Below are positions 1-64,000 of a stretch of DNA of 64,000 bases, one piece after another. Numbering within the stretch: position 1 is the first letter of the stretch; each line of letters opens with the position of its first letter. The notes beneath the pieces are model-generated. The model was not told where the DNA came from, made no database searches, and worked only from the letters and a program-made list of their open reading frames with translations. The translations under genes and the position numbers were made by a program. The stretch covers positions 96,001 through 160,000 of the forward strand of contig CAWFGE010000021.1 of the NCBI GenBank assembly GCA_963815195.1, written 5' to 3'. This DNA is from an uncultured Planctomycetaceae bacterium (GTDB taxonomy: Bacteria; Planctomycetota; Planctomycetia; Planctomycetales; Planctomycetaceae).

Positions 1-143
1 CCACCGCCCGCTGCCTGAAGGACTGGCAATCTCGGAAATAAATCAAGTCGCGGACCGTTGAGTTTGTTCGCAGTCGCATAAAAAAGGCTTGCAGAATCGG
101 GCTTGCCTTGTTGCAATCTTTCTTACGGGCACGCAATGAAAAT

Positions 144-176
144 GGTCCGCACAGCGGACCGCACAGCGGACCCTAC
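144..176 (-). repeat. GTAG-type REP-like palindrome with an internal 12-bp tandem duplication
   Basis: GGTCCGCACAGCGGACC hairpin at 144-160. GCACAGCGGACC is duplicated (149-160, 161-172) and followed by CTAC, so the minus strand reads GTAGGGTCCGCTGTGC... Confidence 0.6.
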
Positions 177-198
177 TTCGCTGAGCGAGATTCGATGA

Positions 199-1056
199 AT
201 GACCAACCCAAACGCAAAAACGCTGCAAATCTTCCTGCCCACGGGCGAACCTCGTGGGATCAGAATCGCCGAACTCACGACCCGAATCGTACAGGCCGTG
301 TTGATTCCCCGCAGCGATCTAGCCACGGCGAAAGCCCGCCCTGAACTCGATCATTTGTCCGTGTATTTCCTCTTTGGCGACTCCGAGGAAGCAGCCAAGC
401 CTATTGTCTACGTCGGCCAGACTGAGGATGTACGCAAACGACTTGACTACCACAACAGCACGAAGGATTTCTGGCAGACCGCCGTCCTCGTGATTTCCAA
501 GACACACAGCTTCACCCAGGCCCACATCAGATACTTGGAATACTACTGCGTTAAAAAGGCCAAGGAGATCGGCCGCTACGCCCTCAACAACGATCAGATT
601 CCCTCAAAGCCGTTCGTCCCTGAGCCGATGGAAGCCGATCTTCTCGACGGATTTGAGACGCTCGCAACTCTCCTCGCTACGCTGGGCTATCCCGTCTTCG
701 AGCCGATCATCAAGAACGATGCTGCTGAACAGTTCTATTTGAAGGGCAAAGACGCCGAAGCTGTTGGCGAGTTGGTCGAAGATGGTTTCGTAGTCAGGGC
801 CGGTGCCATTGCCCGGATTGAAGTTGTCCCTTCTGCCCAAGACACAGTTCCCTCAATGCGGAAAAAGCTCGTCGAGAGCGGCGTTCTGGTGCAGGAAGAC
901 GGGCATCTTCGGTTCACCCAGGATTATCTCTTCAATACGCCGAGCGGTGCCGCTGCTGTGGTCCTGGGGCGGACATCGAACGGCTGGGTGGATTGGAAGA
1001 ACAAAGACGGCATGACACTCAACGAGGTTAAGCGGGCCGAAACGGTTGAGGAATGA
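199..1056 (+). CDS. GIY-YIG nuclease family protein with C-terminal DUF4357-like domain
   Basis: 285 aa. SVYFL...VYVGQTEDVRKRLDYH GIY-YIG-like core, a YLE motif, and a C-terminal FTQDYLFNTPSGAAAVVLGRTSNGWVDWK motif typical of DUF4357. Confidence 0.85.
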   Translation: MTNPNAKTLQIFLPTGEPRGIRIAELTTRIVQAVLIPRSDLATAKARPELDHLSVYFLFGDSEEAAKPIVYVGQTEDVRKRLDYHNSTKDFWQTAVLVISKTHSFTQAHIRYLEYYCVKKAKEIGRYALNNDQIPSKPFVPEPMEADLLDGFETLATLLATLGYPVFEPIIKNDAAEQFYLKGKDAEAVGELVEDGFVVRAGAIARIEVVPSAQDTVPSMRKKLVESGVLVQEDGHLRFTQDYLFNTPSGAAAVVLGRTSNGWVDWKNKDGMTLNEVKRAETVEE

Positions 1057-1233
1057 GGCAAGCATCCAATTGCAGCAGGCCGACACCGCCGAGATAACAA
1101 ACGAGGATAGAACCGATGGCGATCTCCAAGCAAGACAAGCACGAATTGGACCAGTGCCATAGCGACTGGTGTGAATAAAAGGTATTGGGCTCCTGCTACT
1201 GGCTCTTGCCTCGTTGTCAGACACCCCCGCCAA

Positions 1234-1923
1234 TTATGTATAGGCCTTGGATCTTGCTTTGGATTGCGAGGCGGCAAATAGCAGACACAGCGCACCTAGG
1301 GATAGCAGCAACAGGCCGGAGGGTTCGGGGACCGTTTGAGTGATTGTGACCGTGCCCGGCGTGCTGTCGAAAGGCAATGACTCAAATGTGAAGTTGTTAA
1401 ATGAACTGTCAAGAAACACTGTGTTGTCTGAGGAAATCAGGCTGATTGTGAATTGATCGCCCGCCACGGGAGGCAGAGACGTTACCGTAGTGACGTCGAG
1501 ACGTGCGAGCAGTTTGGGGTCGCTGACCGACACGTCGGCACCCGACAAGGTCGCGTCGCCGCCGATGAAGGTGTCATGGGGCACAACAGGAGAGCTAACC
1601 GCTCCCACAGGCGCAGAAAAGAACGCGTCAGCGCTATCGCCGGAGAACACATAACTCGAATCGGTCAGTTGGGGGTCGGGTTGGGGGTCGACGAATTCAA
1701 GCCGTGTGGCACCCAACGTGTCGATGCGGAACTCGAAGTTGTAGGCGCTAAGATTCATGGGGCTGCCGCTGTCGCTTTGGATCATCACATCCACGAACCC
1801 GCTGCCACCTGGCTGGAGATCGAGGTCGCTGACTGAGACAATAAAGCCGGCTTGAGTCGGGACGTTGAAGCCGCAGACCAAAGTCACCATATATAGAAGG
1901 GTAGTGGACCAACGCAGTTGCAT
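1234..1923 (-). CDS. PEP-CTERM sorting-domain protein with cohesin-like beta-sandwich domain
   Basis: Signal peptide ending TQA-GF. C-terminal VPEPSGLLLLSLGALCLL plus a basic tail. The body follows a cohesin-like pattern (VSVSDLDLQPGGSGFVDVMI...AYNFEF...LLARLDV...GDQFTISL...GTVTIT). GGAG RBS lies upstream; the start could be TTG at 1929. Confidence 0.8.
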   Translation of the reverse strand: MQLRWSTTLLYMVTLVCGFNVPTQAGFIVSVSDLDLQPGGSGFVDVMIQSDSGSPMNLSAYNFEFRIDTLGATRLEFVDPQPDPQLTDSSYVFSGDSADAFFSAPVGAVSSPVVPHDTFIGGDATLSGADVSVSDPKLLARLDVTTVTSLPPVAGDQFTISLISSDNTVFLDSSFNNFTFESLPFDSTPGTVTITQTVPEPSGLLLLSLGALCLLFAASQSKARSKAYT

Positions 1924-1981
1924 CTTCAATTCTCCAAGGCGGGTTTGTCAAAAAGCGAATAATTCCGGTAAGGCATCACGT

Positions 1982-4900
1982 TCAATCGTCCAGCAAGAGG
2001 GCACTGTTGATGCTGCGTCCCAAAGCGCGGAACGTATACAGCCGATCGAGAATGTTGATCAGTCCATCGCCGTTGATATCCGCATCCAACGCGGGGCCGC
2101 TTTGTCCGTAGGCGGCGTTGATATTGGTCAGGTCGATGCTGTTGACGGTCCGATCGCCGTTGGTGTCTCCGAACAGGCGATAGAAGTTGAGATTCGTGTC
2201 CGGCGTGAGGTTGCCGTCGAGGTCAAGCGTGAGGCCATAATAACCATCCCCCACGTTGGAGTTGGGGTTCCCGCCGATGCCGGCCGCGCCGAAGTCGATC
2301 TGAATCGTCTGGCCGACGATCTGGATCATGGAGGAAGTCAGCGTCCGGGCCGTGCCGTTTCCACCGTTGAGGTCGAACTGCGTCAACTGGATGCGGTCGT
2401 TGGACGCGTCGGCGTCCGTCAGGCTATCGACAATCTCTTGCAGGCCGGTTGCCGTGTTGAAGGTGATGTCCAGATAGCGGACGTAGGATCGCTGCAAGGC
2501 CCCTTTCTGCACGTCGAAACTCACGACCTCAAGCGTTTGGGGAGCGGCAAACGTGGTGCTCACGAGCACGTCGGCGGGTGCCGAGGGAGCGGCTTCCACA
2601 TTCGTGTTGCCGTCAATACCCACCGTGTAGAAGCGGTAGGAATGCGAGTTTCCGTCCGCAATGGCTTGGTAGGTCAGCATGCCGGAATAATTCGCCACTC
2701 CGCCCGTGTTGACGGTGGCGACGTTCTGTGCCGCGCCCCCGTCAATCGACACGAACACATCGATAAAGGCCAGCTTGCTTCCGCCGGAATCGCTTCCGGA
2801 AAAGTTCACCGAGAAAGTCGCGGTCGCCGCGTCGACGGAGTCCACCTGTGTGAGTGGGAGGTCCAAGTCGGGCACGTAGGTACTGGCTTCGACGGCCGTG
2901 GGCTTGGTCTCGACATTGCCCGCCAAATCGCGAGCGAAACTCTGGAAGGCGTATGTGTGATTACTCTGAGCAGTAAAGAGAGAAACGGGGTTGCCGGCCG
3001 GCAGAGTAGCCCAGAGCGTATAAGCCCCGCCATCAACCGAGACGTAGACGTCGAACGCTGATAGCCCCGAAGGCGTCCCGCCGGTAAGAACCGGGTCGCT
3101 GCCGGTGACGCTCACGTCGAACGTGAGGCTGGTCGCCCGGCGAGGCAAAGCGTTGACTTGGCTGAGGGGGGCGATCGTATCCATCAACCACGAGTCCGAG
3201 GCCGACCCAAACCCGGCGTTGCCCGCCAAATCCGTGATACCCGTCCCGTCGACCGTCAACGTGTACGTCCCATTGGCCCCCGTGAGGATTTCCAAACCGC
3301 CGATGGTGACGAGGTTGGAATCACCAATCGAGGGTGTGAACGTCAGAGGCCCGGTTAAGAACTGATCGACGCCGTTCAGTGCAAGCGTGAGGTCGTCCGC
3401 GTCCAACGTGGCCACGTCGATCGGTTCGGAAAACAAAACCTCGACCGCCGAAACGCCGACATTCCGTGGATCGGGCGATATATCGAGGATGTCCAGCACC
3501 TGGGGCGGCGTGTCGTCGACAGCGACCGAGGCCGAGAACTCCGACGTATTTCCGGCGGCATCCGTGGCGGTGGCGGTGATCCATTCACCGGAACTGGTCG
3601 CGGCGGAGAGATCGATGGTGAAGTCCGAGTGACCGGCGGCATCGGTGACGATGATGGTTGAACCCAGGTACCGCTGGCCTTCCCCATCACCGCTCGGATC
3701 GGGGACGGAATTGGCATAGAATTCGATAAGGAACCCGCTATCGGGGGTGCTATCGAGGGCCCCCGCGGCATGAGTCGTCGCTCCCGGCCTGGCTGCGAGG
3801 ATCACCGGGAAGTTCTGCAGATCATTCGGCCCCGCGTCGGCGTCATCGGAATCGTTCGCCGTCACGCCATCGCTATCCAGGTCGATGCCCAGTCCGCCGT
3901 TGGAGTGGATCGAATTGCCCCGGATGCTGTTGCCGGTGGTGGTGGCCCCTGTGACTGCAACGCCGGAGAGGGTGTTAAAGGCGATTGTGTTGCCTTCCGC
4001 CGCGTCGCCGACAGCATCGCCGTTCGTGCCGATGACATTGTTCGCGGCCCCGGTTCTGATGCGCACGCCGGTCCCGTTCCCCAAGGCCAGCGTGCCGGTC
4101 ACGTCCGTGCCGATGAAGTTGCCGGCCACCAGGTTTTCTTCAGTGCCGCCATTCCCAAGTAGCACTCCTTCCGAAGTGTTTCCCGAGATGATGTTCCGCT
4201 CGGCTTGATCGTTTATTCCATCGCCGTTGGTGCCCACTCGGTTAAACTTGGGACCGCCTCCGCCGGCTCCCCCGACACCAATGGTCACACCGGCTCCGTT
4301 GGCGACCGCAGCCGTCCCGGTAGCGTCGGTGCCGATAAAGTTTCCGGCAATGACGTTGAAATTCGTGCCGGTCCCTTGCAAGTTCACGCTCCAAAGGACA
4401 TGGCCGGAGATCACGTTGCGTTCCTCAGCGTCGGCAATCCCGTTTGCGTCCGTTCCGATTCGATTGAATTGCGCTCCCCCGCCGATGCCAATATTGATCG
4501 TGGTCGAGGGACCATTGCCAAACGCCACACTGCCGGTGACATCGGTTCCAATAAAGTTTCCTGCCACAACGTTGGAGTCGCTTCCGTTGATACCGATGCC
4601 TCCGCCTTCATTTGCGGAGATGATGTTTCGCTCGTTTTCATTGTAGAGATCGTTGCTGCCATTGGTGCCAATGAGGTTTGACTGCGCCCCGCTGCTGATT
4701 CTGACACCTACCCCGCTGTTGCTCAGTGCGAGCGTGCCTGTCACGTCCGTGCCGATGAAGTTGCCCGCCACCACATTCTCATCGGTGCCGGCTCCCGTGA
4801 TCTCCACCCCATGCGAGAGATTCGCGGAAATCAAATTGCGCTCGGCGGCATCAGCCAAGCCGTCGCCGTTCGTCCCAACGCGATTGTCCTTGGCCCCGCC

Positions 4901-7900
4901 GCGAATCCGCACGCCGCGCACATTGCCTATGGCAATGGTTCCTGTGACATCCGTACCAAGAAAGTTCCCGGCGATCACGTTCGACGCAGCGCCATCGATT
5001 TCGACCCCCGCATTCGCATTTCCCGAGATGACGTTTCGCTCGGCAGCATCGGCAACGCCATCACCATTGGTGCCGACGAGGTTATTCGAGGCTCCCCCTG
5101 TAATCTTGACTCCGAAGTTCGCGTTCCCAAGGTCGGCCGTGCCCGTAATATCCGTGCCGATGAAGTTTCCGGCCACGATGTTGTCGTTTGCGGTCGTACC
5201 CAGGATATCGACGCCCGAATAAGCATTTCCCGAAATGACGTTTCGCTCGGCGGCATCCGCCACGCCGTCGCCGTTGGTGCCGATACGGTTAAAAGCCCCA
5301 GCGGAAATGACGACGCCAAACCCATTTCCCAGTGCCGCGCTGCCGGTCACGTCCGTGCCAATGAAGTTCCCCGCGACGATGTTGCGATCCGTGCCGGCGT
5401 TCTCAATGAGCACGCCATCTTCTCCAACGTTGGCAGCGATGATGTTCCTTTCGGCGGCATCCGCCACGCCGTCGCCGTCTGTTCCAATCACATTGAATTG
5501 CGCTCCGCCCGAGACCGCCACGCCGCTAAAGCTGTTTCCCAGGGCGAGAGTCCCGCTGGCGTCCGTGCCGATGTAGTTGCCGGCCACGACGTTGGCATCG
5601 GTGCCCGACACCCTGAATCCGCAGTCCGCTTCCCGCGTTCCCGGAAATCACATTTCGCTCTGCGGCATCGCCAAGGCCGTCGCCGTTCGTGCCGACAAGA
5701 TTCGACGAGGCACCGCCGATGATATGCACGCCCAGCGACGCATTGCCCAAAGCCGCCGTGCCCGTCACGTCGGTGCCGATGAAGTTCCCGGCGATGACGT
5801 TTTGAGTTGCTCCGGCACTGGAGATTCTCACCCCTTCATTCAGGTTTCCGGAAATGACATTCCGCTCGGCGTTGTCGGCGACGCCGTCGCCGTTGGTGCC
5901 GATAAGATTGTTTGGCGCATTATTAATCAATACTCCGTAACTGGAGTTCCCTAAGGCGACCATCCCGGTCACATCGGTGCCGATATAGTTCCCGGCGACG
6001 ACGTTGTTGGATCGTAGCTTGTTCTGCCAATGTCAACGCCGTGGCGATCGTTTCCTGAAATAATGTTTCGCTCGTCGGTGTCAGCGATGCCGTCGCCGTT
6101 GGTGCCGATGCGATTGCTTTGCGCTCCCTGCCAGATAAGGATGCCGTCGAATTGGTTTCCAAGATCGGCTAAGCCGGTCACGTCGGTGCCGATGAAGTTG
6201 CCGGCCACGACATTCTGGTCGCTGCCGGAACTCACGATCTCCACGCCGTGCAGTTGGTTCCCCGAAATCACGTTGCGCTCGGCGGCGTCCGCCACGCCAT
6301 CGCCGTTGGTCCCGATGAGGTTGGATTGAGCCCCGGTCTGGATGAGCACGCCGTTCGCCCCGTTGCCGAGCGCGGCGGTTCCGGTCACGTCCGTGCCGAT
6401 ATTGTTCCCGGCAACGGTATTGTTGTCGGTGCCGCTCGCAGAAATGACGACACCATAGCTGGCGTTTCCCGAAATGATATTTCGCTCGGCGTCATCATGT
6501 GCACCGTCACCGTTGGTGCCAATGAGGTTCCTCGCAGCCCCGGCGTTGATCGACACTCCCGGTCCACCGTTGCCCAGGGCATTCCTGCCGGTAACGTCAG
6601 TTCCTGCGTAGTTGCCAGCGACAATGTTCTGTTCGGTTCCCGCACCGTATAGAGACACTCCGTCCAAAGCATTTCCGGAAATCACGTTTCGCTCGGCGGC
6701 GTCGGCCACACCGTCGCTATCCGTGCCGATCAGGTTATTCTTCGCCCCAAAGCGGACCTCGACGCCATGCACGCCGTTCGCGACGGCGATCGTCCCCAAG
6801 GCGTCAGTCCCGACAAAGTTGCCGGCGACGATATTTCCGGTCGGTGCCGGCATCAGTGATCACGATGCCTCGCGCCACATTACCGGAGACGATGTTTCGC
6901 TCCGCGGCATCGGCCAGACCGTCTCCGTTCGTGCCGATGCGATTGCCTTGTGCACCAGCCTCGATAATAACCCCCGGCGCGACAAACTGTCCCGGCGTCC
7001 CATTGCCAAGAGCATTTCCCCCAGTGACATCGACGCCGATGTAGTTCCCGGCGATGACGTTGCTGTCCGTCCCTGCGCCATTGATGTCGATCCCTGCCAC
7101 CGCGTTTCCGGAGATGACGTTGCGCTCGGCGACATCACCGACACCGTCGCCATTGGTGCCGATGAAATTGTTCGTGGCCCCATTCGTTATCAATACTCCA
7201 TTCTTGCTATTCCCCAATGGCGCCCGTCCCGGTCGCATCAGTGCCGATGAAATTGCCCGCGACGACATTGTTGGTGGTGCCCGCGCTGAGGATGTCCACG
7301 CCGTGGCGATTGTTTCCTGAGATAATGTTGCGTTCCTCGGCATCACCAACCCCGTCGCCGTTGGTGCCGACGCGATTGCCTTGCGCCCCTTGCCAGACGA
7401 CCACGCCGTCGTATCGATTTCCAAGATCAGCCATGCCGGTGACGTCGGTGCCGATGTAATTGCCGGCCACCACATTATTGATCGTGCCTGCTCTGAGGAT
7501 GTCCACGCCGTGCCGATTGTTTCCTGAGATAATGTTGCGTTCCTCGGTGTCAGCGACTCCGTCGCCGTTGGTGCCGATAAGATTGCCTTGCATCCTTGCC
7601 AGACGACCACTCCATCGTAGGTGTTTCCAAGATCGGCCGTGCCGGTGATGTCAGTGCCGATGAAGTTTCCGGCCACCACATTCGCGTCACTACCCGCGTT
7701 GACAATCTCGACGCCATGCAAGCCATTCCCGGAAATGACATTCCGTTCGACAGTATCCGCCACACCGTCGCCGTTGGTGCCGATGACATTGTTCGCGGAC
7801 CCACCGGTAATTAAGACTCCGTCACCCATGTTCCCCAGTGCGACGGTGCCGGTGACGTCGGTCCCGATGAAGTTGCCCGCGATTGTGAATTGCCCCGCGG

Positions 7901-10762
7901 AGCCAACGATCTGTATGCCATCACGTCCGTTGCCGGAAATCAGATTTCCTTCGCTGACATCATTGATTCCGTCGCCATCGGTTCCAATAACGTTTAATAC
8001 GCCCCACTGTCGGAAAGCACTCCGTCATAGACATTACCAAGGGCGGCGGTACCGGTGAGGTCGGTGCCGATGAAGTTTCCTTGCACAAGCGTTCCCGTGG
8101 CACTCGATCCAATACCGACACCGTAGGCGTTGCCCGAACTGACATTCCGGTCCGCAGCCGAGGAACCGCCGATGATGTTCCCAAGCCCATTGGTGATCGA
8201 AATCCCCGTGTCCGCATTGCCCAGCGCGAATGTACCGGTCACATCGGTTCCGACAAAGTTCCCCGCGATGACATTGTGGTCCGATCCTGTGCTTTGAATT
8301 AGTACGCCACGATATCCGTTCCCCGAAATGATGTTGCGGCTCCGCCTCGTCTCCCACGCCGTCTCCGTTGGTACCAATGAGGTTGGACTGGGCCCCGGTC
8401 TGGATGAGCACGCCGCTCTCCCCGTTGCCGAGCGCGGCGGTTCCGGTCACGTCCGTGCCGATATAGTTGCCGGCGACGATGTTATAGGAGGTGCCCGTGT
8501 CGAGGATGTCCACGCCGTTTTGATCGTTTCCGGAGATGAGATTGCGTTCCTCGGCATCACCAACCCCGTCGCCGTTGCTGCCGACCCGATTATTCTGGGC
8601 ACCCATACCGATGAATACTCCATCCCCGGCATTGCCTACGCGAGTGTCCCGGTGGCGTCGGTGCCGATATAGTTTCCGGCCACGATGTTCCGATCGGTTC
8701 CCGCTCCTCCAATCGCGACTCCGATCGCCAGATTGCCGGAGATGACGTTGTGCTCGACGTCATCATGATTGCCGTCGCCGTTTGTTCCTATGCGATTGTC
8801 TGTCGCACCTGAGCCATTGGAGCCGCCAGCGTCGATCGCAACACCAGGACCGGTATTCCCCAGGGCAAACGTTCCGGTCGCATCCGTGCCAATATAGTTT
8901 CCAGCGACGACATTGTTGCTGGTTCCGAGGTTCTTTATGCCGATACCCCGGCCGAAGTTCCCCGAAATGACGTTGCGTTCCTGGATGTCGTCCACACCGT
9001 CGGCGTTGGTTCCAATCAGGTTAAAACTCGCTCCAGCTTCTACGTTGATTCCTGGGTTCACTCCGCTCCCGTTTCCCTGCCCGATGGTTCCCGTGGCGTC
9101 CAGGCCGACATAGTTGCCAGCAATCCAGTTATTGTTGCCCAGAATCTTGATGCCCACCAGGGGAAACTGGTTAATGGTCAAGCCGAAAACGGCATTGTTG
9201 TCCGACGTGATCACAAGACCATTCCCTCCGTTGCGCAGGCTTCCATCGAGAATGATTTCCGGCCCGAACGGATTCGTGTCGCCGGTGAATGCGGTTTGCG
9301 TCCGTCCGGCAATGGTGGTCCCGCCGTTGGGGTCGTTCAGCGCCGGCAGGTCGGTGAGTGGTTGGATCAAAAAGGCATCGGGAGCCGCGTCCCCGCCAGC
9401 CAGGCCGGAATCGACATCCACGAAATTTGCATCGGTGGTGGGGATGTTAAAGACGATTTCCGAATCGCCCGGGGCGGTGTTGGCATCTGTAATCGCCTGC
9501 CGCAGCGAACCGGCGCCGCTGTCGTTGGTGTTAGTGACCACGAACGAACTGGGCTCGACCGTGACTGCAAGCGGCTCGTAGTTGAGATAGGCTGGCAGCG
9601 TCAGTCCGTCGGATGCCGTGTTGATGAACGTATCGATGACGCCACCCGTCAGACCGTCGTAGCGGAGCACCTCGTTAGAACTCAAGCTGGAGACATAGAA
9701 GTTGCCGTCCGGTCCGAACACCATGTCGATCGGAGCATTCAATCCCCCGCTGCCGGAAGGCACGAACACGTCCAGGAAGTCGCCGGTCGCGCCGTCGTAC
9801 CGCAGGACGGAATCGGTGGCCCGGCTGGCGACGTAGAGATTGCCGTCCGGCCCGAAGAGCAATCCCTCGGGAAAATCCAGCCCGCCGCTGCCGGGAGGAA
9901 CAAAACTACCGAGAGCAGCCCCGGTATCCCCGTCGAACCGTTCCACGCTGTCGGTGACCTCGCTGCTGACGTACAAATTCCCGTCCGGGCCGAAAATGAG
10001 TCCTCGCGGATCGTTCAGCCCGTTGCCGGAGGCAAAGACGTCGATGAAGGCACCCGTCGCGCCGTCGTAGCGTAAAACGTTGTCAGTGATCGCGCTGCTG
10101 ACGTACAGGTTGCGATCGGGGCCGAAGACAACGTCAAGCGAGCCATCGAGACCCCCGAGCCCGGCGGGGACGAACTCATCGATGAAGGCGCCGCTTTGGC
10201 CGTCGTAACGCAGGACGTCGTCGGCCGCATAACTGGCGACGTAGTAATTTCCGTCGGGACCGAATGCAGCGCCCACGGGATGGCGCAGCCCACCGCTCGT
10301 CGAGGGAACGAACACGTCGATCAACGCGCCGGTGTCCCCGTCGTAACGCAGCACGTTGTGCGAAGTGTAACCGGGAATGACCAGGTCGCCATCTGCGAAA
10401 AGCGCATCGAATGTGCCGGTCTCGTCTGTCGCAGCAGCGCGGATGACGTGCGTGCTGCCAGCGCCGTGGAAGGTGTGCTCTACGGAGGACGGGTTGCCGG
10501 GAACGTTTTGCAACGGCGTTCCGTCGCCCCAGTTGATGGTCCACTGGGAGATCGTGCCGGCATTCAGCGTGGAGAGTTCGAGAGTGTATGGAACCCCGTC
10601 CGTGGTAGACTCGGCACCGCTGATGGTCGCCACCGGGGCGCCCGACAGCAGTGTGCGATCCTCGAGCACTTCCGCGGCCGTTTGCGGACGATTCGAGCGG
10701 CGGGCGGCGGGGCGGCGACGGGATGGCGAGGCGAGCGATTTGAGCCAGGGGGCGAGGAGCAT
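1982..10762 (-). CDS. Giant (~2,900 aa) secreted surface protein: planctomycete N-terminal motif, PKD-like, NHL-type propeller, CSLREA-like motif, ~25 beta-helix repeats, Ig-like domains and C-terminal dockerin; interrupted by about 8 frameshifts
   Basis: Start MLLAPWLKSL...EVLEDRTLLS at 10762. WTINWGDG, repeated FGPDGNLYV, VTNTNDSGAGSLRQAI. GN(F/Y)IGTDxTG repeats continue across ORFs 8636-11233, 8034-8606, 7994-8377, 6804-7829, 7207-7593, 5969-6853, 5526-5972 and 1982-5611. Ends with GDTNGDRTVNSIDL...ADINGDGLINILD. Confidence 0.85.
4100..9120 (-). repeat. Intragenic tandem array of ~25 units of ~70 aa (~210 bp)
   Basis: Counted 25 GN(F/Y/N)(I/V/L/A)G(T/V/L)D motifs, most followed by IGTNGDGxxDxxERNxISGN. 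Confidence 0.85.
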
Positions 10763-11062
10763 CGGTGAGCCCTTTTCCGTCGGAATAAATGAAATTGGAA
10801 GTCTGAGTAGAGGGACCGAGGACAAATCGGGCAATCTGAGCCGATCGTGGGTCTTTTCCCTATGCGAAATTCCGGTTCCGAACCAGCCGGGAAAAATTTC
10901 TGAAATTCGCGGATTTGGAAAATTCCTGGTTTTCGCTTGATTTGGCTTCCCGCGCCGGCATAGTAGGAGGATTCCCGGCGGCGGCTGATGGGTTTGTTCG
11001 GCCGCATCCTTTTCCCAGCGTTCTCGTCCGGCAGCTTGCGCGGACCGGGTGGAGAAGCGTTT

Positions 11063-11659
11063 ATGGAGCACACGATTGCCGCCGCGCGTGACGGTTCCCG
11101 TGAAGCGCTGGGCCGACTGCTGGAGGACTGCCGGCAATACCTGCTGTTGATCGCCAGCCAGGAATTGCACGCGGACCTCCGGCCGAAGGTTGCCCCCTCG
11201 GACCTGGTTCAGGAGACGTTTCTCGATGCCCACCGGGATTTCCCCAAATTCGAGGGCCGGAGCGAAGACGATCTGCTAACGTGGCTGCGGCAGATTCTGC
11301 TCAATAACCTCCGCGATGCGACCCGCAAGTATCGGAAGCTCGCGAAGCGAAATGTGCACCGCGAGATCTCGCTTTCGGTGGGTGAGGGTTCGGCAGTCAT
11401 TGTCGTCAATCGACTTCCCGCGCCCAACGAGTCGCCCAGCTGGTTGGCGCGGCTGCGGGAGAAAAACCGCGAATTGCGCGAAGCGCTGGATCGTCTGAGC
11501 GACGACCACCGCTCGGTCATCATCGCCAGAAATCTCGAACTGCGGTCCTTCATTCAGATCGGCCGCGAGATGCAGCGTTCGCCGGACGCCGTGCGGAAGC
11601 TCTGGCTCCGGGCTTTGGAATCCTTGCAGCGGGAACTGAGGGAGTTCGATGAGCATTGA
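11063..11659 (+). CDS. ECF-type sigma-70 factor, planctomycete kinase-associated type
   Basis: AARDGSREALGRLL, PSDLVQETFL, WLRQILLNNL (region 2) and ALDRLSDDHRSVI...RSPDAVRKLWLRAL (region 4). GGAG precedes ATG 11063; an alternative start is 10988. Overlaps the kinase start. Confidence 0.9.
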   Translation: MEHTIAAARDGSREALGRLLEDCRQYLLLIASQELHADLRPKVAPSDLVQETFLDAHRDFPKFEGRSEDDLLTWLRQILLNNLRDATRKYRKLAKRNVHREISLSVGEGSAVIVVNRLPAPNESPSWLARLREKNRELREALDRLSDDHRSVIIARNLELRSFIQIGREMQRSPDAVRKLWLRALESLQRELREFDEH

Positions 11660-14193
11660 CCGGCAAAACGAGGAACTGTGGTTGGCATCGCTGTTGGCGG
11701 GATTTCATGAGGCGCTTCTGAAAGAGGGTGCCGTCTCGGATCCGGCCGAGCTGGAGCGGCTCGATGCGTTTGGCTCCCAGTGGGAAGCAGCCCGTCATTG
11801 CCTGGAGCGGCTCGAATCGCTCCGCCAAGAAGTTGTGGTCGACCCATCGGACGCAGAGGAATCGACAATCGATTACCGCCGCCAACCCCGTCCGGAACAT
11901 GCCGAGGGTTCGATGGCAATCGACGCGGCGTTCGGAAAGATCGGGCGGTTCCGCTTGCTGCGGACCCTGGGCGCGGGCAGTCACGGCATCGTGTATCTGG
12001 TCAAGGACCCCGTGCTCGCGCGCGACGTGGCGCTGAAGGTTCCCCGTCCGGAAACATTGGCGTCGGCTGAACTCCGGAGCCGGTTTCTGCGCGAGGCCCA
12101 AACGGTGGCGGAGCTGGCTCACCCCAACCTGGTGCCCGTATATGAGGTGGGCGAGTTGGGGCCGGCCTGTTACATCGCCTCGCAATATTGCAGCGGTCCC
12201 ACATTGGCGACCTGGCGGAAGGATCAGGAGAGCCCCGTCGCAATCCGCCTGGCCGTCACGCTGGTGAAAACGCTGGCGGAAACGGTCGATTACGTCCATC
12301 GCCGGGGAATCCTGCATCGCGACATCAAACCCGCGAACGTGCTTTTGGCGCCGTTGCCGAACTCGGAATCGAGCGAGCCGTTTCCCTTCGAACCGAAACT
12401 CACCGATTTCGGCCTGGCCAAGTTGATGGACGGTTCTCCCGCGGCCACGCGAACCGGCGCCGTTCTGGGCACTCCGGCCTACATGGCCCCCGAACAAGCC
12501 CAAGGGCGAGGCGATCGCATTGGGCCGGCGACGGACGTTTACGCGCTGGGGGCGATTCTCTACGAACTGTTGACCGGGCGGCTGCCATTCGGCGGAGACA
12601 CCGACCTCGAAACTCTCCGGCAAGTGACGGAGTCGCGATTGGTTTCTCCGCGTTGGCTCCGCCGCGATGTGCCGCGCGACTTGGAGGCTGTCTGTCTGAA
12701 AGCGATGGATTTCGAACCCGACCGCCGCTACCAATCCGCCGGAGCCTTGGCCGAGGATTTGCGGCGGTTTCTGGCCGATGAGCCGGTTGCGGCTCGGCGG
12801 TCCGGCCCGTTGCGGCGGCTCACGAAATGTTTGCGGCGAAAGCCGGTGGTGTCCGCGCTGGCCATTTCACTCGCGCTGGCGCTCGTGATCGGGATTTCGG
12901 TCGTCACCTGGCTGTGGCAGCGCCTCCGAATCCAACTACAACCTGGCAGAGGAGAGTTTTCGCGATTCGCACCTGGCCATTCAAGAGATCCATTCGGTCT
13001 TATATGAGGGGGGCAAATATGATGATCCCCAATTCCAACCGCTGCGCATGGAAGTTCTGGAGACTGGGCTGAAGTATTACCGCCGGCTGCTGCAACATCA
13101 CGGCGACGACGAGGCCGTGCAGGCCGACGCCGCCGACACCCTTTACCAAATGGGCTTCATCTTGCAAACGACGGGTTCCAAAACGAAAGCGCTGGAAACC
13201 TACCGCGAATCCCTCGCCATCTGGGCACGTTTGGTGAAGCGGAATCCCTCGGAACCAAAGCACCAATACTACCTGGCAAAGACGCTGAATCACATGGGGC
13301 TTCTGCAACTGGAAATGGGAAAATCCGAGGAGGCGATCACCTCCTGGCAGCAGTCTCGCGAAGTTTGGAACACTCTCTGCGCCGACAACCCCGACAACGC
13401 CGGCTATCAGCGCGAACTGGGTTACGCCTATCACGCGCTCGCCGGATACGATCGCTCCACGAAACACTGGGAGTCGATGCGGGCGAATTCCGAAGCGGCG
13501 GGAACGATGTTTGAGAAACTTTCCCAGCGGGATTCGAACAATGGCGAACTCGCGCGAATGCTCGCGGCAAGCTATGCCAACATCGCCTATTCCCATGCCC
13601 AACAAGGTGATCCCCAACAGGCGACGGAATATCTCGAATTATCCCGGGACCTTTGCGAGGATCTCGTCCGCCGGAAGCTCGACATGCCCGACTCCGCCAA
13701 AACTCTCGCCCAAACCCTGCTCGCTATGGGACGCGTCGCGGGGTCCATGAAGAATCAGGACGTGGCGCGGCAATCGTACCAACGCGCCAATGAAATTCTG
13801 AGTGAGCTTCACCGACAACATCCCGCCACGACGACTTATCAACGCGACCTCGCCACATCCCATTGGCAAATGGCGCATCTCTTGCGAAACGAAACGAATG
13901 ATCTGGAACGGCGACGGCATCTTCATCAGTCACTGTTGCTGCGGCGGGAACTGGTTAAAAAAAATCCCGAGGACCTCGGCCGCCGGATTGAATTGGGACG
14001 TTCCCTGATCGACATGGCGGCAATCTTTCGAAAAGACGGCGACTCGAACAACAGCCTGAGCCTGATTCACGAAGCCGAGGAGGTGCTTGCGAAATGCCCG
14101 CCGGACCGAAGGCTTTGGACGAATGAGATCGAACGTTTTAAGCGCGGGCTGGAGGAGGAATCCCCGACTGTGTCGGCGCGGGACGGTTCTTGA
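11649..14193 (+). CDS. Hanks-type Ser/Thr protein kinase with TM segment and C-terminal TPR domain (frameshift near 12925)
   Basis: LGAGSHGIVY, VALK, HRDIKPANVLL, DFGLAK, GTPAYMAPEQ and DVYALG motifs; TM segment VVSALAISLALALVIGISVVTWLW. The alternative frame ESNYNLAEESF...LRMEVLE joins it to TPR ORF 13048-14193. Confidence 0.9.
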
Positions 14194-14414
14194 AATCGCC
14201 AACTTGGCACCTTCGTCTATCTCGGAGCGTGCATGCTCACGGCATTGCATGAGCAGCCGTGTCTTCGACGGCGAGAAATCAGGTTTGGGGATTCTTTCAC
14301 CCCGCGAAGTTCGGGGATTCTTGATCGACATTTTCGGCAGGCCTCGCATTCGGTAGAAACGCGTGCCGGTGCGGTTGGATCAGGTGGTTTTGCACTTCCC
14401 GGCGACTCGGGGAA

Positions 14415-14732
14415 TTAAATCTCCATTTGATAAAACACGACCGTTATGAGTGCAGCAATTGCAAAATGCGCAAATGTCGGCAGAATGAGCTTCCTAAAAA
14501 CCTCGCCAGAGGGCATGTCTCTCTTTGCCAACAGGGCACTGGCGGTTTGATTCGTTTGAATCAGCACAAACAAGCAGAGACTCAACATCGAAGCAACGAG
14601 CATAAGAATGCCGAGCAGCGTGAAGGGCTTGCTCGTCAACCCCCAAAGCCATGAGGAAATCCAGGCCGCTTGGCTCAATATCCAGATACTACAATACAGG
14701 ATCTTGCCACGACGATTTAATTGGTCCGGCAT
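14415..14732 (-). CDS. Small hypothetical membrane protein (~3 TM)
   Basis: 105-aa ATG ORF with three hydrophobic stretches, in visibly more A+T-rich DNA. Confidence 0.5.
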   Translation of the reverse strand: MPDQLNRRGKILYCSIWILSQAAWISSWLWGLTSKPFTLLGILMLVASMLSLCLFVLIQTNQTASALLAKRDMPSGEVFRKLILPTFAHFAIAALITVVFYQMEI

Positions 14733-14866
14733 AAGAAATATTCTGCGGCCATTCGCGGCTCAAAAAGAGGCGGCCAAGAGGTCAATCTCAAATTCGGCGA
14801 TTTCCTTCACATCACCCGCCGACAATCTGACGCCAGCCCCGCCGATGGTGGTTACGGAGATGACGA

Positions 14867-15196
14867 GTGAATTCTAACGAAAAGCATAAGTCCGTGGAAC
14901 CCTTTGGGGAAACCAGGCCCAAGAAGAGTGGCTGGGCAGTTTGCCTGTTGCTAATTGCTTTGCCGGCAGTTTGGATGTGGTTTCAGTATTTGACCGCTTC
15001 ACTTTTCCCGCTGGATCACGCGTATTCGGCTGCCTGGGAGGCGGTTGGATGGCTTTTCTGTAGCATTGGTGTCATTGCTGTAACGTGGTGTTTCGTTGAA
15101 TCCAATTCCAAGGCTGTTCGGTACTGCGCACTTCTCTTTATATTCGTTCCATATGTAGTGGCTGTCTATCTCTACGTAAAACTGGCTTTTCTGTAG
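14867..15196 (+). CDS. Small hypothetical membrane protein (~3 TM)
   Basis: GGAGA RBS at 14856-14860, GTG start, three hydrophobic segments. Confidence 0.6.
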   Translation: MNSNEKHKSVEPFGETRPKKSGWAVCLLLIALPAVWMWFQYLTASLFPLDHAYSAAWEAVGWLFCSIGVIAVTWCFVESNSKAVRYCALLFIFVPYVVAVYLYVKLAFL

Positions 15197-15210
15197 GTTC
15201 CTTGCGGGAG

Positions 15211-15361
15211 CAGCCAGCTTATGCTGGCCGCTCGCCTGTGTTGCGGGTTCGAGTGTGTTGGGTCTTGATGAGACCAGCCAACTGGCGCTGGCCGCTCGCC
15301 TGTGCGGGTTGGGGCGTGTTGGTTCTTCCTGAGATCAGCCCGCTGGCGCTGGCCGCTCGCC
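15211..15361. repeat. Tandem REP-like repeat, ~2.4 units of 61-64 bp
   Basis: Core CAGCC..C....GCTGGCCGCTCGCC at 15211, 15275 and 15336. The linkers are also similar to each other. Confidence 0.75.
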
Positions 15362-15740
15362 TTGCATTTTTTTCAACGCGATAGATTTTCCCGAAATATT
15401 CTCAAGTTTCCATTTTGACTTCTCTCATTCCTGACCTACGTTTGAATTGAACGCGGAGAACGCTTATCGCCGGGACTGAAACCTGGAGCAGGGCTTCTTC
15501 GCGACTCCTCCCGCTGTGGTTTGCCGGCTTTTCCGCAGGGCGTCGGCAGACTGTTCTCCGGGAGTTCAAAATGCGGGCGGTGGGCAGCAACCTGCGGGTG
15601 CTGTCAACGACATTGAGTTCAACTTCGCTGTGAGGTTGAGTTTTTTGGGGAAAGACGCCTCTTGGGGTGACAACCAACAAACGGGCGGCGGGCTTTCTCA
15701 CATCGTTCCTGTGGAACACGTTTTAATGAGAGGACAACCA

Positions 15741-15914
15741 ATGAAAAACTTCGCACAGAGCATCAAGCGTTTCTTGGCTTCCGAAGACGGCCCGACCGCG
15801 GTCGAATACGCCGTGATGCTGGCCTTGATCGTCGTCGTGTGTCTGACCGCCATCCAAGCCGTCGGCACCAACGCGAACACCAAGTTTGAAGCCGTTCGCG
15901 ACGCCTTGACGTAA
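15741..15914 (+). CDS. flp: Flp family type IVb pilin
   Basis: MKNFAQSIKRFLASEDG-PTAVEYAVMLALIVVVCL contains the G/xxxxEY Flp motif. GAGAGGA RBS. Confidence 0.95.
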   Translation: MKNFAQSIKRFLASEDGPTAVEYAVMLALIVVVCLTAIQAVGTNANTKFEAVRDALT

Positions 15915-15973
15915 TCGGGGCGGCCGCCCGCGTCCGGTTGATGCCGTAACGCGGGATGTGCCGAACGAACAAC

Positions 15974-16030
15974 CGGGGCGGGCTGTCCAGACGCGGGATC
16001 ACCGAGTTTGGAACAGCCCGGCCCGTTTTT
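15974..16030 (+). terminator. Putative intrinsic terminator after flp
   Basis: CGGGCTGT (15979-15986) pairs with ACAGCCCG (16013-16020), with an inner CCAGAC/GTTTGG stem and a T-run following. Confidence 0.55.
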
Positions 16031-16065
16031 CATGTGCCAAGGTTTTTTTTCGGCTTTCGTTTCCA

Positions 16066-16129
16066 GGTGGCACAGACCTTCTTGTCTGTGAGAACGCGGC
16101 TCCGGACAGACAGGTACGTCCATGCCACC
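16066..16129. repeat. Degenerate inverted REP-like pair (GGTGGCACAGAC...GTCTGTG type)
   Basis: GGTGGCACAGACCTTCTTGTCTGTG followed by ACAGACAGGTACGTCCATGCCACC. Confidence 0.6.
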
Positions 16130-16416
16130 CATTTTCTGTTTGCAAGCTAGGGTGATTTCATGTTTCCATTCTGGATTGATTATTCGTCCCTGTCGTTCTG
16201 GGAGCTCGCGCCGTGGCTCGTGGGCATGGTGACGTGGTTTTCCTTCGTGCATGGTGGGCGATAAGGCCGGGTCCAGCGCACCGGCACGACCCGCTCGACC
16301 GGCAGTTTCGCGCGGGATCGTCCGGGGGCGCCGAGTTTGATTTGTAATTTTTTCGCGGCCGGCACCGCCGTAACCTAGATTCCAACGTGTGTTCCAGACA
16401 AGTCGATTAAAAATGC

Positions 16417-16467
16417 GTGCCACTGGATTTGCCAGCTGGCCGAGCGCACTGGCGGAGCCGGTGGCAC
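16417..16467. repeat. Inverted REP-like pair (GTGCCACTGG...CCAG type)
   Basis: GTGCCACTGGATTTGCCAG followed by CACTGGCGGAGCCGGTGGCAC. Confidence 0.6.
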
Positions 16468-16533
16468 ACAGTGGGCAAGGGAAAAAACAACGTCTCGGCG
16501 CGGTTCGCGATTTTTTAGAAAGGCTTCGGAAAA

Positions 16534-17085
16534 ATGGATTGGGAAACGCTTCTCCTCACAAACTGGCACGTCAAGTTCGTCTGCCTGGTTCTGATCGTCG
16601 CCGCGTACATCGACGGCAAGGAACTCCGCGTTCCGAATTGGATCACCTATCCGATGGTGTTCAGCGGATTGATTTACAACGTCTGGGCCGCTGATGGCGC
16701 CGGGTTGGGGATGGCCTTGGTGGGCATGTTCGTCGGCCTGTTGTGCCTGCTCCCCTTGTATGCGGTGGGCGGGATGGGCGCGGGCGATGTCAAACTGATG
16801 GCGGGCATCGGGGCCTGGCTGGGCTGGCAGATCACCTTGTATTCTTTCGCGACGACCACGATCGTGGGGGCGGTGATGGCCGTCGTCATGGTCTGGTATA
16901 CGAAAAACTTCACCAAGCACTATGGCAATTTTCTCACCATCGTGAGCGAATGGCTTACGATCCGCAATCCGCGGGAACTCTCAAGGATTGCCGCCGATCG
17001 CAAGCCCACCATGTTCCTTTTGCCCTATGGGATTCCGATCTGTGTCGGTTCCATTGGCTACTTTTTCTTCGCCGGTCTGATGTAA
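16534..17085 (+). CDS. cpaA: Flp prepilin peptidase (A24 family, CpaA/TadV)
   Basis: AAYIDGKELRVPNWIT, GGMGAGDVKL and LPYGIPI motifs; multi-TM; adjacent to flp. Confidence 0.92.
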   Translation: MDWETLLLTNWHVKFVCLVLIVAAYIDGKELRVPNWITYPMVFSGLIYNVWAADGAGLGMALVGMFVGLLCLLPLYAVGGMGAGDVKLMAGIGAWLGWQITLYSFATTTIVGAVMAVVMVWYTKNFTKHYGNFLTIVSEWLTIRNPRELSRIAADRKPTMFLLPYGIPICVGSIGYFFFAGLM

Positions 17086-17260
17086 GCCGGCGGATTGTCG
17101 AATGGAAGCCGGGCCGAACGTTTAATTTGCCGGACGAGAGGGTCAAAAGCCCTCGATCGTCCCTCTCCTTCCGGGGAGAGCCCACCCGAACACTTCACGA
17201 GCATGCCAGGACCGTTCGGTTGTCTTGCCTCTCGAATAGCGATTCCAGGAGATTCCTCCC

Positions 17261-18289
17261 ATGAAGATGAAGTCCATGGTTTTATTTACCGTGGCGATCG
17301 GCCTAGGGCTGTTTGCCATGTACAGCGTGCAGAAGGTCATGTCCCAAAACCGGGGCACGGAAACAGAGTACGGCCAGGTGCTGGTTGCGATTTCGGACAT
17401 CCCGCCGGGCGTTCCGCTCGACGATTCCAATGTGTCCTTCCGCAAATGGCCCAAGGACGCCATTCCCGAAGGCGCCGTCGTCAGCGAGGAGCAATACGTC
17501 GAACGGGCGCTCAAAGGCGCGGCCGTGTCGGGGGAAATGCTCATGGTGGCGAAGCTGGGCGAGAAAGGCGTGTTCGGAGCCTCCAGCGAAATTCCCGACG
17601 GGATGCGGGCGGTGACGGTTTCGGTCGATCCCACAAAAACGCACAGCGGCCAGATCCAGCCGGACGACCGCGTGGACGTGCTGGTGACCTACAAATCCCG
17701 CACGAAGAAGGGCATGATCACCCGCACGAAGGCCGTCTTGGAATTCATTCAAGTTTTCTCGGTCGACAACCGCCGCGCGGGGCTTCCCGGCGAAAATGAA
17801 GAAGTCAGCGCCAAGAACATCTCTCTTCTCGTCACGCCGGATCAGGCGAACCTGTTGATGCTTGCGGAAAGCAAAGGCACGCTGCATTTGGCGCTTCGGC
17901 ACAAAACGGACGACGATCCCGCGAAGCCGGCGATGGTGGACGATTCCTTCTTCGACGATGTCGAGACGCAACTCGGCGAGCGGACCGGCGAGTTCGACGA
18001 GGGCGCGAAGGAGCGGCGGGTCATGGCCGCACCGGATCCCAAAAACATCGCCGAAGCATTAAAGCGGGAACTTGCGGGGCAGGGAACTCCCCCAGCCGAG
18101 CCCTCGGGACCGGAAATTCCAGCGGAGCCTGCGCCGGAAATGTGGAAAATCCAAATCTACACAGGGAAAGAAGTAAGGATCGAGGAAGTCGAATTACCGC
18201 CCGAGAAACCCGAAACAAAGGAAGAGCCAACCAAAGTCTCCCACCTCTGGAAGACGATACAAGAAATGGTATCCGAACAAGTCCACTAA
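17261..18289 (+). CDS. cpaB: Flp pilus assembly protein CpaB/RcpC
   Basis: N-terminal TM, SAF-like VLVAISDIPPG, IPDGMRAVTV, IQPDDRVDVL, LLVTPDQA, LHLALR. AGGAGA RBS. Confidence 0.92.
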   Translation: MKMKSMVLFTVAIGLGLFAMYSVQKVMSQNRGTETEYGQVLVAISDIPPGVPLDDSNVSFRKWPKDAIPEGAVVSEEQYVERALKGAAVSGEMLMVAKLGEKGVFGASSEIPDGMRAVTVSVDPTKTHSGQIQPDDRVDVLVTYKSRTKKGMITRTKAVLEFIQVFSVDNRRAGLPGENEEVSAKNISLLVTPDQANLLMLAESKGTLHLALRHKTDDDPAKPAMVDDSFFDDVETQLGERTGEFDEGAKERRVMAAPDPKNIAEALKRELAGQGTPPAEPSGPEIPAEPAPEMWKIQIYTGKEVRIEEVELPPEKPETKEEPTKVSHLWKTIQEMVSEQVH

Positions 18290-18295
18290 TGCGAA

Positions 18296-18620
18296 CAGGC
18301 GTTACCATCGGACTCAACAGCTCGGTCAAGGGTTTTCCAGCCTCGCAAAGCTTTAGGCTTGAAGCTGGGAACCTTGGGCCGAGTGAGTCCGTTTGGCACC
18401 ACCTGCGGATTTGAGCGGAGCCGGGTGCGCGGGAAGCACAAGGGCTCATCGCTTCCCGCGATCCAAGAAGTGGTTCGGGCTTTGCTTTGGTTTCAGATTG
18501 GGAGACCAAAGCGTTAAGCCAAACTGGGGGGCCGGCCACATGGGTCCGGTCGCGTAAAGATTCACAGTGGTGTTTTGATTCGCGTCCTTTTGCGGGAATT
18601 GCCGCTGGCAGGCGCGAGTC
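18296..18620 (+). other. Highly structured cpaB-cpaC intercistronic region (candidate cis-regulatory RNA)
   Basis: Long hairpin 18309-18391 plus stems 18428-18460, 18484-18512 and 18577-18620. The mismatches are mostly G-U pairs on the plus strand. Confidence 0.5.
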
Positions 18621-18644
18621 CGTACCAGACCCTGAGGTGCATGG

Positions 18645-20430
18645 ATGCAATTAAAAACTTGGGACCGCTTGCAGGCGGTGAGGCGTCTGTTTTCGATTGG
18701 GGCGGTTTGCCTGGGCCTGGCGGGGCTCGGCAGTACGGCGTTTGCGCTCGACGAGCCTCAACCGTCCTTGAATGACCCCGTCGTCGTGGTGAACAGAGAA
18801 AAATCCACGATGCAAATCGTGGAGCGCTTCACGAAAATTGTCAAACTCCCCGGCCGGGTTGTCCGCGTGGATGGATTCGACCCCGCCGTGGTCAACGTGG
18901 CCGCGGCCTCTCCGACCGAGTTTCGGATCATGGCCGTCGCTCCGGGCGTGACCACCATCGTCTTCGCCGATGAGAACGGCGCGATCTACACGGTCGAAAC
19001 CTTCGTGGCGGGCGATGTCCGCCATCTGCAAGCCTACATCGACCGGCTGTTTCCGGGTTCCGCGGTCAAGGCCGTCGCCGTCAAAGACAGCGTCGTCCTG
19101 CGCGGCTGGGTGACCCGCCCGGAAAACATCACCGCCATCGTCGAAATCGCCGAGCAGTTTTATCCCCGCGTGCTCAACCAGATGCAGGTCGGCGGTGCGC
19201 AGCAGGTGATTTTGAAAGTCAAAGTGATGGAAGTCCAACGCTCCAAGATCCGGCAGTTGGGCCTCAACTTCTTGTTCCTCGACAATAACCAGTTTCTGTC
19301 CAACACCGTGGGCCAGTTGACGCAGTTGAGCAACTTGCCGGGCGGATTCGGTTCGAGCGGAGGCAACGTCTTCTCGCAACAGTCGTTGTCGGCCGCCCAA
19401 GTCGCGGCGGGGCTAGTGCATAACAGCTCCCTGTTCCAAGGCTTCATCGAAGCGCTTAAGCAGGAGAACTTGTTGAAGATTCTCGCCGAACCCACGTTGA
19501 ACACATCCAACGGCCGGCCCTCGAACCTTCTGGCGGGCGGCGAATTTCCGGTGGTCGTTCCGCAAGGCTTGGGCCGAAACTCGGTCAAGTACAAACAGTT
19601 CGGCGTGCAATTGGAAGCCGTGCCCACCATCCTCGGAAACGGCCGCGTGCGGCTGGAACTCGCTCCGGAAGTCAGCGAGCGGGACTTCACCAACTCGGTG
19701 ACGATCGGCGGGATCACCGCTCCCGGCTTGACGACCCGCCGGGTCAACACGCAGGTCGAAATGGAATTCGGTCAAACCTACATGCTGGCCGGGCTGTTGT
19801 CGCTCCGGCGGCTCGCCAACACGAACAAGGTTCCGCTGTTCGGCGAAATCCCCGGAATCGGGGCCCTGTTCCGCCGGGTCCGGTACGAAGAAGCGGAAAC
19901 GGAACTCGTGATTATGGTCACTCCGGAACTCGCCGGTCCCATGGAACGCTGCCAGGTTCCGCCCAATCCTCCCGGCACGTTCACTTCGGTGCCCACCGCG
20001 ACAGAGCTGTTTTGCGACGGGATGATCGAAGTGCCGAATTACGGCGGCCGCTGCAACGGCGTGTGCGAGATGGGCGGGCTTCCCAGCAGCCGCTTGCATT
20101 ATGCCACCGTGTGCGAGGGCGGATGCCCGCCCAACTCGCCGATGATGGACTTCCCGGCGGATTCGAACATGATGGGACCGGGCCAAATGCCGCTTCCCGA
20201 AACGGCCCCCATGCCAGGGGCGCCGATTCCCTCGGCTCCGCCCGCGGCTCCCGCCGAAGAACGACTCCCGCTCCTTCCGCAAGTCGCCGCTGCCTGCTCA
20301 GGATGCGGAAGGCTCCTCGGAGATCAAGCCCATCTCCTATAACGGTTGGTATCAGTACAAACCGAAATCCCGGGTCGAAGGGGCCCAGGCGACATCCCCC
20401 GCCGAGCGGCCGGGACTCATCGCGCCCTAA
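18645..20430 (+). CDS. cpaC: Tad secretin CpaC/RcpA with BON-like domain (probable frameshift near 20270-20290)
   Basis: QVILKVKVMEV, LKILAEPTL, LAGGEFPV, FGVQL, PEVSE, TQVEM, KVPLFGEIPGIGALF and ELVIMVTP secretin motifs. The annotated ORF stops at 20342, but another frame reads ...SPAERPGLIAP* to 20430, just before a terminator. Confidence 0.9.
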
Positions 20431-20467
20431 TCATCGGCCCGATCGACAGAACTTCTCTTAAACGACA

Positions 20468-20515
20468 ACCCGAAGCGCCGGCAAAAACGCCGCCGGCGCT
20501 TCGGGTCTTTTTTTT
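20468..20515 (+). terminator. Intrinsic terminator after cpaC
   Basis: Perfect 15-bp stem ACCCGAAGCGCCGGC/GCCGGCGCTTCGGGT followed by C and T8. Confidence 0.9.
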
Positions 20516-20673
20516 GGCTCTTCCGGCGAATCGGGGGGCGGACGCTGATGATCTTTTTGGGTGATGCTCAACCACGGATTTCACCTCCCTGCGGGGAGGT
20601 GAAAGATCGCGGACAAGAGATTCTTTAACACCGTCGCCGTTCCCCCTGATGATCCGGAAGACCCCTTTTTTTT

Positions 20674-20822
20674 GATCCGCCGGAGTGCGCTCGCGTCCGG
20701 TTATTTTGGGAACCGGGGCGAGCGCCCTGCGGCGAATGAATGGATCGAGAAATATCCACCGCAGTGCGCTCGCATTCGGTTATTCCAATAAACCGGGGCG
20801 AGCGCCCTGCGGCGGATAAATG
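20674..20822. repeat. Two tandem BIME-like units of inverted REP pairs
   Basis: AACCGGGGCGAGCGCCCTGCGGCG at about 20711 and 20791, each preceded by an inverted degenerate copy (...GTGCGCTCGC...CGGTT). The same family occurs at 26641-26704. Confidence 0.75.
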
Positions 20823-21189
20823 TGTTATGTATCCCTCAAATGACCTAACCGATAGAGCCCCGACAATCCGCCCCCGGGCAAGGGAAATCCCGGCGGCGAA
20901 AAACAAAATCCCCAGACGGCGGAACATCGGAAACTAAACTTCACGCAGAGATTAGGATTGATGGGGCGACCGGTGGGCCTCCCGGCGGCGTTCCTCATTT
21001 CTGACTTTGTGTTGAGGCCGGAGACATCCAGGCACCGGCTTTTCGCCGGGCCGGGGTTCCTTGTGTCAAGGAGTTTGCTTTGAGCCAAGGCACGCGTCCA
21101 CGTATTTCTGATCTGTCCTAGGCCTCGCCATACCGGCTTTCTCCTCAAAAGCCGCGGGCTTAGTCACACGGAAGCGGGCAAGTGATCCT

Positions 21190-22398
21190 ATGAAAAACGT
21201 CGTTCGAGTCGCCATCGTTGATCCCAATGATGCCACGCGCGGTCAGCTCAAGGACATGCTCCTGGGCATCGACCAGGTGTGGCTGGATGCGGATTGCTCG
21301 CGGTACGAATTCTTCACGGACGTGGTCTCGCAGTCGCATCCCGAAATCGCGCTGGTCTCGCTGGACGCCGACGCCCAAAAAGCCTTGATGCTGGTCGCCA
21401 AGCTCTCCCAGGAAATGCCGAGCACCAGCGTGCTCGTCCTCAGCAGTTCCCAGGAAGGCAGCCTGATCCTGCAAGCCATGCGGAATGGGGCCAAGGAATT
21501 CCTGAACTTCCCCTTAAACATCGAAGACTTCCTCGCGGCCCTCGATCGGATGCAACAAGCCGGCGGCGGACCGGGCGGCGACGGACGCGTGCGGTCGAGC
21601 CAGGTCATCACGGTCGCCGGCGTGGGCGGAGGCGTGGGCTGCACGTCCCTGGCGATCAACCTCGCCTGCATTCTGGCCCAGAACGATCGCAACAGCGTCG
21701 CGATGATCGACCTGGACCTCGCCCTCGGCGATGCGGACATCTGGCTCGACATCATTCCCGATTACACGATCCACGACGTGGCGGAGAACATCACTCGCCT
21801 GGATTACTCGCTGCTCAAACGCTCGCTGACCAAGCACGACTGCGGGGCCTTCCTGCTGCCGCGCCCCGTGCAAATGGACAACACCACCGCGATCACGCCC
21901 GACGAACTCCGCCGGGTGCTCACGCTGCTCAAAGCCACGTTCACGCACCTGGTGATCGACGTGAGCAAATCGTTTGGGGCGCTCGATCTGGCGGCGATGG
22001 AAAACTCGGACGCGGTGCTGCTCGTGACGCAGCTCGACTTGTCCTGCCTGCGGAACGTCGTGCGGATGATGCAGTTTTTCGATCTGAACGAGGAGCTCGC
22101 GGAAAAAATTCAAATCGTCGTCAACCGCCTCGGGCTCGAAGATTCCCAGATCAGTCTGAACAAAGCCCTCGAAACCATCGGCCGCGACATCACCTGGCAG
22201 ATCCCCAACGACTACGCCACGATGGTCGATTCCCGCAACAACGGCGTCCCGCTGATCACCCGCGCCCCGAAGGCCAAGGTCACCAAGGCCCTGGAAAAAA
22301 TGGCCCGCAGCTTCGACAGCGCCGCGGCCCGCGACGGCGATGCCGACGACGAGAAAAAAACCCGCAAAGGGTTGTTCGGCTTTCTCTCGAGCAAATAG
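21190..22398 (+). CDS. cpaE: CpaE/TadZ pilus localization protein (receiver-like plus MinD/ParA-type ATPase domain)
   Basis: N-terminal receiver-like fold (AMRNGAKEFL), deviant Walker A GVGGGVGCTSLAINLA, IDLDLALGD, IPNDY, NNGVPL. Confidence 0.9.
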   Translation: MKNVVRVAIVDPNDATRGQLKDMLLGIDQVWLDADCSRYEFFTDVVSQSHPEIALVSLDADAQKALMLVAKLSQEMPSTSVLVLSSSQEGSLILQAMRNGAKEFLNFPLNIEDFLAALDRMQQAGGGPGGDGRVRSSQVITVAGVGGGVGCTSLAINLACILAQNDRNSVAMIDLDLALGDADIWLDIIPDYTIHDVAENITRLDYSLLKRSLTKHDCGAFLLPRPVQMDNTTAITPDELRRVLTLLKATFTHLVIDVSKSFGALDLAAMENSDAVLLVTQLDLSCLRNVVRMMQFFDLNEELAEKIQIVVNRLGLEDSQISLNKALETIGRDITWQIPNDYATMVDSRNNGVPLITRAPKAKVTKALEKMARSFDSAAARDGDADDEKKTRKGLFGFLSSK

Positions 22399-22434
22399 CC
22401 ACTCCGCCCATGATCGCTACAAAATCATGGGCTT

Positions 22435-22548
22435 GAGCCTGCGCACGAAGTAAGCGGTCTTGCGTTTTGTGAATCCCTGAAAAACGCTTACTTCGTGCGC
22501 GGCTCTTGAAACATGAAAAACGCTTACTTCGTGCGCGGCTCTTGAACA
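22435..22548. repeat. REP-like cluster: one inverted copy plus two adjacent direct ~36-bp copies
   Basis: TGAAAAACGCTTACTTCGTGCGCGGCTCTTGAA(A)CA at 22478-22513 and 22514-22548; inverted GAGCCTGCGCACGAAGTAAGCG at 22435-22456. Confidence 0.85.
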
Positions 22549-22562
22549 TTCATCCGGCAATG

Positions 22563-24011
22563 TTACTCGGCGGATTTCCATGCGGGATCGCCCGCATCTT
22601 TGGGCAAGGCCTTGTTCCACTCGGTGACGAGCCCGTGCAAACGGTCGGCGATGTCCGGGTGCTTCGCCACAACGTTCTTAGTTTCCGAAACGTCGGCCTC
22701 GAGGTTGTATAGCTGCCGATCGCTGCCGTCGTAGTTGACGTAATACTTCCACGGGCCCTGGCGGACGGCGAGGTCGGGGTTGTCCTCCTGTTTTGTTCCC
22801 GGACGGTCGGGCGGGCGTCGCCAGAAAATCGGGGCGGTGCGGCTGTCCTGTTTCTTGCCGAGCAGCGTGGCCGACAGATCTTCGCCGTCGAGATTGGCTC
22901 CCGGCTCCGGTTCGATTCCGGCGAGGGTGTATAGCGACCGGTTCACATCGAGAGCGCACAGGACGGACGTTTTGTTCGTCGTCCCGGCCGCGCCGTCGGC
23001 GAGAAAGCCCGGCCCCCACACGATCAACGGCGAACGCACGCCGCCTTCATAAAGCCAGGTCTTCGAGCCGCGGAGCGGAGCCGCCGAACCTGCGCCCGCT
23101 TCGGGGCCGTTGTCCGACATCACCAGGATCAGCGTGTTTCGCGCGAGCGACTTGTCCCCGCGAATGCGGTCAAACAGCGTGCCCAACTGCTCGTCCATTG
23201 CATCGAGCACGGCATAGTACAGGGCTTTTTTCGACTCGTCGGTTTTGTCGCGGAGCACCTTGGGCGGAAAGAACGGCGAATGCACATCGTCGGGCCAGAT
23301 GTTGACGAAAAACGGCTTCCCGTCCGCTTGGGCTTCGTCGATGAACGCGCCCGCGTCCTTCACAAACGCCGCCGTCACCACCGAGCGGTCCTCCCAGCGG
23401 ATCGGTCCGTGGCCGAGCTTCGCGGAGCCCAGGTCGTGTTTCCGCGGCGGCTTTCCGTCGTAGGCGTCTTTGAGCGGCAGCACCCGGGGGCCGAGGCCTT
23501 CAAAATTCGTGAGGCTGCGATCGAACCCGTACTTGGAAATGAGCGGAGCCTCCCCCACATCCCGCTGGCCGCCCATGTGCCATTTGCCGAAGTGCCCCGT
23601 CCTATAGCCGGCCTTGTGGAGTTGCCGGGCCAGCATGGGGGCCTGGGGATCGAGCCATTGCGCGATGCCGCGATCGCGGTTGAGCTGCCGGGCTGCGAGA
23701 TACGAGCTGATCCGCCAGCGCTGCGGATATTGCCCGGTGGAAAGCGCGACCCGCGACGGCGAGCAGATCGGCGAGTTGACGTAGAAGTTCGTAAACCGCA
23801 GCCCGTCCTCGGCGAGCGCATCGATATTCTCGGTCCGCGCGCGGTCTCCCGCGAAGCACGACAGGTCCGACCAGCCCATGTCGTCGATGAACACCGTGAC
23901 GATGTTCGGACGCGTGGCGTTGGGACGATCGTCCGCCCAGACCCGGCCCGGCCAAAGCAGCATCAGACCGAGAAAGAGCACGTTCCAAATTCGACGCGGA
24001 TCGTTCATCAT
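22563..24011 (-). CDS. Formylglycine-dependent sulfatase (S1), secreted
   Basis: Signal peptide, RPNIVTVFIDDMG, CSPSR (CxPxR), GYRTGHFGKWHMG, SDNG, LYEGGVRSP. Start MMNDP follows a GGAG RBS. Confidence 0.93.
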   Translation of the reverse strand: MMNDPRRIWNVLFLGLMLLWPGRVWADDRPNATRPNIVTVFIDDMGWSDLSCFAGDRARTENIDALAEDGLRFTNFYVNSPICSPSRVALSTGQYPQRWRISSYLAARQLNRDRGIAQWLDPQAPMLARQLHKAGYRTGHFGKWHMGGQRDVGEAPLISKYGFDRSLTNFEGLGPRVLPLKDAYDGKPPRKHDLGSAKLGHGPIRWEDRSVVTAAFVKDAGAFIDEAQADGKPFFVNIWPDDVHSPFFPPKVLRDKTDESKKALYYAVLDAMDEQLGTLFDRIRGDKSLARNTLILVMSDNGPEAGAGSAAPLRGSKTWLYEGGVRSPLIVWGPGFLADGAAGTTNKTSVLCALDVNRSLYTLAGIEPEPGANLDGEDLSATLLGKKQDSRTAPIFWRRPPDRPGTKQEDNPDLAVRQGPWKYYVNYDGSDRQLYNLEADVSETKNVVAKHPDIADRLHGLVTEWNKALPKDAGDPAWKSAE

Positions 24012-24030
24012 GTTTTCGCTCCGAGGAGGC

Positions 24031-24777
24031 TTAAGAAATCTGAATCCGGCCCGTCTCACGGTGGTATTCAGGAACGATGTGGAACCGGTTGCGTTTCGCG
24101 GCCCAACGGATGTCCGCCTCATATCCCAGGGCCAGCAAATTGCGGCCGCCGGCGCTTTCGCGGAGGGCCTCCAAGAACGCGGGTTCGCTTTGCGAATGGA
24201 CCGCGTACGACTCGAACGCCAGGCGGTTGGCATCGTTCTCGGTGAGGATTCGCCGCCCGCGCAACATTTGCAGATCGGAGATGAGCCCGCCCGCGCACAG
24301 CACATCCTCCGCCGACACCCGCCCGTCCGTGCCCGCGCACACGAGATGCACGGGGCGAAACGTTTTGCCGACCTCTTTGGCGACGGCATCCAAGTTCGCG
24401 AAACTGCCGATGACGATTCGCTCGGCGTGATGGCATTGCCCGAGGGCGTTGGTGCCGTTGGTCGTCGTGAACAGAATCGTCCGCCCGGCCACCGTTTCGG
24501 CGGTGTATTCCGCCGGCGAATTGCCGAGGTCGAAGCCCTCGATCTTCACGCCGCCGCGCTCGCCCCCCATTAAAAACGAACCGGCTGGCAGACTCAATGC
24601 GCGTTCTCTCGCTTCAGACACGTGGCCGAAAGGAACCACCGCGTCCGCCCCCGCGGCGAGAGCCTGGGAGATCGTGGTGGAGGCCCGTAACACGTCGATC
24701 ACCACCGCAACCCCGCCCCGCAAATCTTCGGGTGAGAACATCGTGGGCAGCCAATGAACGAAAACCGATTGGGTCAT
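24031..24777 (-). CDS. comB: 2-phosphosulfolactate phosphatase family protein
   Basis: VVIDVLRASTTI, GGERGGVKIEGFDLGNSP, TTTNGT, CAG and EDVLCAG motifs. Confidence 0.92.
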   Translation of the reverse strand: MTQSVFVHWLPTMFSPEDLRGGVAVVIDVLRASTTISQALAAGADAVVPFGHVSEARERALSLPAGSFLMGGERGGVKIEGFDLGNSPAEYTAETVAGRTILFTTTNGTNALGQCHHAERIVIGSFANLDAVAKEVGKTFRPVHLVCAGTDGRVSAEDVLCAGGLISDLQMLRGRRILTENDANRLAFESYAVHSQSEPAFLEALRESAGGRNLLALGYEADIRWAAKRNRFHIVPEYHRETGRIQIS

Positions 24778-25023
24778 GCCGCGATAATAGAACCGCCCCC
24801 GGCGTCGGGCAAGCGTTGCGCGAAGGTCGTCCCCGTTTCAGACCGCCCTGGCGGGGGATTATTACGAAGCTCCTAGTAACTTCTAAGTCGTTTCAAGGCA
24901 ATGGGTTAAAGGTCTGTCGCGTGCCAGGCCGGTGATTTTCCTCCATTTCCTCTGATGCGGAAAATCCGCACAACCGATTTCTTCATTAGAAGCGTCAAGG
25001 TTTGAGGCGGGAATCTCCGTGGG

Positions 25024-26525
25024 ATGGAAATGGTTCGCACCATGAGCGAGATGGCCCTGTTCACTCGAGGATTAAGATTTCTGTTTTCCGGAGTGCTGCT
25101 CCTGGCGGGGCTCTCGGGGTGTTACCTTCTCCCCAAGCCGCCGTCGCCGCGGCCGTCGGTCAATGCAGACCTCGTGTCCCGGACGGATTTCACCTTGGCC
25201 CCTGAGGCCGAACCCGGCCAGGTGCTGTTGCCGGACTGCGTTTTCCTGGACGATGGCGTGACCGCCGACGATGCCGTGATGGTCGCGCTGTGGAACAACG
25301 CGGCCTTTCAGGAACTCTTGGCCGGCTTGGGGCTTTCGCGCGCCGAGTTGTACAACGCCGGATTAATCCCCGATCCCATCTTGCAGAGCTTCTGGCCCAT
25401 CGGGGTGAAGCAATTGGAAAATACTTTATACCAAAGCTTCACCATGATTTGGCTTCAGCCCACTCAGAAGAAGGCGGCCCAGGCCGACCTGGACCAACTC
25501 GCCCACCAACTCGTCCAGAACGGACTGGACGTGATCCGCGACACCCGGCTCGCGCATGCGGATTGGCTGATGGCCCAGCAGCAACTGAAAGTCGCCGAAG
25601 AAATGCGGGACTTGCGGCAGGAACTGAGGCGCCTGGCCCTGCGGCGAAACGAAGCGGGGGCCATCAGCGAATTGGAAGCCGTCGCCCCGCTGCTCGACCA
25701 ACTCAACGCCGAGTCGGATATCGCCCGTCTCCAGGGAGACGTGCAGGCGGCCCGCGCTCGGCTGTTGTTTCTAATGGGCCTTCCCGAGGATGGCCGGCCT
25801 CTCGTCGCGGTGGCGGACGAATATCACCCGGTCGAAGTTCCGCCGGCGGAGGCGGTGCTGGCCGAGGCGTTCGAGGTGCGGCCCGATTTGCTCGCCGCGC
25901 GGTATGCGATGGAGGCGGCCCGCCAACGGGTCAAGCTGCAAAAACGGCAGAGCGTCACGATCGACGGCATTGCGGACTCCAACAGCCGAGGCATCAAAGG
26001 ATTTGAAATCGGTCCGGGGAACAGGTTTAGCATTCCGATCTTTAACGCGAACCACGGGAACATCGCCATCGCCGAGGCCCAGTACGAAATCGCGAAGCGG
26101 CGATACGTCACGGTCCGCAATCAAGTGCAACAGGACGTGCTCGTGGCCCGCGCCCGCCTCGCGCAGGCCTCGAACAACTTGACCCTCGTGGAAAATAAAA
26201 TCCTCCCCGCGACCCGGAACGCGTCGGAACTCGCGAAGAAAAACTTCGAAGGCGGCGGGGCGTCTTATGTGCTGACCTTGCAAACCGTCGGGCAGAACCT
26301 GACAGCTCAAACGACCAAAGCGACCTTGATGGCCGATCTCGCCCGGCGCTGGCCGAGATGGAGCGCAGCATCGGCCATCAAATCGAACTGCCGCCCGCGC
26401 CGGAGCCGATGCAAAGCGATTTGCCGCCCGCTCCAACCGAGGAAAACGCGCCGGGCACTCCGCAATCGGCCGCGCCCAACCTGCCGCCGTGCCGCCCGGT
26501 GTCGCACCGCACCGCCGGATTGTGA
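25024..26525 (+). CDS. TolC/CzcC family outer-membrane efflux lipoprotein (frameshift near 26345)
   Basis: Lipobox LAGLSGC, two coiled-coil halves, RPDL and SIPIFNANHGNI. An alternative frame gives ALAEMERSIG...GL* ending at 26525. First gene of the RND operon. Confidence 0.85.
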
Positions 26526-26640
26526 TAAAACAGGTCAAAGCGGGAATTCCAGTTTTCGGCCGAAGGCGTTTTTCGTCGCGGCGGCTTCCAATCGCCGCGA
26601 CGACTTAGCTTAGGACCATTCGAGAAAAAGCTGTCGAATT

Positions 26641-26704
26641 ATCAGTCGGAACGCGCTAGCGTCCGGTTCTTACCGTGAACCGGGGCTAGCGCCCTGCGGC
26701 TAAT
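26641..26704. repeat. Inverted REP-like pair
   Basis: ATCAGTCGGAACGCGCTAGCGTCCGGTT followed by AACCGGGGCTAGCGCCCTGCGGCTAAT. Confidence 0.75.
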
Positions 26705-26798
26705 AAATGCGACAATTATCGACCGAGCGATCCTGCGCGAATTGATCCTTCGTCCCAAACGACCCGACGGTTACAGGTCTTAGATGGGAAGGACAGCC

Positions 26799-28076
26799 AT
26801 GAAACGTATGCAGTTAATGATCGCCCTGGCGCTCGCCGTTTTCGCGGCGGGATGCGGGGCGGGACGTTCCAAGGCCAAGCCGGAGAAGACCGCCCCGGCG
26901 AAGGTCGAAGTTCATCCCAACGAGCGGGACATCTACCGCATCACGCTCACGCCCAAGGCCGAGTCCCGCTTGGGGATCCAGACGGTGCCGTTAGCCGTCA
27001 AACCGCTGCCCCGGCACCGCACGGTGGGCGGGGTGTTGATGCTTCCCGACGGGGCCTCGCTGATGGTCACCGCGCCCGTTTCGGGAACGGTGCAGATGCC
27101 GCAGTCCAGCGACACGCCGCTGCCCGGCTCCAAGCTGACTCTGGGCGAGAAAGTCTTAACGATCAACCCTCTGCTCTCGCCGGAGCGCTACGTGCCTTCG
27201 CCCGCCGAGCGCGTGCAGATGGCGAACGCCCAGGTGTCTTTGGTGACGGCTCAAGTGCAGGCGTCGGGGGACGTCAATCGCTCCGAAGAGGAGACAAAAG
27301 CCGCCCAGATCGCTTTGGCCCGGGCCGAGCGGCTCTTGAAAGACCGCGCGGGACCGGCCCAGGATGTGGACACGGCCAAGGCGCAGTTGGCGATCGCCCA
27401 GGAAGCCCTCAAAGCCGCGAACCAGCGATTGAAGGCCCTCGAAAACATCCGCCTGGACGTCGATCCCTCGCCCTCGACCGGAGCCACCAAAGACGCGAAG
27501 CCGCTGCCGATCACCGCGCCGCAATCGGGCGTGTTGCAGAACGTCTCGGTCGCGGACGGGCAATATGTCACGGCCGGGGCCGCTCTCTTTCAGATCATCA
27601 AGTTGGATACCTTATGGGTCCGCGTGCCGGTGTATGTGGGGCTGCTCGATCAGATTCAATCGTCTTCGATGGTGCAGGTGCGAATGCTCGATCAGCCGCA
27701 AACGAAATCCGTCACCGCCCAACAGATCACCGCACCGCCCACGGCCGATCCGCTCGCGGCGACGGCGGATTTGTATTTCGCGATCGCCAATCCCCACGCC
27801 GAATTTCGTCCCGGCGAACGCGTCGATGTGACCTTGCCGCTCAATACCGACGAACCGCGAAAAGTCATTCCCCGCGACGCGGTGCTCTGGGACATCCAGG
27901 GCACGAGTTGGGTCTACGTGCATTCGGGGCCGAACGAATACCGCCGGGAACGCATCTGGATTGATTTCACCACCGAGACCGAAGCCGCGCTCAAATACGG
28001 CCCCGATGCGGGGACCGAAGTCGTCACCGCCGGCGCGGCCGAATTGTTTGGCACCGAATTTGGAGCGAAAAAATGA
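26799..28076 (+). CDS. RND efflux periplasmic adaptor (CzcB/CusB-like)
   Basis: Lipobox [48 protein letters not shown] overlap with the permease. Confidence 0.9.
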
Positions 28077-31000
28077 CCTGGCTGGTTTCCACTTCTCTCC
28101 GGTTTCGCGTGCTGGTGTTGGCGGCGGCGATTGTGTTGATGGTCGTCGGCATTCGCACCGCGGATGACTTGCCGCTCGATGTGTTTCCCGAGTTCGCTCC
28201 GCCTCTGGTCGAAATCCAGACCGAAGCCCCCGGCTTATCGACGACCGAAGTCGAAAGCCTGGTCACCGTGCCCATCGAAAACTCCTTGAATGGCATTCCC
28301 TACGTGCAAACCGTGCGGTCCAATTCGGTGGAAGGGCTGTCTTCGGTGCGGCTGATTTTCAAGCAGGGGATGGATTTGCTCACCGCCCGGCAGCTCGTGC
28401 AGGAGCGGTTGTCGTTGAGCGCGTCGCAATTGCCCGCCGCGTCCCGGCAGCCGGTGATCCTGCCGCCCTTGTCTTCCCTGAGCCGAGCCATGAAGATCGG
28501 CCTGTCGTCGAAAACGGTTTCGCAGATGGATATGACGGTCCTCTCCAAGTGGACGATCCGCCCGCGTTTGATGGCGATTGAAGGCGTCGCCAACGTCGCG
28601 ATCTGGGGGGATTACGACCGGCAGTTTCAGGTGCTGGTCAATCCCGACCGCCTGCGGGCCAGCAACATCACGTTGAACACCGTCGTGCAATCCGTCCGGC
28701 AATCGACGGTGGTCGGCTCCGGCGGATTTCTCGACACGCCTAACCAGCGGATCGCGATCCGGCACGTCAGCCCCATTTATAATGAATCCGACCTCGAGTC
28801 CACGGTCGTCGCGCATCGCAACAACACGCCGCTCTTGTTGGGAGACGTGGCGGACGTGCGGATCGGCTCGCCCCCGCCGATCGGCGATGCGATCATCAAC
28901 GACGGCCCGGGCATTATGCTGATCGTCGAAAAGCAGCCCTGGGCGAACACGCTGGAAGTCACCCGCAACGTGGAAGCCGCGATGGAGGCCTTAAAACCGG
29001 CCCTCGGCGGCGTGGAAGTGGATACGACCATCTTCCGACCGGCCACATTCATCGAGCGGGCCCTCGACAACCTCTCGCGGTCGCTGCTCATCGGCTGTTT
29101 ATTGGTGATCGTCGTCTTGTCGCTGTTTTTGTTTGATTGGCGGGCGGCGTTGATTAGCTGCCTCGCAATTCCGCTGTCCTTGACCGCCGCGGCGATGCTG
29201 CTCTTTTATCGCGGCGGCACGATCAACACCATGGTGCTCGCCGGGCTGATTATCGCCTTGGGCGAAGTCGTGGACGATGCCATCATCGACGTGGAAAATA
29301 TTCTTCGTCGATTAAAGCTCAACCGCGAATCCGCGAATCCGCAGTCGGCGTTTCGCGTGGTGTTCGAGCGCATCGCTCGAAGTCCGCAGCGCCGTGGTGT
29401 ATGCCACGCTGATTGTCGTGTTGACGCTGCTCCCCGTGTTCTTTCTCGAAGGTCTCGCGGGCTCGTTCTTCCGGCCGCTCGCGGGGGCTTATGTGTTGGC
29501 GATCATGGCTTCGCTCGCCGTGGCGCTCACCGTGACGCCGGCGTTGTCGTTGATGCTCCTCCCCAAAGCGGCGATGCGAAGGCAAGACGCCCCGCTGACG
29601 CGGCTGCTCAAAGGCGGATATCGGCGGGTGCTGCCTTTACTCATGTCGCAGCCCGTCATCGTCGGCGGATTGACGCTCGCGGTGTTCGTCGCGGCGTGTT
29701 TTTCGGTGCCCATGTTGGGTGAAGAGCTGATGCCCAAGTTCAAGGAGACCGACTTTCTGATGCACTGGGTCGAGAAGCCGGGCATCGGGATCGATGCGAT
29801 GGACCGCGTCACCATCCGGGCCAGCAAGGAGTTGCGGGGGATCGACGGGGTGCGGAATTTCGGCTCGCACATCGGCCGAGCCGCCGCCGCCGATGAAGTC
29901 GTCGGCCCGAACTTCACCGAGCTGTGGATCAGCATCGACAACAACGAAAACTACGATGAGACGGTCGCGAAGGTCCAAGAAACCGTGGACGGCTATCCGG
30001 GGCTGTACCGCGACCTTTTGACCTATCTCACGGAGCGGATCAAAGAGGTGCTCAGCGGAGCGAGCGGTGCGGTGGTGATTCGCATCTTCGGTCCCGAACT
30101 CGACGAACTCCGGGCTAAAGCCGACGAGGTCGCCGCCGCGATCGAAGATGTCGAGGGCGTCTCAAATCTCAAGGTCGAGCAGCAAGTCCTGGTGCCGCAG
30201 GTCGTCGTGCGGTTTCGGCCGCAGGCCGCGGCGATCTTCGGCTTGACGCCGGGCGATGTGCTAAGCGCGACTTCGACCTGGATCAACGGCACCCGCGTCG
30301 GGGAGATCTATGAAGAGCAAAAAATCTTCGGCGTGGTCGTGTGGGGCGAAAAATCCGTCCGCCGGGACATCGACGCTCTGCGAAATTTGTTGATCGACAC
30401 GCCTTCCGGCGCGCAAGTGCCCCTGAAGGATGTCGCCGACATTTCCGTCGAGCCGGCTCCCAATTCCATCAAGCGCGAAGGCGCTTCCCGGCGGATCGAT
30501 GTGATCTTGAACGCCAGCGGCCGGGACTTGGGCAGCGTGGCCCGCGACGTCGAAAAAACCGTGCTGGAGAAAGTCTCTTTCGACCGCGGTTACCATCCCG
30601 AATTCCTGGGCGAATACGCCGAGGCCCAAGCCTCCCGGAAACGGCTGTTGTATTTGTCGATCGGCTCGATCGTCGGGATTCTGCTACTCCTTTACGTCGA
30701 TTTTCAATCGTGGAGACTCGTGCTGTTGATCTTTCTTGCGCTGCCGTTCGCCTTGATCGGCGGCGTAGCCGGGGCGTTTGTTTCCGGCGGCGTGATTTCG
30801 CTGGGTTCCTTGATCGGGTTTGTCACCGTCCTCGGCGTCGCGGCCCGGAATGGGATCATGCTGATCGAGCACTACCGCCATCTCCACGGCGAAGAACGCG
30901 TGCCCTTCGGGAAAGAACTCGTGCTTCGCGGCGCGGAAGAACGCTTGGCTCCGATCCTGATGACCGCCCTTACCACGGGTCTCGCGTTGGTGCCGCTCAT

Positions 31001-31172
31001 TGTCGGCGGCAACCTGCCCGGCCACGAAATCGAATACCCGATGGCCTTCGTCATCCTGGGCGGCTTGACGACTTCCACGCTTTTAAACCTCTTGGTCATC
31101 CCCCCGCTGTTCCTCCGCTTCGGCGAATCCGCTTTGCGAACCTCGCACGCCGCCGAGTCCCAAATGAGCTAA
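28073..31172 (+). CDS. CusA/CzcA family heavy-metal RND permease (frameshift near 29370)
   Basis: [42 protein letters not shown] and [10 protein letters not shown] motifs. ORFs 28073-29722 and 29394-31172 join into one ~1,030-aa protein. Confidence 0.93.
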
Positions 31173-31223
31173 TCCGCCACGCCCCTCCGCAAGGGAGTGT
31201 GTCTCACAAGAGTCGGTAGATTC

Positions 31224-31295
31224 GGGTGGCACGTCCCTGAGCCTCAGCGAAGGGCGTGGCCATCGCAAAGACCACGCCCTTCGTGCCTCAGGGCG
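31224..31295. repeat. GGGTGGCACG-type REP-like palindromic element
   Basis: Near-identical to the reverse complement of 51091-51178. Confidence 0.8.
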
Positions 31296-31422
31296 GAAGA
31301 ACCGAAAAATCGGCCGCACGCGTTTCTTGATGGAACGGCTTTGCAATGGACGAGGCCGGGGCGGCGGTTTATGATTTTGGTGATTGATCCTGTCCTGGAT
31401 TGCCGCTCTTTTCCGCATGATA

Positions 31423-31875
31423 ATGTCCAAACAAAACCTTCAACCCATCCAAGATGAAGTCGCGGAGCTGCGGGCTTTGATTCGCGGGGCCGGTTTGCGT
31501 TCCACCTCCGCCCGGCTGGCGGTGCTCAAGCATCTCCGCCAGGCCGATTCGCCGATCACCCATGCCGACCTCGCGGACGAGTTGGTGCCGCTGGGTTTTG
31601 ATAAAGCCACGATATTCCGCAATCTGTCCGACCTGACCGAGGCGAATCTGGTCACGCGGACGGAGTTGGGCGACCACGTCTGGCGGTTTGAAATTCGCGA
31701 TCCCGCAGATCCCAACGACGGCAAGCACCCGCACTTTGTCTGCGTGGATTGCGGCAAGGTGACCTGTTTTTCCGACATCACGTTCGGCAAAGCCACGCAG
31801 AAACGCACCGAACAAATCGGCCGCGTGACGGAGATTCTCCTCAAAGGCCATTGCCGTGAATGCGATGCCGTGTAA
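31423..31875 (+). CDS. Fur family transcriptional regulator
   Basis: GLRSTSARLAVL, DKATIFRNL, HPHFVCVDCG and C-terminal CREC. An alternative ATG is at 31417. Confidence 0.9.
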   Translation: MSKQNLQPIQDEVAELRALIRGAGLRSTSARLAVLKHLRQADSPITHADLADELVPLGFDKATIFRNLSDLTEANLVTRTELGDHVWRFEIRDPADPNDGKHPHFVCVDCGKVTCFSDITFGKATQKRTEQIGRVTEILLKGHCRECDAV

Positions 31876-31966
31876 ATCCTCGAAACTCTCGCGGGTTGGC
31901 GGGGTTTAATCTCAAATGGCAATTACGGTTCCACTTGTGTGATTTGAAAAAGGACAGGGGATTCTC

Positions 31967-32937
31967 ATGAAACGGCATTGGACGATTGGCATTTGTGCCC
32001 TCGGTTTGGCGGGGCTGGTTTGCAGTTCGGTAATGGGGCAGGAAGAAAAACCAGGCGACAACTCGCCGGCGGCATTGTTCGAGAAACTCGACGCCAACAA
32101 AGACGGCAAACTGACCAAAGACGAAGTCGGCGAAGAGCGGCGCGGTTTTTTAACCGGCTTATCCGCGTGGCCGACAAAAACGAAGACGGCGCGTTGACCA
32201 AGGAAGAATTCGTCGCCGGCAACCAACCGGCCGAGCGGCCCGCTCAGCCGCAAAACAACGGCGGCCGGTTCCAACGCGGCAGATTTCCCGGATTTCCCGG
32301 CGGTCCCAACATGTTTTCCGAAGAAGCCTTCAAGTGCCTGGACGCCAACAACGACGGCAAAGTCACGCTGTCGGAAGTCTCCTCCGACCGCGAAAAGAAC
32401 TTCGTGCGAATCATGCTCCGGCGGGCCGGCAAAGGCGAAGACGGGTCGCTGACCAAGGAAGATTTTCAACGTCCGGCCGGCCAACCAGGACAGGGATTTG
32501 GCGGTGGCGGTCCGCCGCTGTTGCGAATCCTGGATGCCGACCGCGATGGGAAAATCTCCAAAGAGGAACTCGCGAAAGCCGGCGAGAAGTTCAGCGAACT
32601 CGACCGCGACAAAGATGGCAGCCTCGATGCGCGGGAACTGTTCGGCCCGCGTCCCGACGGCAATCGGCCGGGACAGGCGAATCGCCCGGGCTTCGCCGCC
32701 GCCGTGACGGAACGCTTTATGGAGCAATACGACGCGAACAAGGACGGCAAACTCAGCGGCGACGAAATCCCCGAACGCGGCAAAGAGCGATTCACCGCTT
32801 GGGACGCGAACAAAGATGGGGAAGTCACCAAGGAAGAAATCACGGAGGGGATCCAAGGGTCGGCGGACCGCAGTCGCGGCGAGAACAACCGTCCGCGCCG
32901 CCCGTCGCGGCCCCAGCCCGAGAAGTCCGACAATTAA
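31967..32937 (+). CDS. Secreted multi-EF-hand protein (frameshift near 32140-32150)
   Basis: Signal peptide in ORF 31967-32197, continued by the frame of ORF 31978-32937. About 8 DxxxDGxxxxxE loops, one degenerate. Confidence 0.85.
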
Positions 32938-34094
32938 TCCCGCAATCCGCGAAGCCGTTCGACGACCTCGGCGAGATAGCCGATGGCGAACTCGATTTCC
33001 TCGCCGGTGGTGAATCGGCCGAGGCCGAACCGCAGACTGGACCGGGCCAGGTGTTCGCCGCGACCGATCGCGCGGAGCACGTGGCTCGGTTCGGGGTCGG
33101 CGGAGGTGCAGGCCGATCCCGAACTCACCGCGATGTCCTTGAGGTGCGTCAACAGCACATCGCCGTCCACGCCTTCGATGCTGATGTTGAGATTCCCCGC
33201 GAGCCGACGTTCGGGATCGCCGTTTTGATGAATCCCCGAAATCTTCTGCGACAGGCCTTCCCACAAGTGGTCGCGGAGGGATTGGACGCGGACGGATTCT
33301 TCTGCCATGAGCTCGCCCGCCAATTCCAACGCGGCTCCGAAGCCGACGATCAAAGGCACGGGCAGGGTGCCGCTCCTGAGGCCGCGTTCCTGGCCGCCGC
33401 CTTCCAAGAGCGGTTCGAGCCGTAGCCCCCGGCGTTTGCGGTTGATGGATAACGCCCCGATGCCTTTGGGGCCGTAGATCTTGTGGGCGGTGAAGCTCAT
33501 CAGATCGATCGGCCGTTCCGCGAGGTTCATCGGCAGCTTGCCGGCCGCTTGGGCGGCATCGGTATGAAACAACACGCCCCGCTCCCGGCAGAGATTGCCG
33601 ATCGCCTCGATGTTTTGGAGCGTGCCGATTTCGTTGTTCGCCCAACCGACCGAGACCAGCCGGGTTTCCGGGGTCAAACTTTCCGAAAGCTGATCGAGGT
33701 CCACTTCGCCGAACGGGTTCACCGGCAGAACGGTGACGCGGTAACCGGATCGCTCCAACCGCCGGGCCGGGTCGAGCACGGCCCGATGCTCGATCGCGGA
33801 AACGATGAGATGGCTGCCCGGTGGACAGCGGAGCATCACGCCCTTGAGCGCGAGGTTGTTGGCTTCGGTCGCTCCGCTGGTGAACACAATCGACCGCTCG
33901 TCGGTGCCGATCGCGCGGGCCATCTGCGAGCGGGCGTTCTCGACCGCATCGGCGGCGTCCCAGCCGAAGGCGTGGCTGATGCTCGAAGGGTTCCCGTACC
34001 GTTCCGAAAAAAACGGCAGCATCCGCTCGAGCACGCGCGGATCGACCCGCGTCGTCGCATGATTGTCGAGATAAACCGGACGCTCCACAGCCAT
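32934..34094 (-). CDS. iscS: IscS/NifS-type cysteine desulfurase
   Basis: YLDNHATT, YGNPSS, FTSGATEANN, ANNEIG, HTDAAQ, TAHKIYGPKG, RSGT and SSGSAC motifs. Confidence 0.9.
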   Translation of the reverse strand: MAVERPVYLDNHATTRVDPRVLERMLPFFSERYGNPSSISHAFGWDAADAVENARSQMARAIGTDERSIVFTSGATEANNLALKGVMLRCPPGSHLIVSAIEHRAVLDPARRLERSGYRVTVLPVNPFGEVDLDQLSESLTPETRLVSVGWANNEIGTLQNIEAIGNLCRERGVLFHTDAAQAAGKLPMNLAERPIDLMSFTAHKIYGPKGIGALSINRKRRGLRLEPLLEGGGQERGLRSGTLPVPLIVGFGAALELAGELMAEESVRVQSLRDHLWEGLSQKISGIHQNGDPERRLAGNLNISIEGVDGDVLLTHLKDIAVSSGSACTSADPEPSHVLRAIGRGEHLARSSLRFGLGRFTTGEEIEFAIGYLAEVVERLRGLRD

Positions 34095-34221
34095 CACCCA
34101 CCCGTCAAGAACAATTCGCCTTTCCTCCAATCGTAACGGCCGCGGGGCCACAGCCATAGGGTTTTGTTCGGGAAAAAAACGCGCGGGTTTCCCTGAACCC
34201 TGCTCGCGCAAATTCCTCTCC

Positions 34222-34251
34222 TTGACAGTTGAAATTTGGTTCGCGTAACAT
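34222..34251 (+). promoter_or_regulatory. Putative sigma-70 promoter for plsX
   Basis: TTGACA-N18-TAACAT, about 120 bp upstream of plsX. Confidence 0.5.
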
Positions 34252-34372
34252 GCCAGGAGGCTTGTGATTCTACCGCGACAACCCGTCGTTGGGTCGGGAT
34301 TCTTGTCGCGATTCGAGTATTTTCAATGCTTTCCCTCGCCGATCGAGGGAGCCACCTGAAGGATGAAAACGC

Positions 34373-35437
34373 ATGCGGATTGCCTTGGATGCGATGGGCG
34401 GCGATGACGCTCCCCAGCCGAATATCGATGGGTGCTTGACCGCGCTCAGGGCCGATCCGGACCTGGAGGTGTTTCTCGTCGGCGACCAGCCGGTGCTGGA
34501 TTCCTTGATCGAAGCCTCCGGCTATTCGGGCGAACGGCTGAAAATCATCCCGTCCGAAGGCGTGGTGGGCATGGAAGAAAAACCCACCGACGCCCTCCGG
34601 AAAAAACCCAACTCCTCGATCGTCGTCTGCTGGAAATTGATGGCGGGGAAGGAAGTCGATGCGGTGGTCAGTGCGGGAAACACCGGGGCCGTGGTGGCGG
34701 CCGGTTTGCGGACCCGGCTGTTCCTCAGAAACGTGAAACGTCCGGGAATCGCGGTCGCCCTGCCCACGGCGAAGGGGCGATCGATCTTGGTCGATGTGGG
34801 AGCCAACCCCGCCGCCCGGCCGGAGCATCTTTATCAATACGGCGTGATGGGTTCCATCTACGCCCGCGATGTGCTGGGCATTGACAATCCCCGCATCGGC
34901 CTGATGAACATCGGCAGCGAGGAAGGCAAAGGCAACGATCTCTACCGCGAGACGCACAAAGTTCTCTGTGAAAGCCGACTGAAAGACCGCTACATCGGCA
35001 ATGTCGAGGGGCGGGGCCTGTATCAGGGCGAAGCGGATGTCCTCGTCTGCGAAGGGTTTGTGGGGAACGTGGTTCTCAAAGTCAGCGAAGGCATGGCCGA
35101 GTTCATGATGCGGAGCGTCTCGGCGGAGGTGCTTTCCAAGCTCGGCAGCGAACGAGAAGCGGCGGGCCGGGCCTTCGAGGAAATCGGCCGCCGGTATCAA
35201 TACAGCGAAACCGGCGGCGCGCCGCTGTTGGGGATCGACGGCGTATGCACGATCTGCCACGGTTCCTCGAACGCGGTGACGATCACCAACGCCCTCAAAG
35301 GCACCAAAACCTTCAAAGACCGCCACATCAACGCCCAAATCGTCGCGGAGTTGGAAGTGGGTTTCGAACTGAAAGGGCGAGCGGACCAACCTTCGGTCGG
35401 TGCCCGCGTAAGTCCCCTGGTTTCGTGGATCGCTTAA
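34373..35437 (+). CDS. plsX: Phosphate acyltransferase PlsX
   Basis: MRIALDAMGGD, VSAGNTGA, RPGI, DVGAN, NIGSEEGKG, GNVEG, EGFVGNVVLK, GGAPLLG and HGSS motifs. The last ~20 codons run through a repeat, so the true end may be near 35372. Confidence 0.95.
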   Translation: MRIALDAMGGDDAPQPNIDGCLTALRADPDLEVFLVGDQPVLDSLIEASGYSGERLKIIPSEGVVGMEEKPTDALRKKPNSSIVVCWKLMAGKEVDAVVSAGNTGAVVAAGLRTRLFLRNVKRPGIAVALPTAKGRSILVDVGANPAARPEHLYQYGVMGSIYARDVLGIDNPRIGLMNIGSEEGKGNDLYRETHKVLCESRLKDRYIGNVEGRGLYQGEADVLVCEGFVGNVVLKVSEGMAEFMMRSVSAEVLSKLGSEREAAGRAFEEIGRRYQYSETGGAPLLGIDGVCTICHGSSNAVTITNALKGTKTFKDRHINAQIVAELEVGFELKGRADQPSVGARVSPLVSWIA

Positions 35438-35564
35438 AGCCGCGTCAATCCGTAATGAATCAGTCAGCGATGCAATTGCCATTTCTGAAATCGCAGATTT
35501 CTAAACAGTTCGTGAGTGACCAGGGGGCTTACGCGGGCACCGACCGAAGGTTGGTCCGCCCGCC
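35376..35564. repeat. 46-bp inverted repeat pair (2 mismatches) around a 97-bp spacer; REP/MITE-like
   Basis: GGCGAGCGGACCAACCTTCGGTCGGTGCCCGCGTAAGTCCCCTGGT (35376-35421) matches the reverse complement of 35519-35564. Confidence 0.9.
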
Positions 35565-35578
35565 TGAAGGAGTTGTCG

Positions 35579-36481
35579 GTGAGTAAAATAGCATTCCTCT
35601 TCCCCGGCCAGGGGGCTCAGCATGTGGGCATGGGGAAGGACATTGCGGAGAAATATCCCGCGGCCCGCGAGCTTTATAACCAGGCGGCCGAGATCTTGGG
35701 CTACGACCTGGCGAAGCTCTGCTTTCTTGGCCCGGCGGAGGAGTTGGATTCCACGGTCATCAGCCAGCCGGCGATTTTCGTGACGAGTTTGGCTGCGCTC
35801 GAAATGCTCCGGGCGGAATCTCCCGATGCCGTGCTCGCGTGCGAAATGGTGGCGGGGCTGAGCCTGGGCGAATACACGGCCCTCGTGTTTTCCGGGGCGA
35901 TGAGCTTTGAAGATGGCCTCAACGTCGTCAAGCGCCGGGGCGAAGCCATGCAAGCCGCCGCCGACGCCACGCCTTCGGGCATGGTCAGCGCGCTTCTGTT
36001 GGAACGCGATCAGGTGGGGCTGATCTGCAAAGAAGCCAACGCCGCGGGCCCGCTGCATATCGCGAACTATCTCTGCCCGAAAAACATCGTGCTCTCCGGC
36101 GTGAAGGCCGCGTGCGACAAGGCGGTCGCGTTGATCGAAGCCGCCGGCGGCAAAGCGGTGCCCTTGGCGGTCGCGGGGGCGTTTCACACAGACATCATGA
36201 AACCCGCCGACGCCAGGCTCGCGGAAGCCCTGGCGGACGTGGCGATCAAGGAACCGGAAATCCCATTGGTGTCGAACGTGGATGCGTCCGTACACCGCTC
36301 GCCGGACGAAATCCGCGAGCTCCTGGTCCGGCAGGTTGTCAGCCCGGTGTTGTGGGAGGATTCCATGCGGGCGATGCTCGCCGCGGGCATCGATCAGTTT
36401 TACGAAATCGGCCCCGGCCGCGTGCTCGCGGGCTTGCTGAAACGCATCGATCGCAAGATTCCGTGTGAGACAGTGAATTAG
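35579..36481 (+). CDS. fabD: Malonyl CoA-ACP transacylase
   Basis: FLFPGQGAQ, QPAI, AGLSLGEY, RGEAMQ, IANY, AGAFH and EIGPG motifs. GAAGGAG precedes GTG 35579. Confidence 0.96.
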   Translation: MSKIAFLFPGQGAQHVGMGKDIAEKYPAARELYNQAAEILGYDLAKLCFLGPAEELDSTVISQPAIFVTSLAALEMLRAESPDAVLACEMVAGLSLGEYTALVFSGAMSFEDGLNVVKRRGEAMQAAADATPSGMVSALLLERDQVGLICKEANAAGPLHIANYLCPKNIVLSGVKAACDKAVALIEAAGGKAVPLAVAGAFHTDIMKPADARLAEALADVAIKEPEIPLVSNVDASVHRSPDEIRELLVRQVVSPVLWEDSMRAMLAAGIDQFYEIGPGRVLAGLLKRIDRKIPCETVN

Positions 36482-36490
36482 ATTAGACGG

Positions 36491-36583
36491 GGCGAGCGTG
36501 GGGCGTGAGTCCCATGATTACGCTGCAAAAGTGAACGTGTCGATCGTTGAACGAGAACATGGGGCTCGCGCCCCACGCTCGCC
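36491..36583. repeat. 26-bp inverted REP-like pair after fabD
   Basis: GGCGAGCGTGGGGCGTGAGTCCCATG (36491-36516) and CATGGGGCTCGCGCCCCACGCTCGCC (36558-36583). Confidence 0.85.
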
Positions 36584-36914
36584 GAGACGCCAAAAGGACA
36601 AAACACGCCCTGAGAGTTGATTCGTGAGAATCGGTTGTGGTAAAAGAATTTTTCGCGTAGGTTTGATCGATAATCCACGCCCAACTTTTAGAAAACCCGC
36701 GGGACTTGGGACCGAAAGTGACCAAGTTCCTTTTTATCTTGGATTTCGGCACCTGAGTTGCTGATTGCCGTTTACACACAATCCGAAACGGGGTATATCT
36801 GCGGTTGTCCGGGAGTTCTGTCGCAAGGGAGGTTCTCGATGAGATTTTCCTCCATGTGCAGGGGTCCCGGTGGCCAGAATCCCCGCGGATTCATTCTGTC
36901 CGGAGGAAACACAC

Positions 36915-37145
36915 GTGTCTGTCGAAGAGAAAGTGGTCGGAATCGTCAGCGAGCAGCTCTCCGTCCCGAAGGAAGAGATCACCCGGGAAAGTTCGTTCGT
37001 AGATGACCTGAAAGCAGATTCGCTCGATGTCGTCGAATTGGTGATGGAATTCGAAGATGAATTCGAGATTACCATTCCCGATGACGATTATGAAAAGATC
37101 CGCACAGTGGGCGATGCTATCGACTATATTGAAGAGAAGAGCTAA
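36915..37145 (+). CDS. acpP: Acyl carrier protein
   Basis: [18 protein letters not shown] phosphopantetheine motif. GGAGG precedes GTG 36915. Confidence 0.97.
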
Positions 37146-37148
37146 CGG

Positions 37149-38391
37149 ATGAACAGACGTGTCGTCGTGACCGGCGCTGCGGTCGTGACTGCGCTCGGAT
37201 GTGAATCGAGCGAGTTCTGGGATCGACTTTGTGCCGGGAAAAGCGGCGTGGGCGAGATCCAACGCTTCGATTGCCGAGATTTCAAAGTCAAATTCGCCGG
37301 TGAGATCTCGAAGTTCGAGGCCGTCGACCATTTGGATATCGACTCCAAAGAAGTCAAACGGCAGGACCGCTTCGTGCAGTTCGCGGTCGTGGCGTCGCAT
37401 AAGGCGATTGCCCAATCCGGAATCGATTTTTCCCAAGGCGAGCCTTACCGCTACGGCGTGATGATCGGCAGCGGCATCGGGGGCCTGGGCGAAATCGAGG
37501 AGCAGCACGCCAAGCTGTTCCACCGCGGCCCTTCGCGGGTGTCGCCGTTCATGATCCCCAAACTGATGGTCAACGCCGCGAGCGGAAACGTCTCAGTGCG
37601 GTGGGGTCTCAAAGGTCCCAACAGCGCCGTGGCCACCGCGTGCGCCTCGGCGACCAATGCGATGGGCGACGCCTTCCGCTGGATTCAGCACGGCATCGCC
37701 GATGCGATGATCACCGGGGGCAGCGAAGCCGCCGTCACGCCGATGGGCCTCTCGGGTTTCGCCCGCATGAACGCCCTCTCCACGCGAAACGACGCCCCCG
37801 AACAAGCCAGCCGGCCGTTCGACCGCGACCGCGACGGCTTCGTCCTGGCCGAGGGCGCGGGAGTCGTGGTGATGGAGGAATACGAGCACGCCAAGCGCCG
37901 CGGGCGCCGATCCTCTGCGAGGTCCTGGGCTACGGCATGTCCGCCGACGCCTCGCATATGACCGCTCCCGACCCGCACGGCCGGGGCGCAAGTTGGGCGA
38001 TGCTGGGCGCGATCCGCGATGCGGGGATCAATCTCGACGATGTGGATTACATCAACGCCCACGGCACGAGCACGCCCTTAGGCGACGTGGCCGAGACGAC
38101 CGCGATCAAAAACGTCTTTGGAGCCCATGCGAAAAACCTCGTGGTCTCGAGCACCAAGAGCCAACTCGGCCACCTTTTGGGAGCCTCGGGCGGCGTGGAA
38201 TTTGTGGCCTTGCGCTCGCCCTCCAGAACCAGGTCGTGCCCCCCACGATCAACCTGGACGACCCCGATCCCCAATGCGATCTCGATTACGTGCCCCACGA
38301 AGCCCGCGAGCGGAAACTTCGCTGCGTCCTAAAAAACAGCTTCGGCTTCGGCGGCCACAACGCCTGCCTCGTATTGGGCCGAGCCGCGTAG
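37149..38391 (+). CDS. fabF: Beta-ketoacyl-ACP synthase II (frameshifts near 37905 and 38210)
   Basis: [28 protein letters not shown], then YINAHGTST and [10 protein letters not shown] in a second frame, and NSFGFGGHN in a third. Confidence 0.95.
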
Positions 38392-38433
38392 AAAACCGCG
38401 AACGGATTCCACCGACCGGGTGAACCCTCGCGC

Positions 38434-38479
38434 AATAAAAACCGCACCGGGCGCGCAAAAAAGCTGCGCAGCGGTGCGG
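38434..38479 (-). terminator. Intrinsic terminator for a minus-strand transcript
   Basis: CCGCACCG/CGGTGCGG stem (38442-38449 with 38472-38479) with an inner GCGC stem, followed on the minus strand by TTTTTATT. Confidence 0.7.
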
Positions 38480-38735
38480 CACCGTTCGGATTTTGGGACG
38501 CCTGAACTCTTTCAAGAAGCCAAAAGGCGTCTCGCCGGGTTTCGTTCCTCTTGGAAAGGCGGCCGAAGTCCCCGGCCCGGATATCCGGTCGAGACACCCT
38601 TCGTTGGGGTGAGGACAGTTCTCGATTCCGGGCGACGCCAAAGATTCGCGAATCGTCACTTTGCTGCCCAAACTGCCGCAGCAAAGCGGCCGGCGTCCCG
38701 GAATCCCACGTGAACGTGGAATCCCAAAGTCGAGT
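38434..38735 (-). ncRNA. Candidate ~300-nt multibranched non-coding RNA of unknown family
   Basis: TATAAT on the minus strand at 38747-38742, a closing helix (38489-38498 with 38722-38731) enclosing many nested stems, and a terminator immediately after. No convincing ORF. Confidence 0.55.
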
Positions 38736-38741
38736 GTCTCT

Positions 38742-38747
38742 ATTATA
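38742..38747 (-). promoter_or_regulatory. Consensus -10 box for the candidate ncRNA
   Basis: Perfect TATAAT on the minus strand, a few nt before the 5' strand of the closing helix. The -35 is weak. Confidence 0.5.
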
Positions 38748-39158
38748 CAGGACTTAATTGCGCCACAAGGCTGCGGGATCGCGCAACATCCGCATCCGCT
38801 TGAAGATAAAGCCTCAAGCAACGTTTCTTTTTTGGCCTGTTCCCGGTCGCCGAATGACCAACCAGATTCATCAAAAAATGGGTTCTTCCGGATAATCGGT
38901 GGCAACGACGGCGGTGTGAAAGAATATCTTGTCCGTGCTCTTTCACCTCTTCTTGGGGAGGTCGGACGCGGCAGCGGCCGGGTGGGGCTTCGGCTTCACT
39001 TTTGCTGAAATCCGGAGGTAAAGTTCAAACAGAAGTCTTCCAGGTCTCGCTCGACGATTTGCCCGCATCCCGGCGGGAGCAAATTGCCTGTGCGTCATCC
39101 GCCGGGTATTTTGTTGTCTGTCACCAAAATTCGCAGCGGCCGAAAAACACGTGAGAGC

Positions 39159-42032
39159 ATGGATTTCCCCGATTTGAGGTTCACCAGCGAACTGCGCCCT
39201 TCGCAGCGGGAGATTGTGGAGATTGCCCGCCGGCAACTGGGAAACGGGCAACGGCGGTTGCACGTGGTCGCTCCGCCGGGTTCGGGAAAGACGATTGTCG
39301 GCCTCTATTTGTGGTCGCAGTTCATAAAGAAGCCCGCACTCGTGCTCTCGCCGAACTCCGCCATTCAGTCTCAGTGGGCGGACCGTGTGGAACTGTTTCA
39401 GCCGGACGGTTCCGCAAAGGCGACGCTCGCGACCACCGATTCCGAGACGCCGGGGCTGTTGACTTCGCTCACTTATCAGGCGGTGACGCTTCCTCGAAGT
39501 GGAGGCGACGATCTGGAATCCGCAGCCGTCGCGTTTTGGATCGACCGGCTGATCGAATCCGGACAGGCCGAGGATCCCGGCGAGGCCGCGGTTTGGATTT
39601 CCGATCTGCAAAAACACAATCCCGATTACCATGCCGCGCGTTTGGCCGTCTATTCCAAGCAGGTCCGCGATCAGGCGGCGCTGGACGGGAAGGCGATGGC
39701 GGTGCTGCATCAAAGCGCGCTTCTCGCGCTGGAGCGATTGCGGGACCTGGGCGTCGGCGTGATCATTCTGGATGAATGCCACCATCTCCTCGGACACTGG
39801 GGCCGCGTGCTTGCGGATGCGCACGAGTTTCTCGAACAGCCGGTCGTGATCGGGCTGACCGCGACGCCGCCGGACCGCACCGGCAAAGCGGCCGCGGACA
39901 TTGAACGGTATGACGCGTTTTTCGGCCCGATCGACTATGAGGTGCCTGTCCCCGCCGTCGTCAAAGACGGCTTTCTGGCGCCGTATCAGGATTTGGCTTA
40001 CTTCGTCCGGCCGCAGGCCGCCGAGTTGACGTTCGTTGCCAACACCGACGAGGCATTTCGGCAGATCGTGGAGGACTTGTGCCGCGAACGCCCGCGAGAG
40101 CCGGAGGACGAGGAATTCAATGGATCCGACGCGGCTCCCGGTCAAGCGCTCGAACAAATCCCGGAACCGGCTCCGCCTTTGGTCGATTGGCTCCAAACGG
40201 TTTTGCGCGAACGGCGGTTGCCAATGGGAACCGTGGCAACCTGGCTCGATTTTGAAAAGCGCGATCCGGCGTTCGCCCAGGCCGGCCGCTGGTTTCTGAT
40301 CGGACAGGAAATCGAATTGCCCGACGGCGTGCCCGAACCGGACGAACCGGCGGACGTTTCCGAAATTCCCGAGATCGAAATCCTGGTCCCCGTCCTGGAC
40401 CGCTATGTTCGCCACTGTCTCAGGCGGTCGGCTCATCGGGCGGATCAGGAGCTGGCGAAACAGGCGGTCCGGCGTCTCAGGGTGCTCGGCGTGCAAATCA
40501 CCGAAACGGGCTGCCGGGCCTGCGCTTCACCCGTGGGCCGAGTCTTGGCCTATTCCAAAGCCAAGGCCGAGGCTCTTCTGGCGATTCTTCGCGAGGAACA
40601 GCGGGTGCTGGGCGAACATCTCCGCGCTGTGGTCGTGACAGACTACGAAAGAACCTCGGCGGTCACGGCGGAGATCGATCACCTGCTCGATGCCGAGGCC
40701 GGCGGAGCGGTCGCCGCCTTCAAGATGTTGCTCAGCGCTCCCGAGACCGACGCCCTCAATCCGGTGCTGGTGACCGGTTCCAGCGTATTGGTCGATGACG
40801 ATTTGGCACCCCGGTTGTTTGCGAGAGCCGAAGCGTGGTTGTCCGCGCGGAATGACGATGTGGAGCTGCGTTACGAAATCGAAGAGGGCTTTCATGTGCT
40901 CAACGGTCGCGGCAGGGACTGGTGCCCCCGGGTCTACGTCGGGCTTCTGACCGACCTGTTTCAAGAGGGCGTGACGCGGTGCCTGGTGGGAACCCGCGGG
41001 TTGTTGGGCGAAGGTTGGGACGCCAGCAGAATCAACTGCTTGATCGACTTGACGACCGTCACGACGTCCATGTCGGTCAACCAGTTGCGCGGCCGGTCCA
41101 TTCGGCTGGATCCGGACCGGCCCCAGAAATTGGCGAACAACTGGGACGTGGTCTGCATCGCTCCCGAATTCGCAAAAGGTCTCGACGACTACGACCGCTT
41201 TCGCCGGAAGCACGAAACGATCTTCGGGGTCACGGATGATGGAGCCATCGAGAAAGGCGTCGGCCATGTCCACGCCGCCTTCACATCGATGAAGCCGGAG
41301 GGTTTGGAGCATTCCGTCGCCGCCTTGAACACGGAAATGCTCGAAAGATGCGCCGAGCGCGACAACGCCCGGCGGCTGTGGCGAATCGGCGAACCGTACC
41401 ACGCCGAGCCGATTTCGACTTTGGAGGTTCGCCTGGCCGGAATGACCGGGGGCTTCCCGCCCTTTGGCCGCTTCAAGGAGCCTTGGACGGATCGCTCGCT
41501 GACAATGGCCGTGGGAACGGCGGTCCTGAAGGCACTTGACGAAGCCGGGTTGTTGAAGACGCAGCCGCCGCTGCAAATTCGCGAGCGGGCCGGCGGCTAC
41601 ATGCGGGTGTTCTTACAACAGGCGAACCCAGCGGAAAGCGCCCTCTTCACGAAAGCCTTGCACGAAGCCTTGGGCCCGTTTCGGCAGCCGCGCTACGTCA
41701 TTCCCCGGCACGTCGATCAACGCGAAGCGACGTGGCTCTCGAAGCTGCTTCCGAATATCTTAGGCCGGTATCTCGAGCGCCGCCGGCAGGAGATGGTGAT
41801 GTTGCACGCCGTCCCTTCCGTGCTCGCCAAAAATCGGACGCGCGCGGAGATCTTCCAAAAACATTGGAATCGCCACGTCAGCCCCGGAGAGGTGCTGTTT
41901 GCCCGCCGCGGCCCGGGCGAAGAACTCGTCCGGAAAGCCCGGCGACAAAACCTCATGCCCGCCGCGCTGGGCCACGAGAAGGAAGTCTTTCTCACAATCG
42001 AGCCAACAGATCGCACGGTCTCCGGAGAATAG
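39159..42032 (+). CDS. SF2 DEAD/DEAH-box helicase (ResIII-like N-terminal domain)
   Basis: LRPSQ Q-motif, APPGSGKT, ILDECHH, GLTATP, LLGEGWD and QLRGRSIR motifs. Confidence 0.88.
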   Translation: MDFPDLRFTSELRPSQREIVEIARRQLGNGQRRLHVVAPPGSGKTIVGLYLWSQFIKKPALVLSPNSAIQSQWADRVELFQPDGSAKATLATTDSETPGLLTSLTYQAVTLPRSGGDDLESAAVAFWIDRLIESGQAEDPGEAAVWISDLQKHNPDYHAARLAVYSKQVRDQAALDGKAMAVLHQSALLALERLRDLGVGVIILDECHHLLGHWGRVLADAHEFLEQPVVIGLTATPPDRTGKAAADIERYDAFFGPIDYEVPVPAVVKDGFLAPYQDLAYFVRPQAAELTFVANTDEAFRQIVEDLCRERPREPEDEEFNGSDAAPGQALEQIPEPAPPLVDWLQTVLRERRLPMGTVATWLDFEKRDPAFAQAGRWFLIGQEIELPDGVPEPDEPADVSEIPEIEILVPVLDRYVRHCLRRSAHRADQELAKQAVRRLRVLGVQITETGCRACASPVGRVLAYSKAKAEALLAILREEQRVLGEHLRAVVVTDYERTSAVTAEIDHLLDAEAGGAVAAFKMLLSAPETDALNPVLVTGSSVLVDDDLAPRLFARAEAWLSARNDDVELRYEIEEGFHVLNGRGRDWCPRVYVGLLTDLFQEGVTRCLVGTRGLLGEGWDASRINCLIDLTTVTTSMSVNQLRGRSIRLDPDRPQKLANNWDVVCIAPEFAKGLDDYDRFRRKHETIFGVTDDGAIEKGVGHVHAAFTSMKPEGLEHSVAALNTEMLERCAERDNARRLWRIGEPYHAEPISTLEVRLAGMTGGFPPFGRFKEPWTDRSLTMAVGTAVLKALDEAGLLKTQPPLQIRERAGGYMRVFLQQANPAESALFTKALHEALGPFRQPRYVIPRHVDQREATWLSKLLPNILGRYLERRRQEMVMLHAVPSVLAKNRTRAEIFQKHWNRHVSPGEVLFARRGPGEELVRKARRQNLMPAALGHEKEVFLTIEPTDRTVSGE

Positions 42033-42071
42033 TTGCGCGTCGATGGCCGGAAGGCGATCCGATTTGCCGTT

Positions 42072-43497
42072 TCAGCGTTTTGAACTCGCCACGCGTGGGA
42101 TGGGGACGATTTCCGGCGGTTGGCTTCCCGGCACCCTTTGGAGATCGCGGAGCCAAACTTCGGCGCTTTTCATGCCGGGGTCGAGCTCCAGAGCTTTTTG
42201 GAAATGCGACCGGCTTTCCTCCAAGGCGTTTTCGTAGATGATCACGCCCAGGTTGTAATGCGCCGCCGCCTCGCCGCCGGCCATCCGCAATTCGGAAAAG
42301 GACGCGTCGAGCTGCCCCGATCGGCCGAGCGCCACTCCCAGATGAAACCGGCGCTTCGCGTCCGTCCCGTTCAGTTCGACGGCCTGTTTCAGCACCTGGG
42401 CGGATTTCGTCCATTCCCCGCGCCTCCGAATACGTCTCGGACAGCGCGTCGAGGAACTCCGGATCACCCAAGTCCTGCGTCAAGGCTTTGGCTCTCCCCG
42501 CGGGTCTTGTTGCGAGTGGCCGGATGTGAAAGGCCGGCTCCAACCGATCGCAGGATTGCCAGTCGGACCGGCTTCCGGACAAGGGCGCGATCGCCGCGGA
42601 TTTCTCCGAGGGATCGGTTTGCGGAAGCGGTTTCGCCTTCGGCGCGATCGCCGGATCGTTGGGGATCTCGAGCGGCGTTTGAGCCGCGGCGGGTTGGCCG
42701 GAAATTTGCCGTGGTGACGCTGCATCGCTCGACGTGGAAGGATCGCGATAGATGACCTTGCAATCCGGGTGTTGTTTCTTGAAGGCTGCGACGGCCGCGG
42801 GCGTGACGGCTGTTTCGAGCAGGCTCACCCCGCGCAGCGAGCCGGACTCCCCCAGCACGATCAGACTTTCATCCGTCGCCTGGGTGCCGTTGATGACGAG
42901 GTATTTGAGGCCGGGCATCGAAGCCAGCGACTTGATCGCCGCGTCCCCGACCGGCGCGTACGAAATGTTGAGAAACTCCAATTGCTGCATCGAAGTCAAA
43001 CGGCGAACGCCCTGATCGCTGATGCGGGATCGAGAGAGATCGAGCTGCTTCACGCCGGGAATCTGAACGAGCCAAGCGAGCAATTCGTCGTCGGCTTTGA
43101 CGAGCGCCAAATCGACGGCGAGCGCATTGCCTTCGATCTCCCGAGTGATGCGGGCTCCCGCGTCCTTCAACTTGTGGATGGCCAGTTCTTCGGCCGGCGA
43201 GTCCACAGCTTCGCCCGGCGATGGCGCTTTGGGCAAAGTCAGGTCTTGGGGATAGGGGGCGGCGTTCGGATCCTCGCCTGCCGGGGCTTTCGATTTGTCC
43301 GGCTGTGTGGAACCGAGACGCGAATGTTTGGCGATCGAATCGCCCGACGCTTGGGAGCCCGCGGGCTGTTCCACGGATGCTCCAATCATATTCGGCGGCG
43401 GCGGGGCTTGATTGACTTGAGACGAAGGACATCCGGTCAAAATCATCAGAACCGGAACGATCCCCAACACCCGCACCTTATTCACTGAAGCTTTCAT
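42072..43497 (-). CDS. Lipoprotein with leucine-rich repeats and C-terminal TPRs (frameshift near 42425)
   Basis: Lipobox ILTGC. LRRs VKQLDLSRSRISDQGV, LEFLNISYAPVGD and LKYLVINGTQATD. TPRs FHLGVALGRSG and AHYNLGVI lie in the frame of ORF 42072-42467. Confidence 0.8.
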
Positions 43498-43799
43498 CCT
43501 GATTCCTTCTGGGACACTGACAAGTCGCATTGGCGAAATCACCAATACAATCGTCACTCCCGTGTTTTTGGATCCAATTCGTACATCCCGATTTGCCCCC
43601 AATTCACGCGGGCGCGCCTCTTGTAACAGTGCTGGCAGTCGGGGAAATTGGGCGGTTTGGGAGGCTGCGCGAGCCTGGTCCGCCGGCGGTCTTGTGCCGT
43701 TTTTCCCAGATTTCGGGAACAGGCCCGGATGTGGGTGAATTTCTGATCCTATATTTTCACAGATTGTCTCTGCTCCCCCTCAACTCAAGCGGATGCGCC

Positions 43800-45538
43800 A
43801 TGTCGATTTGGAATCGAGATTCAAAATCTCCCTCTGCAGGCATTTCCTGGACCTCTCCTGGTTTGGGCGTTTTGGTTTTGCTTCTGGCACCGGTTTTCGC
43901 CTTGGCCGGCGGTCGCCCGGAGATTGCATTGAAGGCGGAAATCGAGCCAAACCCGCAGGCCGGCGATTTGCTTCCTATTCCCGAAGGAGACTATCCGCCT
44001 CCGACACACGACGGCTGGTTTGCCATTCGTCACGGCAATGAAGCGGGCGTGTTTTCCATCGATGAACGCACCGGCGCCATCCGGTTCGCCCATCCGGAGC
44101 GCTGGGACGCCCAAGCCCGGGGCCCGATCGATTTGCTCATCGAACACGGCAGGCCCGACGAGGCCCAACGGCCAAAATACGCCAAGGAACGGCGGTTTTT
44201 GTTGGGGGCCGGGTTGACCGAACAGGAAATCTGCCGGGAACTGGGTTTGGTGACCCGCTATTCGATTCAGGTCGCACCAATTCCTCCAACGGAAGCTCCT
44301 CAGGAACCCGCCATCGCCGCCACCCGGCCGAAGCCCGCAAAGAGTTTCCCTTTCCTGCCGACGCGGAGGCAAATGGAGCAAGCCGCGAATGCGTCGACCG
44401 ATCGGCTTCAAGACGTTTTCGCAACGGTCGGCTCCTGGAAACCGGAACCCCAACCGCCGATCCAAATCCTGGCCGAAACGAAGCCGGACTCGTCGACCCA
44501 GCCCGCACCGCCCACTTCCATCCCGGCCGCGAAACCTTCCGCCGCTATTCCGCCGCCACCGGCCGTGAAAACCTCTCCCAACGCGACCACGCCGCAACGG
44601 GCGAAGCACGCGGAATCGGCCCATTCGACCGCGCACGGACCGTGGCTGTTTTATGCCTTCATGATCGTCGCCATTCAATTGTTTTATTTGTTTTACTTTA
44701 ACGACAAGACCCGCCGGGAGCTGCAGGTTCAAAATGCGGTCATGCAGCGGGAAAACCAGGATCTCAAGGCGGAATTGCAGAAACTCCATCGCCGGGAACC
44801 GACCCCAAACGCAGCAAAAGCCGCGTCGGCCGCCGAGCCATCCGATTCCGGAACGGTTCCAAACCCGCAGCCTACAACACCCGCGGAGTGGTCCGTGTCG
44901 GCGATGCCTCCCGGCGAATCTCCTGCATCCCGGCTGGAAAATCGGCACCTGCGGCAGGAAAGCCACGAGGCCCGGCATCCCGCGTCTCCGATCACTCGCG
45001 ACGACCACGTGCAGAAAATCGGCGATGCGCCCCGGCATCCTCCGCTTCCGCTCCAAAAGAGCATGTGCACGAACTCCTCGAGAATCTCTCAGAGCAGTTT
45101 GGCGTCGAGGCGCCCTCCACAATGGAACCCGAGCATTCGAGCATTCCGCACGAAGTCATCCGCGAAGCGGAGCCCGCGCAGCCCGACACCGGCGGGAACG
45201 GTTCAATCTCCGACTACATGGACTATTTGCTGAAAACCTACTCGACAAAGCCGGGACCGAAAGGCCCTCCGGAAGACGCGTTCCCGAGTTCGCAATCCAA
45301 TCGGGCGGGGCAAGGCTCCGTTCGCCATCCGAGCCGCACATCCGAGCCCGTTGCCGCGTACGATCTGGATGACACGCGGTCGCAGATCGAAGCGCTCAGG
45401 GAAACGTCGAACCTCAACGTGGCGAGCGCCCTCCGCAAAGCCTCGTCCCGCCGCCGACGCAAACGCTTGGGCTTGTGGATTAAATTCAGCGTCCTGTTAG
45501 CCGGAGTTTACGCCGCGGTGGTATTTCTGTTGGGATAA
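43800..45538 (+). CDS. Hypothetical membrane protein with cadherin-like N-terminal domain, Pro-rich linker, TM, coiled coil and C-terminal TM (probable frameshift at ~44900-45060)
   Basis: Signal-like segment, FAIRHGNEAGVFSIDERTGAI, TM WLFYAFMIVAIQLFYLFYF. ORF 44888-45538 supplies SISDYMDYLL and a terminal TM. Confidence 0.6.
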
Positions 45539-45622
45539 AAGGGCGTTCCGACTCGCCGGACAAAGTCGTCGCCTCCCCTTTGATCCTTTGCGGCCTATGT
45601 GGCCTTTGCCCCTTTTGGAAAA

Positions 45623-47509
45623 TCACAACTGCCCGCGATACCGCACAAAGCCTTCGAGGGCATAATACTCCGGCAGGCCGAGTTCGTTGTAGATGCGGGC
45701 GGTGCGTTTCGTGCGGTGCTCGGCGCGTTCCCAAAACTCGCGCTCATCGTGGCCGGGATAGCGGGCCCGGTCTTTCTGCGATTCGTGCTTGAAGATCGCG
45801 TGCTTTTTCTGCGTGGTCACTTCGGGACTCAAAGGCACGGCCCGCTCGATTTCGTCCGGTTCATATTCCTGCCAGGCCCCGCGGTACAGCCAAACTTCCG
45901 GTTCCAAACCGTCGGCTCGGGTGAGCTCGAGCGCCGGAAAATCGCCTCCGCACACAACCGGTGCGTGCCGTGCGGATCGGTGAGATCGCCCGCGACATAC
46001 ACCTGATGAGGATGTAACTCGCGAAGCACGGCCGCCACGATCCTCACGTCTTCTTCGCCGATGGGTTTCTTCGTGATGTCGCCGGTGTGGTAGAACGGCA
46101 AGTCGAGGAAGTGGCATTTCTCGGCGGGAACACCCGCGGTCTGGGCGGCGGCGACGGCTTCGGTCTTGCGGATCAGCGATTTCACGTCCAGCACGTTTTG
46201 CGTATCCGGATCGCCCGGCCCCTTCCGCCCGATGTCCTGCCGGAGCTGCCCGTAAAACGCTCGCCCCTTTTCCGAATCCAACCCGAACGTCTGCTGCAGA
46301 CTCTTCGACATAATTGATGTGCCGGAGCGCATCGTGATCGAACACGGCGATGTTCCCGCTGGTCATGTAGGCGATGTGCACGTCGTGCTGCTGTTTGGCA
46401 AGCGTGATCAATGTGCCGCCCATCGAGATCACATCATCGTCGGGATGCGGGCTGAACACCAGGACCCGCCCGGGTTCGTCGCCGCCGGGCTTTTCGCAGA
46501 TCCCGGAAAGCAAATCCTGAAACACGCGCTGGCGGAGGACTTCGACTGGGCCGCGTTCCCGCACGAGTTGATGGAGATGATTCAAATGAAAGTCGCGGGC
46601 TTCGAGCTTCAACAGGGCTTTGCCGGTCCGCTGGGCGAGCCAGATCACGGCTTGCTTTTCGGTTCGGTCATTCCAGCGGATTTCAGAAATCAGCCAGGGC
46701 GTGGCGATGGCCGTGAGCTTCGCCGCCGCCGCCCGATCGACCGCGATGATTGCGTTCTTGTGCGACTGCAAAAAGCTCGCGGGCACGCTCGCCGTCATGT
46801 CCTCCTCGACGGCCCGGCGGACGGTGTCGGCTTTGTGCTCGCCCAAGGCCATCACGATAATTTTGCGGGCGGCCAGGATCGTCCCCAGGCCCATGGTGAG
46901 CGCCTGCATGGGGACGTTCTCTTCGCCGAAAAAATCGCCCGCCGCATCCTGGCGGGTCACGGGATCGAGCGTGACCAGCCGCGTGCGGGTGTTCCGGCCG
47001 GAGCCGGGCTCGTTAAAGCCGATGTGCCCGTTTCGCCCGAGGCCCAACAGCATCAAATCGATCCCGCCGACGCGCTCGATCTCGCGCTCGTATTCTTCGC
47101 AGAAGTCTTCGAGTTCCTCGGCGGCAAGATCGCCGCGCGGGATGTGAATGTTCTCCGGCGGGATGTTGACGTGATCGAAAAACGTCTCCCGCATGAAGCG
47201 GTGGTAGCTGTGGATGGAATCCGCGGGCATCGGCCAGTATTCGTCCAGGTTGAACGTAATGACCCGCGAGAAATCGAGGCCCTCGTCCCGGTAGAGCCCA
47301 ACGAGCGCCCGGTAAACGCCGGTGGGCGTCGAGCCGGTCGGAAGTCCCAGCACGGTGGGCATGCCGGCGGAGTTGTTTTCGCGGATCAAACTGGCAATCA
47401 CGAGCGCGACGTGCTGCCCGACATCCGCCGAGTCGTGAAACGCCAGCGTGGGGACGGCGGTGTGTTTGAGGATGCGGGGCGAACTGGATTTCACGGCGAA
47501 CTTCGGCAT
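45623..47509 (-). CDS. nagB: Glucosamine-6-phosphate deaminase fused to PIG-L deacetylase-like domain (two compensating frameshifts near 46300 and 45935)
   Basis: VLGLPTGSTP, FNLDEY, LGLGRNGHIGFNEPGS, then SPHPDDDVISMGG, FLDLPFY and DPHGTH (the last two in ORF 45829-46332), YRGAW and HESQ. Confidence 0.92.
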   Translation of the reverse strand: MPKFAVKSSSPRILKHTAVPTLAFHDSADVGQHVALVIASLIRENNSAGMPTVLGLPTGSTPTGVYRALVGLYRDEGLDFSRVITFNLDEYWPMPADSIHSYHRFMRETFFDHVNIPPENIHIPRGDLAAEELEDFCEEYEREIERVGGIDLMLLGLGRNGHIGFNEPGSGRNTRTRLVTLDPVTRQDAAGDFFGEENVPMQALTMGLGTILAARKIIVMALGEHKADTVRRAVEEDMTASVPASFLQSHKNAIIAVDRAAAAKLTAIATPWLISEIRWNDRTEKQAVIWLAQRTGKALLKLEARDFHLNHLHQLVRERGPVEVLRQRVFQDLLSGICEKPGGDEPGRVLVFSPHPDDDVISMGGTLITLAKQQHDVHIAYMTSGNIAVFDHDALRHINYVEESAADVRVGFGKGASVLRAAPAGHRAEGAGRSGYAKRAGREIADPQDRSRRRRPDRGCSRREMPLPRLAVLPHRRHHEETHRRRRREDRGGRASRVTSSSGVCRGRSHRSARHAPVVCGGDFPALELTRADGLEPEVWLYRGAWQEYEPDEIERAVPLSPEVTTQKKHAIFKHESQKDRARYPGHDEREFWERAEHRTKRTARIYNELGLPEYYALEGFVRYRGQL

Positions 47510-47757
47510 GGATCGGGGACTGAAAAATGGGCGAACTCTTCGAGCGCGGGATTTGACGCTTTCATTCTAACGCAAACCGCCGGCCCCGTGCCGCCTGACG
47601 CGGAAGGAGTTTCCTGAAATCGCCTGCTTCGGCCTTGAGATCTTGGTTGACGCCCTTCAATCCGGCTCCGAGATTCGCCATACTTCGTCGGACAAATAAG
47701 CTGACTTCAGCCGATGCCTTCGGAGTCCGGCAAATTCGAGGAATTTGAATCAACACT

Positions 47758-49434
47758 ATGGAACCGGCTCTGACCCTCAGCCTGGGAATTCTGTTCATCG
47801 CCGGTCTGGCCGCCGCCCTCGTGGCGAGCCGGCTGGGAATCCCGCGCGTGACGTTTTACATCGTGATCGGCCTGTTGGTCGGTCCGTCGCTGTTTGACCT
47901 CATCCCCGAACGCCATCTCGAGGAACTCGATCCCGTCCTCAAACTGGCGCTGGCGATGGTGCTTTTGGAGATTGGCAGCCGCTTCACCCTGGATTCGTTC
48001 CGCCGCGTCATTCGAACGGCGCTCCCCTTGGCGCTCGGCGAGTTGGGGTGCACGTTCCTGTTGGTGGTGGCGGGCGTGTGGATCGCGGGCGAAGAGGCCA
48101 AAGCCGCGGTTTTGCTGGGGGCCTTGGCCTTGGCGACGGCCCCGGCGACGACCATCGTCGTCCTGCAGGACTGCGATTCGGAAGGCCCGATCACCTCCTT
48201 GACCTACGTGCTTGTCGCCATGAACAATCTCGCGGCGATCCTCGCTTTCGAGCTATTGTTCGTGCTGGCCTCCTTGTCTACGAATCCCGCCGGCGGTCTG
48301 GCTTTCGAGCTCGGCCGGCTGGCGGTCGATCTCGTGGGATCGACCGCGACCGGTTTGATTGGAGGCCTCGTGGTCAGCGTGCTCGCGGCTCGGCTGAGCG
48401 ATCGCCAGCGATCTCTCGCCGTGTTCGCCGTGACCACGCTCGTCTTGGGAATCTGCGAAGGGTTTCGCATTCCCTACCTGCTGACGTTCTTGACGATGGG
48501 CGTCACGCTGGCGAACACGTCCTCGCTGGCGCGGCCGCTGCTCAAGTCGCTCGACCCGGTGACCGGCCTGTTGTACGTCGTGTTCTTCGTCGCGGCGGGG
48601 GCTGAGCTCAACCTTCGCAGTTTGAAGGCCGCGGGAGTCGTCGGCATCGTGTATATCGTCGCCCGCTGCGCTGGGAAATATCTGGGCATCCGCGGGGCGG
48701 CCCGGATCCGCGGCGAATCCCCGGCGGTCCAGCGTTGGCTGGGACTCACCCTGATCGCCCAGGCCGGGGCCGCCATCGGTCTCGTGCAGATTGTGGTGGA
48801 GCGGGATCGCGAGCTTGGCGCACACCTGCAATCCGTGATCGTCGGCACGGTGATTTTCTTTGAAGTGCTCGGACCGATCCTCGCACGCACCGCCGTCGTC
48901 CGCGCGGGCGAAGTGCCGATCGCCCAACTCGTCCGGCCGGATCGACCGGGTTGGCTCGAGATCGGTTGGAGCGTGCTCGGGCGGATTCGCCAGGCCTTCG
49001 GCGGCGACCCCTGGGCGGGCCGGTCCATCGAGACGCTGACGGTCCGCGATTTGATGCGGCAGAACGTTCCCGCGCTCCGGCCGTCCGATGGCTTCCTCAC
49101 AGTGCTCGACTTCATCGAACACAGCCGCCAGCACGTGTATCCCGTCGTGGGCGAGGCCGGCGAACTCGCCGGCGTGATTTATTATCACGAAATCCGCTCG
49201 GAACTCTTCGATCCCGAACTGGCCGCCCTGGTGCGGGCCGAGGACCTTTGCCGCCCGGCCCGGTGGACGCTGTTTTCCGGCCAATTGCTCGACGAGGCGC
49301 TTGCGGTTGTGGAGAAGACGTCCGACGATGCGATCCCCGTCGTCGCCGGGGAAGACGACCTCACGCTGGTGGGCATCATCGAACGCCGGGACATCGTCCG
49401 CTTCGTCAAACGCCGCCACCTCCCGCCCGGCTGA
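47758..49434 (+). CDS. Cation:proton antiporter with C-terminal CBS pair
   Basis: Multi-TM protein with IPRVTFYIVIGLLVGPS, ATAPATT, FFVAAGAEL and QAGAAIGL. C-terminal TVRDLM, YPVV...LAGVI and IPVV...LVGII. Confidence 0.9.
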   Translation: MEPALTLSLGILFIAGLAAALVASRLGIPRVTFYIVIGLLVGPSLFDLIPERHLEELDPVLKLALAMVLLEIGSRFTLDSFRRVIRTALPLALGELGCTFLLVVAGVWIAGEEAKAAVLLGALALATAPATTIVVLQDCDSEGPITSLTYVLVAMNNLAAILAFELLFVLASLSTNPAGGLAFELGRLAVDLVGSTATGLIGGLVVSVLAARLSDRQRSLAVFAVTTLVLGICEGFRIPYLLTFLTMGVTLANTSSLARPLLKSLDPVTGLLYVVFFVAAGAELNLRSLKAAGVVGIVYIVARCAGKYLGIRGAARIRGESPAVQRWLGLTLIAQAGAAIGLVQIVVERDRELGAHLQSVIVGTVIFFEVLGPILARTAVVRAGEVPIAQLVRPDRPGWLEIGWSVLGRIRQAFGGDPWAGRSIETLTVRDLMRQNVPALRPSDGFLTVLDFIEHSRQHVYPVVGEAGELAGVIYYHEIRSELFDPELAALVRAEDLCRPARWTLFSGQLLDEALAVVEKTSDDAIPVVAGEDDLTLVGIIERRDIVRFVKRRHLPPG

Positions 49435-49534
49435 GCGCGGAACGAAAACCACTTCTTGTGAATCGCAAAAGTCTGGTACAATAAAACTGAGGGACAATTC
49501 GGAAACACCGGGAACGAATAGCGGAGGTTATGCC

Positions 49535-50278
49535 ATGAACAGGTCGCTCAAAAACGCGGACCGGCGAATCCTCAAACAATCGGCCGGGTTCACGCTAATC
49601 GAGGTGTTGGCCGTTTTGGCGGTCATTGCGATTCTGATTGTGCTACTTCTTCCCGCCCGGCGGGATTCGCGAGGGGCGTCCCGCCGGGTGGCGTGCAAGA
49701 ACAACCTCAAGCAGATCGGTATTGCGCTCTACAATTACAGGGAGGATCACGGCACGCTGCCGCCCGCTTATACTATGGATGCCAACGGCAAGCCGCTCCA
49801 CAGTTGGCGAACGCTGATCCTGCCGTACTTGGACGAACAGGCGTTGTACGACCGGATCGATCTCACCAAGCCTTGGAACGATCCGGCCAACGCCGCGGTG
49901 TATCAGGTGAATCTCCCATTCTATCAATGCCCCACGCCCGATCTGCCCGCGAACCACACGACCTATTTGGGCCTGGTGGGGGTGAACTGTTACTTTCATC
50001 CCCATCGCGGCCGGCAGCTTTCCGAACTGAAGGATGGGCCTTCAGAAACCGCCGCCGTCATCGAAGCGGCTCCAAAGCATGCGGTGCATTGGATGGCTCC
50101 CCAGGATGCGGACGGGCGCTATTTATTGGAACTGCCGGAAGAGCCGCCGCTGCCCCATCAGGGCGGAACGCATCTGCTCCTGGCCGACGGCAGCGTGCGC
50201 TACATCAGCCCGGAAGTCTCGCCCGGCAGCCGCTTGGCGCTTTCCACGATTGCCGGGCAGGACAAGGTCTCGGAGTGA
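49535..50278 (+). CDS. DUF1559 family prepilin-like protein (H-X9-DG C-terminus)
   Basis: GFTLIEVLAVLAVIAILIVLLLPA, CKNNLKQIGIALYNY, HSWRTLILPYL and HQGGTHLLLADGSV. GGAGG RBS. Confidence 0.92.
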   Translation: MNRSLKNADRRILKQSAGFTLIEVLAVLAVIAILIVLLLPARRDSRGASRRVACKNNLKQIGIALYNYREDHGTLPPAYTMDANGKPLHSWRTLILPYLDEQALYDRIDLTKPWNDPANAAVYQVNLPFYQCPTPDLPANHTTYLGLVGVNCYFHPHRGRQLSELKDGPSETAAVIEAAPKHAVHWMAPQDADGRYLLELPEEPPLPHQGGTHLLLADGSVRYISPEVSPGSRLALSTIAGQDKVSE

Positions 50279-50292
50279 GCTGCGTTTTCGTT

Positions 50293-50971
50293 TCAGCCCG
50301 GCGAGGTTGTGGGAACGCGGACCGGTGATTCCCGTTTCGGCTTCCTGAACCCGCGGTGCATCGCTTCAAACACAGCGACCGGCACAAGCCAACTGCCCCA
50401 CGCGGCCAGGTAGTACGTCCATTCCTCATCGACTCCGCAGACGAGGAACACTCCGCCCATCAGCCGGGTAACGATCGCCGAGCATAAAAGCACATAGCAT
50501 CGCCACATCCAAACGCGGTGCGTCTGGAACCGCCGCTTGACCGCCGACCTCCAGCCGCAGAAGGCACACAAACCCGTGGCGGCGGCCAACAGGGCGAAGC
50601 CGATCTTCACGCCCGCCCCCGCCTGGGCATAAAACGCCATCCACAATCCGCTGGGAAACACGAGCAGTAAAACGCCCGCAACTTGCAGCTTACCGAGCCG
50701 AACATGCCAGCGGGGAAACCGCGCGAAACCGGTCGCTCAACAAAACCATGCCCACCACCAGCGAAACCGGCCCCGCGAGAAGATGCGGATAAAACGCCCA
50801 GCGGTAACTGCCGAAGAAATACGCCTTCCGCCCCCGCAAAAACTCCGCCGTAAAATCGGGCGGCAGATAGCCGGGATAGTTCTGCACGATGCTGAAGGTG
50901 ACCTTGAGAATCAACAGGCCCACCAGCAGCTTGAAGCCCAACATCAATCGCGGTCTGGAGTGGAACATCAT
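50293..50971 (-). CDS. DUF2306-like membrane protein (frameshift near 50715)
   Basis: ORFs 50690-50971 (AFYPHLLAGP) and 50293-50661 (PSGLWMAFYA, HRVWMWRCY, AIVTRL, WLVP) form one multi-TM protein. Confidence 0.75.
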
Positions 50972-51090
50972 TTCCAGAATTATAATTCGTCAATCCGCTT
51001 GTTAACAGGCGGGCGGTGATTCAGGGCAAGAATGAGTGCGTCTCGCGAAAGCAGGTGGAAAATGACTGGACGTATTTTTCAAGCGGATTT

Positions 51091-51178
51091 GGGTGGCACG
51101 CCCTGAGGGACGATGGGCGTGGTCCTTGCGATGGCCACGCCCTTCGCTGAGGCGCTGAGGCTCAGGGACGTGCCACCC
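51091..51178. repeat. GGGTGGCACG-type REP-like palindromic element
   Basis: Terminal inverted repeat GGGTGGCACG/CGTGCCACCC. Matches 31224-31295 in reverse, plus an 8-bp internal duplication. Confidence 0.85.
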
Positions 51179-51271
51179 AAATTTACCCATTACCTGCTTT
51201 CGCGATACGCACACGGCAAGAGTTGCATAAATAGGGACGGCTTCAGGAACCGCTCCGGCGGTCTGGGCATG

Positions 51272-54073
51272 TCATTGTGTGACGCCATAGAGGCTCAGTT
51301 GCCCGTCCGTGCAAAAGACGGCGAAATGATTGCGGGCGAAGGGCATCACGGAAAGCGGATCGCCCGGGCTCTCGAGCGACGCGGCCAACGACAACCTGTT
51401 GAGGCTCGTGTCGTAGATCTCGATCTTGGATTCATCGGCGGCGATGAGTTTGCCCGTGACGGTAAACGCCGTGCGGGGGCAGTTGAGACCGTAGCCGAAC
51501 TGCCGCATTTGCTGCGTGTCCTTCCAAAACACCACGCCGCCTTCTTCGAAGCTCGCCGCAACGCGAATCCGCGAGTGCGGGGCCGATCCGCTCAGCCCCA
51601 CGATTCGCCCGGCCAGGGGAATCTCCGCGTCCCGCTGGTTCGCATCGATGGAAAGCAAACAGTCGCCCAATCCCAGGTAACATCCTTCCGGGCGCGCGTG
51701 AATGGGAATCTCCCGACCGAAATCGGCTTCCCACGGCGAAGGGGACAACTGCCGCGTGACGATCGGCACATGGTCGGCCGAGTACACGCTGAGATCGAGC
51801 AGATCGCCGCCGGCGACGGTCCAAGACGCGCCGTGGGCCGTTTGAGCCAGGGCGATCGTATCGCGGGTGGTCCAAGGCGGTGTTAGCGCTCGCCGCGGCT
51901 CGGCCGAACTGTCACCCGCCGGCGAAATGGTCACCGTGTCGCTCGTGAACCAGTGGGACGTGGCTGCCTCTCGTGGTCCGGATTCCGCAAACAGCCGCGG
52001 AGGCAGCGGTGGGCCGCCCAGCGGGTGCACCCACACGTCGTGGGTGTCGTTGGGCGATGGAGCGAGCAGCACGCCACTCTCGTGCATCGCGGGCGAACTC
52101 CACCGGATCAGGTCGAAAGGCTGATTGGAATTCCATTGCGCCCGCACCCGCATGAGCACCAATTGCCCGTCGCAGTAACCGGCCGCGAAGAAATATCGAT
52201 TGGACGACGCGGCGCGATGCCACGCGATGTCCGGGGGAAGCTTCACAACGCCCAAGAGTTCCGGCTTGGCCGGCGACTTGGAGATGGAATACGCTCCCGC
52301 GGAGCGCTTTGGCTCGATGCCCTTGAGATACCGCTCGCAATCGCGGTTCAGCAAACGATCTTCCGGAGCGAGTTTTTCGATTGTCCGCAGCAGCCGGCGG
52401 TCTTCGGAATAGATGCCCCGGCTCCGCGAAGCGACGAGCTTTCGCGAGACAATGACCTGCGTCCCATCGGCCGCGACGGCCCGCACCGATTCGTCGGGAT
52501 AATCGCCCGCGGCTTCCGCGAGAACTTCGGCCAACGGCAGAATGTGGCGAGGCTTCAATGAATTCCCGATGAGTTCCTGAACCCGCTTTCCCGCATCCGC
52601 ATGCCGGCCCCCGCGGCCCAGCAATCGCAGCTCCGCGCGGAGGCAATCTTGCGATTGGCTCCGGTCCGGCCAGCCGGATCGCAAGACTGTCAGGGCCCGT
52701 TCCGGATCGCGGCATTCTTCCTCGTACAGCTTCGCCCCGCGCAGCAAATCGCCCCGATCGCAGCACGCCTCCGCAGCTTTCCGATAGGCCATGTCCGCCT
52801 TGTCGTGTTGTTCGAGCCGGCGGCAAATCGCGCCGCATTTCTCGAACTCCCCGAGTGGCTCGTAGCGATTTATGGCTTCGTCCCAGAGGCCGCCTTCTTC
52901 CAGACACGCCGCGGCATCGTGGGGGCGGTGGAGCCGCTCTTCGTAAACGACCGCCGCCTCGCGGTAATAGCCACCCGACTTGAGAGCCGCCGCCGCCGAT
53001 TCCATTTCGCCCAAAAGCTCCGCGTAGATATACGCGGCCCGCCGGTGTCGTCGCAGCCGGATTTCGCGTTCGGCGAGTTCGCGATAGCGGGCCGTCAACT
53101 GGTGCAGCGTTGCCGGCGGAATGTTCCAATAATCCGTCAGACCGCCGCCCGACGAAAAGCGGAAATCCACATCATGCGTCGTAAGCGTCGTCGAAGGCGG
53201 CGCGATGCCCCGGCCGGCGTCATTGCCCATCGGAATCGCGTATTTCAATCCCTTGTCCGGGTCGTTGTTGAGCAGATTCATCAACCGCGCGAGTTCCCGC
53301 TCGCGGGCCGACTGTTGCTCCGGCGACAACACGCGGTTGGCCCAGTTCGTCAACCGATCGATCCACGTCTCATGCGAAGCGGTGGCCGAGGCTTTGGAAG
53401 CGATCCATTGGACAAGCCAGGCCACGGGCACCAGCGGAGCCATGAGCATGGGTCCCCACGAACCTCGCGGCGGTTTTTCCCCGGGCGAAGGCGGCAGCTC
53501 ATCGAGCGAATCCGACTCGGTGCCGATGTCGTCCTGCCCGCTTTGCAGGATCATTTCGACCGAAAGCGAATGGATGGCATCGATCGAAACCAAGCGGCGG
53601 GCATACGCGATTCCCGGATGGGCCGTCCCCCACCGGCCGACAATTGGCGATGGAGCAGCCAGCAAATCCTCGACCGCCAAAACGTCACCCGCATCGAACC
53701 CGACGAGTCCCGCTGCCGGATGCCAAACGTAGAGCCGGTCTTCGGCAAACTGCTGCCGGAGTTCCGTCTCGCTGACCGCCGGTTCGAGCCTCGCTTCGAC
53801 CGGAAGATATAACCGCCCGGCCAACAGGCCGTAGGCGTGCGAGCGCGATTTCGGAACGATCGGCCGATCGCCCGAAACCACGACCAAGAGGCCAATGGGG
53901 CTTGGATCCTGTGCGGAGTGCGGAACGATCAACAACTGCAGGGCGGAGTGCGGAATGTCCCAACCGCAGAGTTCCATGAGCCACTGTTCCGCGCGGTCCC
54001 CCGGCAGGAACCAGCCCCGCGGTTCGCGGAGCGGCGATGTCGTAAATCGGAGATGCAAAGTCTTGGTGATCAT
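51272..54073 (-). CDS. MoxR-vWA-beta-propeller ternary system component (bpX3-like N-terminus, TPR-like repeats, beta-rich C-terminus)
   Basis: 933 aa. LYLPVEARLEP...WHPAAGLVGF, DPDKGLKYAIPM, and helical repeats RAAYIYAELLG...REAAVVYEE. ATGA overlap with the upstream gene. Confidence 0.7.
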   Translation of the reverse strand: MITKTLHLRFTTSPLREPRGWFLPGDRAEQWLMELCGWDIPHSALQLLIVPHSAQDPSPIGLLVVVSGDRPIVPKSRSHAYGLLAGRLYLPVEARLEPAVSETELRQQFAEDRLYVWHPAAGLVGFDAGDVLAVEDLLAAPSPIVGRWGTAHPGIAYARRLVSIDAIHSLSVEMILQSGQDDIGTESDSLDELPPSPGEKPPRGSWGPMLMAPLVPVAWLVQWIASKASATASHETWIDRLTNWANRVLSPEQQSARERELARLMNLLNNDPDKGLKYAIPMGNDAGRGIAPPSTTLTTHDVDFRFSSGGGLTDYWNIPPATLHQLTARYRELAEREIRLRRHRRAAYIYAELLGEMESAAAALKSGGYYREAAVVYEERLHRPHDAAACLEEGGLWDEAINRYEPLGEFEKCGAICRRLEQHDKADMAYRKAAEACCDRGDLLRGAKLYEEECRDPERALTVLRSGWPDRSQSQDCLRAELRLLGRGGRHADAGKRVQELIGNSLKPRHILPLAEVLAEAAGDYPDESVRAVAADGTQVIVSRKLVASRSRGIYSEDRRLLRTIEKLAPEDRLLNRDCERYLKGIEPKRSAGAYSISKSPAKPELLGVVKLPPDIAWHRAASSNRYFFAAGYCDGQLVLMRVRAQWNSNQPFDLIRWSSPAMHESGVLLAPSPNDTHDVWVHPLGGPPLPPRLFAESGPREAATSHWFTSDTVTISPAGDSSAEPRRALTPPWTTRDTIALAQTAHGASWTVAGGDLLDLSVYSADHVPIVTRQLSPSPWEADFGREIPIHARPEGCYLGLGDCLLSIDANQRDAEIPLAGRIVGLSGSAPHSRIRVAASFEEGGVVFWKDTQQMRQFGYGLNCPRTAFTVTGKLIAADESKIEIYDTSLNRLSLAASLESPGDPLSVMPFARNHFAVFCTDGQLSLYGVTQ

Positions 54074-56799
54074 CGCAATCGAGACCCAAACTCGCTCAAG
54101 AGATTCTTAAGATCGATCGACAAATTCTTCGAAGATTTCTGCCCCGTATAAAACTCGTCGCCCCACAACTCGCCGTTCGCGCACCAGCCGCTGACGGCCC
54201 CAGCGGTGAGGACAAACGAAACTTCGGGGACGTTCGGGTCGGAACTCTTCAGGTGGAGCAGCCCCCGCGAATCGAGAAACGCCCGGCTGCCGTCGGTCCA
54301 CTCGGCCATCTGCAACTTGTATTCGACTCCCGGCGGACCCGGAATCGGCTCGAACTGCCGCAGAGGCGTCACTTGATTTCGGTTGATGGCGATCGGCGCC
54401 ATGCGGAATCGGCTAAGCTCGTCATCGAAACTTAACGACAAGAATTCGTGCGCAGAAGTTTGAAGCAACAGTCCCTGCCCGTGCCGGGCGATCCCGCGGA
54501 TCCGGTTTCGATAATTTCGCGGATGGACCCATTTCCAAATCTCCGGATCGAGGGCAGAATAAGGGTCGCCATAAACCGGCATGACGGTTCGATTGAGCAC
54601 ATCAATCACCGCGGTCTCTTGAAAGGCGTTCTTATTCCACTGATGCTTCACCACAACCCGCGTGCCGGTGGACGAAACGGCGACGACGCTGATGGGGGCC
54701 ACCAGTTCCCGCAATGCGTGAAACGGAACAAGGGGCAAATAGAGTACCTCCCCTTCCTGATTCGAAAGTCCGACGCGATGCCCATCATGCGTCACCAGTC
54801 CGACGGGGCCTTGGATGCCTTCGGCGTCGAAGACCATCAGGGGACGATGGGCGCCCGTCGGCACTTCTTCGAATTGCGGTTCGATGCCGTCGTAGGACAG
54901 GGCTTTGTATCGACTAACCCCCGTGAAAAAGATCTCTGCGAAATATCTCCCGTGGATCCAATTAACGCCTGGGGGCGTGATCACGCTGTGGATCCGCCGG
55001 CCGGTGGTCATGTCGCAAATGTCGATTTCATTGCGGTGGATGACGAACAAGAACCCGGCATGATCGCAGACCGCGACGACGTGGGAATCGGACGTTTCGA
55101 GGGGATGGAATTCACAACGCCGCATTTCGAGGTCCGCGACGCCGAGCCACAGCCGGGGCTTGGAGTTGTTCCCCACGACAAAACTTGCGAAGCCCTGCTC
55201 GGCGCGAGTTTGGCTCCACAGCAACTTGCGGGACGGAAGCCGATCGGCGATCTGCTGGCCGCCCCGTTTCGGATCGTCCCAGTGCATCAGCCTGCGGTCG
55301 TTGGTGATCGACAGCACGCCGTGGTGCTGCACTCTCCAGGTCTGCTGCGGAATAAAATTGTGCGACAGCCGGAGCGGAAACGGCCGGAGCGCCAGGATCG
55401 CCGGCAGATCGGCCGGCACGTGCGGATCGATCAAGGGGACCGCGGGGTGTTCCGTCTTGGCGAATAACTTCTCGATGTCGAACTCCGCCTCGCGAAGCAC
55501 GCGGGTCCCGTGCGGCGTTCGCTCGAGCAACTGAAACGTCCCTGTTCGCGAAACGGTGGCGATAAACCCGATCGCTTCGCCGAACTCACGCATCGATTCC
55601 TGAAACTCGCGGTCGGCCAGCACACTTTCCGAGGTGACGAGAATCACGTCGGTCTCGCGATCTTCCTTTTCCATCCACGGGGACAGGTCGGCGAGAGCCG
55701 CGCCGGGATGGGCGTGCGGATCCAAGGCTTTCAAATGTTCGACAAGCCCCGCGCAGGTCGAAGAATCCGTGGGCAGAAACCGTTCGCCCTCGCTTCGGAG
55801 CACGCGGAGATCGACCGGGCCGTCGTTCATCGCGGCGAAAGACATCGCCGCCGAGGTCGCCATCACCCGCGGAACGCCCCACATCCGAAGGCCCGCGTCC
55901 AACAGCAGCAGCCGCGTGCGGGGCGGGCTTTGGGGCGGCGTTTCCCGGCGGAGATACATGGCTTCGTTCATCGCCACGCGCATCATCAGCATCTCATCGT
56001 CCTGGGCGAGTTCGGTTAGCAGCAACCGATCGAGGCTGCCGCGGTTCGCAATGTCCGACACGCCGCCCACGGGGATTTCGTCCGGCTGAACCAGCGGCCG
56101 CGGCAAATGCACCATCGCCAACAGATTCCGCGCGAGCCGGACCATCCCCGCGAACTCCTCATCGCTTTCGAGCCGGCGGAAGAGTTTGCGAATCCGCGTG
56201 GCGAGCGGCTCATCGACCTCCGCGGGGGCGACGATTTGCTCGAGGCCCGTTTCCAGCCGGAGCTTGAAAGCCTCCAAATTGAACCGCTTTAGGCCCTCCC
56301 GCAGCGGTCTTAGATCGTCCAATCTCCGATGAAGCCTGTCTTCGCGGCGGACGGCTTCGATCGCCATCCCATTGGCGAGCGCCTCGACCACGGCTTCGGC
56401 GACTTCCGGCGAAGTTCTCCGGGAAGTCGTCTCAAAAATCATCGCAGAGAGCTCCACCTTGGCGGAGATTCCGCTGCGAAGTTCCCACGGGATGTTGTGA
56501 ATCCGGTCGAGGAGCCGAATCTCTTCACTCGCCAAAACCGTGAAGGTGGATTTTGTCTTTAGCAGCGTCGGAACATTGCTCCACGAATCCCGGCACGCGG
56601 CGATCAGAAGCAGCACCGAACCCAACGGCGGCAGGCCTTTCGAGAGGTGCCGCCTTAGAACGGCTTCCAACTCCGAGCGGAAAGCGATGGTTTGGTCATC
56701 GTGGAACCACACAATCGCTTCGCCGTCTTCGGACCAGTTCCAGGTCCCGGCGCCCGGCGGTGTAAGATACTGGCTGACTTCGAAGCTCAAATCAGACAT
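54070..56799 (-). CDS. MoxR ternary system vWA-containing component (bpX0/bpX1-like) with C-terminal beta-propeller-like region
   Basis: 909 aa. GLPPLGSVLLL, GGVSDIANRGSLDRLLLTELA, AMYLRRETPP, degenerate MIDAS-like LLLLDAGLRMWG, and DSRGLLHLKSSD. Confidence 0.75.
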   Translation of the reverse strand: MSDLSFEVSQYLTPPGAGTWNWSEDGEAIVWFHDDQTIAFRSELEAVLRRHLSKGLPPLGSVLLLIAACRDSWSNVPTLLKTKSTFTVLASEEIRLLDRIHNIPWELRSGISAKVELSAMIFETTSRRTSPEVAEAVVEALANGMAIEAVRREDRLHRRLDDLRPLREGLKRFNLEAFKLRLETGLEQIVAPAEVDEPLATRIRKLFRRLESDEEFAGMVRLARNLLAMVHLPRPLVQPDEIPVGGVSDIANRGSLDRLLLTELAQDDEMLMMRVAMNEAMYLRRETPPQSPPRTRLLLLDAGLRMWGVPRVMATSAAMSFAAMNDGPVDLRVLRSEGERFLPTDSSTCAGLVEHLKALDPHAHPGAALADLSPWMEKEDRETDVILVTSESVLADREFQESMREFGEAIGFIATVSRTGTFQLLERTPHGTRVLREAEFDIEKLFAKTEHPAVPLIDPHVPADLPAILALRPFPLRLSHNFIPQQTWRVQHHGVLSITNDRRLMHWDDPKRGGQQIADRLPSRKLLWSQTRAEQGFASFVVGNNSKPRLWLGVADLEMRRCEFHPLETSDSHVVAVCDHAGFLFVIHRNEIDICDMTTGRRIHSVITPPGVNWIHGRYFAEIFFTGVSRYKALSYDGIEPQFEEVPTGAHRPLMVFDAEGIQGPVGLVTHDGHRVGLSNQEGEVLYLPLVPFHALRELVAPISVVAVSSTGTRVVVKHQWNKNAFQETAVIDVLNRTVMPVYGDPYSALDPEIWKWVHPRNYRNRIRGIARHGQGLLLQTSAHEFLSLSFDDELSRFRMAPIAINRNQVTPLRQFEPIPGPPGVEYKLQMAEWTDGSRAFLDSRGLLHLKSSDPNVPEVSFVLTAGAVSGWCANGELWGDEFYTGQKSSKNLSIDLKNLLSEFGSRLR

Positions 56800-57520
56800 G
56801 GCCCGCCGCCTCTGCCGAGATCCGAATGGCCGAGCGCGTGGCCCGGACGAAATCCTCTGCCGCGATCTGTTCGATGCGTCCCTCCTCGCGCCACAACATC
56901 AGAGTTCCTTCAGCCGGTGAAAACGCGCGGGCCAGGACTTCCGCATCGATGTCCGGGGACCAATGCCAACCGCTGGGCACCGCGATCCCGCGTTCTTCCA
57001 CAAACCGCTTTCCCGGAATCGGAGGCAAAGGCAATCCGCGAATGAGAACTTCGCGATCCGCCGAGACCGCGAACCGCCAGCGGTCGAGGCGAACTTGCGG
57101 AGCCGAGCTTCCGTAAGCCAGCCAATCCACCATCGATGCCAGGAGCAGGTTCGCTTCGCGGGGTTGGTGATGTCGAATCAACCGCAGCGGGACGCCGTTC
57201 GAAAGTCGCCCCGGAAGCGAAGCCCGGGGAAGCTCCACCGCCATCCACTTCGGCAAACTCTCCCACGGCCCTTCCGGAAGGAAGCCCTGCGGAACGCGGC
57301 GGTCCAGCCGGCAAAGCTGGCCGTCGCCCAACACGCGATAAGCCGTCGCCGCGGGAAGCTTCGTCAATGCCGATTCGATCGCTTCGGAGGATGCCGTGAC
57401 TCGCACCCAAATATCGCCGGCTTGGTTATCTTCGTGGATTTCGAGTCCGCCGAGCGTCCGCAGCGGTTCGAGCTGCGACAGCCTCTGCCGGGGAATGTGC
57501 ACTGCCTGAATTTCCGTCAC
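56792..57520 (-). CDS. MoxR ternary system accessory protein (bpX2-like)
   Basis: GTG 57520 overlaps the MoxR stop (GTGA). Motifs APQVRL, GLPLPPIPG, IAVPSG and TRSAIR. Overlaps the next start by 8 bp. Confidence 0.7.
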   Translation of the reverse strand: MTEIQAVHIPRQRLSQLEPLRTLGGLEIHEDNQAGDIWVRVTASSEAIESALTKLPAATAYRVLGDGQLCRLDRRVPQGFLPEGPWESLPKWMAVELPRASLPGRLSNGVPLRLIRHHQPREANLLLASMVDWLAYGSSAPQVRLDRWRFAVSADREVLIRGLPLPPIPGKRFVEERGIAVPSGWHWSPDIDAEVLARAFSPAEGTLMLWREEGRIEQIAAEDFVRATRSAIRISAEAAGHV

Positions 57521-58680
57521 GCCGGCCTCCCCAGTTTTTCCCAAAGCGCCTCCAACTGCTGTTCGAGATGCGCGTGCTGTTGTTCGTCGGCCACCCAGTG
57601 ACATCGGCTGTCGAGCACGCCGAGCTGGTCGCGGAGATACGCCCGGCTCGTCGCGTCGAGATTTTCTTTGTCCGCCCGCGCCGCGAGCCGATCCAGATCG
57701 CGCGCGAGTTCCTCGGCATCGGGAGCAGCCCTCTGATGCGAGCGGGCGTGCCGAGCGTGATCGGTCTTTCCGCCCGCATCGACGGCTTCCTGCACGATCG
57801 CCGCGATGACTTCCTGCTGCTCCTGCGTGTCCCAGATGTAGCGGAGGATCCACAGGTCCGTCTCCTCCACCAGCGTGCGCCCGCACAAAAAAGCGCTCGC
57901 TGCCAAGAGCCGCTGGAGCTTCACGGCCCGGCGGTCGGAAATGGCGGTCCCCGCGTGACGCAGGCGGTGGATCAACTCCAAATACGCCGGGCGAACCCGC
58001 GTGAAGTCCGCGAGAGGCAGCATGGATTGGAGCGCCAATACGTCCTCGACCGTCATTGCGGGCGGCTGCCGGCGGGCCTCGATGTCGAGAATCCAACCGG
58101 CCGCGAGCACTTCGTGCAATTGCTCCTGGGCCACGTTATCGCACTCGACGCGGAGCAAAAACCGATCGAACAGCGCCCCGAGGGCCTCATCTTCGGGCAA
58201 ACGGTTGCTGGCTCCGACGACCATCAGCGTCGGCAGCTTCCGCATCTCCCGGCCGCGGCGAAACACCCGCTCGTTGAGCACCATCAACAGGCTGTTGAGG
58301 ATCGCGCTGTTGGCGTTGAGCAGCTCGTCGAGAAACACAAACGACGCCTCCGGGAGCATGCCCTCCGTATTGGTGACGAGTTCCCCGTCCCGCAATCTGC
58401 GGATGTCGAACGGGCCGAAGATCTCGTTCGGCTCGGTAAACCGCGTGAGCAGATAATCGAACACCCGCCCGTCGATTCGCCGGGACAAGTCCTGCACCAG
58501 GGCGCTTTTCGCGGTCCCCGGCGGGCCGAGAATGAACAGGTTCTCTCCGCCGGCGAGGCACACGCCCAACAGGTCAATCACCTCGTCCTTGCCGACGAAG
58601 GCGTCTTTCATCGGTTGGAGGACTTCCTCATTCAGCCGGCGGGCCGATGCAAAGTTCACTGCTTCGGTCGTATTTGTCAT
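57517..58680 (-). CDS. MoxR/RavA-like AAA+ ATPase
   Basis: Walker A GPPGTAKS, YLLTRFTEPNEIFGP, Walker B VFLDE, ILNSLL, VGASN, LFDRF and ISDRR. Start MTNTTE overlaps the upstream stop. Confidence 0.93.
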   Translation of the reverse strand: MTNTTEAVNFASARRLNEEVLQPMKDAFVGKDEVIDLLGVCLAGGENLFILGPPGTAKSALVQDLSRRIDGRVFDYLLTRFTEPNEIFGPFDIRRLRDGELVTNTEGMLPEASFVFLDELLNANSAILNSLLMVLNERVFRRGREMRKLPTLMVVGASNRLPEDEALGALFDRFLLRVECDNVAQEQLHEVLAAGWILDIEARRQPPAMTVEDVLALQSMLPLADFTRVRPAYLELIHRLRHAGTAISDRRAVKLQRLLAASAFLCGRTLVEETDLWILRYIWDTQEQQEVIAAIVQEAVDAGGKTDHARHARSHQRAAPDAEELARDLDRLAARADKENLDATSRAYLRDQLGVLDSRCHWVADEQQHAHLEQQLEALWEKLGRPA

Positions 58681-59324
58681 TCGGGGTTTGCCTCTTGATT
58701 TCTCGACGTAACGGCCTTGTGGATTTCCGGAGCCAGGTGGTGATGCATCCCATAAGCGGCCCCGGCGGCGTCTTGCACTTCGGGAGGATCGAGCCGCGAG
58801 ACATCCTGTTTTGCAATGATGCGATCGATGTAAATGCTTCGGAGACTGTCGTGGTCCAGAATCTCGTCCAGGGATTCCGGAACGATGCCGGGAATCCCGA
58901 CCGAGGACAACGGCCATTCTTTGGCCCATTGTTCGAGGTGTTTTAGCAAGGGGTCGGACCCTGACGCCGACTTTGCGCGAAGGTGCAACTCCGGCAGCAG
59001 GCGAAATGTCAGATCGACCGAATAATGGGCACTCGTGTTCCGCGGTCCGGGAAACGGGCGCGAGAGAATTTCATCGACGCCCGCTTCGTCAATTTCGCGA
59101 AAGGTCAACGCCACAACCGCTCCATAAAACATCTCCGCCGCCCAAACCGCGGCCGCCATTCGAAGTTCGGGCGGTTGTCCGGGGCAGTCCAGCCGGTATC
59201 GCTGCTCGAACTCCGCAAGAACCGATTCCGCGGCCCGCCGATCTTCGTCATCAGGACACTCCGGTCCGCGCAGCTGCATCCGCCCCTCATTCAGCAATGA
59301 GTGCAAAACGCTTGCAAATTCCAT
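58677..59324 (-). CDS. MoxR ternary system accessory protein (bpX4-like)
   Basis: 215-aa helical protein with HYSVDLTFRLLP, WPLSSVG and YIDRII. First gene of the coupled operon. Confidence 0.7.
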   Translation of the reverse strand: MEFASVLHSLLNEGRMQLRGPECPDDEDRRAAESVLAEFEQRYRLDCPGQPPELRMAAAVWAAEMFYGAVVALTFREIDEAGVDEILSRPFPGPRNTSAHYSVDLTFRLLPELHLRAKSASGSDPLLKHLEQWAKEWPLSSVGIPGIVPESLDEILDHDSLRSIYIDRIIAKQDVSRLDPPEVQDAAGAAYGMHHHLAPEIHKAVTSRNQEANPE

Positions 59325-59553
59325 GAGGTCTCTTTCGCTGTTTTCGCGTCGGCGGATTCGCTGAATTATTATGGAATGACACCGGGCGGACGGAAACCGT
59401 TCGCGCCGCTTCGCGGGATCACTCGGTTTCCATGATAATCTCCCGAAAATCTTCGATCACTTTTTTTCCACCGCGAAATGGGAGATACTGAAATCTCGCC
59501 GCTGGATTTTAGATTCGATCCGTTTCGTAAAATATCGCAAAAGAGAAATCGGC

Positions 59554-60720
59554 ATGTTGAAAGCCCTGCTCACTTCGTTCCTGATCGTCAGCCTCTCGGC
59601 CTCAGCCGTTGCCGATCCGGTCCCCGAATTCCGCTGGCGGGAGGTCAAGATCGATGCGATCGAGATCGGTTACGGCCTGCAGATGGCCGACGTCAACGGC
59701 GATGGAAAAACCGACATCGTGCTCGCCGACAAGAACACCATTCAATGGTACGAAAACCCCGGCTGGACGAAACACATCATCGCCAAAAACCTCACCGAGC
59801 GGGACAACGTCTGTGTCGCCGCGCGGGACATCGACGGGGATGGGAAATGCGAAATCGCGGTCGGCGGCCAGTGGAATTATCTGGAAAGCGTGAAAGACGG
59901 GGCCGTGTTCTACTTGATCCCGCCCGCGGACCGCACGAAGCTCTGGACTCCCGTCAGGCTTTATCACGAGCCCAGCACCCACCGCATGCACTGGGTCAAA
60001 GGCCCGGACAATCAGTTTCGGCTGGTCGTCAAACCATTGCGGGGAAAGGGCAGCATGCACGGGGAAGGCCCGGGTTTGCGCGTGCTGGAATACTTCGTGC
60101 CCAAGAACCCCCAGGACGAATGGAAGTTCGGCGTCGTCTGCGACTTCCTGCACCTCTCGCACAATTTTCAGCCGGTGAATTGGGACGACGACCCGGAAGA
60201 AGAACTTATCGTGGCGGCGAAGGAAGGCGTTTGGCACTTCGATAGGGTCAAAGACGATTGGAAGGCCACTCAGTTGACCAAAGACTTCGCCGGCGAGATC
60301 CGCGACGGCAAACTGCCGAACGGCAAGCGATTCATCGTCACGATCGAACCCATGCACGGATCGAAATCCGCCGTCTATGTCGAGCCCAAAAAACCGGGCG
60401 ATCTGTGGGAGCGCGTGGCGGTGCTCGACGAGTCGCTCAAAGACGGCCACGCTCTCGCGTGCGCGGATTTTCTCGGAACCGGGTCCGATCAGATTGTCGT
60501 CGGCTGGCGGGCCATGAACGATCCGGGCGTCCCGGGTATCAAACTGTTTGCGCCCCTCGACAAAGATGGGACCAAGTGGCGCGAGACCAAAATCTCCTCC
60601 GGCAAAGTGGCCGTGGAAGACATCAAAGTGGCCGACCTCGACGGGGACGGCAAAACGGACATCGTCGCGGCCGCCCGGCAAACGAAAAACCTCGTGATTT
60701 TCTTCAACGAGAGTGAATAG
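59554..60720 (+). CDS. Secreted FG-GAP/VCBS repeat protein
   Basis: Signal peptide; ADVNGDGKTDIV, DIDGDGKCEIAV, ADLDGDGKTDIV repeats and WYENP. Confidence 0.88.
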   Translation: MLKALLTSFLIVSLSASAVADPVPEFRWREVKIDAIEIGYGLQMADVNGDGKTDIVLADKNTIQWYENPGWTKHIIAKNLTERDNVCVAARDIDGDGKCEIAVGGQWNYLESVKDGAVFYLIPPADRTKLWTPVRLYHEPSTHRMHWVKGPDNQFRLVVKPLRGKGSMHGEGPGLRVLEYFVPKNPQDEWKFGVVCDFLHLSHNFQPVNWDDDPEEELIVAAKEGVWHFDRVKDDWKATQLTKDFAGEIRDGKLPNGKRFIVTIEPMHGSKSAVYVEPKKPGDLWERVAVLDESLKDGHALACADFLGTGSDQIVVGWRAMNDPGVPGIKLFAPLDKDGTKWRETKISSGKVAVEDIKVADLDGDGKTDIVAAARQTKNLVIFFNESE

Positions 60721-60782
60721 ATGGAGCAGGCCGCGAGCTCGTTGACAAGGTTTTCGCTCAGCACACCCGATAGGAATCCCAG

Positions 60783-62057
60783 ATGAAACTGAAATCCGCT
60801 CTGATCGTCGCCTTCTTGTTTTGCCTGTTCGGTCAGGTTTTGAAAGCCGAGGCTCCGTTCAACTGGCCGCGGTGGCGCGGGCCTCAAGACAGCGGTAGCA
60901 TCGACAAGGGTAGCTATCCCGTCGAATGGAAGGCGGACCAGGTGCTTTGGAAGGCCGAACTCACCGGCAAAGGCTGCTCGACGCCCATTGTCTGGAACCA
61001 GCGAATCTATGTCACCACGCCTATCCAAGGGGAGGATGCCTTGGTCGCATTGGATGCTTCGGGAAAACAGATCTGGCAGGTCCAGTTCGGCAAGGAGAAC
61101 CCGGGCAAACACCGCAACGGCTCGGGCTGCAATGCGTCGCCTGTCACCGATGGCGAGGCAGTCTTCGTCTATTTCAAAAGCGGAGCCTTTGCGGCCGTCA
61201 ACTTGGATGGAACGATCCGCTGGCAGACGAATCTCGTGGAGCGGTTCGGACCCGACACGCTGTTTTGGGATCACGGGACGTCGCCCGTCTTGACGGAGCA
61301 GTTTGTCGTGATGGCGAGAATGCATCACGGAGAATCCTGGCTGGCCGCCTTCGACAAAGCCACCGGCGAGATGAAATGGAAGGTGCCCCGGAACTACAAG
61401 ACGCCCACGGAAGGCGATCACGGCTATTCCACGCCTCTGGTGCTCAAGCACAAAGGGAAGGAAGGCCTCTTGGTTTGGGGCGCTCAGCACCTGACATTTC
61501 ATGATGCGGCCGACGGCAACGTCTTATGGACCTGCGGCGGGTTCAATCCGGAGTCGAACGCGCTTTGGCCTTCGATTGCCACGCCGGTCGTGTGCGGAGA
61601 CATCGCCGTCATCGCCTTCGGGCGCAACGACCGCGGGATTCCCCGGCTGCACGGGATTCGGCTCGGCGGCGAGGGCGATGTGACGGAGACGCACCGCATT
61701 TGGAAGCGCACCGACATCGGGACGTTTGTGCCGACACCCGTCGCCTACAAAGGGAAAGTTTATTTGCTCGGAGACAAGGGGGACATTCACTGCCTGGACC
61801 CGGCCACCGGAAAAACCGTGTGGAGCGATGCCTTCCCCAAACACCGCGCGAAGTTCTATAGCTCGCCGCTTATTGCGGGCGGCCGGCTTTACGCGCCCCG
61901 CGAAGACGGCGTCGTGTTGGTGGCGGATGTGGAAAACGGCTTTCAGCTCCTCGCGGAAAATCCGATGGGAGAATCGATCATCGCTTCACCCGTCGCCGAT
62001 GCGGATCGGCTCCTGTTCCGCGGAATCCACCATCTCTATTGCGTCTCGGACAAATAA
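60783..62057 (+). CDS. PQQ-binding-like beta-propeller repeat protein
   Basis: Signal peptide, NWPRWRGP, STPIVW, AFDKATGEMKW, CLDPATGKTVW, SSPLIAGGRLY and LYCV. Confidence 0.9.
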   Translation: MKLKSALIVAFLFCLFGQVLKAEAPFNWPRWRGPQDSGSIDKGSYPVEWKADQVLWKAELTGKGCSTPIVWNQRIYVTTPIQGEDALVALDASGKQIWQVQFGKENPGKHRNGSGCNASPVTDGEAVFVYFKSGAFAAVNLDGTIRWQTNLVERFGPDTLFWDHGTSPVLTEQFVVMARMHHGESWLAAFDKATGEMKWKVPRNYKTPTEGDHGYSTPLVLKHKGKEGLLVWGAQHLTFHDAADGNVLWTCGGFNPESNALWPSIATPVVCGDIAVIAFGRNDRGIPRLHGIRLGGEGDVTETHRIWKRTDIGTFVPTPVAYKGKVYLLGDKGDIHCLDPATGKTVWSDAFPKHRAKFYSSPLIAGGRLYAPREDGVVLVADVENGFQLLAENPMGESIIASPVADADRLLFRGIHHLYCVSDK

Positions 62058-62080
62058 CCCGTCCGCAATGAGGCGGCGGG

Positions 62081-63970
62081 TCACTCCGCGGGCGGGGTCC
62101 AGTCGGCGGAGTTCTTCTTGCGCCGCGAGGGCCAGAGCCCGCCGACGAGGAACACGCCGGCTGCGAACGCGCAGCAGCCGGCGAACCAGTCGCCGAACTT
62201 CACATACAGGCTTTCGCGGTTGTCCAGCGGAATGTCGTGGACCAGCACCGCGTTGAGTTGCTTGTGATACTGTCCCGTCTTGGGATCACGCATCGAATCC
62301 CGGTCCTGGTCGTCGCTGTCGTAATACAGGGTCGGCTCGACGACCACGCCGTCGCCGTCCACAAACGCCGAGATGCCCGTGTTCGCTGCCCGCGCCAAAG
62401 GCGTCCTGCACTCCACCGCGCGGAATTGGGCGGTGATGAGATGCTGGTCGAGCTCGCTCGATCCGTGAAACCAGCCGTCGTTCGTCAAAACCACGAGACA
62501 ATCCACCGGCCGATCTTTGCTCGCGGCCGATTTGACAACCCCCCGCACCAGATGCGGCACCGTGTCTTCGTAACAGATCAGCGGGGCGATTCGATACTGC
62601 CCCAAGGGGAAGATCGACGCCGAGGTTCCCGCGGCAATGCCGAAGCCTTCGGTGAACGGCGTCAGCGACCGCAGCCAGGGCAGCTCCTCGCGGAAGGGAA
62701 TGTACTCACCGAACACGACGCGGTGCATTTTGTCGTATCGACCGGTGAGTCCCAGCCCTTGCTCGACGAAGGCCGCGGAGTTGTAGGCCTCGACGCCGGT
62801 TTGATCCGCGACGACGGCATCCACGCCGATCAAAAGCGACGCCCCCGCCTGATTGCTCAATCGCGCGAGCAACGCTTGCGACTGTCCCGACCGCCAATGC
62901 TTCGGTTCGACGCCGGGCGCCATCCGCAAAAGGTCGGTCTCCGACAGGTTCTTGTCCGCGACGAACAGCGGATTGCGGTACATGGTCTCGGGCCAGACGA
63001 TCAAGTCGGGCCGATGTCCCAGTTTGACGGCCTTGCCCGTCAAGCGGTAATGGGTCTCGACAATCTGCCCGGCTTCTCGCGGGTCGTGCTTGAGGCTGGC
63101 GGTGAAGTTGCCTTGAATCAAAGCGATCCGCGGACCGGCTTGGAAGTCCGCCTGGCTCCGCCGGACAAATCCGTACACGACCACCGCCCCGAAGAATAGC
63201 AGCGCCACGAGCACCGGCACAAAGGGCCGGCGGCTGGTTTGCACATGGGCGTTGTCCCCGGCATCGGGCGGCAAGAGTCGCAGGCGGGCGAACACGGCGA
63301 GCGGAACCAGACCCGCAAGCGCCGCCGCGGACATCGCCATCAGGAAGCTCACGCCATAGGCCCCGGTGATGTCGCTGATTTGGATCAGTTCCACAAAGCG
63401 GTATTGGGAATGCCCCAGGTAATACCAGGCAAACCCCGTCGAGAGGTGGGCTTTCAGATATTCCCCCGCCACCCACGCCGCGGGAAACGCGAGCGTCATC
63501 GGCACGTGATACCGATGCACCGCCACCCGCGACAGCCAGACGCACGCTGGCATATACATCGCCAAATGCGCGGAGAGGGCCAGCCAGGCCAGATACATCG
63601 CCGGGTCGCCCAGCCGCATCCACTGGATCGCGGGCACATAAAACGCGAGGCCCCCGACGTAAAGCGCGAAATACATCCCGCGGGTCCGCTCTTGGATGCG
63701 GACCAGGAGCAAAATTGGCACGACGGCCACCCACGCCAACGGTCCCAAATCCAAAGGCGGATAACTCGCCCACAACATCCCCGCCGTCAACAGAGACAAC
63801 GCCCAAGCCCCCCGCGCAGGCGCCCGCAACGGCGTGGACCGGGCCGCCTCGATGATTTGCTCCACCGTCAAATCCCCGGATTTCGGTTTGGAAGGCGAGG
63901 CGGCAGCGGTGGAGGAAACCGAGGTCGGCGACGAGGCAGGCATAAGATCAGTTGGCATGGGTCGGTCCAT
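62081..63970 (-). CDS. lnt: Apolipoprotein N-acyltransferase
   Basis: TM N-terminus, [54 protein letters not shown] and ANTGIS motifs. The start is uncertain. Confidence 0.95.
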
Positions 63971-64000
63971 CCGTGGACGAAGGGAAGTGAGGTTCGCTGG

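Follow-up and report, generated by a model that had tools for sequence, protein, structure and literature searches.

X-module-dockerin dyads serve in cellulosome anchoring, and the sortase-anchored scaffoldin ScaE of Ruminococcus flavefaciens, like OlpA and OlpC of Clostridium thermocellum, combines one cohesin with an envelope anchor to capture a C-terminal dockerin. The anchors joined to cohesins are LPxTG, SLH or transmembrane (TM) in the part of PMC11557425 available to us. Linkage by cohesin and dockerin beyond cellulose degradation is found in archaea, including Archaeoglobus (2xdh) and ANME, and archaeal pairs have been shown to bind (PMC9012536, available in part). Non-cellulosomal cohesin and dockerin modules also make up the 'planctosome' of freshwater Nemodlikiaceae, proposed for surface assembly in the available text of PMC6461901.

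We analysed a window of 64,000 nucleotides (the whole stretch of DNA under study) from an uncultured Planctomycetaceae bacterium, in which a small PEP-CTERM protein with a predicted cohesin fold is encoded beside a giant exported protein ending in a dockerin (Table 1). The small protein is likely to be a variant of the single-cohesin anchoring scaffoldin carrying an exosortase tail. Unlike in ScaE, OlpA and OlpC, the anchor here is of the PEP-CTERM/exosortase kind in a diderm, a type absent from the anchor list in the available part of PMC11557425. The locus departs from cellulosomal anchoring scaffoldins in having no SLH or LPxTG tail, no multi-cohesin scaffoldin found in the genome (0 Pfam cohesins), two dockerins, and no glycoside hydrolase family at E<=1e-5 in the 21 relatives' cargoes scanned. 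In the planctosome a lamin-tail/P-domain protein of 2,210 aa serves as anchor, accompanied by an adaptor and peptidases (PMC6461901, in part), whereas the anchor described here is 229 aa and adjoins its cargo gene; a Pfam scan found no lamin-tail, P-domain, adaptor or peptidase domain of the planctosome in the small protein or the giant, and the term 'PEP-CTERM' is absent (0 occurrences) from the main text of PMC6461901. The archaeal systems differ in being monoderm, in having cargo such as ABC substrate-binding proteins and in having no exosortase tail, as far as the available text of PMC9012536 goes. No earlier description of a cohesin with an exosortase tail was found in the main texts searched, and proteins of this kind could appear in the supplements of PMC6461901 and PMC11557425.

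Table 1 Features of the locus, in window coordinates
Feature	Position	Strand	Evidence or remarks
Predicted single-cohesin PEP-CTERM protein	1234..1923	(-)	229 aa: putative signal peptide ~1-24, predicted cohesin 25-197, PEP-CTERM tail 198-229
PEP-CTERM sorting tail (VPEP, hydrophobic helix, basic end)	1237..1332	(-)	TIGR02595 above cut-off
Predicted cohesin-fold beta-sandwich	1333..1851	(-)	AF2, Foldseek, VIA
Giant exported protein gene	1982..10762	(-)	2,927 codons, 8 frame changes in assembly
C-terminal dockerin, two Ca-loop/helix repeats	1985..2185	(-)	Pfam PF00404, 29 bits; AF2; profile
Conserved Ig-like module immediately before dockerin	2186..2545	(-)	Alignment A4 (invariant RS, G-x-Y motifs); model
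Ig-like stalk	2546..3700	(-)	Big_6-like and Big_5 matches, then more repeats; internal repeat
~69-aa repeat array (GNxIGT / IGTNGDG / RNxISGN), predicted right-handed beta-helix	3800..9200	(-)	Holds all 8 frame changes
PKD-like domain, then beta-propeller (ScyD/ScyE-like, NHL-like matches)	9560..10640	(-)	Below curated cut-offs except weak NHL, SSL_N
Arg-rich leader ending EVLEDRTLLS	10643..10762	(-)	Sequence
ECF sigma factor, divergent from giant	10988..11659	(+)	TIGR02984 171.3 bits (cut-off 183.75); TIGR02937 74.2 bits (cut-off 42.9)
Ser/Thr kinase, one TM helix, TPR repeats	11649..14193	(+)	Split near 12923; 847 aa read through

A predicted cohesin with a PEP-CTERM tail and the neighbouring giant

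The small protein has the layout of PEP-CTERM proteins, a PEP motif, TM helix and basic tail with a putative N-terminal signal, the signal peptide being judged from the sequence and from a hydrophobic helix at residues 5-18 of the AF2 model. Its tail scored 18.5 bits with TIGR02595 (cut-off 16) and 19.9 bits with Pfam PF07589, slightly below the cut-off of 20.7, while SLH and LPxTG families gave no match in Pfam and NCBIfam scans; the same genome encodes an exosortase (PF09721, EpsH, 190 bits, at G000:C13:246062). For the central domain AF2 predicts a jelly-roll beta-sandwich of ~140 residues with a mean pLDDT of 89.8. Foldseek placed 6kgf first (E 2.9e-9) and all of the matches listed were cohesin entries, while the best 20 structural matches in VIA were likewise cohesins (Z 10.0-14.3), the next match having Z 8.5. 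The best of these was 4uyp (Z 14.3, rmsd 2.8, 142 aligned); across cohesins 130-153 residues could be aligned at rmsd 2.6-4.1, including the single-cohesin anchors 2zf9 (Z 12.0), 3ul4 (Z 12.6) and 4dh2 (Z 12.3) and Archaeoglobus 2xdh (Z 13.1).

The family is distant from solved cohesins in sequence (5-21% identity for the small protein) and carries an insertion of ~30 residues relative to them. Pfam Cohesin (PF00963) gave no match in the small protein, in any of its 47 homologues or anywhere in the genome, and Pfam and NCBIfam scans did not name the small protein as a cohesin. A profile built from the 47 homologues and run against 177,635 PDB sequences ranked Ruminococcus ScaB cohesins first, 5aoz (E 3.3e-4) and then 5m2o (E 4.9e-4), which is a weak link; the Atlas leads were all <0.9 for this protein, one being a cluster with Cohesin on 19% of its members, and were not used as evidence. 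The fold had been set beforehand as a test, and the AF2 model, Foldseek, VIA and the profile ranking all point to cohesins. The small protein is thus predicted to have a cohesin fold, and the architecture proposed by the first-pass annotation (signal peptide, cohesin-like domain, PEP-CTERM tail) is borne out at that strength. A PEP-CTERM match was present in 39 of the 47 homologues, and the wider cohesin family comprises 1,013 representatives at E<=1e-10.

The co-oriented giant gene ends 58 nt before the small gene (stop at 1984-1982, ATG at 1923, with GGAG 8 nt before the ATG), in keeping with the ~55 bp first reported. A promoter and terminator scan of 1000-2200 returned nothing beyond shuffles, and the 58-nt gap had no terminator. 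The giant's C-terminal end, GDTNGDRTVNSIDL...ADINGDGLINILD, exceeds the Dockerin_1 cut-off of 22.9, two helices lie at 136-145 and 165-174 of a 187-aa AF2 model (pLDDT 96.8), and the dockerin family profile matched solved dockerins first, with E down to 1.8e-15, all of which agrees with the two-loop dockerin read from the sequence at the outset. The preceding Ig-like module is modelled together with the dockerin as one compact unit (pTM 0.90) and has generic Ig/CopC-like matches only (best Z 6.6). Like the X module of cellulosomal dyads it directly precedes the dockerin, which is an analogy only, no X module being among the matches listed for this model (pdb, pdb_via_wide), a list that was filled by the Ig-like part and held no dockerin entry either. 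Beta_helix/NosD clusters match the giant's repeats with an Atlas feature score of 0.95, and the repeats are 50% identical to those of an intact relative of 2,523 aa (L106).

The leader carries what we take to be the LEPRxLL-type planctomycete motif, and a regular expression identified 35 such starts in the genome; Pfam PF07595 (Planc_extracel) had no match listed at the giant's leader and none above cut-off among the 150 of 192 candidates scored genome-wide. That the giant has no TM anchor, as had been suggested, stands for its two long open pieces, whose best 19-residue hydropathy values (1.38 and 1.3, compared with 1.91 in the small protein's tail) include no TM-grade stretch.

In this genome (94.6% complete) there are two Dockerin_1 matches (68/68 candidates scored) and two cohesin-family genes, each of which is paired with a dockerin gene. 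At the second pair the giant is truncated and the dockerin-cohesin pairing is kept. Seven PEP-CTERM matches lie above the cut-off, the other five having no adjoining dockerin, and 34 of the 35 LEPRxLL-type starts have neither an intact dockerin tail nor a cohesin neighbour.

Recurrence of the gene pair in relatives

A scan of 401 genomes identified 87 cohesin-family matches in 56 genomes, giving 85 loci; a tail-only match (L034) was dropped and two duplicates (L032 and L033, of L003 and L006) were counted once. The scan scored only seven candidates per genome and missed members were found later, so these counts are lower bounds. A co-oriented dockerin gene ends <1 kb upstream at 56 of the 85 loci and 1.2-1.3 kb upstream at three, while at three more it lies immediately downstream, in reversed order. 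With three loci at contig ends, 82 are informative and a dockerin gene adjoins the cohesin gene in 62 of them (42/62 when the 20 loci that trained the dockerin profile are removed). Within a held-out set, a dockerin lay beside 16 of 20 divergent full-length homologues compared with none of 10 tail-only PEP-CTERM genes (>=25 bits). The recurrence of the pairing in other genomes, also set beforehand as a test, is therefore upheld. Dockerin_1 matched 46 of the 47 partners of the small protein's homologues, and in family f1 a cohesin gene lies next to 21 of the 24 dockerin matches at E<=1e-12, a partly circular count. The cargo in front of the kept tail varies and includes cadherin, SdrD-B, lectin, Calx-beta, PKD and subtilase domains (21 of 34 long ORFs scanned). 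One of the relatives' cargoes carries an LTD and one a subtilase with a P-domain.

The pairing is not universal. No dockerin is near 18 of the 82 informative cohesin loci, with two more having one at 2-5 kb, and 17 of 18 dockerin loci lacking a known cohesin neighbour still had none in 3-12 kb of flank. Three genomes (G059, G135 and G388, the last 64% complete) gave strong dockerin matches and no full-length cohesin. A first table placed a dockerin in 52 of 56 cohesin-positive genomes, a partly circular figure, and genome-level co-occurrence is looser than this because full-length divergent cohesin-family genes occur in 10 of 53 genomes lacking a dockerin match at 1e-12, compared with 16 of 53 with one (E<=1e-12). 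Concordance of the partner trees is modest (Spearman 0.34, a value reached by 0 of 2,000 permutations) and is not evidence of binding, since linked genes share history.

Frame changes and the divergent ECF/kinase genes

The giant had been described as a single protein of ~2,900 aa, which does not hold for the assembled sequence: the 2,927 codons are broken by eight frame changes, in the intervals 8677-8546, 8378-8338, 8080-7988, 7670-7578, 7257-7163, 6899-6823, 6070-5993 and 5657-5581. All eight fall in the repeat region 8680-5580, and the 5.7 kb of non-repeat gene has none. Contigs of run X1 cover three of the eight sites and contain frame-restoring indels at all three (6012+6018, 7591 and 7999), the remaining five being outside X1 coverage; an X1 contig also restores the kinase frame at 12923. 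The cleanest restoration is at 7999, in a 283-nt contig with no further difference, the contigs at 6012/6018 and 7591 having nine and seven additional differences. The giant's frameshifts are likely to be assembly errors, judging from the rate of 2.6 frame changes per kb in its repeats against 0.05 per kb in 70 kinase domains from this genome, where rpoB is also intact.

The ECF sigma factor and Ser/Thr kinase genes do diverge from the giant, as first annotated. They overlap by 11 nt with no anti-sigma gene between them, an arrangement like that of the kinase-associated groups ECF43, ECF59-62 and ECF217 (PMC7826278, available in part). The further proposal that this pair switches on the giant fared less evenly. 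Of 25 informative loci, 12 have a kinase no more than ~5 kb upstream of the point where the giant starts; against this, the sigma factors beside giants fall in different subfamilies, giants of this genome that lack a dockerin are flanked in the same way, and no promoter motif proved to be shared. The best bipartite motif common to ECF genes and giants occurred in four of seven regions and was equalled by 15 of 100 shuffles, and the 8-mer AATTCCTG was rejected as its position and strand are not fixed. Control of this giant by the ECF/kinase pair may occur, at odds that we put slightly below even, and the pair would not be part of the tether.

A proposed tether and what it may mean

We consider it probable that the small protein is a single-cohesin anchor which binds the dockerin of the neighbouring giant and holds it at the cell surface by way of the PEP-CTERM tail. 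This part of the original proposal is backed by the observed domain layout, the recurrent gene pairing and the exosortase gene, together with the predicted cohesin and dockerin folds. The signal peptide would take the anchor across the inner membrane, and the anchor would be fixed in the envelope once exosortase removes the tail; the giant would exit by the route of LEPRxLL-leader proteins, and its Ca2+-loaded dockerin would bind the cohesin, leaving beta-helix and propeller to extend outward like the rod of an adhesin.

The same folds and pairing would also suit proteins that bind without an outer-surface tether, the cohesin keeping hold of the giant within the periplasm or piloting it while it is exported, or both being set free into the extracellular matrix once exosortase has acted. 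Such an arrangement is compatible with exosortase targets being surface-attached or released, with an unclear exit route and with a periplasmic ScyE/ScyF (PMC12188702, available in part, which does not settle whether the substrates come to lie in the outer membrane, in the periplasm or outside the cell), and one-to-one adjacency would fit a dedicated chaperone. We think it unlikely, in that some solved anchored single cohesins are surface anchors (2zf9 is titled ScaE; PMC11557425, in part), the cargo is made of domains usual in surface adhesins, and export needs no cohesin given the many LEPRxLL-type starts without one.

Still less probable, in our estimate, is that the two proteins do not bind at all, the dockerin-like tail being a Ca2+-stabilised cap or sorting tag on the Ig-like module and the cohesin-fold protein a stand-alone PEP-CTERM matrix protein, within a co-regulated cassette. 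The solitary dockerin and cohesin loci and the compact model of Ig-like module plus dockerin speak for this; yet the dockerin link sets the cohesin-fold family apart from other PEP-CTERM genes (16/20 vs 0/10 in the held-out set, 2/2 vs 0/5 in this genome), the pairing outlasts cargo exchange, order reversal and, at the genome's second locus, truncation of the giant, and the two folds are known partners. A similarly small chance attaches to the system being real in relatives while this giant is a decaying pseudogene at an inactive locus, which the frame changes in giant and kinase, five of them at sites without other data, and the truncated second giant would favour. The frames restored by X1 contigs at every covered giant site and in the kinase, the clustering of breaks in repeats and the intact rpoB argue otherwise, and that explanation would touch this copy only.

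If the tether holds, the portable unit would be the Ig-like module with its dockerin plus the cohesin-PEP-CTERM gene, the cargo in front being exchangeable, and where dockerin genes are many and cohesin genes few in a genome, several cargoes would share one anchor. We lean, by a narrow preference, towards a general two-part display code in Planctomycetia that annotation has missed, in which Pfam-invisible cohesin PEP-CTERM anchors would capture any exported giant ending in the Ig-like module and dockerin, cognate pairs would form specificity groups, large genomes would have up to 15 or more cargoes for a single anchor, and local ECF-kinase pairs would control roughly half of the cargo genes.

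Most PEP-CTERM proteins are without known function, according to the available text of PMC12188702. The one-cohesin-plus-anchor logic is already familiar from Gram-positive cellulosomes, which limits the surprise, and the pair offers a binding test between small domains, a 173-residue cohesin and a tail of 70-187 residues. Were they to bind, cohesin-dockerin anchoring would reach double-membraned bacteria with exosortase-based envelopes, a family that lacks annotation would gain a function and many divergent cohesin-dockerin pairs would become usable for protein display. The two-part display code, if true, would to our knowledge be the first concrete mechanism by which some of the LEPRxLL giants are anchored, and would make one class of PEP-CTERM proteins load-bearing receptors.

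The giant gene and its small neighbour

In the source genome (G000; 8.87 Mb, 94.6 % complete; window at C21:96001-160000) the small gene starts 58 nt after the end of the giant gene on the same strand, matching the co-oriented gap of about 55 bp described in the first-pass annotation. Pfam and NCBIfam detect only the PEP-CTERM tail in the small protein, while the cohesin-like beta-sandwich also proposed for it was recovered in the predicted structure. With an AF2 model (pLDDT 89.8), every row listed by Foldseek was a cohesin entry (best E 2.9e-9) and the top 20 of a structure-comparison search (VIA; 48,161 chains) were all cohesins (Z 10.0-14.3; next row Z 8.5). Independently of the model, a 47-homologue profile placed two Ruminococcus ScaB cohesin entries first among PDB sequences (E 3.3e-4 and 4.9e-4). 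There are 19 close homologues, and a profile search of the family gave 2,331 representatives at E<=1e-3, the weaker of which may be tail-only matches, and 1,013 at E<=1e-10; nearly all of the best 150 of the 2,331 are 160-280 aa long. Judged by eye, one sequence (P0143) is a single chain in which a cohesin-family domain and a passenger-like region are joined to a pair of dockerin-like repeats and a PEP-CTERM tail, much as in a monovalent adaptor, and another (P0050) resembles a merged call of two PEP-CTERM genes. An exosortase gene is encoded on contig C13 of G000.

Features of the window and of compared loci (window coordinates unless a locus or contig is named)
Feature	Position	Strand	Description
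Giant gene	10762->1982	-	2,927 codons; N- to C-terminus: Arg-rich leader (ends EVLEDRTLLS), PKD-like, beta-propeller, ~69-aa repeats, Ig-like domains, conserved Ig-like module, dockerin
Pre-dockerin module (alignment A4)	2186-2545		~120 aa, Ig-like; invariant RS and G-x-Y motifs
Small gene	1923-1234	-	229 aa
ECF sigma gene	10988-11659		diverges from giant; TIGR02984, 171 bits, just under cut-off
Ser/Thr kinase gene			overlaps ECF gene, diverges from giant; one TM helix, TPR repeats
Spacer before ECF start	10950		two extra bases in sequencing run X1; could alter ECF 5' end
GIY-YIG / DUF4357 gene	199-1056	+	converges on cohesin gene; appears unrelated
Tad/Flp pilus-like cluster	15700-22400	+	small pilin, prepilin peptidase, CpaB-, secretin-, CpaE-like ORFs (by eye)
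Second dockerin/cohesin pair	L001:5136-6961 = G000:C8:439139-440961		upstream gene a 306-aa C-terminal remnant
LEPRxLL-type gene, no dockerin	G000:C16:78882-81551		diverges from kinase; ECF detected
LEPRxLL-type gene, no dockerin	G000:C18:18948-24560		diverges from kinase
LEPRxLL-type gene, no dockerin	G000:C8:367280-378315		diverges from kinase
Tandem LEPRxLL-type ORFs	L104:9540-11433		three, short; upstream of dockerin giant

The two-loop dockerin reported at the end of the giant matches PF00404 at 29 bits, and both dockerin helices are present in a model of the last 187 residues (pLDDT 96.8). A ~120-aa Ig-like module precedes the dockerin in most cargoes irrespective of the remaining protein; that of the giant has generic Ig/CopC-like structural matches only (best Z 6.6), and another module type occurs in five loci (L076, L081, L082, L086 and, by its identical dockerin, L077). 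The propeller claimed for the giant was matched and its beta-helix stands as a likeness, the ~69-aa repeats resembling right-handed beta-helix clusters (Atlas 0.95) and sharing 50 % identity with the repeats of an intact relative of 2,523 aa. The length of about 2,900 aa was borne out; a single open frame was not, with 8 frame changes in repeat motifs of the assembled gene, all between 8680 and 5580 (2.6 per kb in the repeats vs 0 in the remaining 5.7 kb). The kinase gene is also split in this assembly, near 12923, and frame changes affect 3 of 70 kinase domains genome-wide. Contigs of run X1, which overlap parts of the window, cover 3 of the 8 giant sites (5 are without coverage) and carry frame-restoring indels at all three and at 12923, two of the three contigs over giant sites having several other differences. 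X1 is possibly the source sample and is not independent support for other points. Assembly error in the repeat region is the likeliest cause of the frame changes.

Recurrence of the gene pair

Of 401 genomes of the class, 56 carried matches to a profile of the small-protein family (A1); the 87 matches correspond to 85 loci, all of which were fetched. A co-oriented dockerin gene ends <1 kb upstream of the cohesin gene at 56 of these 85; at three more, with long C-terminal tails, the dockerin lies 1.2-1.3 kb upstream, and at another three the order is reversed, with the dockerin gene directly downstream. The remainder comprise three loci at contig ends, two with a dockerin at a distance of 2-5 kb and a further 18 (L129-L148 range) at which none was found in the DNA available. 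The adjacency foreseen in the first-pass annotation is hence recurrent, at 62 of 82 loci excluding contig ends (42 of 62 after removal of the 20 training loci); the relatives share kinship and are not independent, so we give counts without P-values. Profile A3, run on 53 genomes with a dockerin but no A1 match, recovered more divergent members. Among the 30 best loci of this held-out set an upstream dockerin within 1.5 kb accompanied 16 of 20 full-length matches vs none of the 10 tail-only matches scoring >=25 bits (one at 17 bits), selection of these genomes for dockerins affecting both groups equally. Cargo domains were highly varied (21 of 34 long ORFs scanned). At L030, L031, L042, L058, L027, L048, L063 and L083 a low-complexity tail of 200-400 aa extends beyond the dockerin; at the four such loci compared the dockerins cluster together and the cohesins likewise, and this subtype is possibly a separate specificity group.

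Within G000 two dockerin matches and two small-protein family members are adjacent in both places. The remnant on contig C8 immediately follows a cluster of helicase/nuclease-like genes, and transposase-like ORFs are close by (labels by eye). No dockerin was found beside the five other over-cut-off PEP-CTERM matches of this genome (0/5) or matched at its 34 other LEPRxLL-type starts, an N-terminal planctomycete motif.

Pairing is not always one-to-one. In family f1, 21 of 24 strong dockerin matches adjoin a cohesin gene, a partly circular count in which one match was unlisted. Family f4 (G200, G228, G260, G184, G216, G316, G364) has 7 to at least 15 dockerin matches per genome vs 1-4 cohesin genes, a ratio suggestive of anchor sharing in trans. 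Of 18 dockerin loci not already known to adjoin a cohesin gene, 17 had none in the stretch fetched; no full-length cohesin gene was found in three genomes with strong dockerins; and among 53 control genomes lacking a dockerin at 1e-12, 10 have divergent cohesin-family genes. Shared trans-acting anchors and more divergent partners are candidates that would explain these departures.

ECF sigma and kinase genes beside giants

The first-pass annotation had the giant switched on by the adjacent ECF/kinase pair, and ECF-kinase pairs are described as a known regulatory type in the available text of PMC7826278. We surveyed 44 long loci (the window, L001, L032, L033 and 40 more fetched), 25 of which have the giant's start placed and at least 3.5 kb upstream. 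A kinase lies within ~5 kb upstream of the start at 12 of these 25 (8 divergent, 4 co-oriented), compared with a background of 4.8 % of 5-kb windows in G000 and four kinases in ~340 kb of sequence flanking 20 other cohesin loci. An ECF-like gene was seen at 10 of the 12, and 5 of 6 candidates scanned match ECF families, of differing subfamilies. Of 35 LEPRxLL-type starts in G000, 6 have a kinase upstream, and five of these 6 lack a dockerin. The kinase link to giants is thus enriched but not tether-specific. A motif search found no common promoter motif of ECF genes and giants. The divergent layout stands; the association is partial and varied and extends to dockerin-less giants, and the pair may control this giant. 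The giant gene and ECF-kinase pair may form a wider regulatory cassette.

Probable tethering of the giant

From the observed layout and pairing and the predicted folds we infer binding, location and control, and consider it probable that the cohesin protein tethers the giant via its dockerin. The main alternative is that the two proteins do bind, but in the periplasm or a released matrix, since the available text of PMC12188702 does not settle where PEP-CTERM proteins end up; we regard this alternative as unlikely, though less so than an absence of any binding between the two proteins, which appears improbable.

A full-text search of openly available main articles for PEP-CTERM with cohesin and dockerin, or 'cohesin domain' with PEP-CTERM, gave no match, and no cohesin-PEP-CTERM/dockerin pair is described in the titles and abstract openings of literature listings. 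Cohesin/dockerin modules in planctomycetes figure in the planctosome proposal (PMC6461901), whose anchor, in the text available, differs from the PEP-CTERM anchor here. The small protein is not a cellulosome member, since its anchor type differs, no multi-cohesin scaffoldin was found in this genome and no cellulase cargo among the 21 scanned. In its proposed mode of action tethering would resemble that of single-cohesin anchoring scaffoldins (ScaE, OlpA): exosortase would sort the cohesin protein into the envelope, where it would capture the giant by its dockerin, and the giant would be displayed as an adhesin-like rod without an anchor of its own.

Follow-up and report, generated by a model that had tools for sequence, protein, structure and literature searches.

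A multicopy structured RNA gene in a Planctomycetaceae genome, predicted to be wired to the late promoter of a domesticated phage gene set

The element in the window and its fold

The window, meaning the whole 64,000-nucleotide stretch of Planctomycetaceae DNA analyzed here, whose coordinates are used below, carries a short non-coding element on its minus strand, between fabF (37149–38391, plus strand; Pfam ketoacyl-synt), with which it is convergent, and a divergent SF2 helicase gene of the ResIII/DEAD type (39084–42032, plus strand), the 5′ part of which has no match in the three congeneric genomes G001, G002 and G003 that, together with the source genome G000, make up genus g1. Both neighbors lie outside the system. 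An earlier note on this DNA had proposed here an orphan structured RNA gene linked to fabF, and every sequence feature it listed is found where it had placed it. Neither the word orphan nor the link to fabF survives: the source genome holds six full copies (272–293 bits) and several fragments, the gene 3′ of fabF is a different one in each of G000, G001, G002 and G003, and the nearest G001 copy (85% identical) sits at a different locus. The fabF gene is read in three overlapping frames; the portal, capsid and ABC-type genes of G000 considered below are also split, their counterparts in genome G015 being single ORFs, and these splits probably reflect sequencing indels and not pseudogenes. The interval from the RNA promoter to the helicase gene contains a short repeat (38880–38990) with many matches in G001, and a weak upstream consensus (CCTT...GGACTTACG-like), which resembles paired IHF-type sites, is seen at ~38770–38815 and before other copies, poorly kept in the window copy.

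The conserved unit spans 38769 to ~38436 on the minus strand. It begins upstream of the TATAAT regarded in the earlier note as the −10 box, with an upstream promoter box, CTTGTGGCGCAA (38769–38758), that had been overlooked there, as had the loop-loop pairing and the perfectly palindromic nature of the hairpins at 38654–38643 and 38588–38577. This box is nearly invariant in the 20 copies that we aligned and is common to the phage head and terminase operons described below. The downstream box, TATAATAGAG (38747–38738), has the consensus TAnnnTAGAG, with TAGGGT-A/G in the operons, and precedes a predicted RNA of ~300 nt (38737–38436, from a putative start site) with an 82-pair structure. In the comparative fold, Domain I (38728–38603) is a multibranch closed by helix P1 (38728–38722/38609–38603), in which the 5′ UUUGGGA pairs with 38603–38609 (89.9% paired), and contains the P2 hairpin (38720–38705), the P3 and P4 stems (38703–38698/38631–38626 and 38695–38692/38639–38636) and a three-way junction. 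The P5 hairpin (38686–38659; 95% paired, covariation UA:13/CG:6) presents the loop GGCAG (38677–38673), whose partner CUGUC (38618–38614) is presented by a GAG/CUC mini-hairpin (38623–38611); the resulting loop-loop pair, GGCAG/CUGYC, is 100% paired in 20/20 copies with one-sided changes only (GU/GC/AU), and the spacings are tight, 48–54 and 24–26 nt in the 21 copies measured. P6 (38654–38643) is a palindrome, GAUUCGCGAAUC, perfect over at least 10 nt in 21/22 full copies and a candidate dimerization site. Domain II comprises three hairpins, one palindromic and two long, then an A-run and the terminator. Its palindrome, CCGGAUAUCCGG (38588–38577), is almost invariant and perfect over 10–12 nt in 21 of the 22 full copies; hairpins P9 (38576–38534) and P10 (38530–38498) are 71–86% paired with two-sided changes, P10 being absent from one congener copy (L038); a nearly invariant CCGAACGG (38489–38482) follows the A-run, and the intrinsic terminator, GCCGCACC...GGUGCGG with a U-tail (38480–38436), is 96.9% paired. 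Just past it, read on the plus strand, GCGCAA (38430–38435) repeats the upstream box in inverted, worn form; a TGCGC comes after the U-tail in 12/22 copies versus 11/121 other terminator-like sites.

The minus strand of 38735–38434 folds at −142 kcal/mol (z −5.6; 0/100 shuffles as good), but the plus strand of the same stretch is equally stable (−139.5 kcal/mol, z −6.2), so that folding alone does not give the strand. We assign the RNA to the minus strand because conserved G-U pairs (in the 20 copies, 64/127 is GU in 14, 19/35 UG in 15 and 283/325 GU in 15) would read as mismatched A-C in a plus-strand RNA, and because the promoter and the U-tail share this orientation in all aligned copies. 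Across these copies 89.7% of the cells of the 82-pair model, from which P6 is excluded, are paired, and 22 pairs carry two-sided changes. None of 500 shuffles reached this value, a comparison to be read with the model having been drawn from the same 20 copies and with related sequences being able to beat shuffles; slid controls are 36–47% paired. Divergence from the consensus is 10.6% in paired and 27.9% in unpaired columns, one-sided changes keep the pair in 64/208 cases (37.7 expected), and double changes do so in 45/68. Covariation among homologues, by which the earlier note had proposed to judge the RNA, is thus present above all 500 shuffles. Ten helices drawn in that note were compared with the 19 other aligned copies, where eight hold (63–95% of cells paired); its closing helix (38731–38722/38498–38489, 47% paired) and a stem at 38595–38590/38534–38529 (26%) turn out to be private to the window copy, and its cUUCGg occurs in 2/20 copies. 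No ORF is conserved, the best shared one being present in 2/20 copies on the RNA strand and 5/20 on the other. The shared promoter and fold are, as far as sequence comparison goes, well supported, and the element is in all likelihood a transcribed structured RNA. The central claim of the earlier note, a structured, probably independently transcribed and apparently undescribed minus-strand ncRNA gene, thereby stands, with no Rfam match, covariation above all shuffles and no conserved ORF.

Copies, turnover and known RNA classes

The distribution of the element was surveyed with R1, a covariance model of the 5′ domain, slightly weakened by four P6 pairs in the wrong register (17.5% paired), which was run with strict filters over 151 genomes of the family and 151 of the class. 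Matches number 7 in G000, 13 in G001, 4 in G002 and 0 in G003; among the family genomes matches occur in three, all of genus g1, and among the class genomes only G000 is matched. By blastn, 3/61 genomes have matches. Pattern scans returned 8 viral, 51 genome and 73 metagenome loci; R1 confirmed 3 of the 59 viral and genome loci, all from one named Planctomycetaceae MAG and not counted as independent, and none of the 73 metagenome loci. The phage and plasmid collections contained no match to the RNA element. G003 keeps both phage operons described below and, in an assembly 85% complete, has no match to the RNA, which suggests that the RNA is non-essential.

The 20 aligned copies are 64–87% identical (~25% difference), and their tree is star-like with end branches near 0.17, so we consider the spread within genus g1 to be old and not ongoing. 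Copying must nevertheless have occurred at the DNA level, because the promoter lies upstream of the transcript. Flanks of the copies are mostly unrelated. At orthologous sites, a copy that is full in G001 is reduced to a 5′ remnant in G000; for one G001 copy the corresponding G000 site is empty, with a 4-base overlap only. Three independent 5′ remnants of G000 stop at the P5 loop, right after GCGGCA (C8:633465, C13:1091037 and C4:89005, minus strand); in the RNA family of genome G022 this end stretch forms a perfect palindrome that is conserved. High copy number as a MITE had been named in the earlier note as an outcome that would speak against an RNA gene. The element is indeed multicopy and turns over, but its copies are old, its promoter and fold are constrained, and no target duplications are shown. 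A rearrangement hot spot can be set aside: synteny is broken at 8/9 testable copies (3/12 being untestable) versus 45/64 control gaps, taken from 20 G001 regions with gaps of 150–1000 bp. No autonomous partner with the same ends appeared in the profile search of G000 or among the promoter sites of G001, both draft genomes; a candidate suggested by three identical G001 promoter sites resolved into 3-kb near-duplicates of one remnant before thiS-thiG. These stretches (G001 L424, L425 and L431) are 99.7–99.9% identical, probably through assembly redundancy. Promoter-only sites or worn remnants also stand before host genes, among them a TPR protein gene and thiS-thiG (G000 C22:299031, C12:311628 and C15:765540; G001 L424–L426 and L429), and they may put such genes under the phage-head regulon.

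Comparison with known RNA classes gave no identity. Rfam 15 has 0 matches in the window, the best local scores being 14–15 bits against thresholds of 80–90, an outcome named in the earlier note as support for novelty; the families covered include 6S, SRP, RNase P, tmRNA, HEARO, GOLLD, ROOL, OLE, pRNA and the riboswitches. The note's statement that tRNA, tmRNA, RNase P and SRP hallmarks are lacking is borne out by ARAGORN and Rfam, neither of which gave a match. It was also right that this is no 6S-like rod: the fold is multibranched and the 6S RNA of the genome (RF00013) lies elsewhere, at G000:C10:181837-182023. A riboswitch or leader is ruled out by the convergent orientation of the genes downstream of the G000 copies (five from ORF lists, one by eye); the genes downstream of the G001 and G002 copies are unrelated to each other. 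The missing conserved short ORF disposes of a type I toxin mRNA or small-protein gene. An OMEGA RNA of IscB or TnpB, in which a variable guide comes from the flank on one side, does not fit the conserved promoter and terminator, which fix both ends, and no nuclease ORF was recognized by eye beside the copies. Nor does the element accompany every packaging system, as a pRNA-like RNA should, G003 (85% complete) having both operons and no RNA match. Qrr, Rsm/Csr and cuckoo RNAs are, like the element, present as several copies under one promoter type; the element differs from them in having no conserved seed, looped GGA or CCUCCUCCC repeats, and in being multibranched with a loop-loop pair. By analogy, the RNA would work most like an oligomeric phage-associated RNA, while lying outside every family compared. 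It is undescribed in the literature searched, for the most part open-access papers.

The promoter and the phage head and packaging genes

The promoter of the RNA copies reads TTGTGGCGCAA-N10/11-TAnnnTAGA, with a variable spacer of 10–11 bases. Its second box is TAnnnT in 17/20 copies and TATAAT in 2/20, and the sigma70-type TATAAT with a weak −35 of the earlier note accordingly gives way to a specific two-box motif of phage operons; a sigma54 reading is ruled out by the absence, judged by eye, of TTGC at the right distance. A matrix trained on the RNA-copy promoters alone, a training set that includes the six full G000 copies and neither phage operon, found 15 sites above 19 bits in G000 versus 1 in the reversed genome, namely the six full copies, five remnants, two promoter-only sites and both phage operons, where the sites lie ~60–70 nt before the genes. 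The first operon consists of head protease, cement and capsid genes behind the promoter; the second, 460 kb away, comprises HTH, ParB-like and ABC-type genes, the terminase large subunit and a lambda-family portal (PHROG/Pfam for both). No tail genes were detected in this split head and packaging set (G000 C12:651800-654604 and C12:1104240-1112255; L209, L210). Both operons have the motif in front of them in G000, G002 and G003; in G001 it stands before the capsid operon and at the matching second site. In G003 the only 2 exact motif matches are the two phage operons; because the reversed control gave 6, this evidence weighs by the position of the sites. Taken together, these matches show each copy to be a unit of predicted promoter, folded RNA and terminator, whose promoter is shared with the terminase/portal and protease/capsid operons, and we consider it quite likely that the RNA is co-induced with the head genes.

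Beyond genus g1, a relaxed family core, CGCAAC-N-GGT(A/T/G)GA, occurs within 250 nt of 14/23 protease and 7/23 HTH genes versus 75/4346 control ORFs, counts that are partly circular, since these upstream regions also supplied the motif; the survey took in 23 of 30 protease loci, weak and duplicate matches having been dropped. The contiguous cluster of G015 has the core 5 times and that of G022 has it 3 times on the cluster strand, before gene blocks in both. In most family genomes with the cluster, the core is not in excess over the reversed control. The late promoter of G015 also stands before paralogous stand-alone genes far from the cluster (L290, L310).

The cluster itself has the marks of domestication. 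The head protease is found in 92/201 family genomes, in single copy in 91, and a ThiF-like neighbor of the cluster is conserved. Contiguous clusters also contain neck and tape-measure genes, and a putative tail-tube gene, named by position only, is present in 61/201 genomes versus 92/201 for the protease, with none in genus g1 by this query, so that about one in three protease-bearing genomes has no match to it. Judged from genes alone, with no tree, the head and packaging set consists of single-copy, vertically kept genes at a host locus, as a GTA would. In RcGTA-type systems, too, the genes for head and packaging are single-copy and vertically kept, lie at split loci and share one promoter (PMC7947584), the difference being that genus g1 lacks the tail-tube gene by our query. 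In the available part of that source, a planctomycete prophage TerL is the only mention of the phylum, and the available part of PMC13626063 does not mention Planctomycetota; in the literature searched, mostly outside subscription papers, neither a GTA of Planctomycetota nor an ncRNA member of any GTA regulon is described. For the HTH protein, the likeness to sigma-4 is weak: E reaches 0.0016 at best with Pfam and stays >0.09 with Foldseek, and a fold search gave weak sigma-4 and KorA-like matches only. The HTH gene stands at the head of the terminase operon, as do the small HTH genes of the Ltr/RinA late activators, and small activators that bind upstream of terS are known (PMC3753634).

Self-pairing, proposed role and counterparts in other genera

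The perfect palindromes of P6, 10–12 nt long in 21/22 full copies, fall into six sequences, told apart by CG/GC swaps of the center, by length and by their arms; the sole copy with a non-palindromic P6 also has no upstream promoter box. Palindromes of this length are found in 0, 1 and 0 of the 22 copies in three control hairpin regions, and in 312/20000 (1.6%) random genomic 24-nt windows. P6 alone would form a hairpin of 0 to −0.1 kcal/mol and a self-duplex of −12 to −18 kcal/mol, and like variants pair best with like. When the local region is cofolded, the intermolecular pairs fall in P6 in 16/20 copies; the gain, −12.7 kcal/mol versus −9.2 for a control with a broken center, is weakly supportive. 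Template switching mutation can also make perfect palindromes. Because the palindrome is kept through the CG/GC swaps, and neighboring bases at the center have no way of pairing within a single strand, pairing between two molecules is indicated, and we lean toward the view that the RNA self-pairs through P6. Such a swap has been taken as evidence for intermolecular pairs in OLE and GOLLD, and the palindrome-preserving covariation at adjacent positions used in that work is found here too (PMC12286853).

How might such an RNA be maintained? We tentatively favor a non-essential passenger of a GTA-like late regulon, one that oligomerizes, engages the head and packaging machinery and is probably selfish. 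Transcription of the RNA would be confined to cells in which head assembly is turned on. The promoter would probably be read by the sigma-4-like HTH protein encoded at the front of the terminase operon, acting with RNA polymerase as the Ltr/RinA-type activators do. The RNA would then pair with itself via P6, perhaps with help from the second palindrome and the loop-loop pair, and the oligomer might engage terminase, portal or prohead, this being the weakest step of the scheme. An RNA made in place might favor the packaging and transfer of its own locus, so that the element would be an RNA-only satellite of the particle; such favored packaging would account for the multiplication and scattering of a dispensable RNA, for the upkeep of its fold and for its replacement from lineage to lineage. 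A precedent for coupling late transcription to packaging is provided by T4, in which gp17 binds the late sigma factor gp55 (PMC3012670). Along with this precedent, promoter sharing, domestication of the cluster, constraint on the RNA, self-pairing, and dispensability with turnover argue for the passenger. Against it stand the old, star-like tree, the absence of a link to synteny breaks and of an established target duplication, the absence of promoter excess from most cluster genomes of the family, the lack in genus g1 of a tail-tube gene for DNA delivery, the small cofolding gain, template switching, the circular relaxed motif and the weak likeness of the HTH protein to sigma-4.

Several other explanations draw on the same evidence. 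The common promoter and the palindromes would also suit an RNA that serves the host as a structural or accessory part of the particle, a pRNA-like prohead ring or a cage or cargo of the kind proposed for ROOL and GOLLD, multiplied for dosage. The loop-loop pair could form between molecules as it does in phi29 pRNA (PMC7357161), and long RNAs are found in lineages without the tail-tube gene (g1, g30). Yet G003 keeps both operons with no match to the RNA (85% complete), the copies never adjoin the operons, the sequence families differ among genera and decay to remnants is frequent. To our knowledge, TerL motors of known phages need no RNA, which also counts against a particle part, and we regard this role as unlikely. 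Alternatively, the RNA might regulate the late regulon in trans, as an sRNA that acts by base pairing or as a sponge for proteins, setting the time of lysis or shutting down host translation, multicopy like Qrr and Rsm. Several copies under one regulator, the intrinsic terminator and, in some copies, a CU-rich stretch like an anti-Shine-Dalgarno would agree with this, but CCTCC is present at that site in 8/20 copies and buried in P1 and the mini-hairpin, the GGA motifs sit in stems of the alignment, and three RNA segments of the window copy pair with protease and HTH start regions no better than with control starts (11–99% of the controls as good); a regulatory role strikes us as unlikely.

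The repeat-like behavior of the copies raises another alternative, a non-autonomous DNA element, MITE- or REP-like, that captured a late promoter and whose fold is a signal for a transposase or recombinase, the RNA being a by-product. Dispersed copies with mostly unrelated flanks, the worn inverted box at the right end (12/22), three remnants ending at the same loop and, in genome G032, units that start exactly at GCGCAAC, often after REP-like hairpins, are all in its favor. We nevertheless hold it to be quite unlikely: both promoter boxes are kept with the spacer free, as transcription expects, the G-U pairs and the loop-loop helix are strand-specific, the palindromes, in contrast to protein sites, differ from copy to copy in both length and sequence, neither the G000 profile search nor the G001 promoter sites yielded a longer element with these ends, and the copies are old yet still folded. 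Finally, the RNA might be incidental, with dispersed late promoters loading terminase via the transcription machinery and acting as packaging start sites. In favor of this, no part of the element is kept better than the promoter, which also persists in remnants, and T4 again offers a precedent (PMC3012670), but selection on an 82-pair fold with palindromes would be left unexplained, and the chance of this seems to us very small.

Phage satellites such as PICI, PLE and P4 depend on the packaging of a helper and are switched on with it, as the element would be if it is a passenger of the late regulon. Unlike the element, a 340-bp non-coding unit whose helper would be a domesticated chromosomal cluster, these satellites carry protein genes, an integrase and an origin of replication. 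ROOL, GOLLD and OLE are likewise large structured bacterial or phage RNAs of no known function, and they are homo-oligomers whose palindromic loops switch between GC and CG as P6 does; ROOL and GOLLD are tied to phages, the level of GOLLD increasing in the course of lysis (PMC12286853). In contrast to these, the element is ~300 nt long, occurs as 4–13 scattered chromosomal copies each with a late-type promoter, lies outside prophages and tRNA islands, and has no Rfam match. The packaging RNA of phi29 oligomerizes by loop-loop pairing, which recalls the loop-loop pair found here (PMC7357161), but it is essential and single-copy and belongs to a phi29-type motor, whereas the element is dispensable, multicopy and palindromic, and the motor encoded in its regulon, TerL with a lambda-family portal, is unlike that of phi29.

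The element is, on the sequence evidence, a real, undescribed, multicopy structured RNA gene that appears wired to a domesticated phage late promoter. Through one promoter, structured RNAs with no Rfam match gain a concrete context, which ROOL, GOLLD and OLE largely lack, and with a promoter and a candidate activator of a phage-derived system defined, the question of a GTA in Planctomycetota becomes directly testable. If the RNA steers packaging, GTA transfer would be non-random and open to parasites without any protein gene; should its role be structural, no earlier RNA component of a TerL-type motor is on record in the literature searched. Either way, it offers a small, covariation-backed target for structural work on RNA oligomers.

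The promoter core is in excess over the reversed control in seven other genomes (G020, G022, G032, G118, G134, G140 and G159), all 7 of which have the protease, at a nominal P of 0.004, or 0.03 by genus, with the threshold set after seeing the data. Multicopy units behind this core (G022, G032, G020, G017 and some single sites) have no match in Rfam. In G022, a unit of ~125 nt is found at 11/14 sites, with two-sided changes in 11/29 pairs and two perfect palindromes in 11/11 copies, one of them with a CG/GC swap. G032 and G134 have units of 230–470 nt with 24 and 21 matches, those of G032 showing a perfect central palindrome at 13/22 sites and, by eye, similar branching; G017 has two copies with two palindromes. 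With filters off, R1 matched none of the RNAs of G022, G032, G134, G020 and G017, its best score being 17 bits elsewhere, and these families would be analogues or too distant to be matched. Because the G020 repeats have no consistent palindrome, as is also the case in G140, and the G159 sites precede unrelated sequence, not every excess site is such an RNA. It is conceivable, although we regard it as doubtful, that Planctomycetaceae harbor a class of RNA-only satellites, structured RNA genes of 130–450 nt that carry the late promoter of the particle, self-pair through palindromes, tether their own locus to the packaging motor and so bias GTA cargo, having arisen or diverged separately in several genera.

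A few further features of these genomes deserve mention. The G032 unit, which has a second GCGCAA near its 3′ end, often starts only a few bases after REP-like hairpins (loci L294, L298, L309, L325, L329, L330 and L333), which suggests that it was moved recently by a REP-associated transposase. In G020, ~11 promoter-linked repeats (L269–L281) carry a Shine-Dalgarno-like site and a start codon, by eye with no shared frame, and in G140 nine near-identical promoter-linked units of GTCACA repeats (L360–L383) form a different multicopy family.
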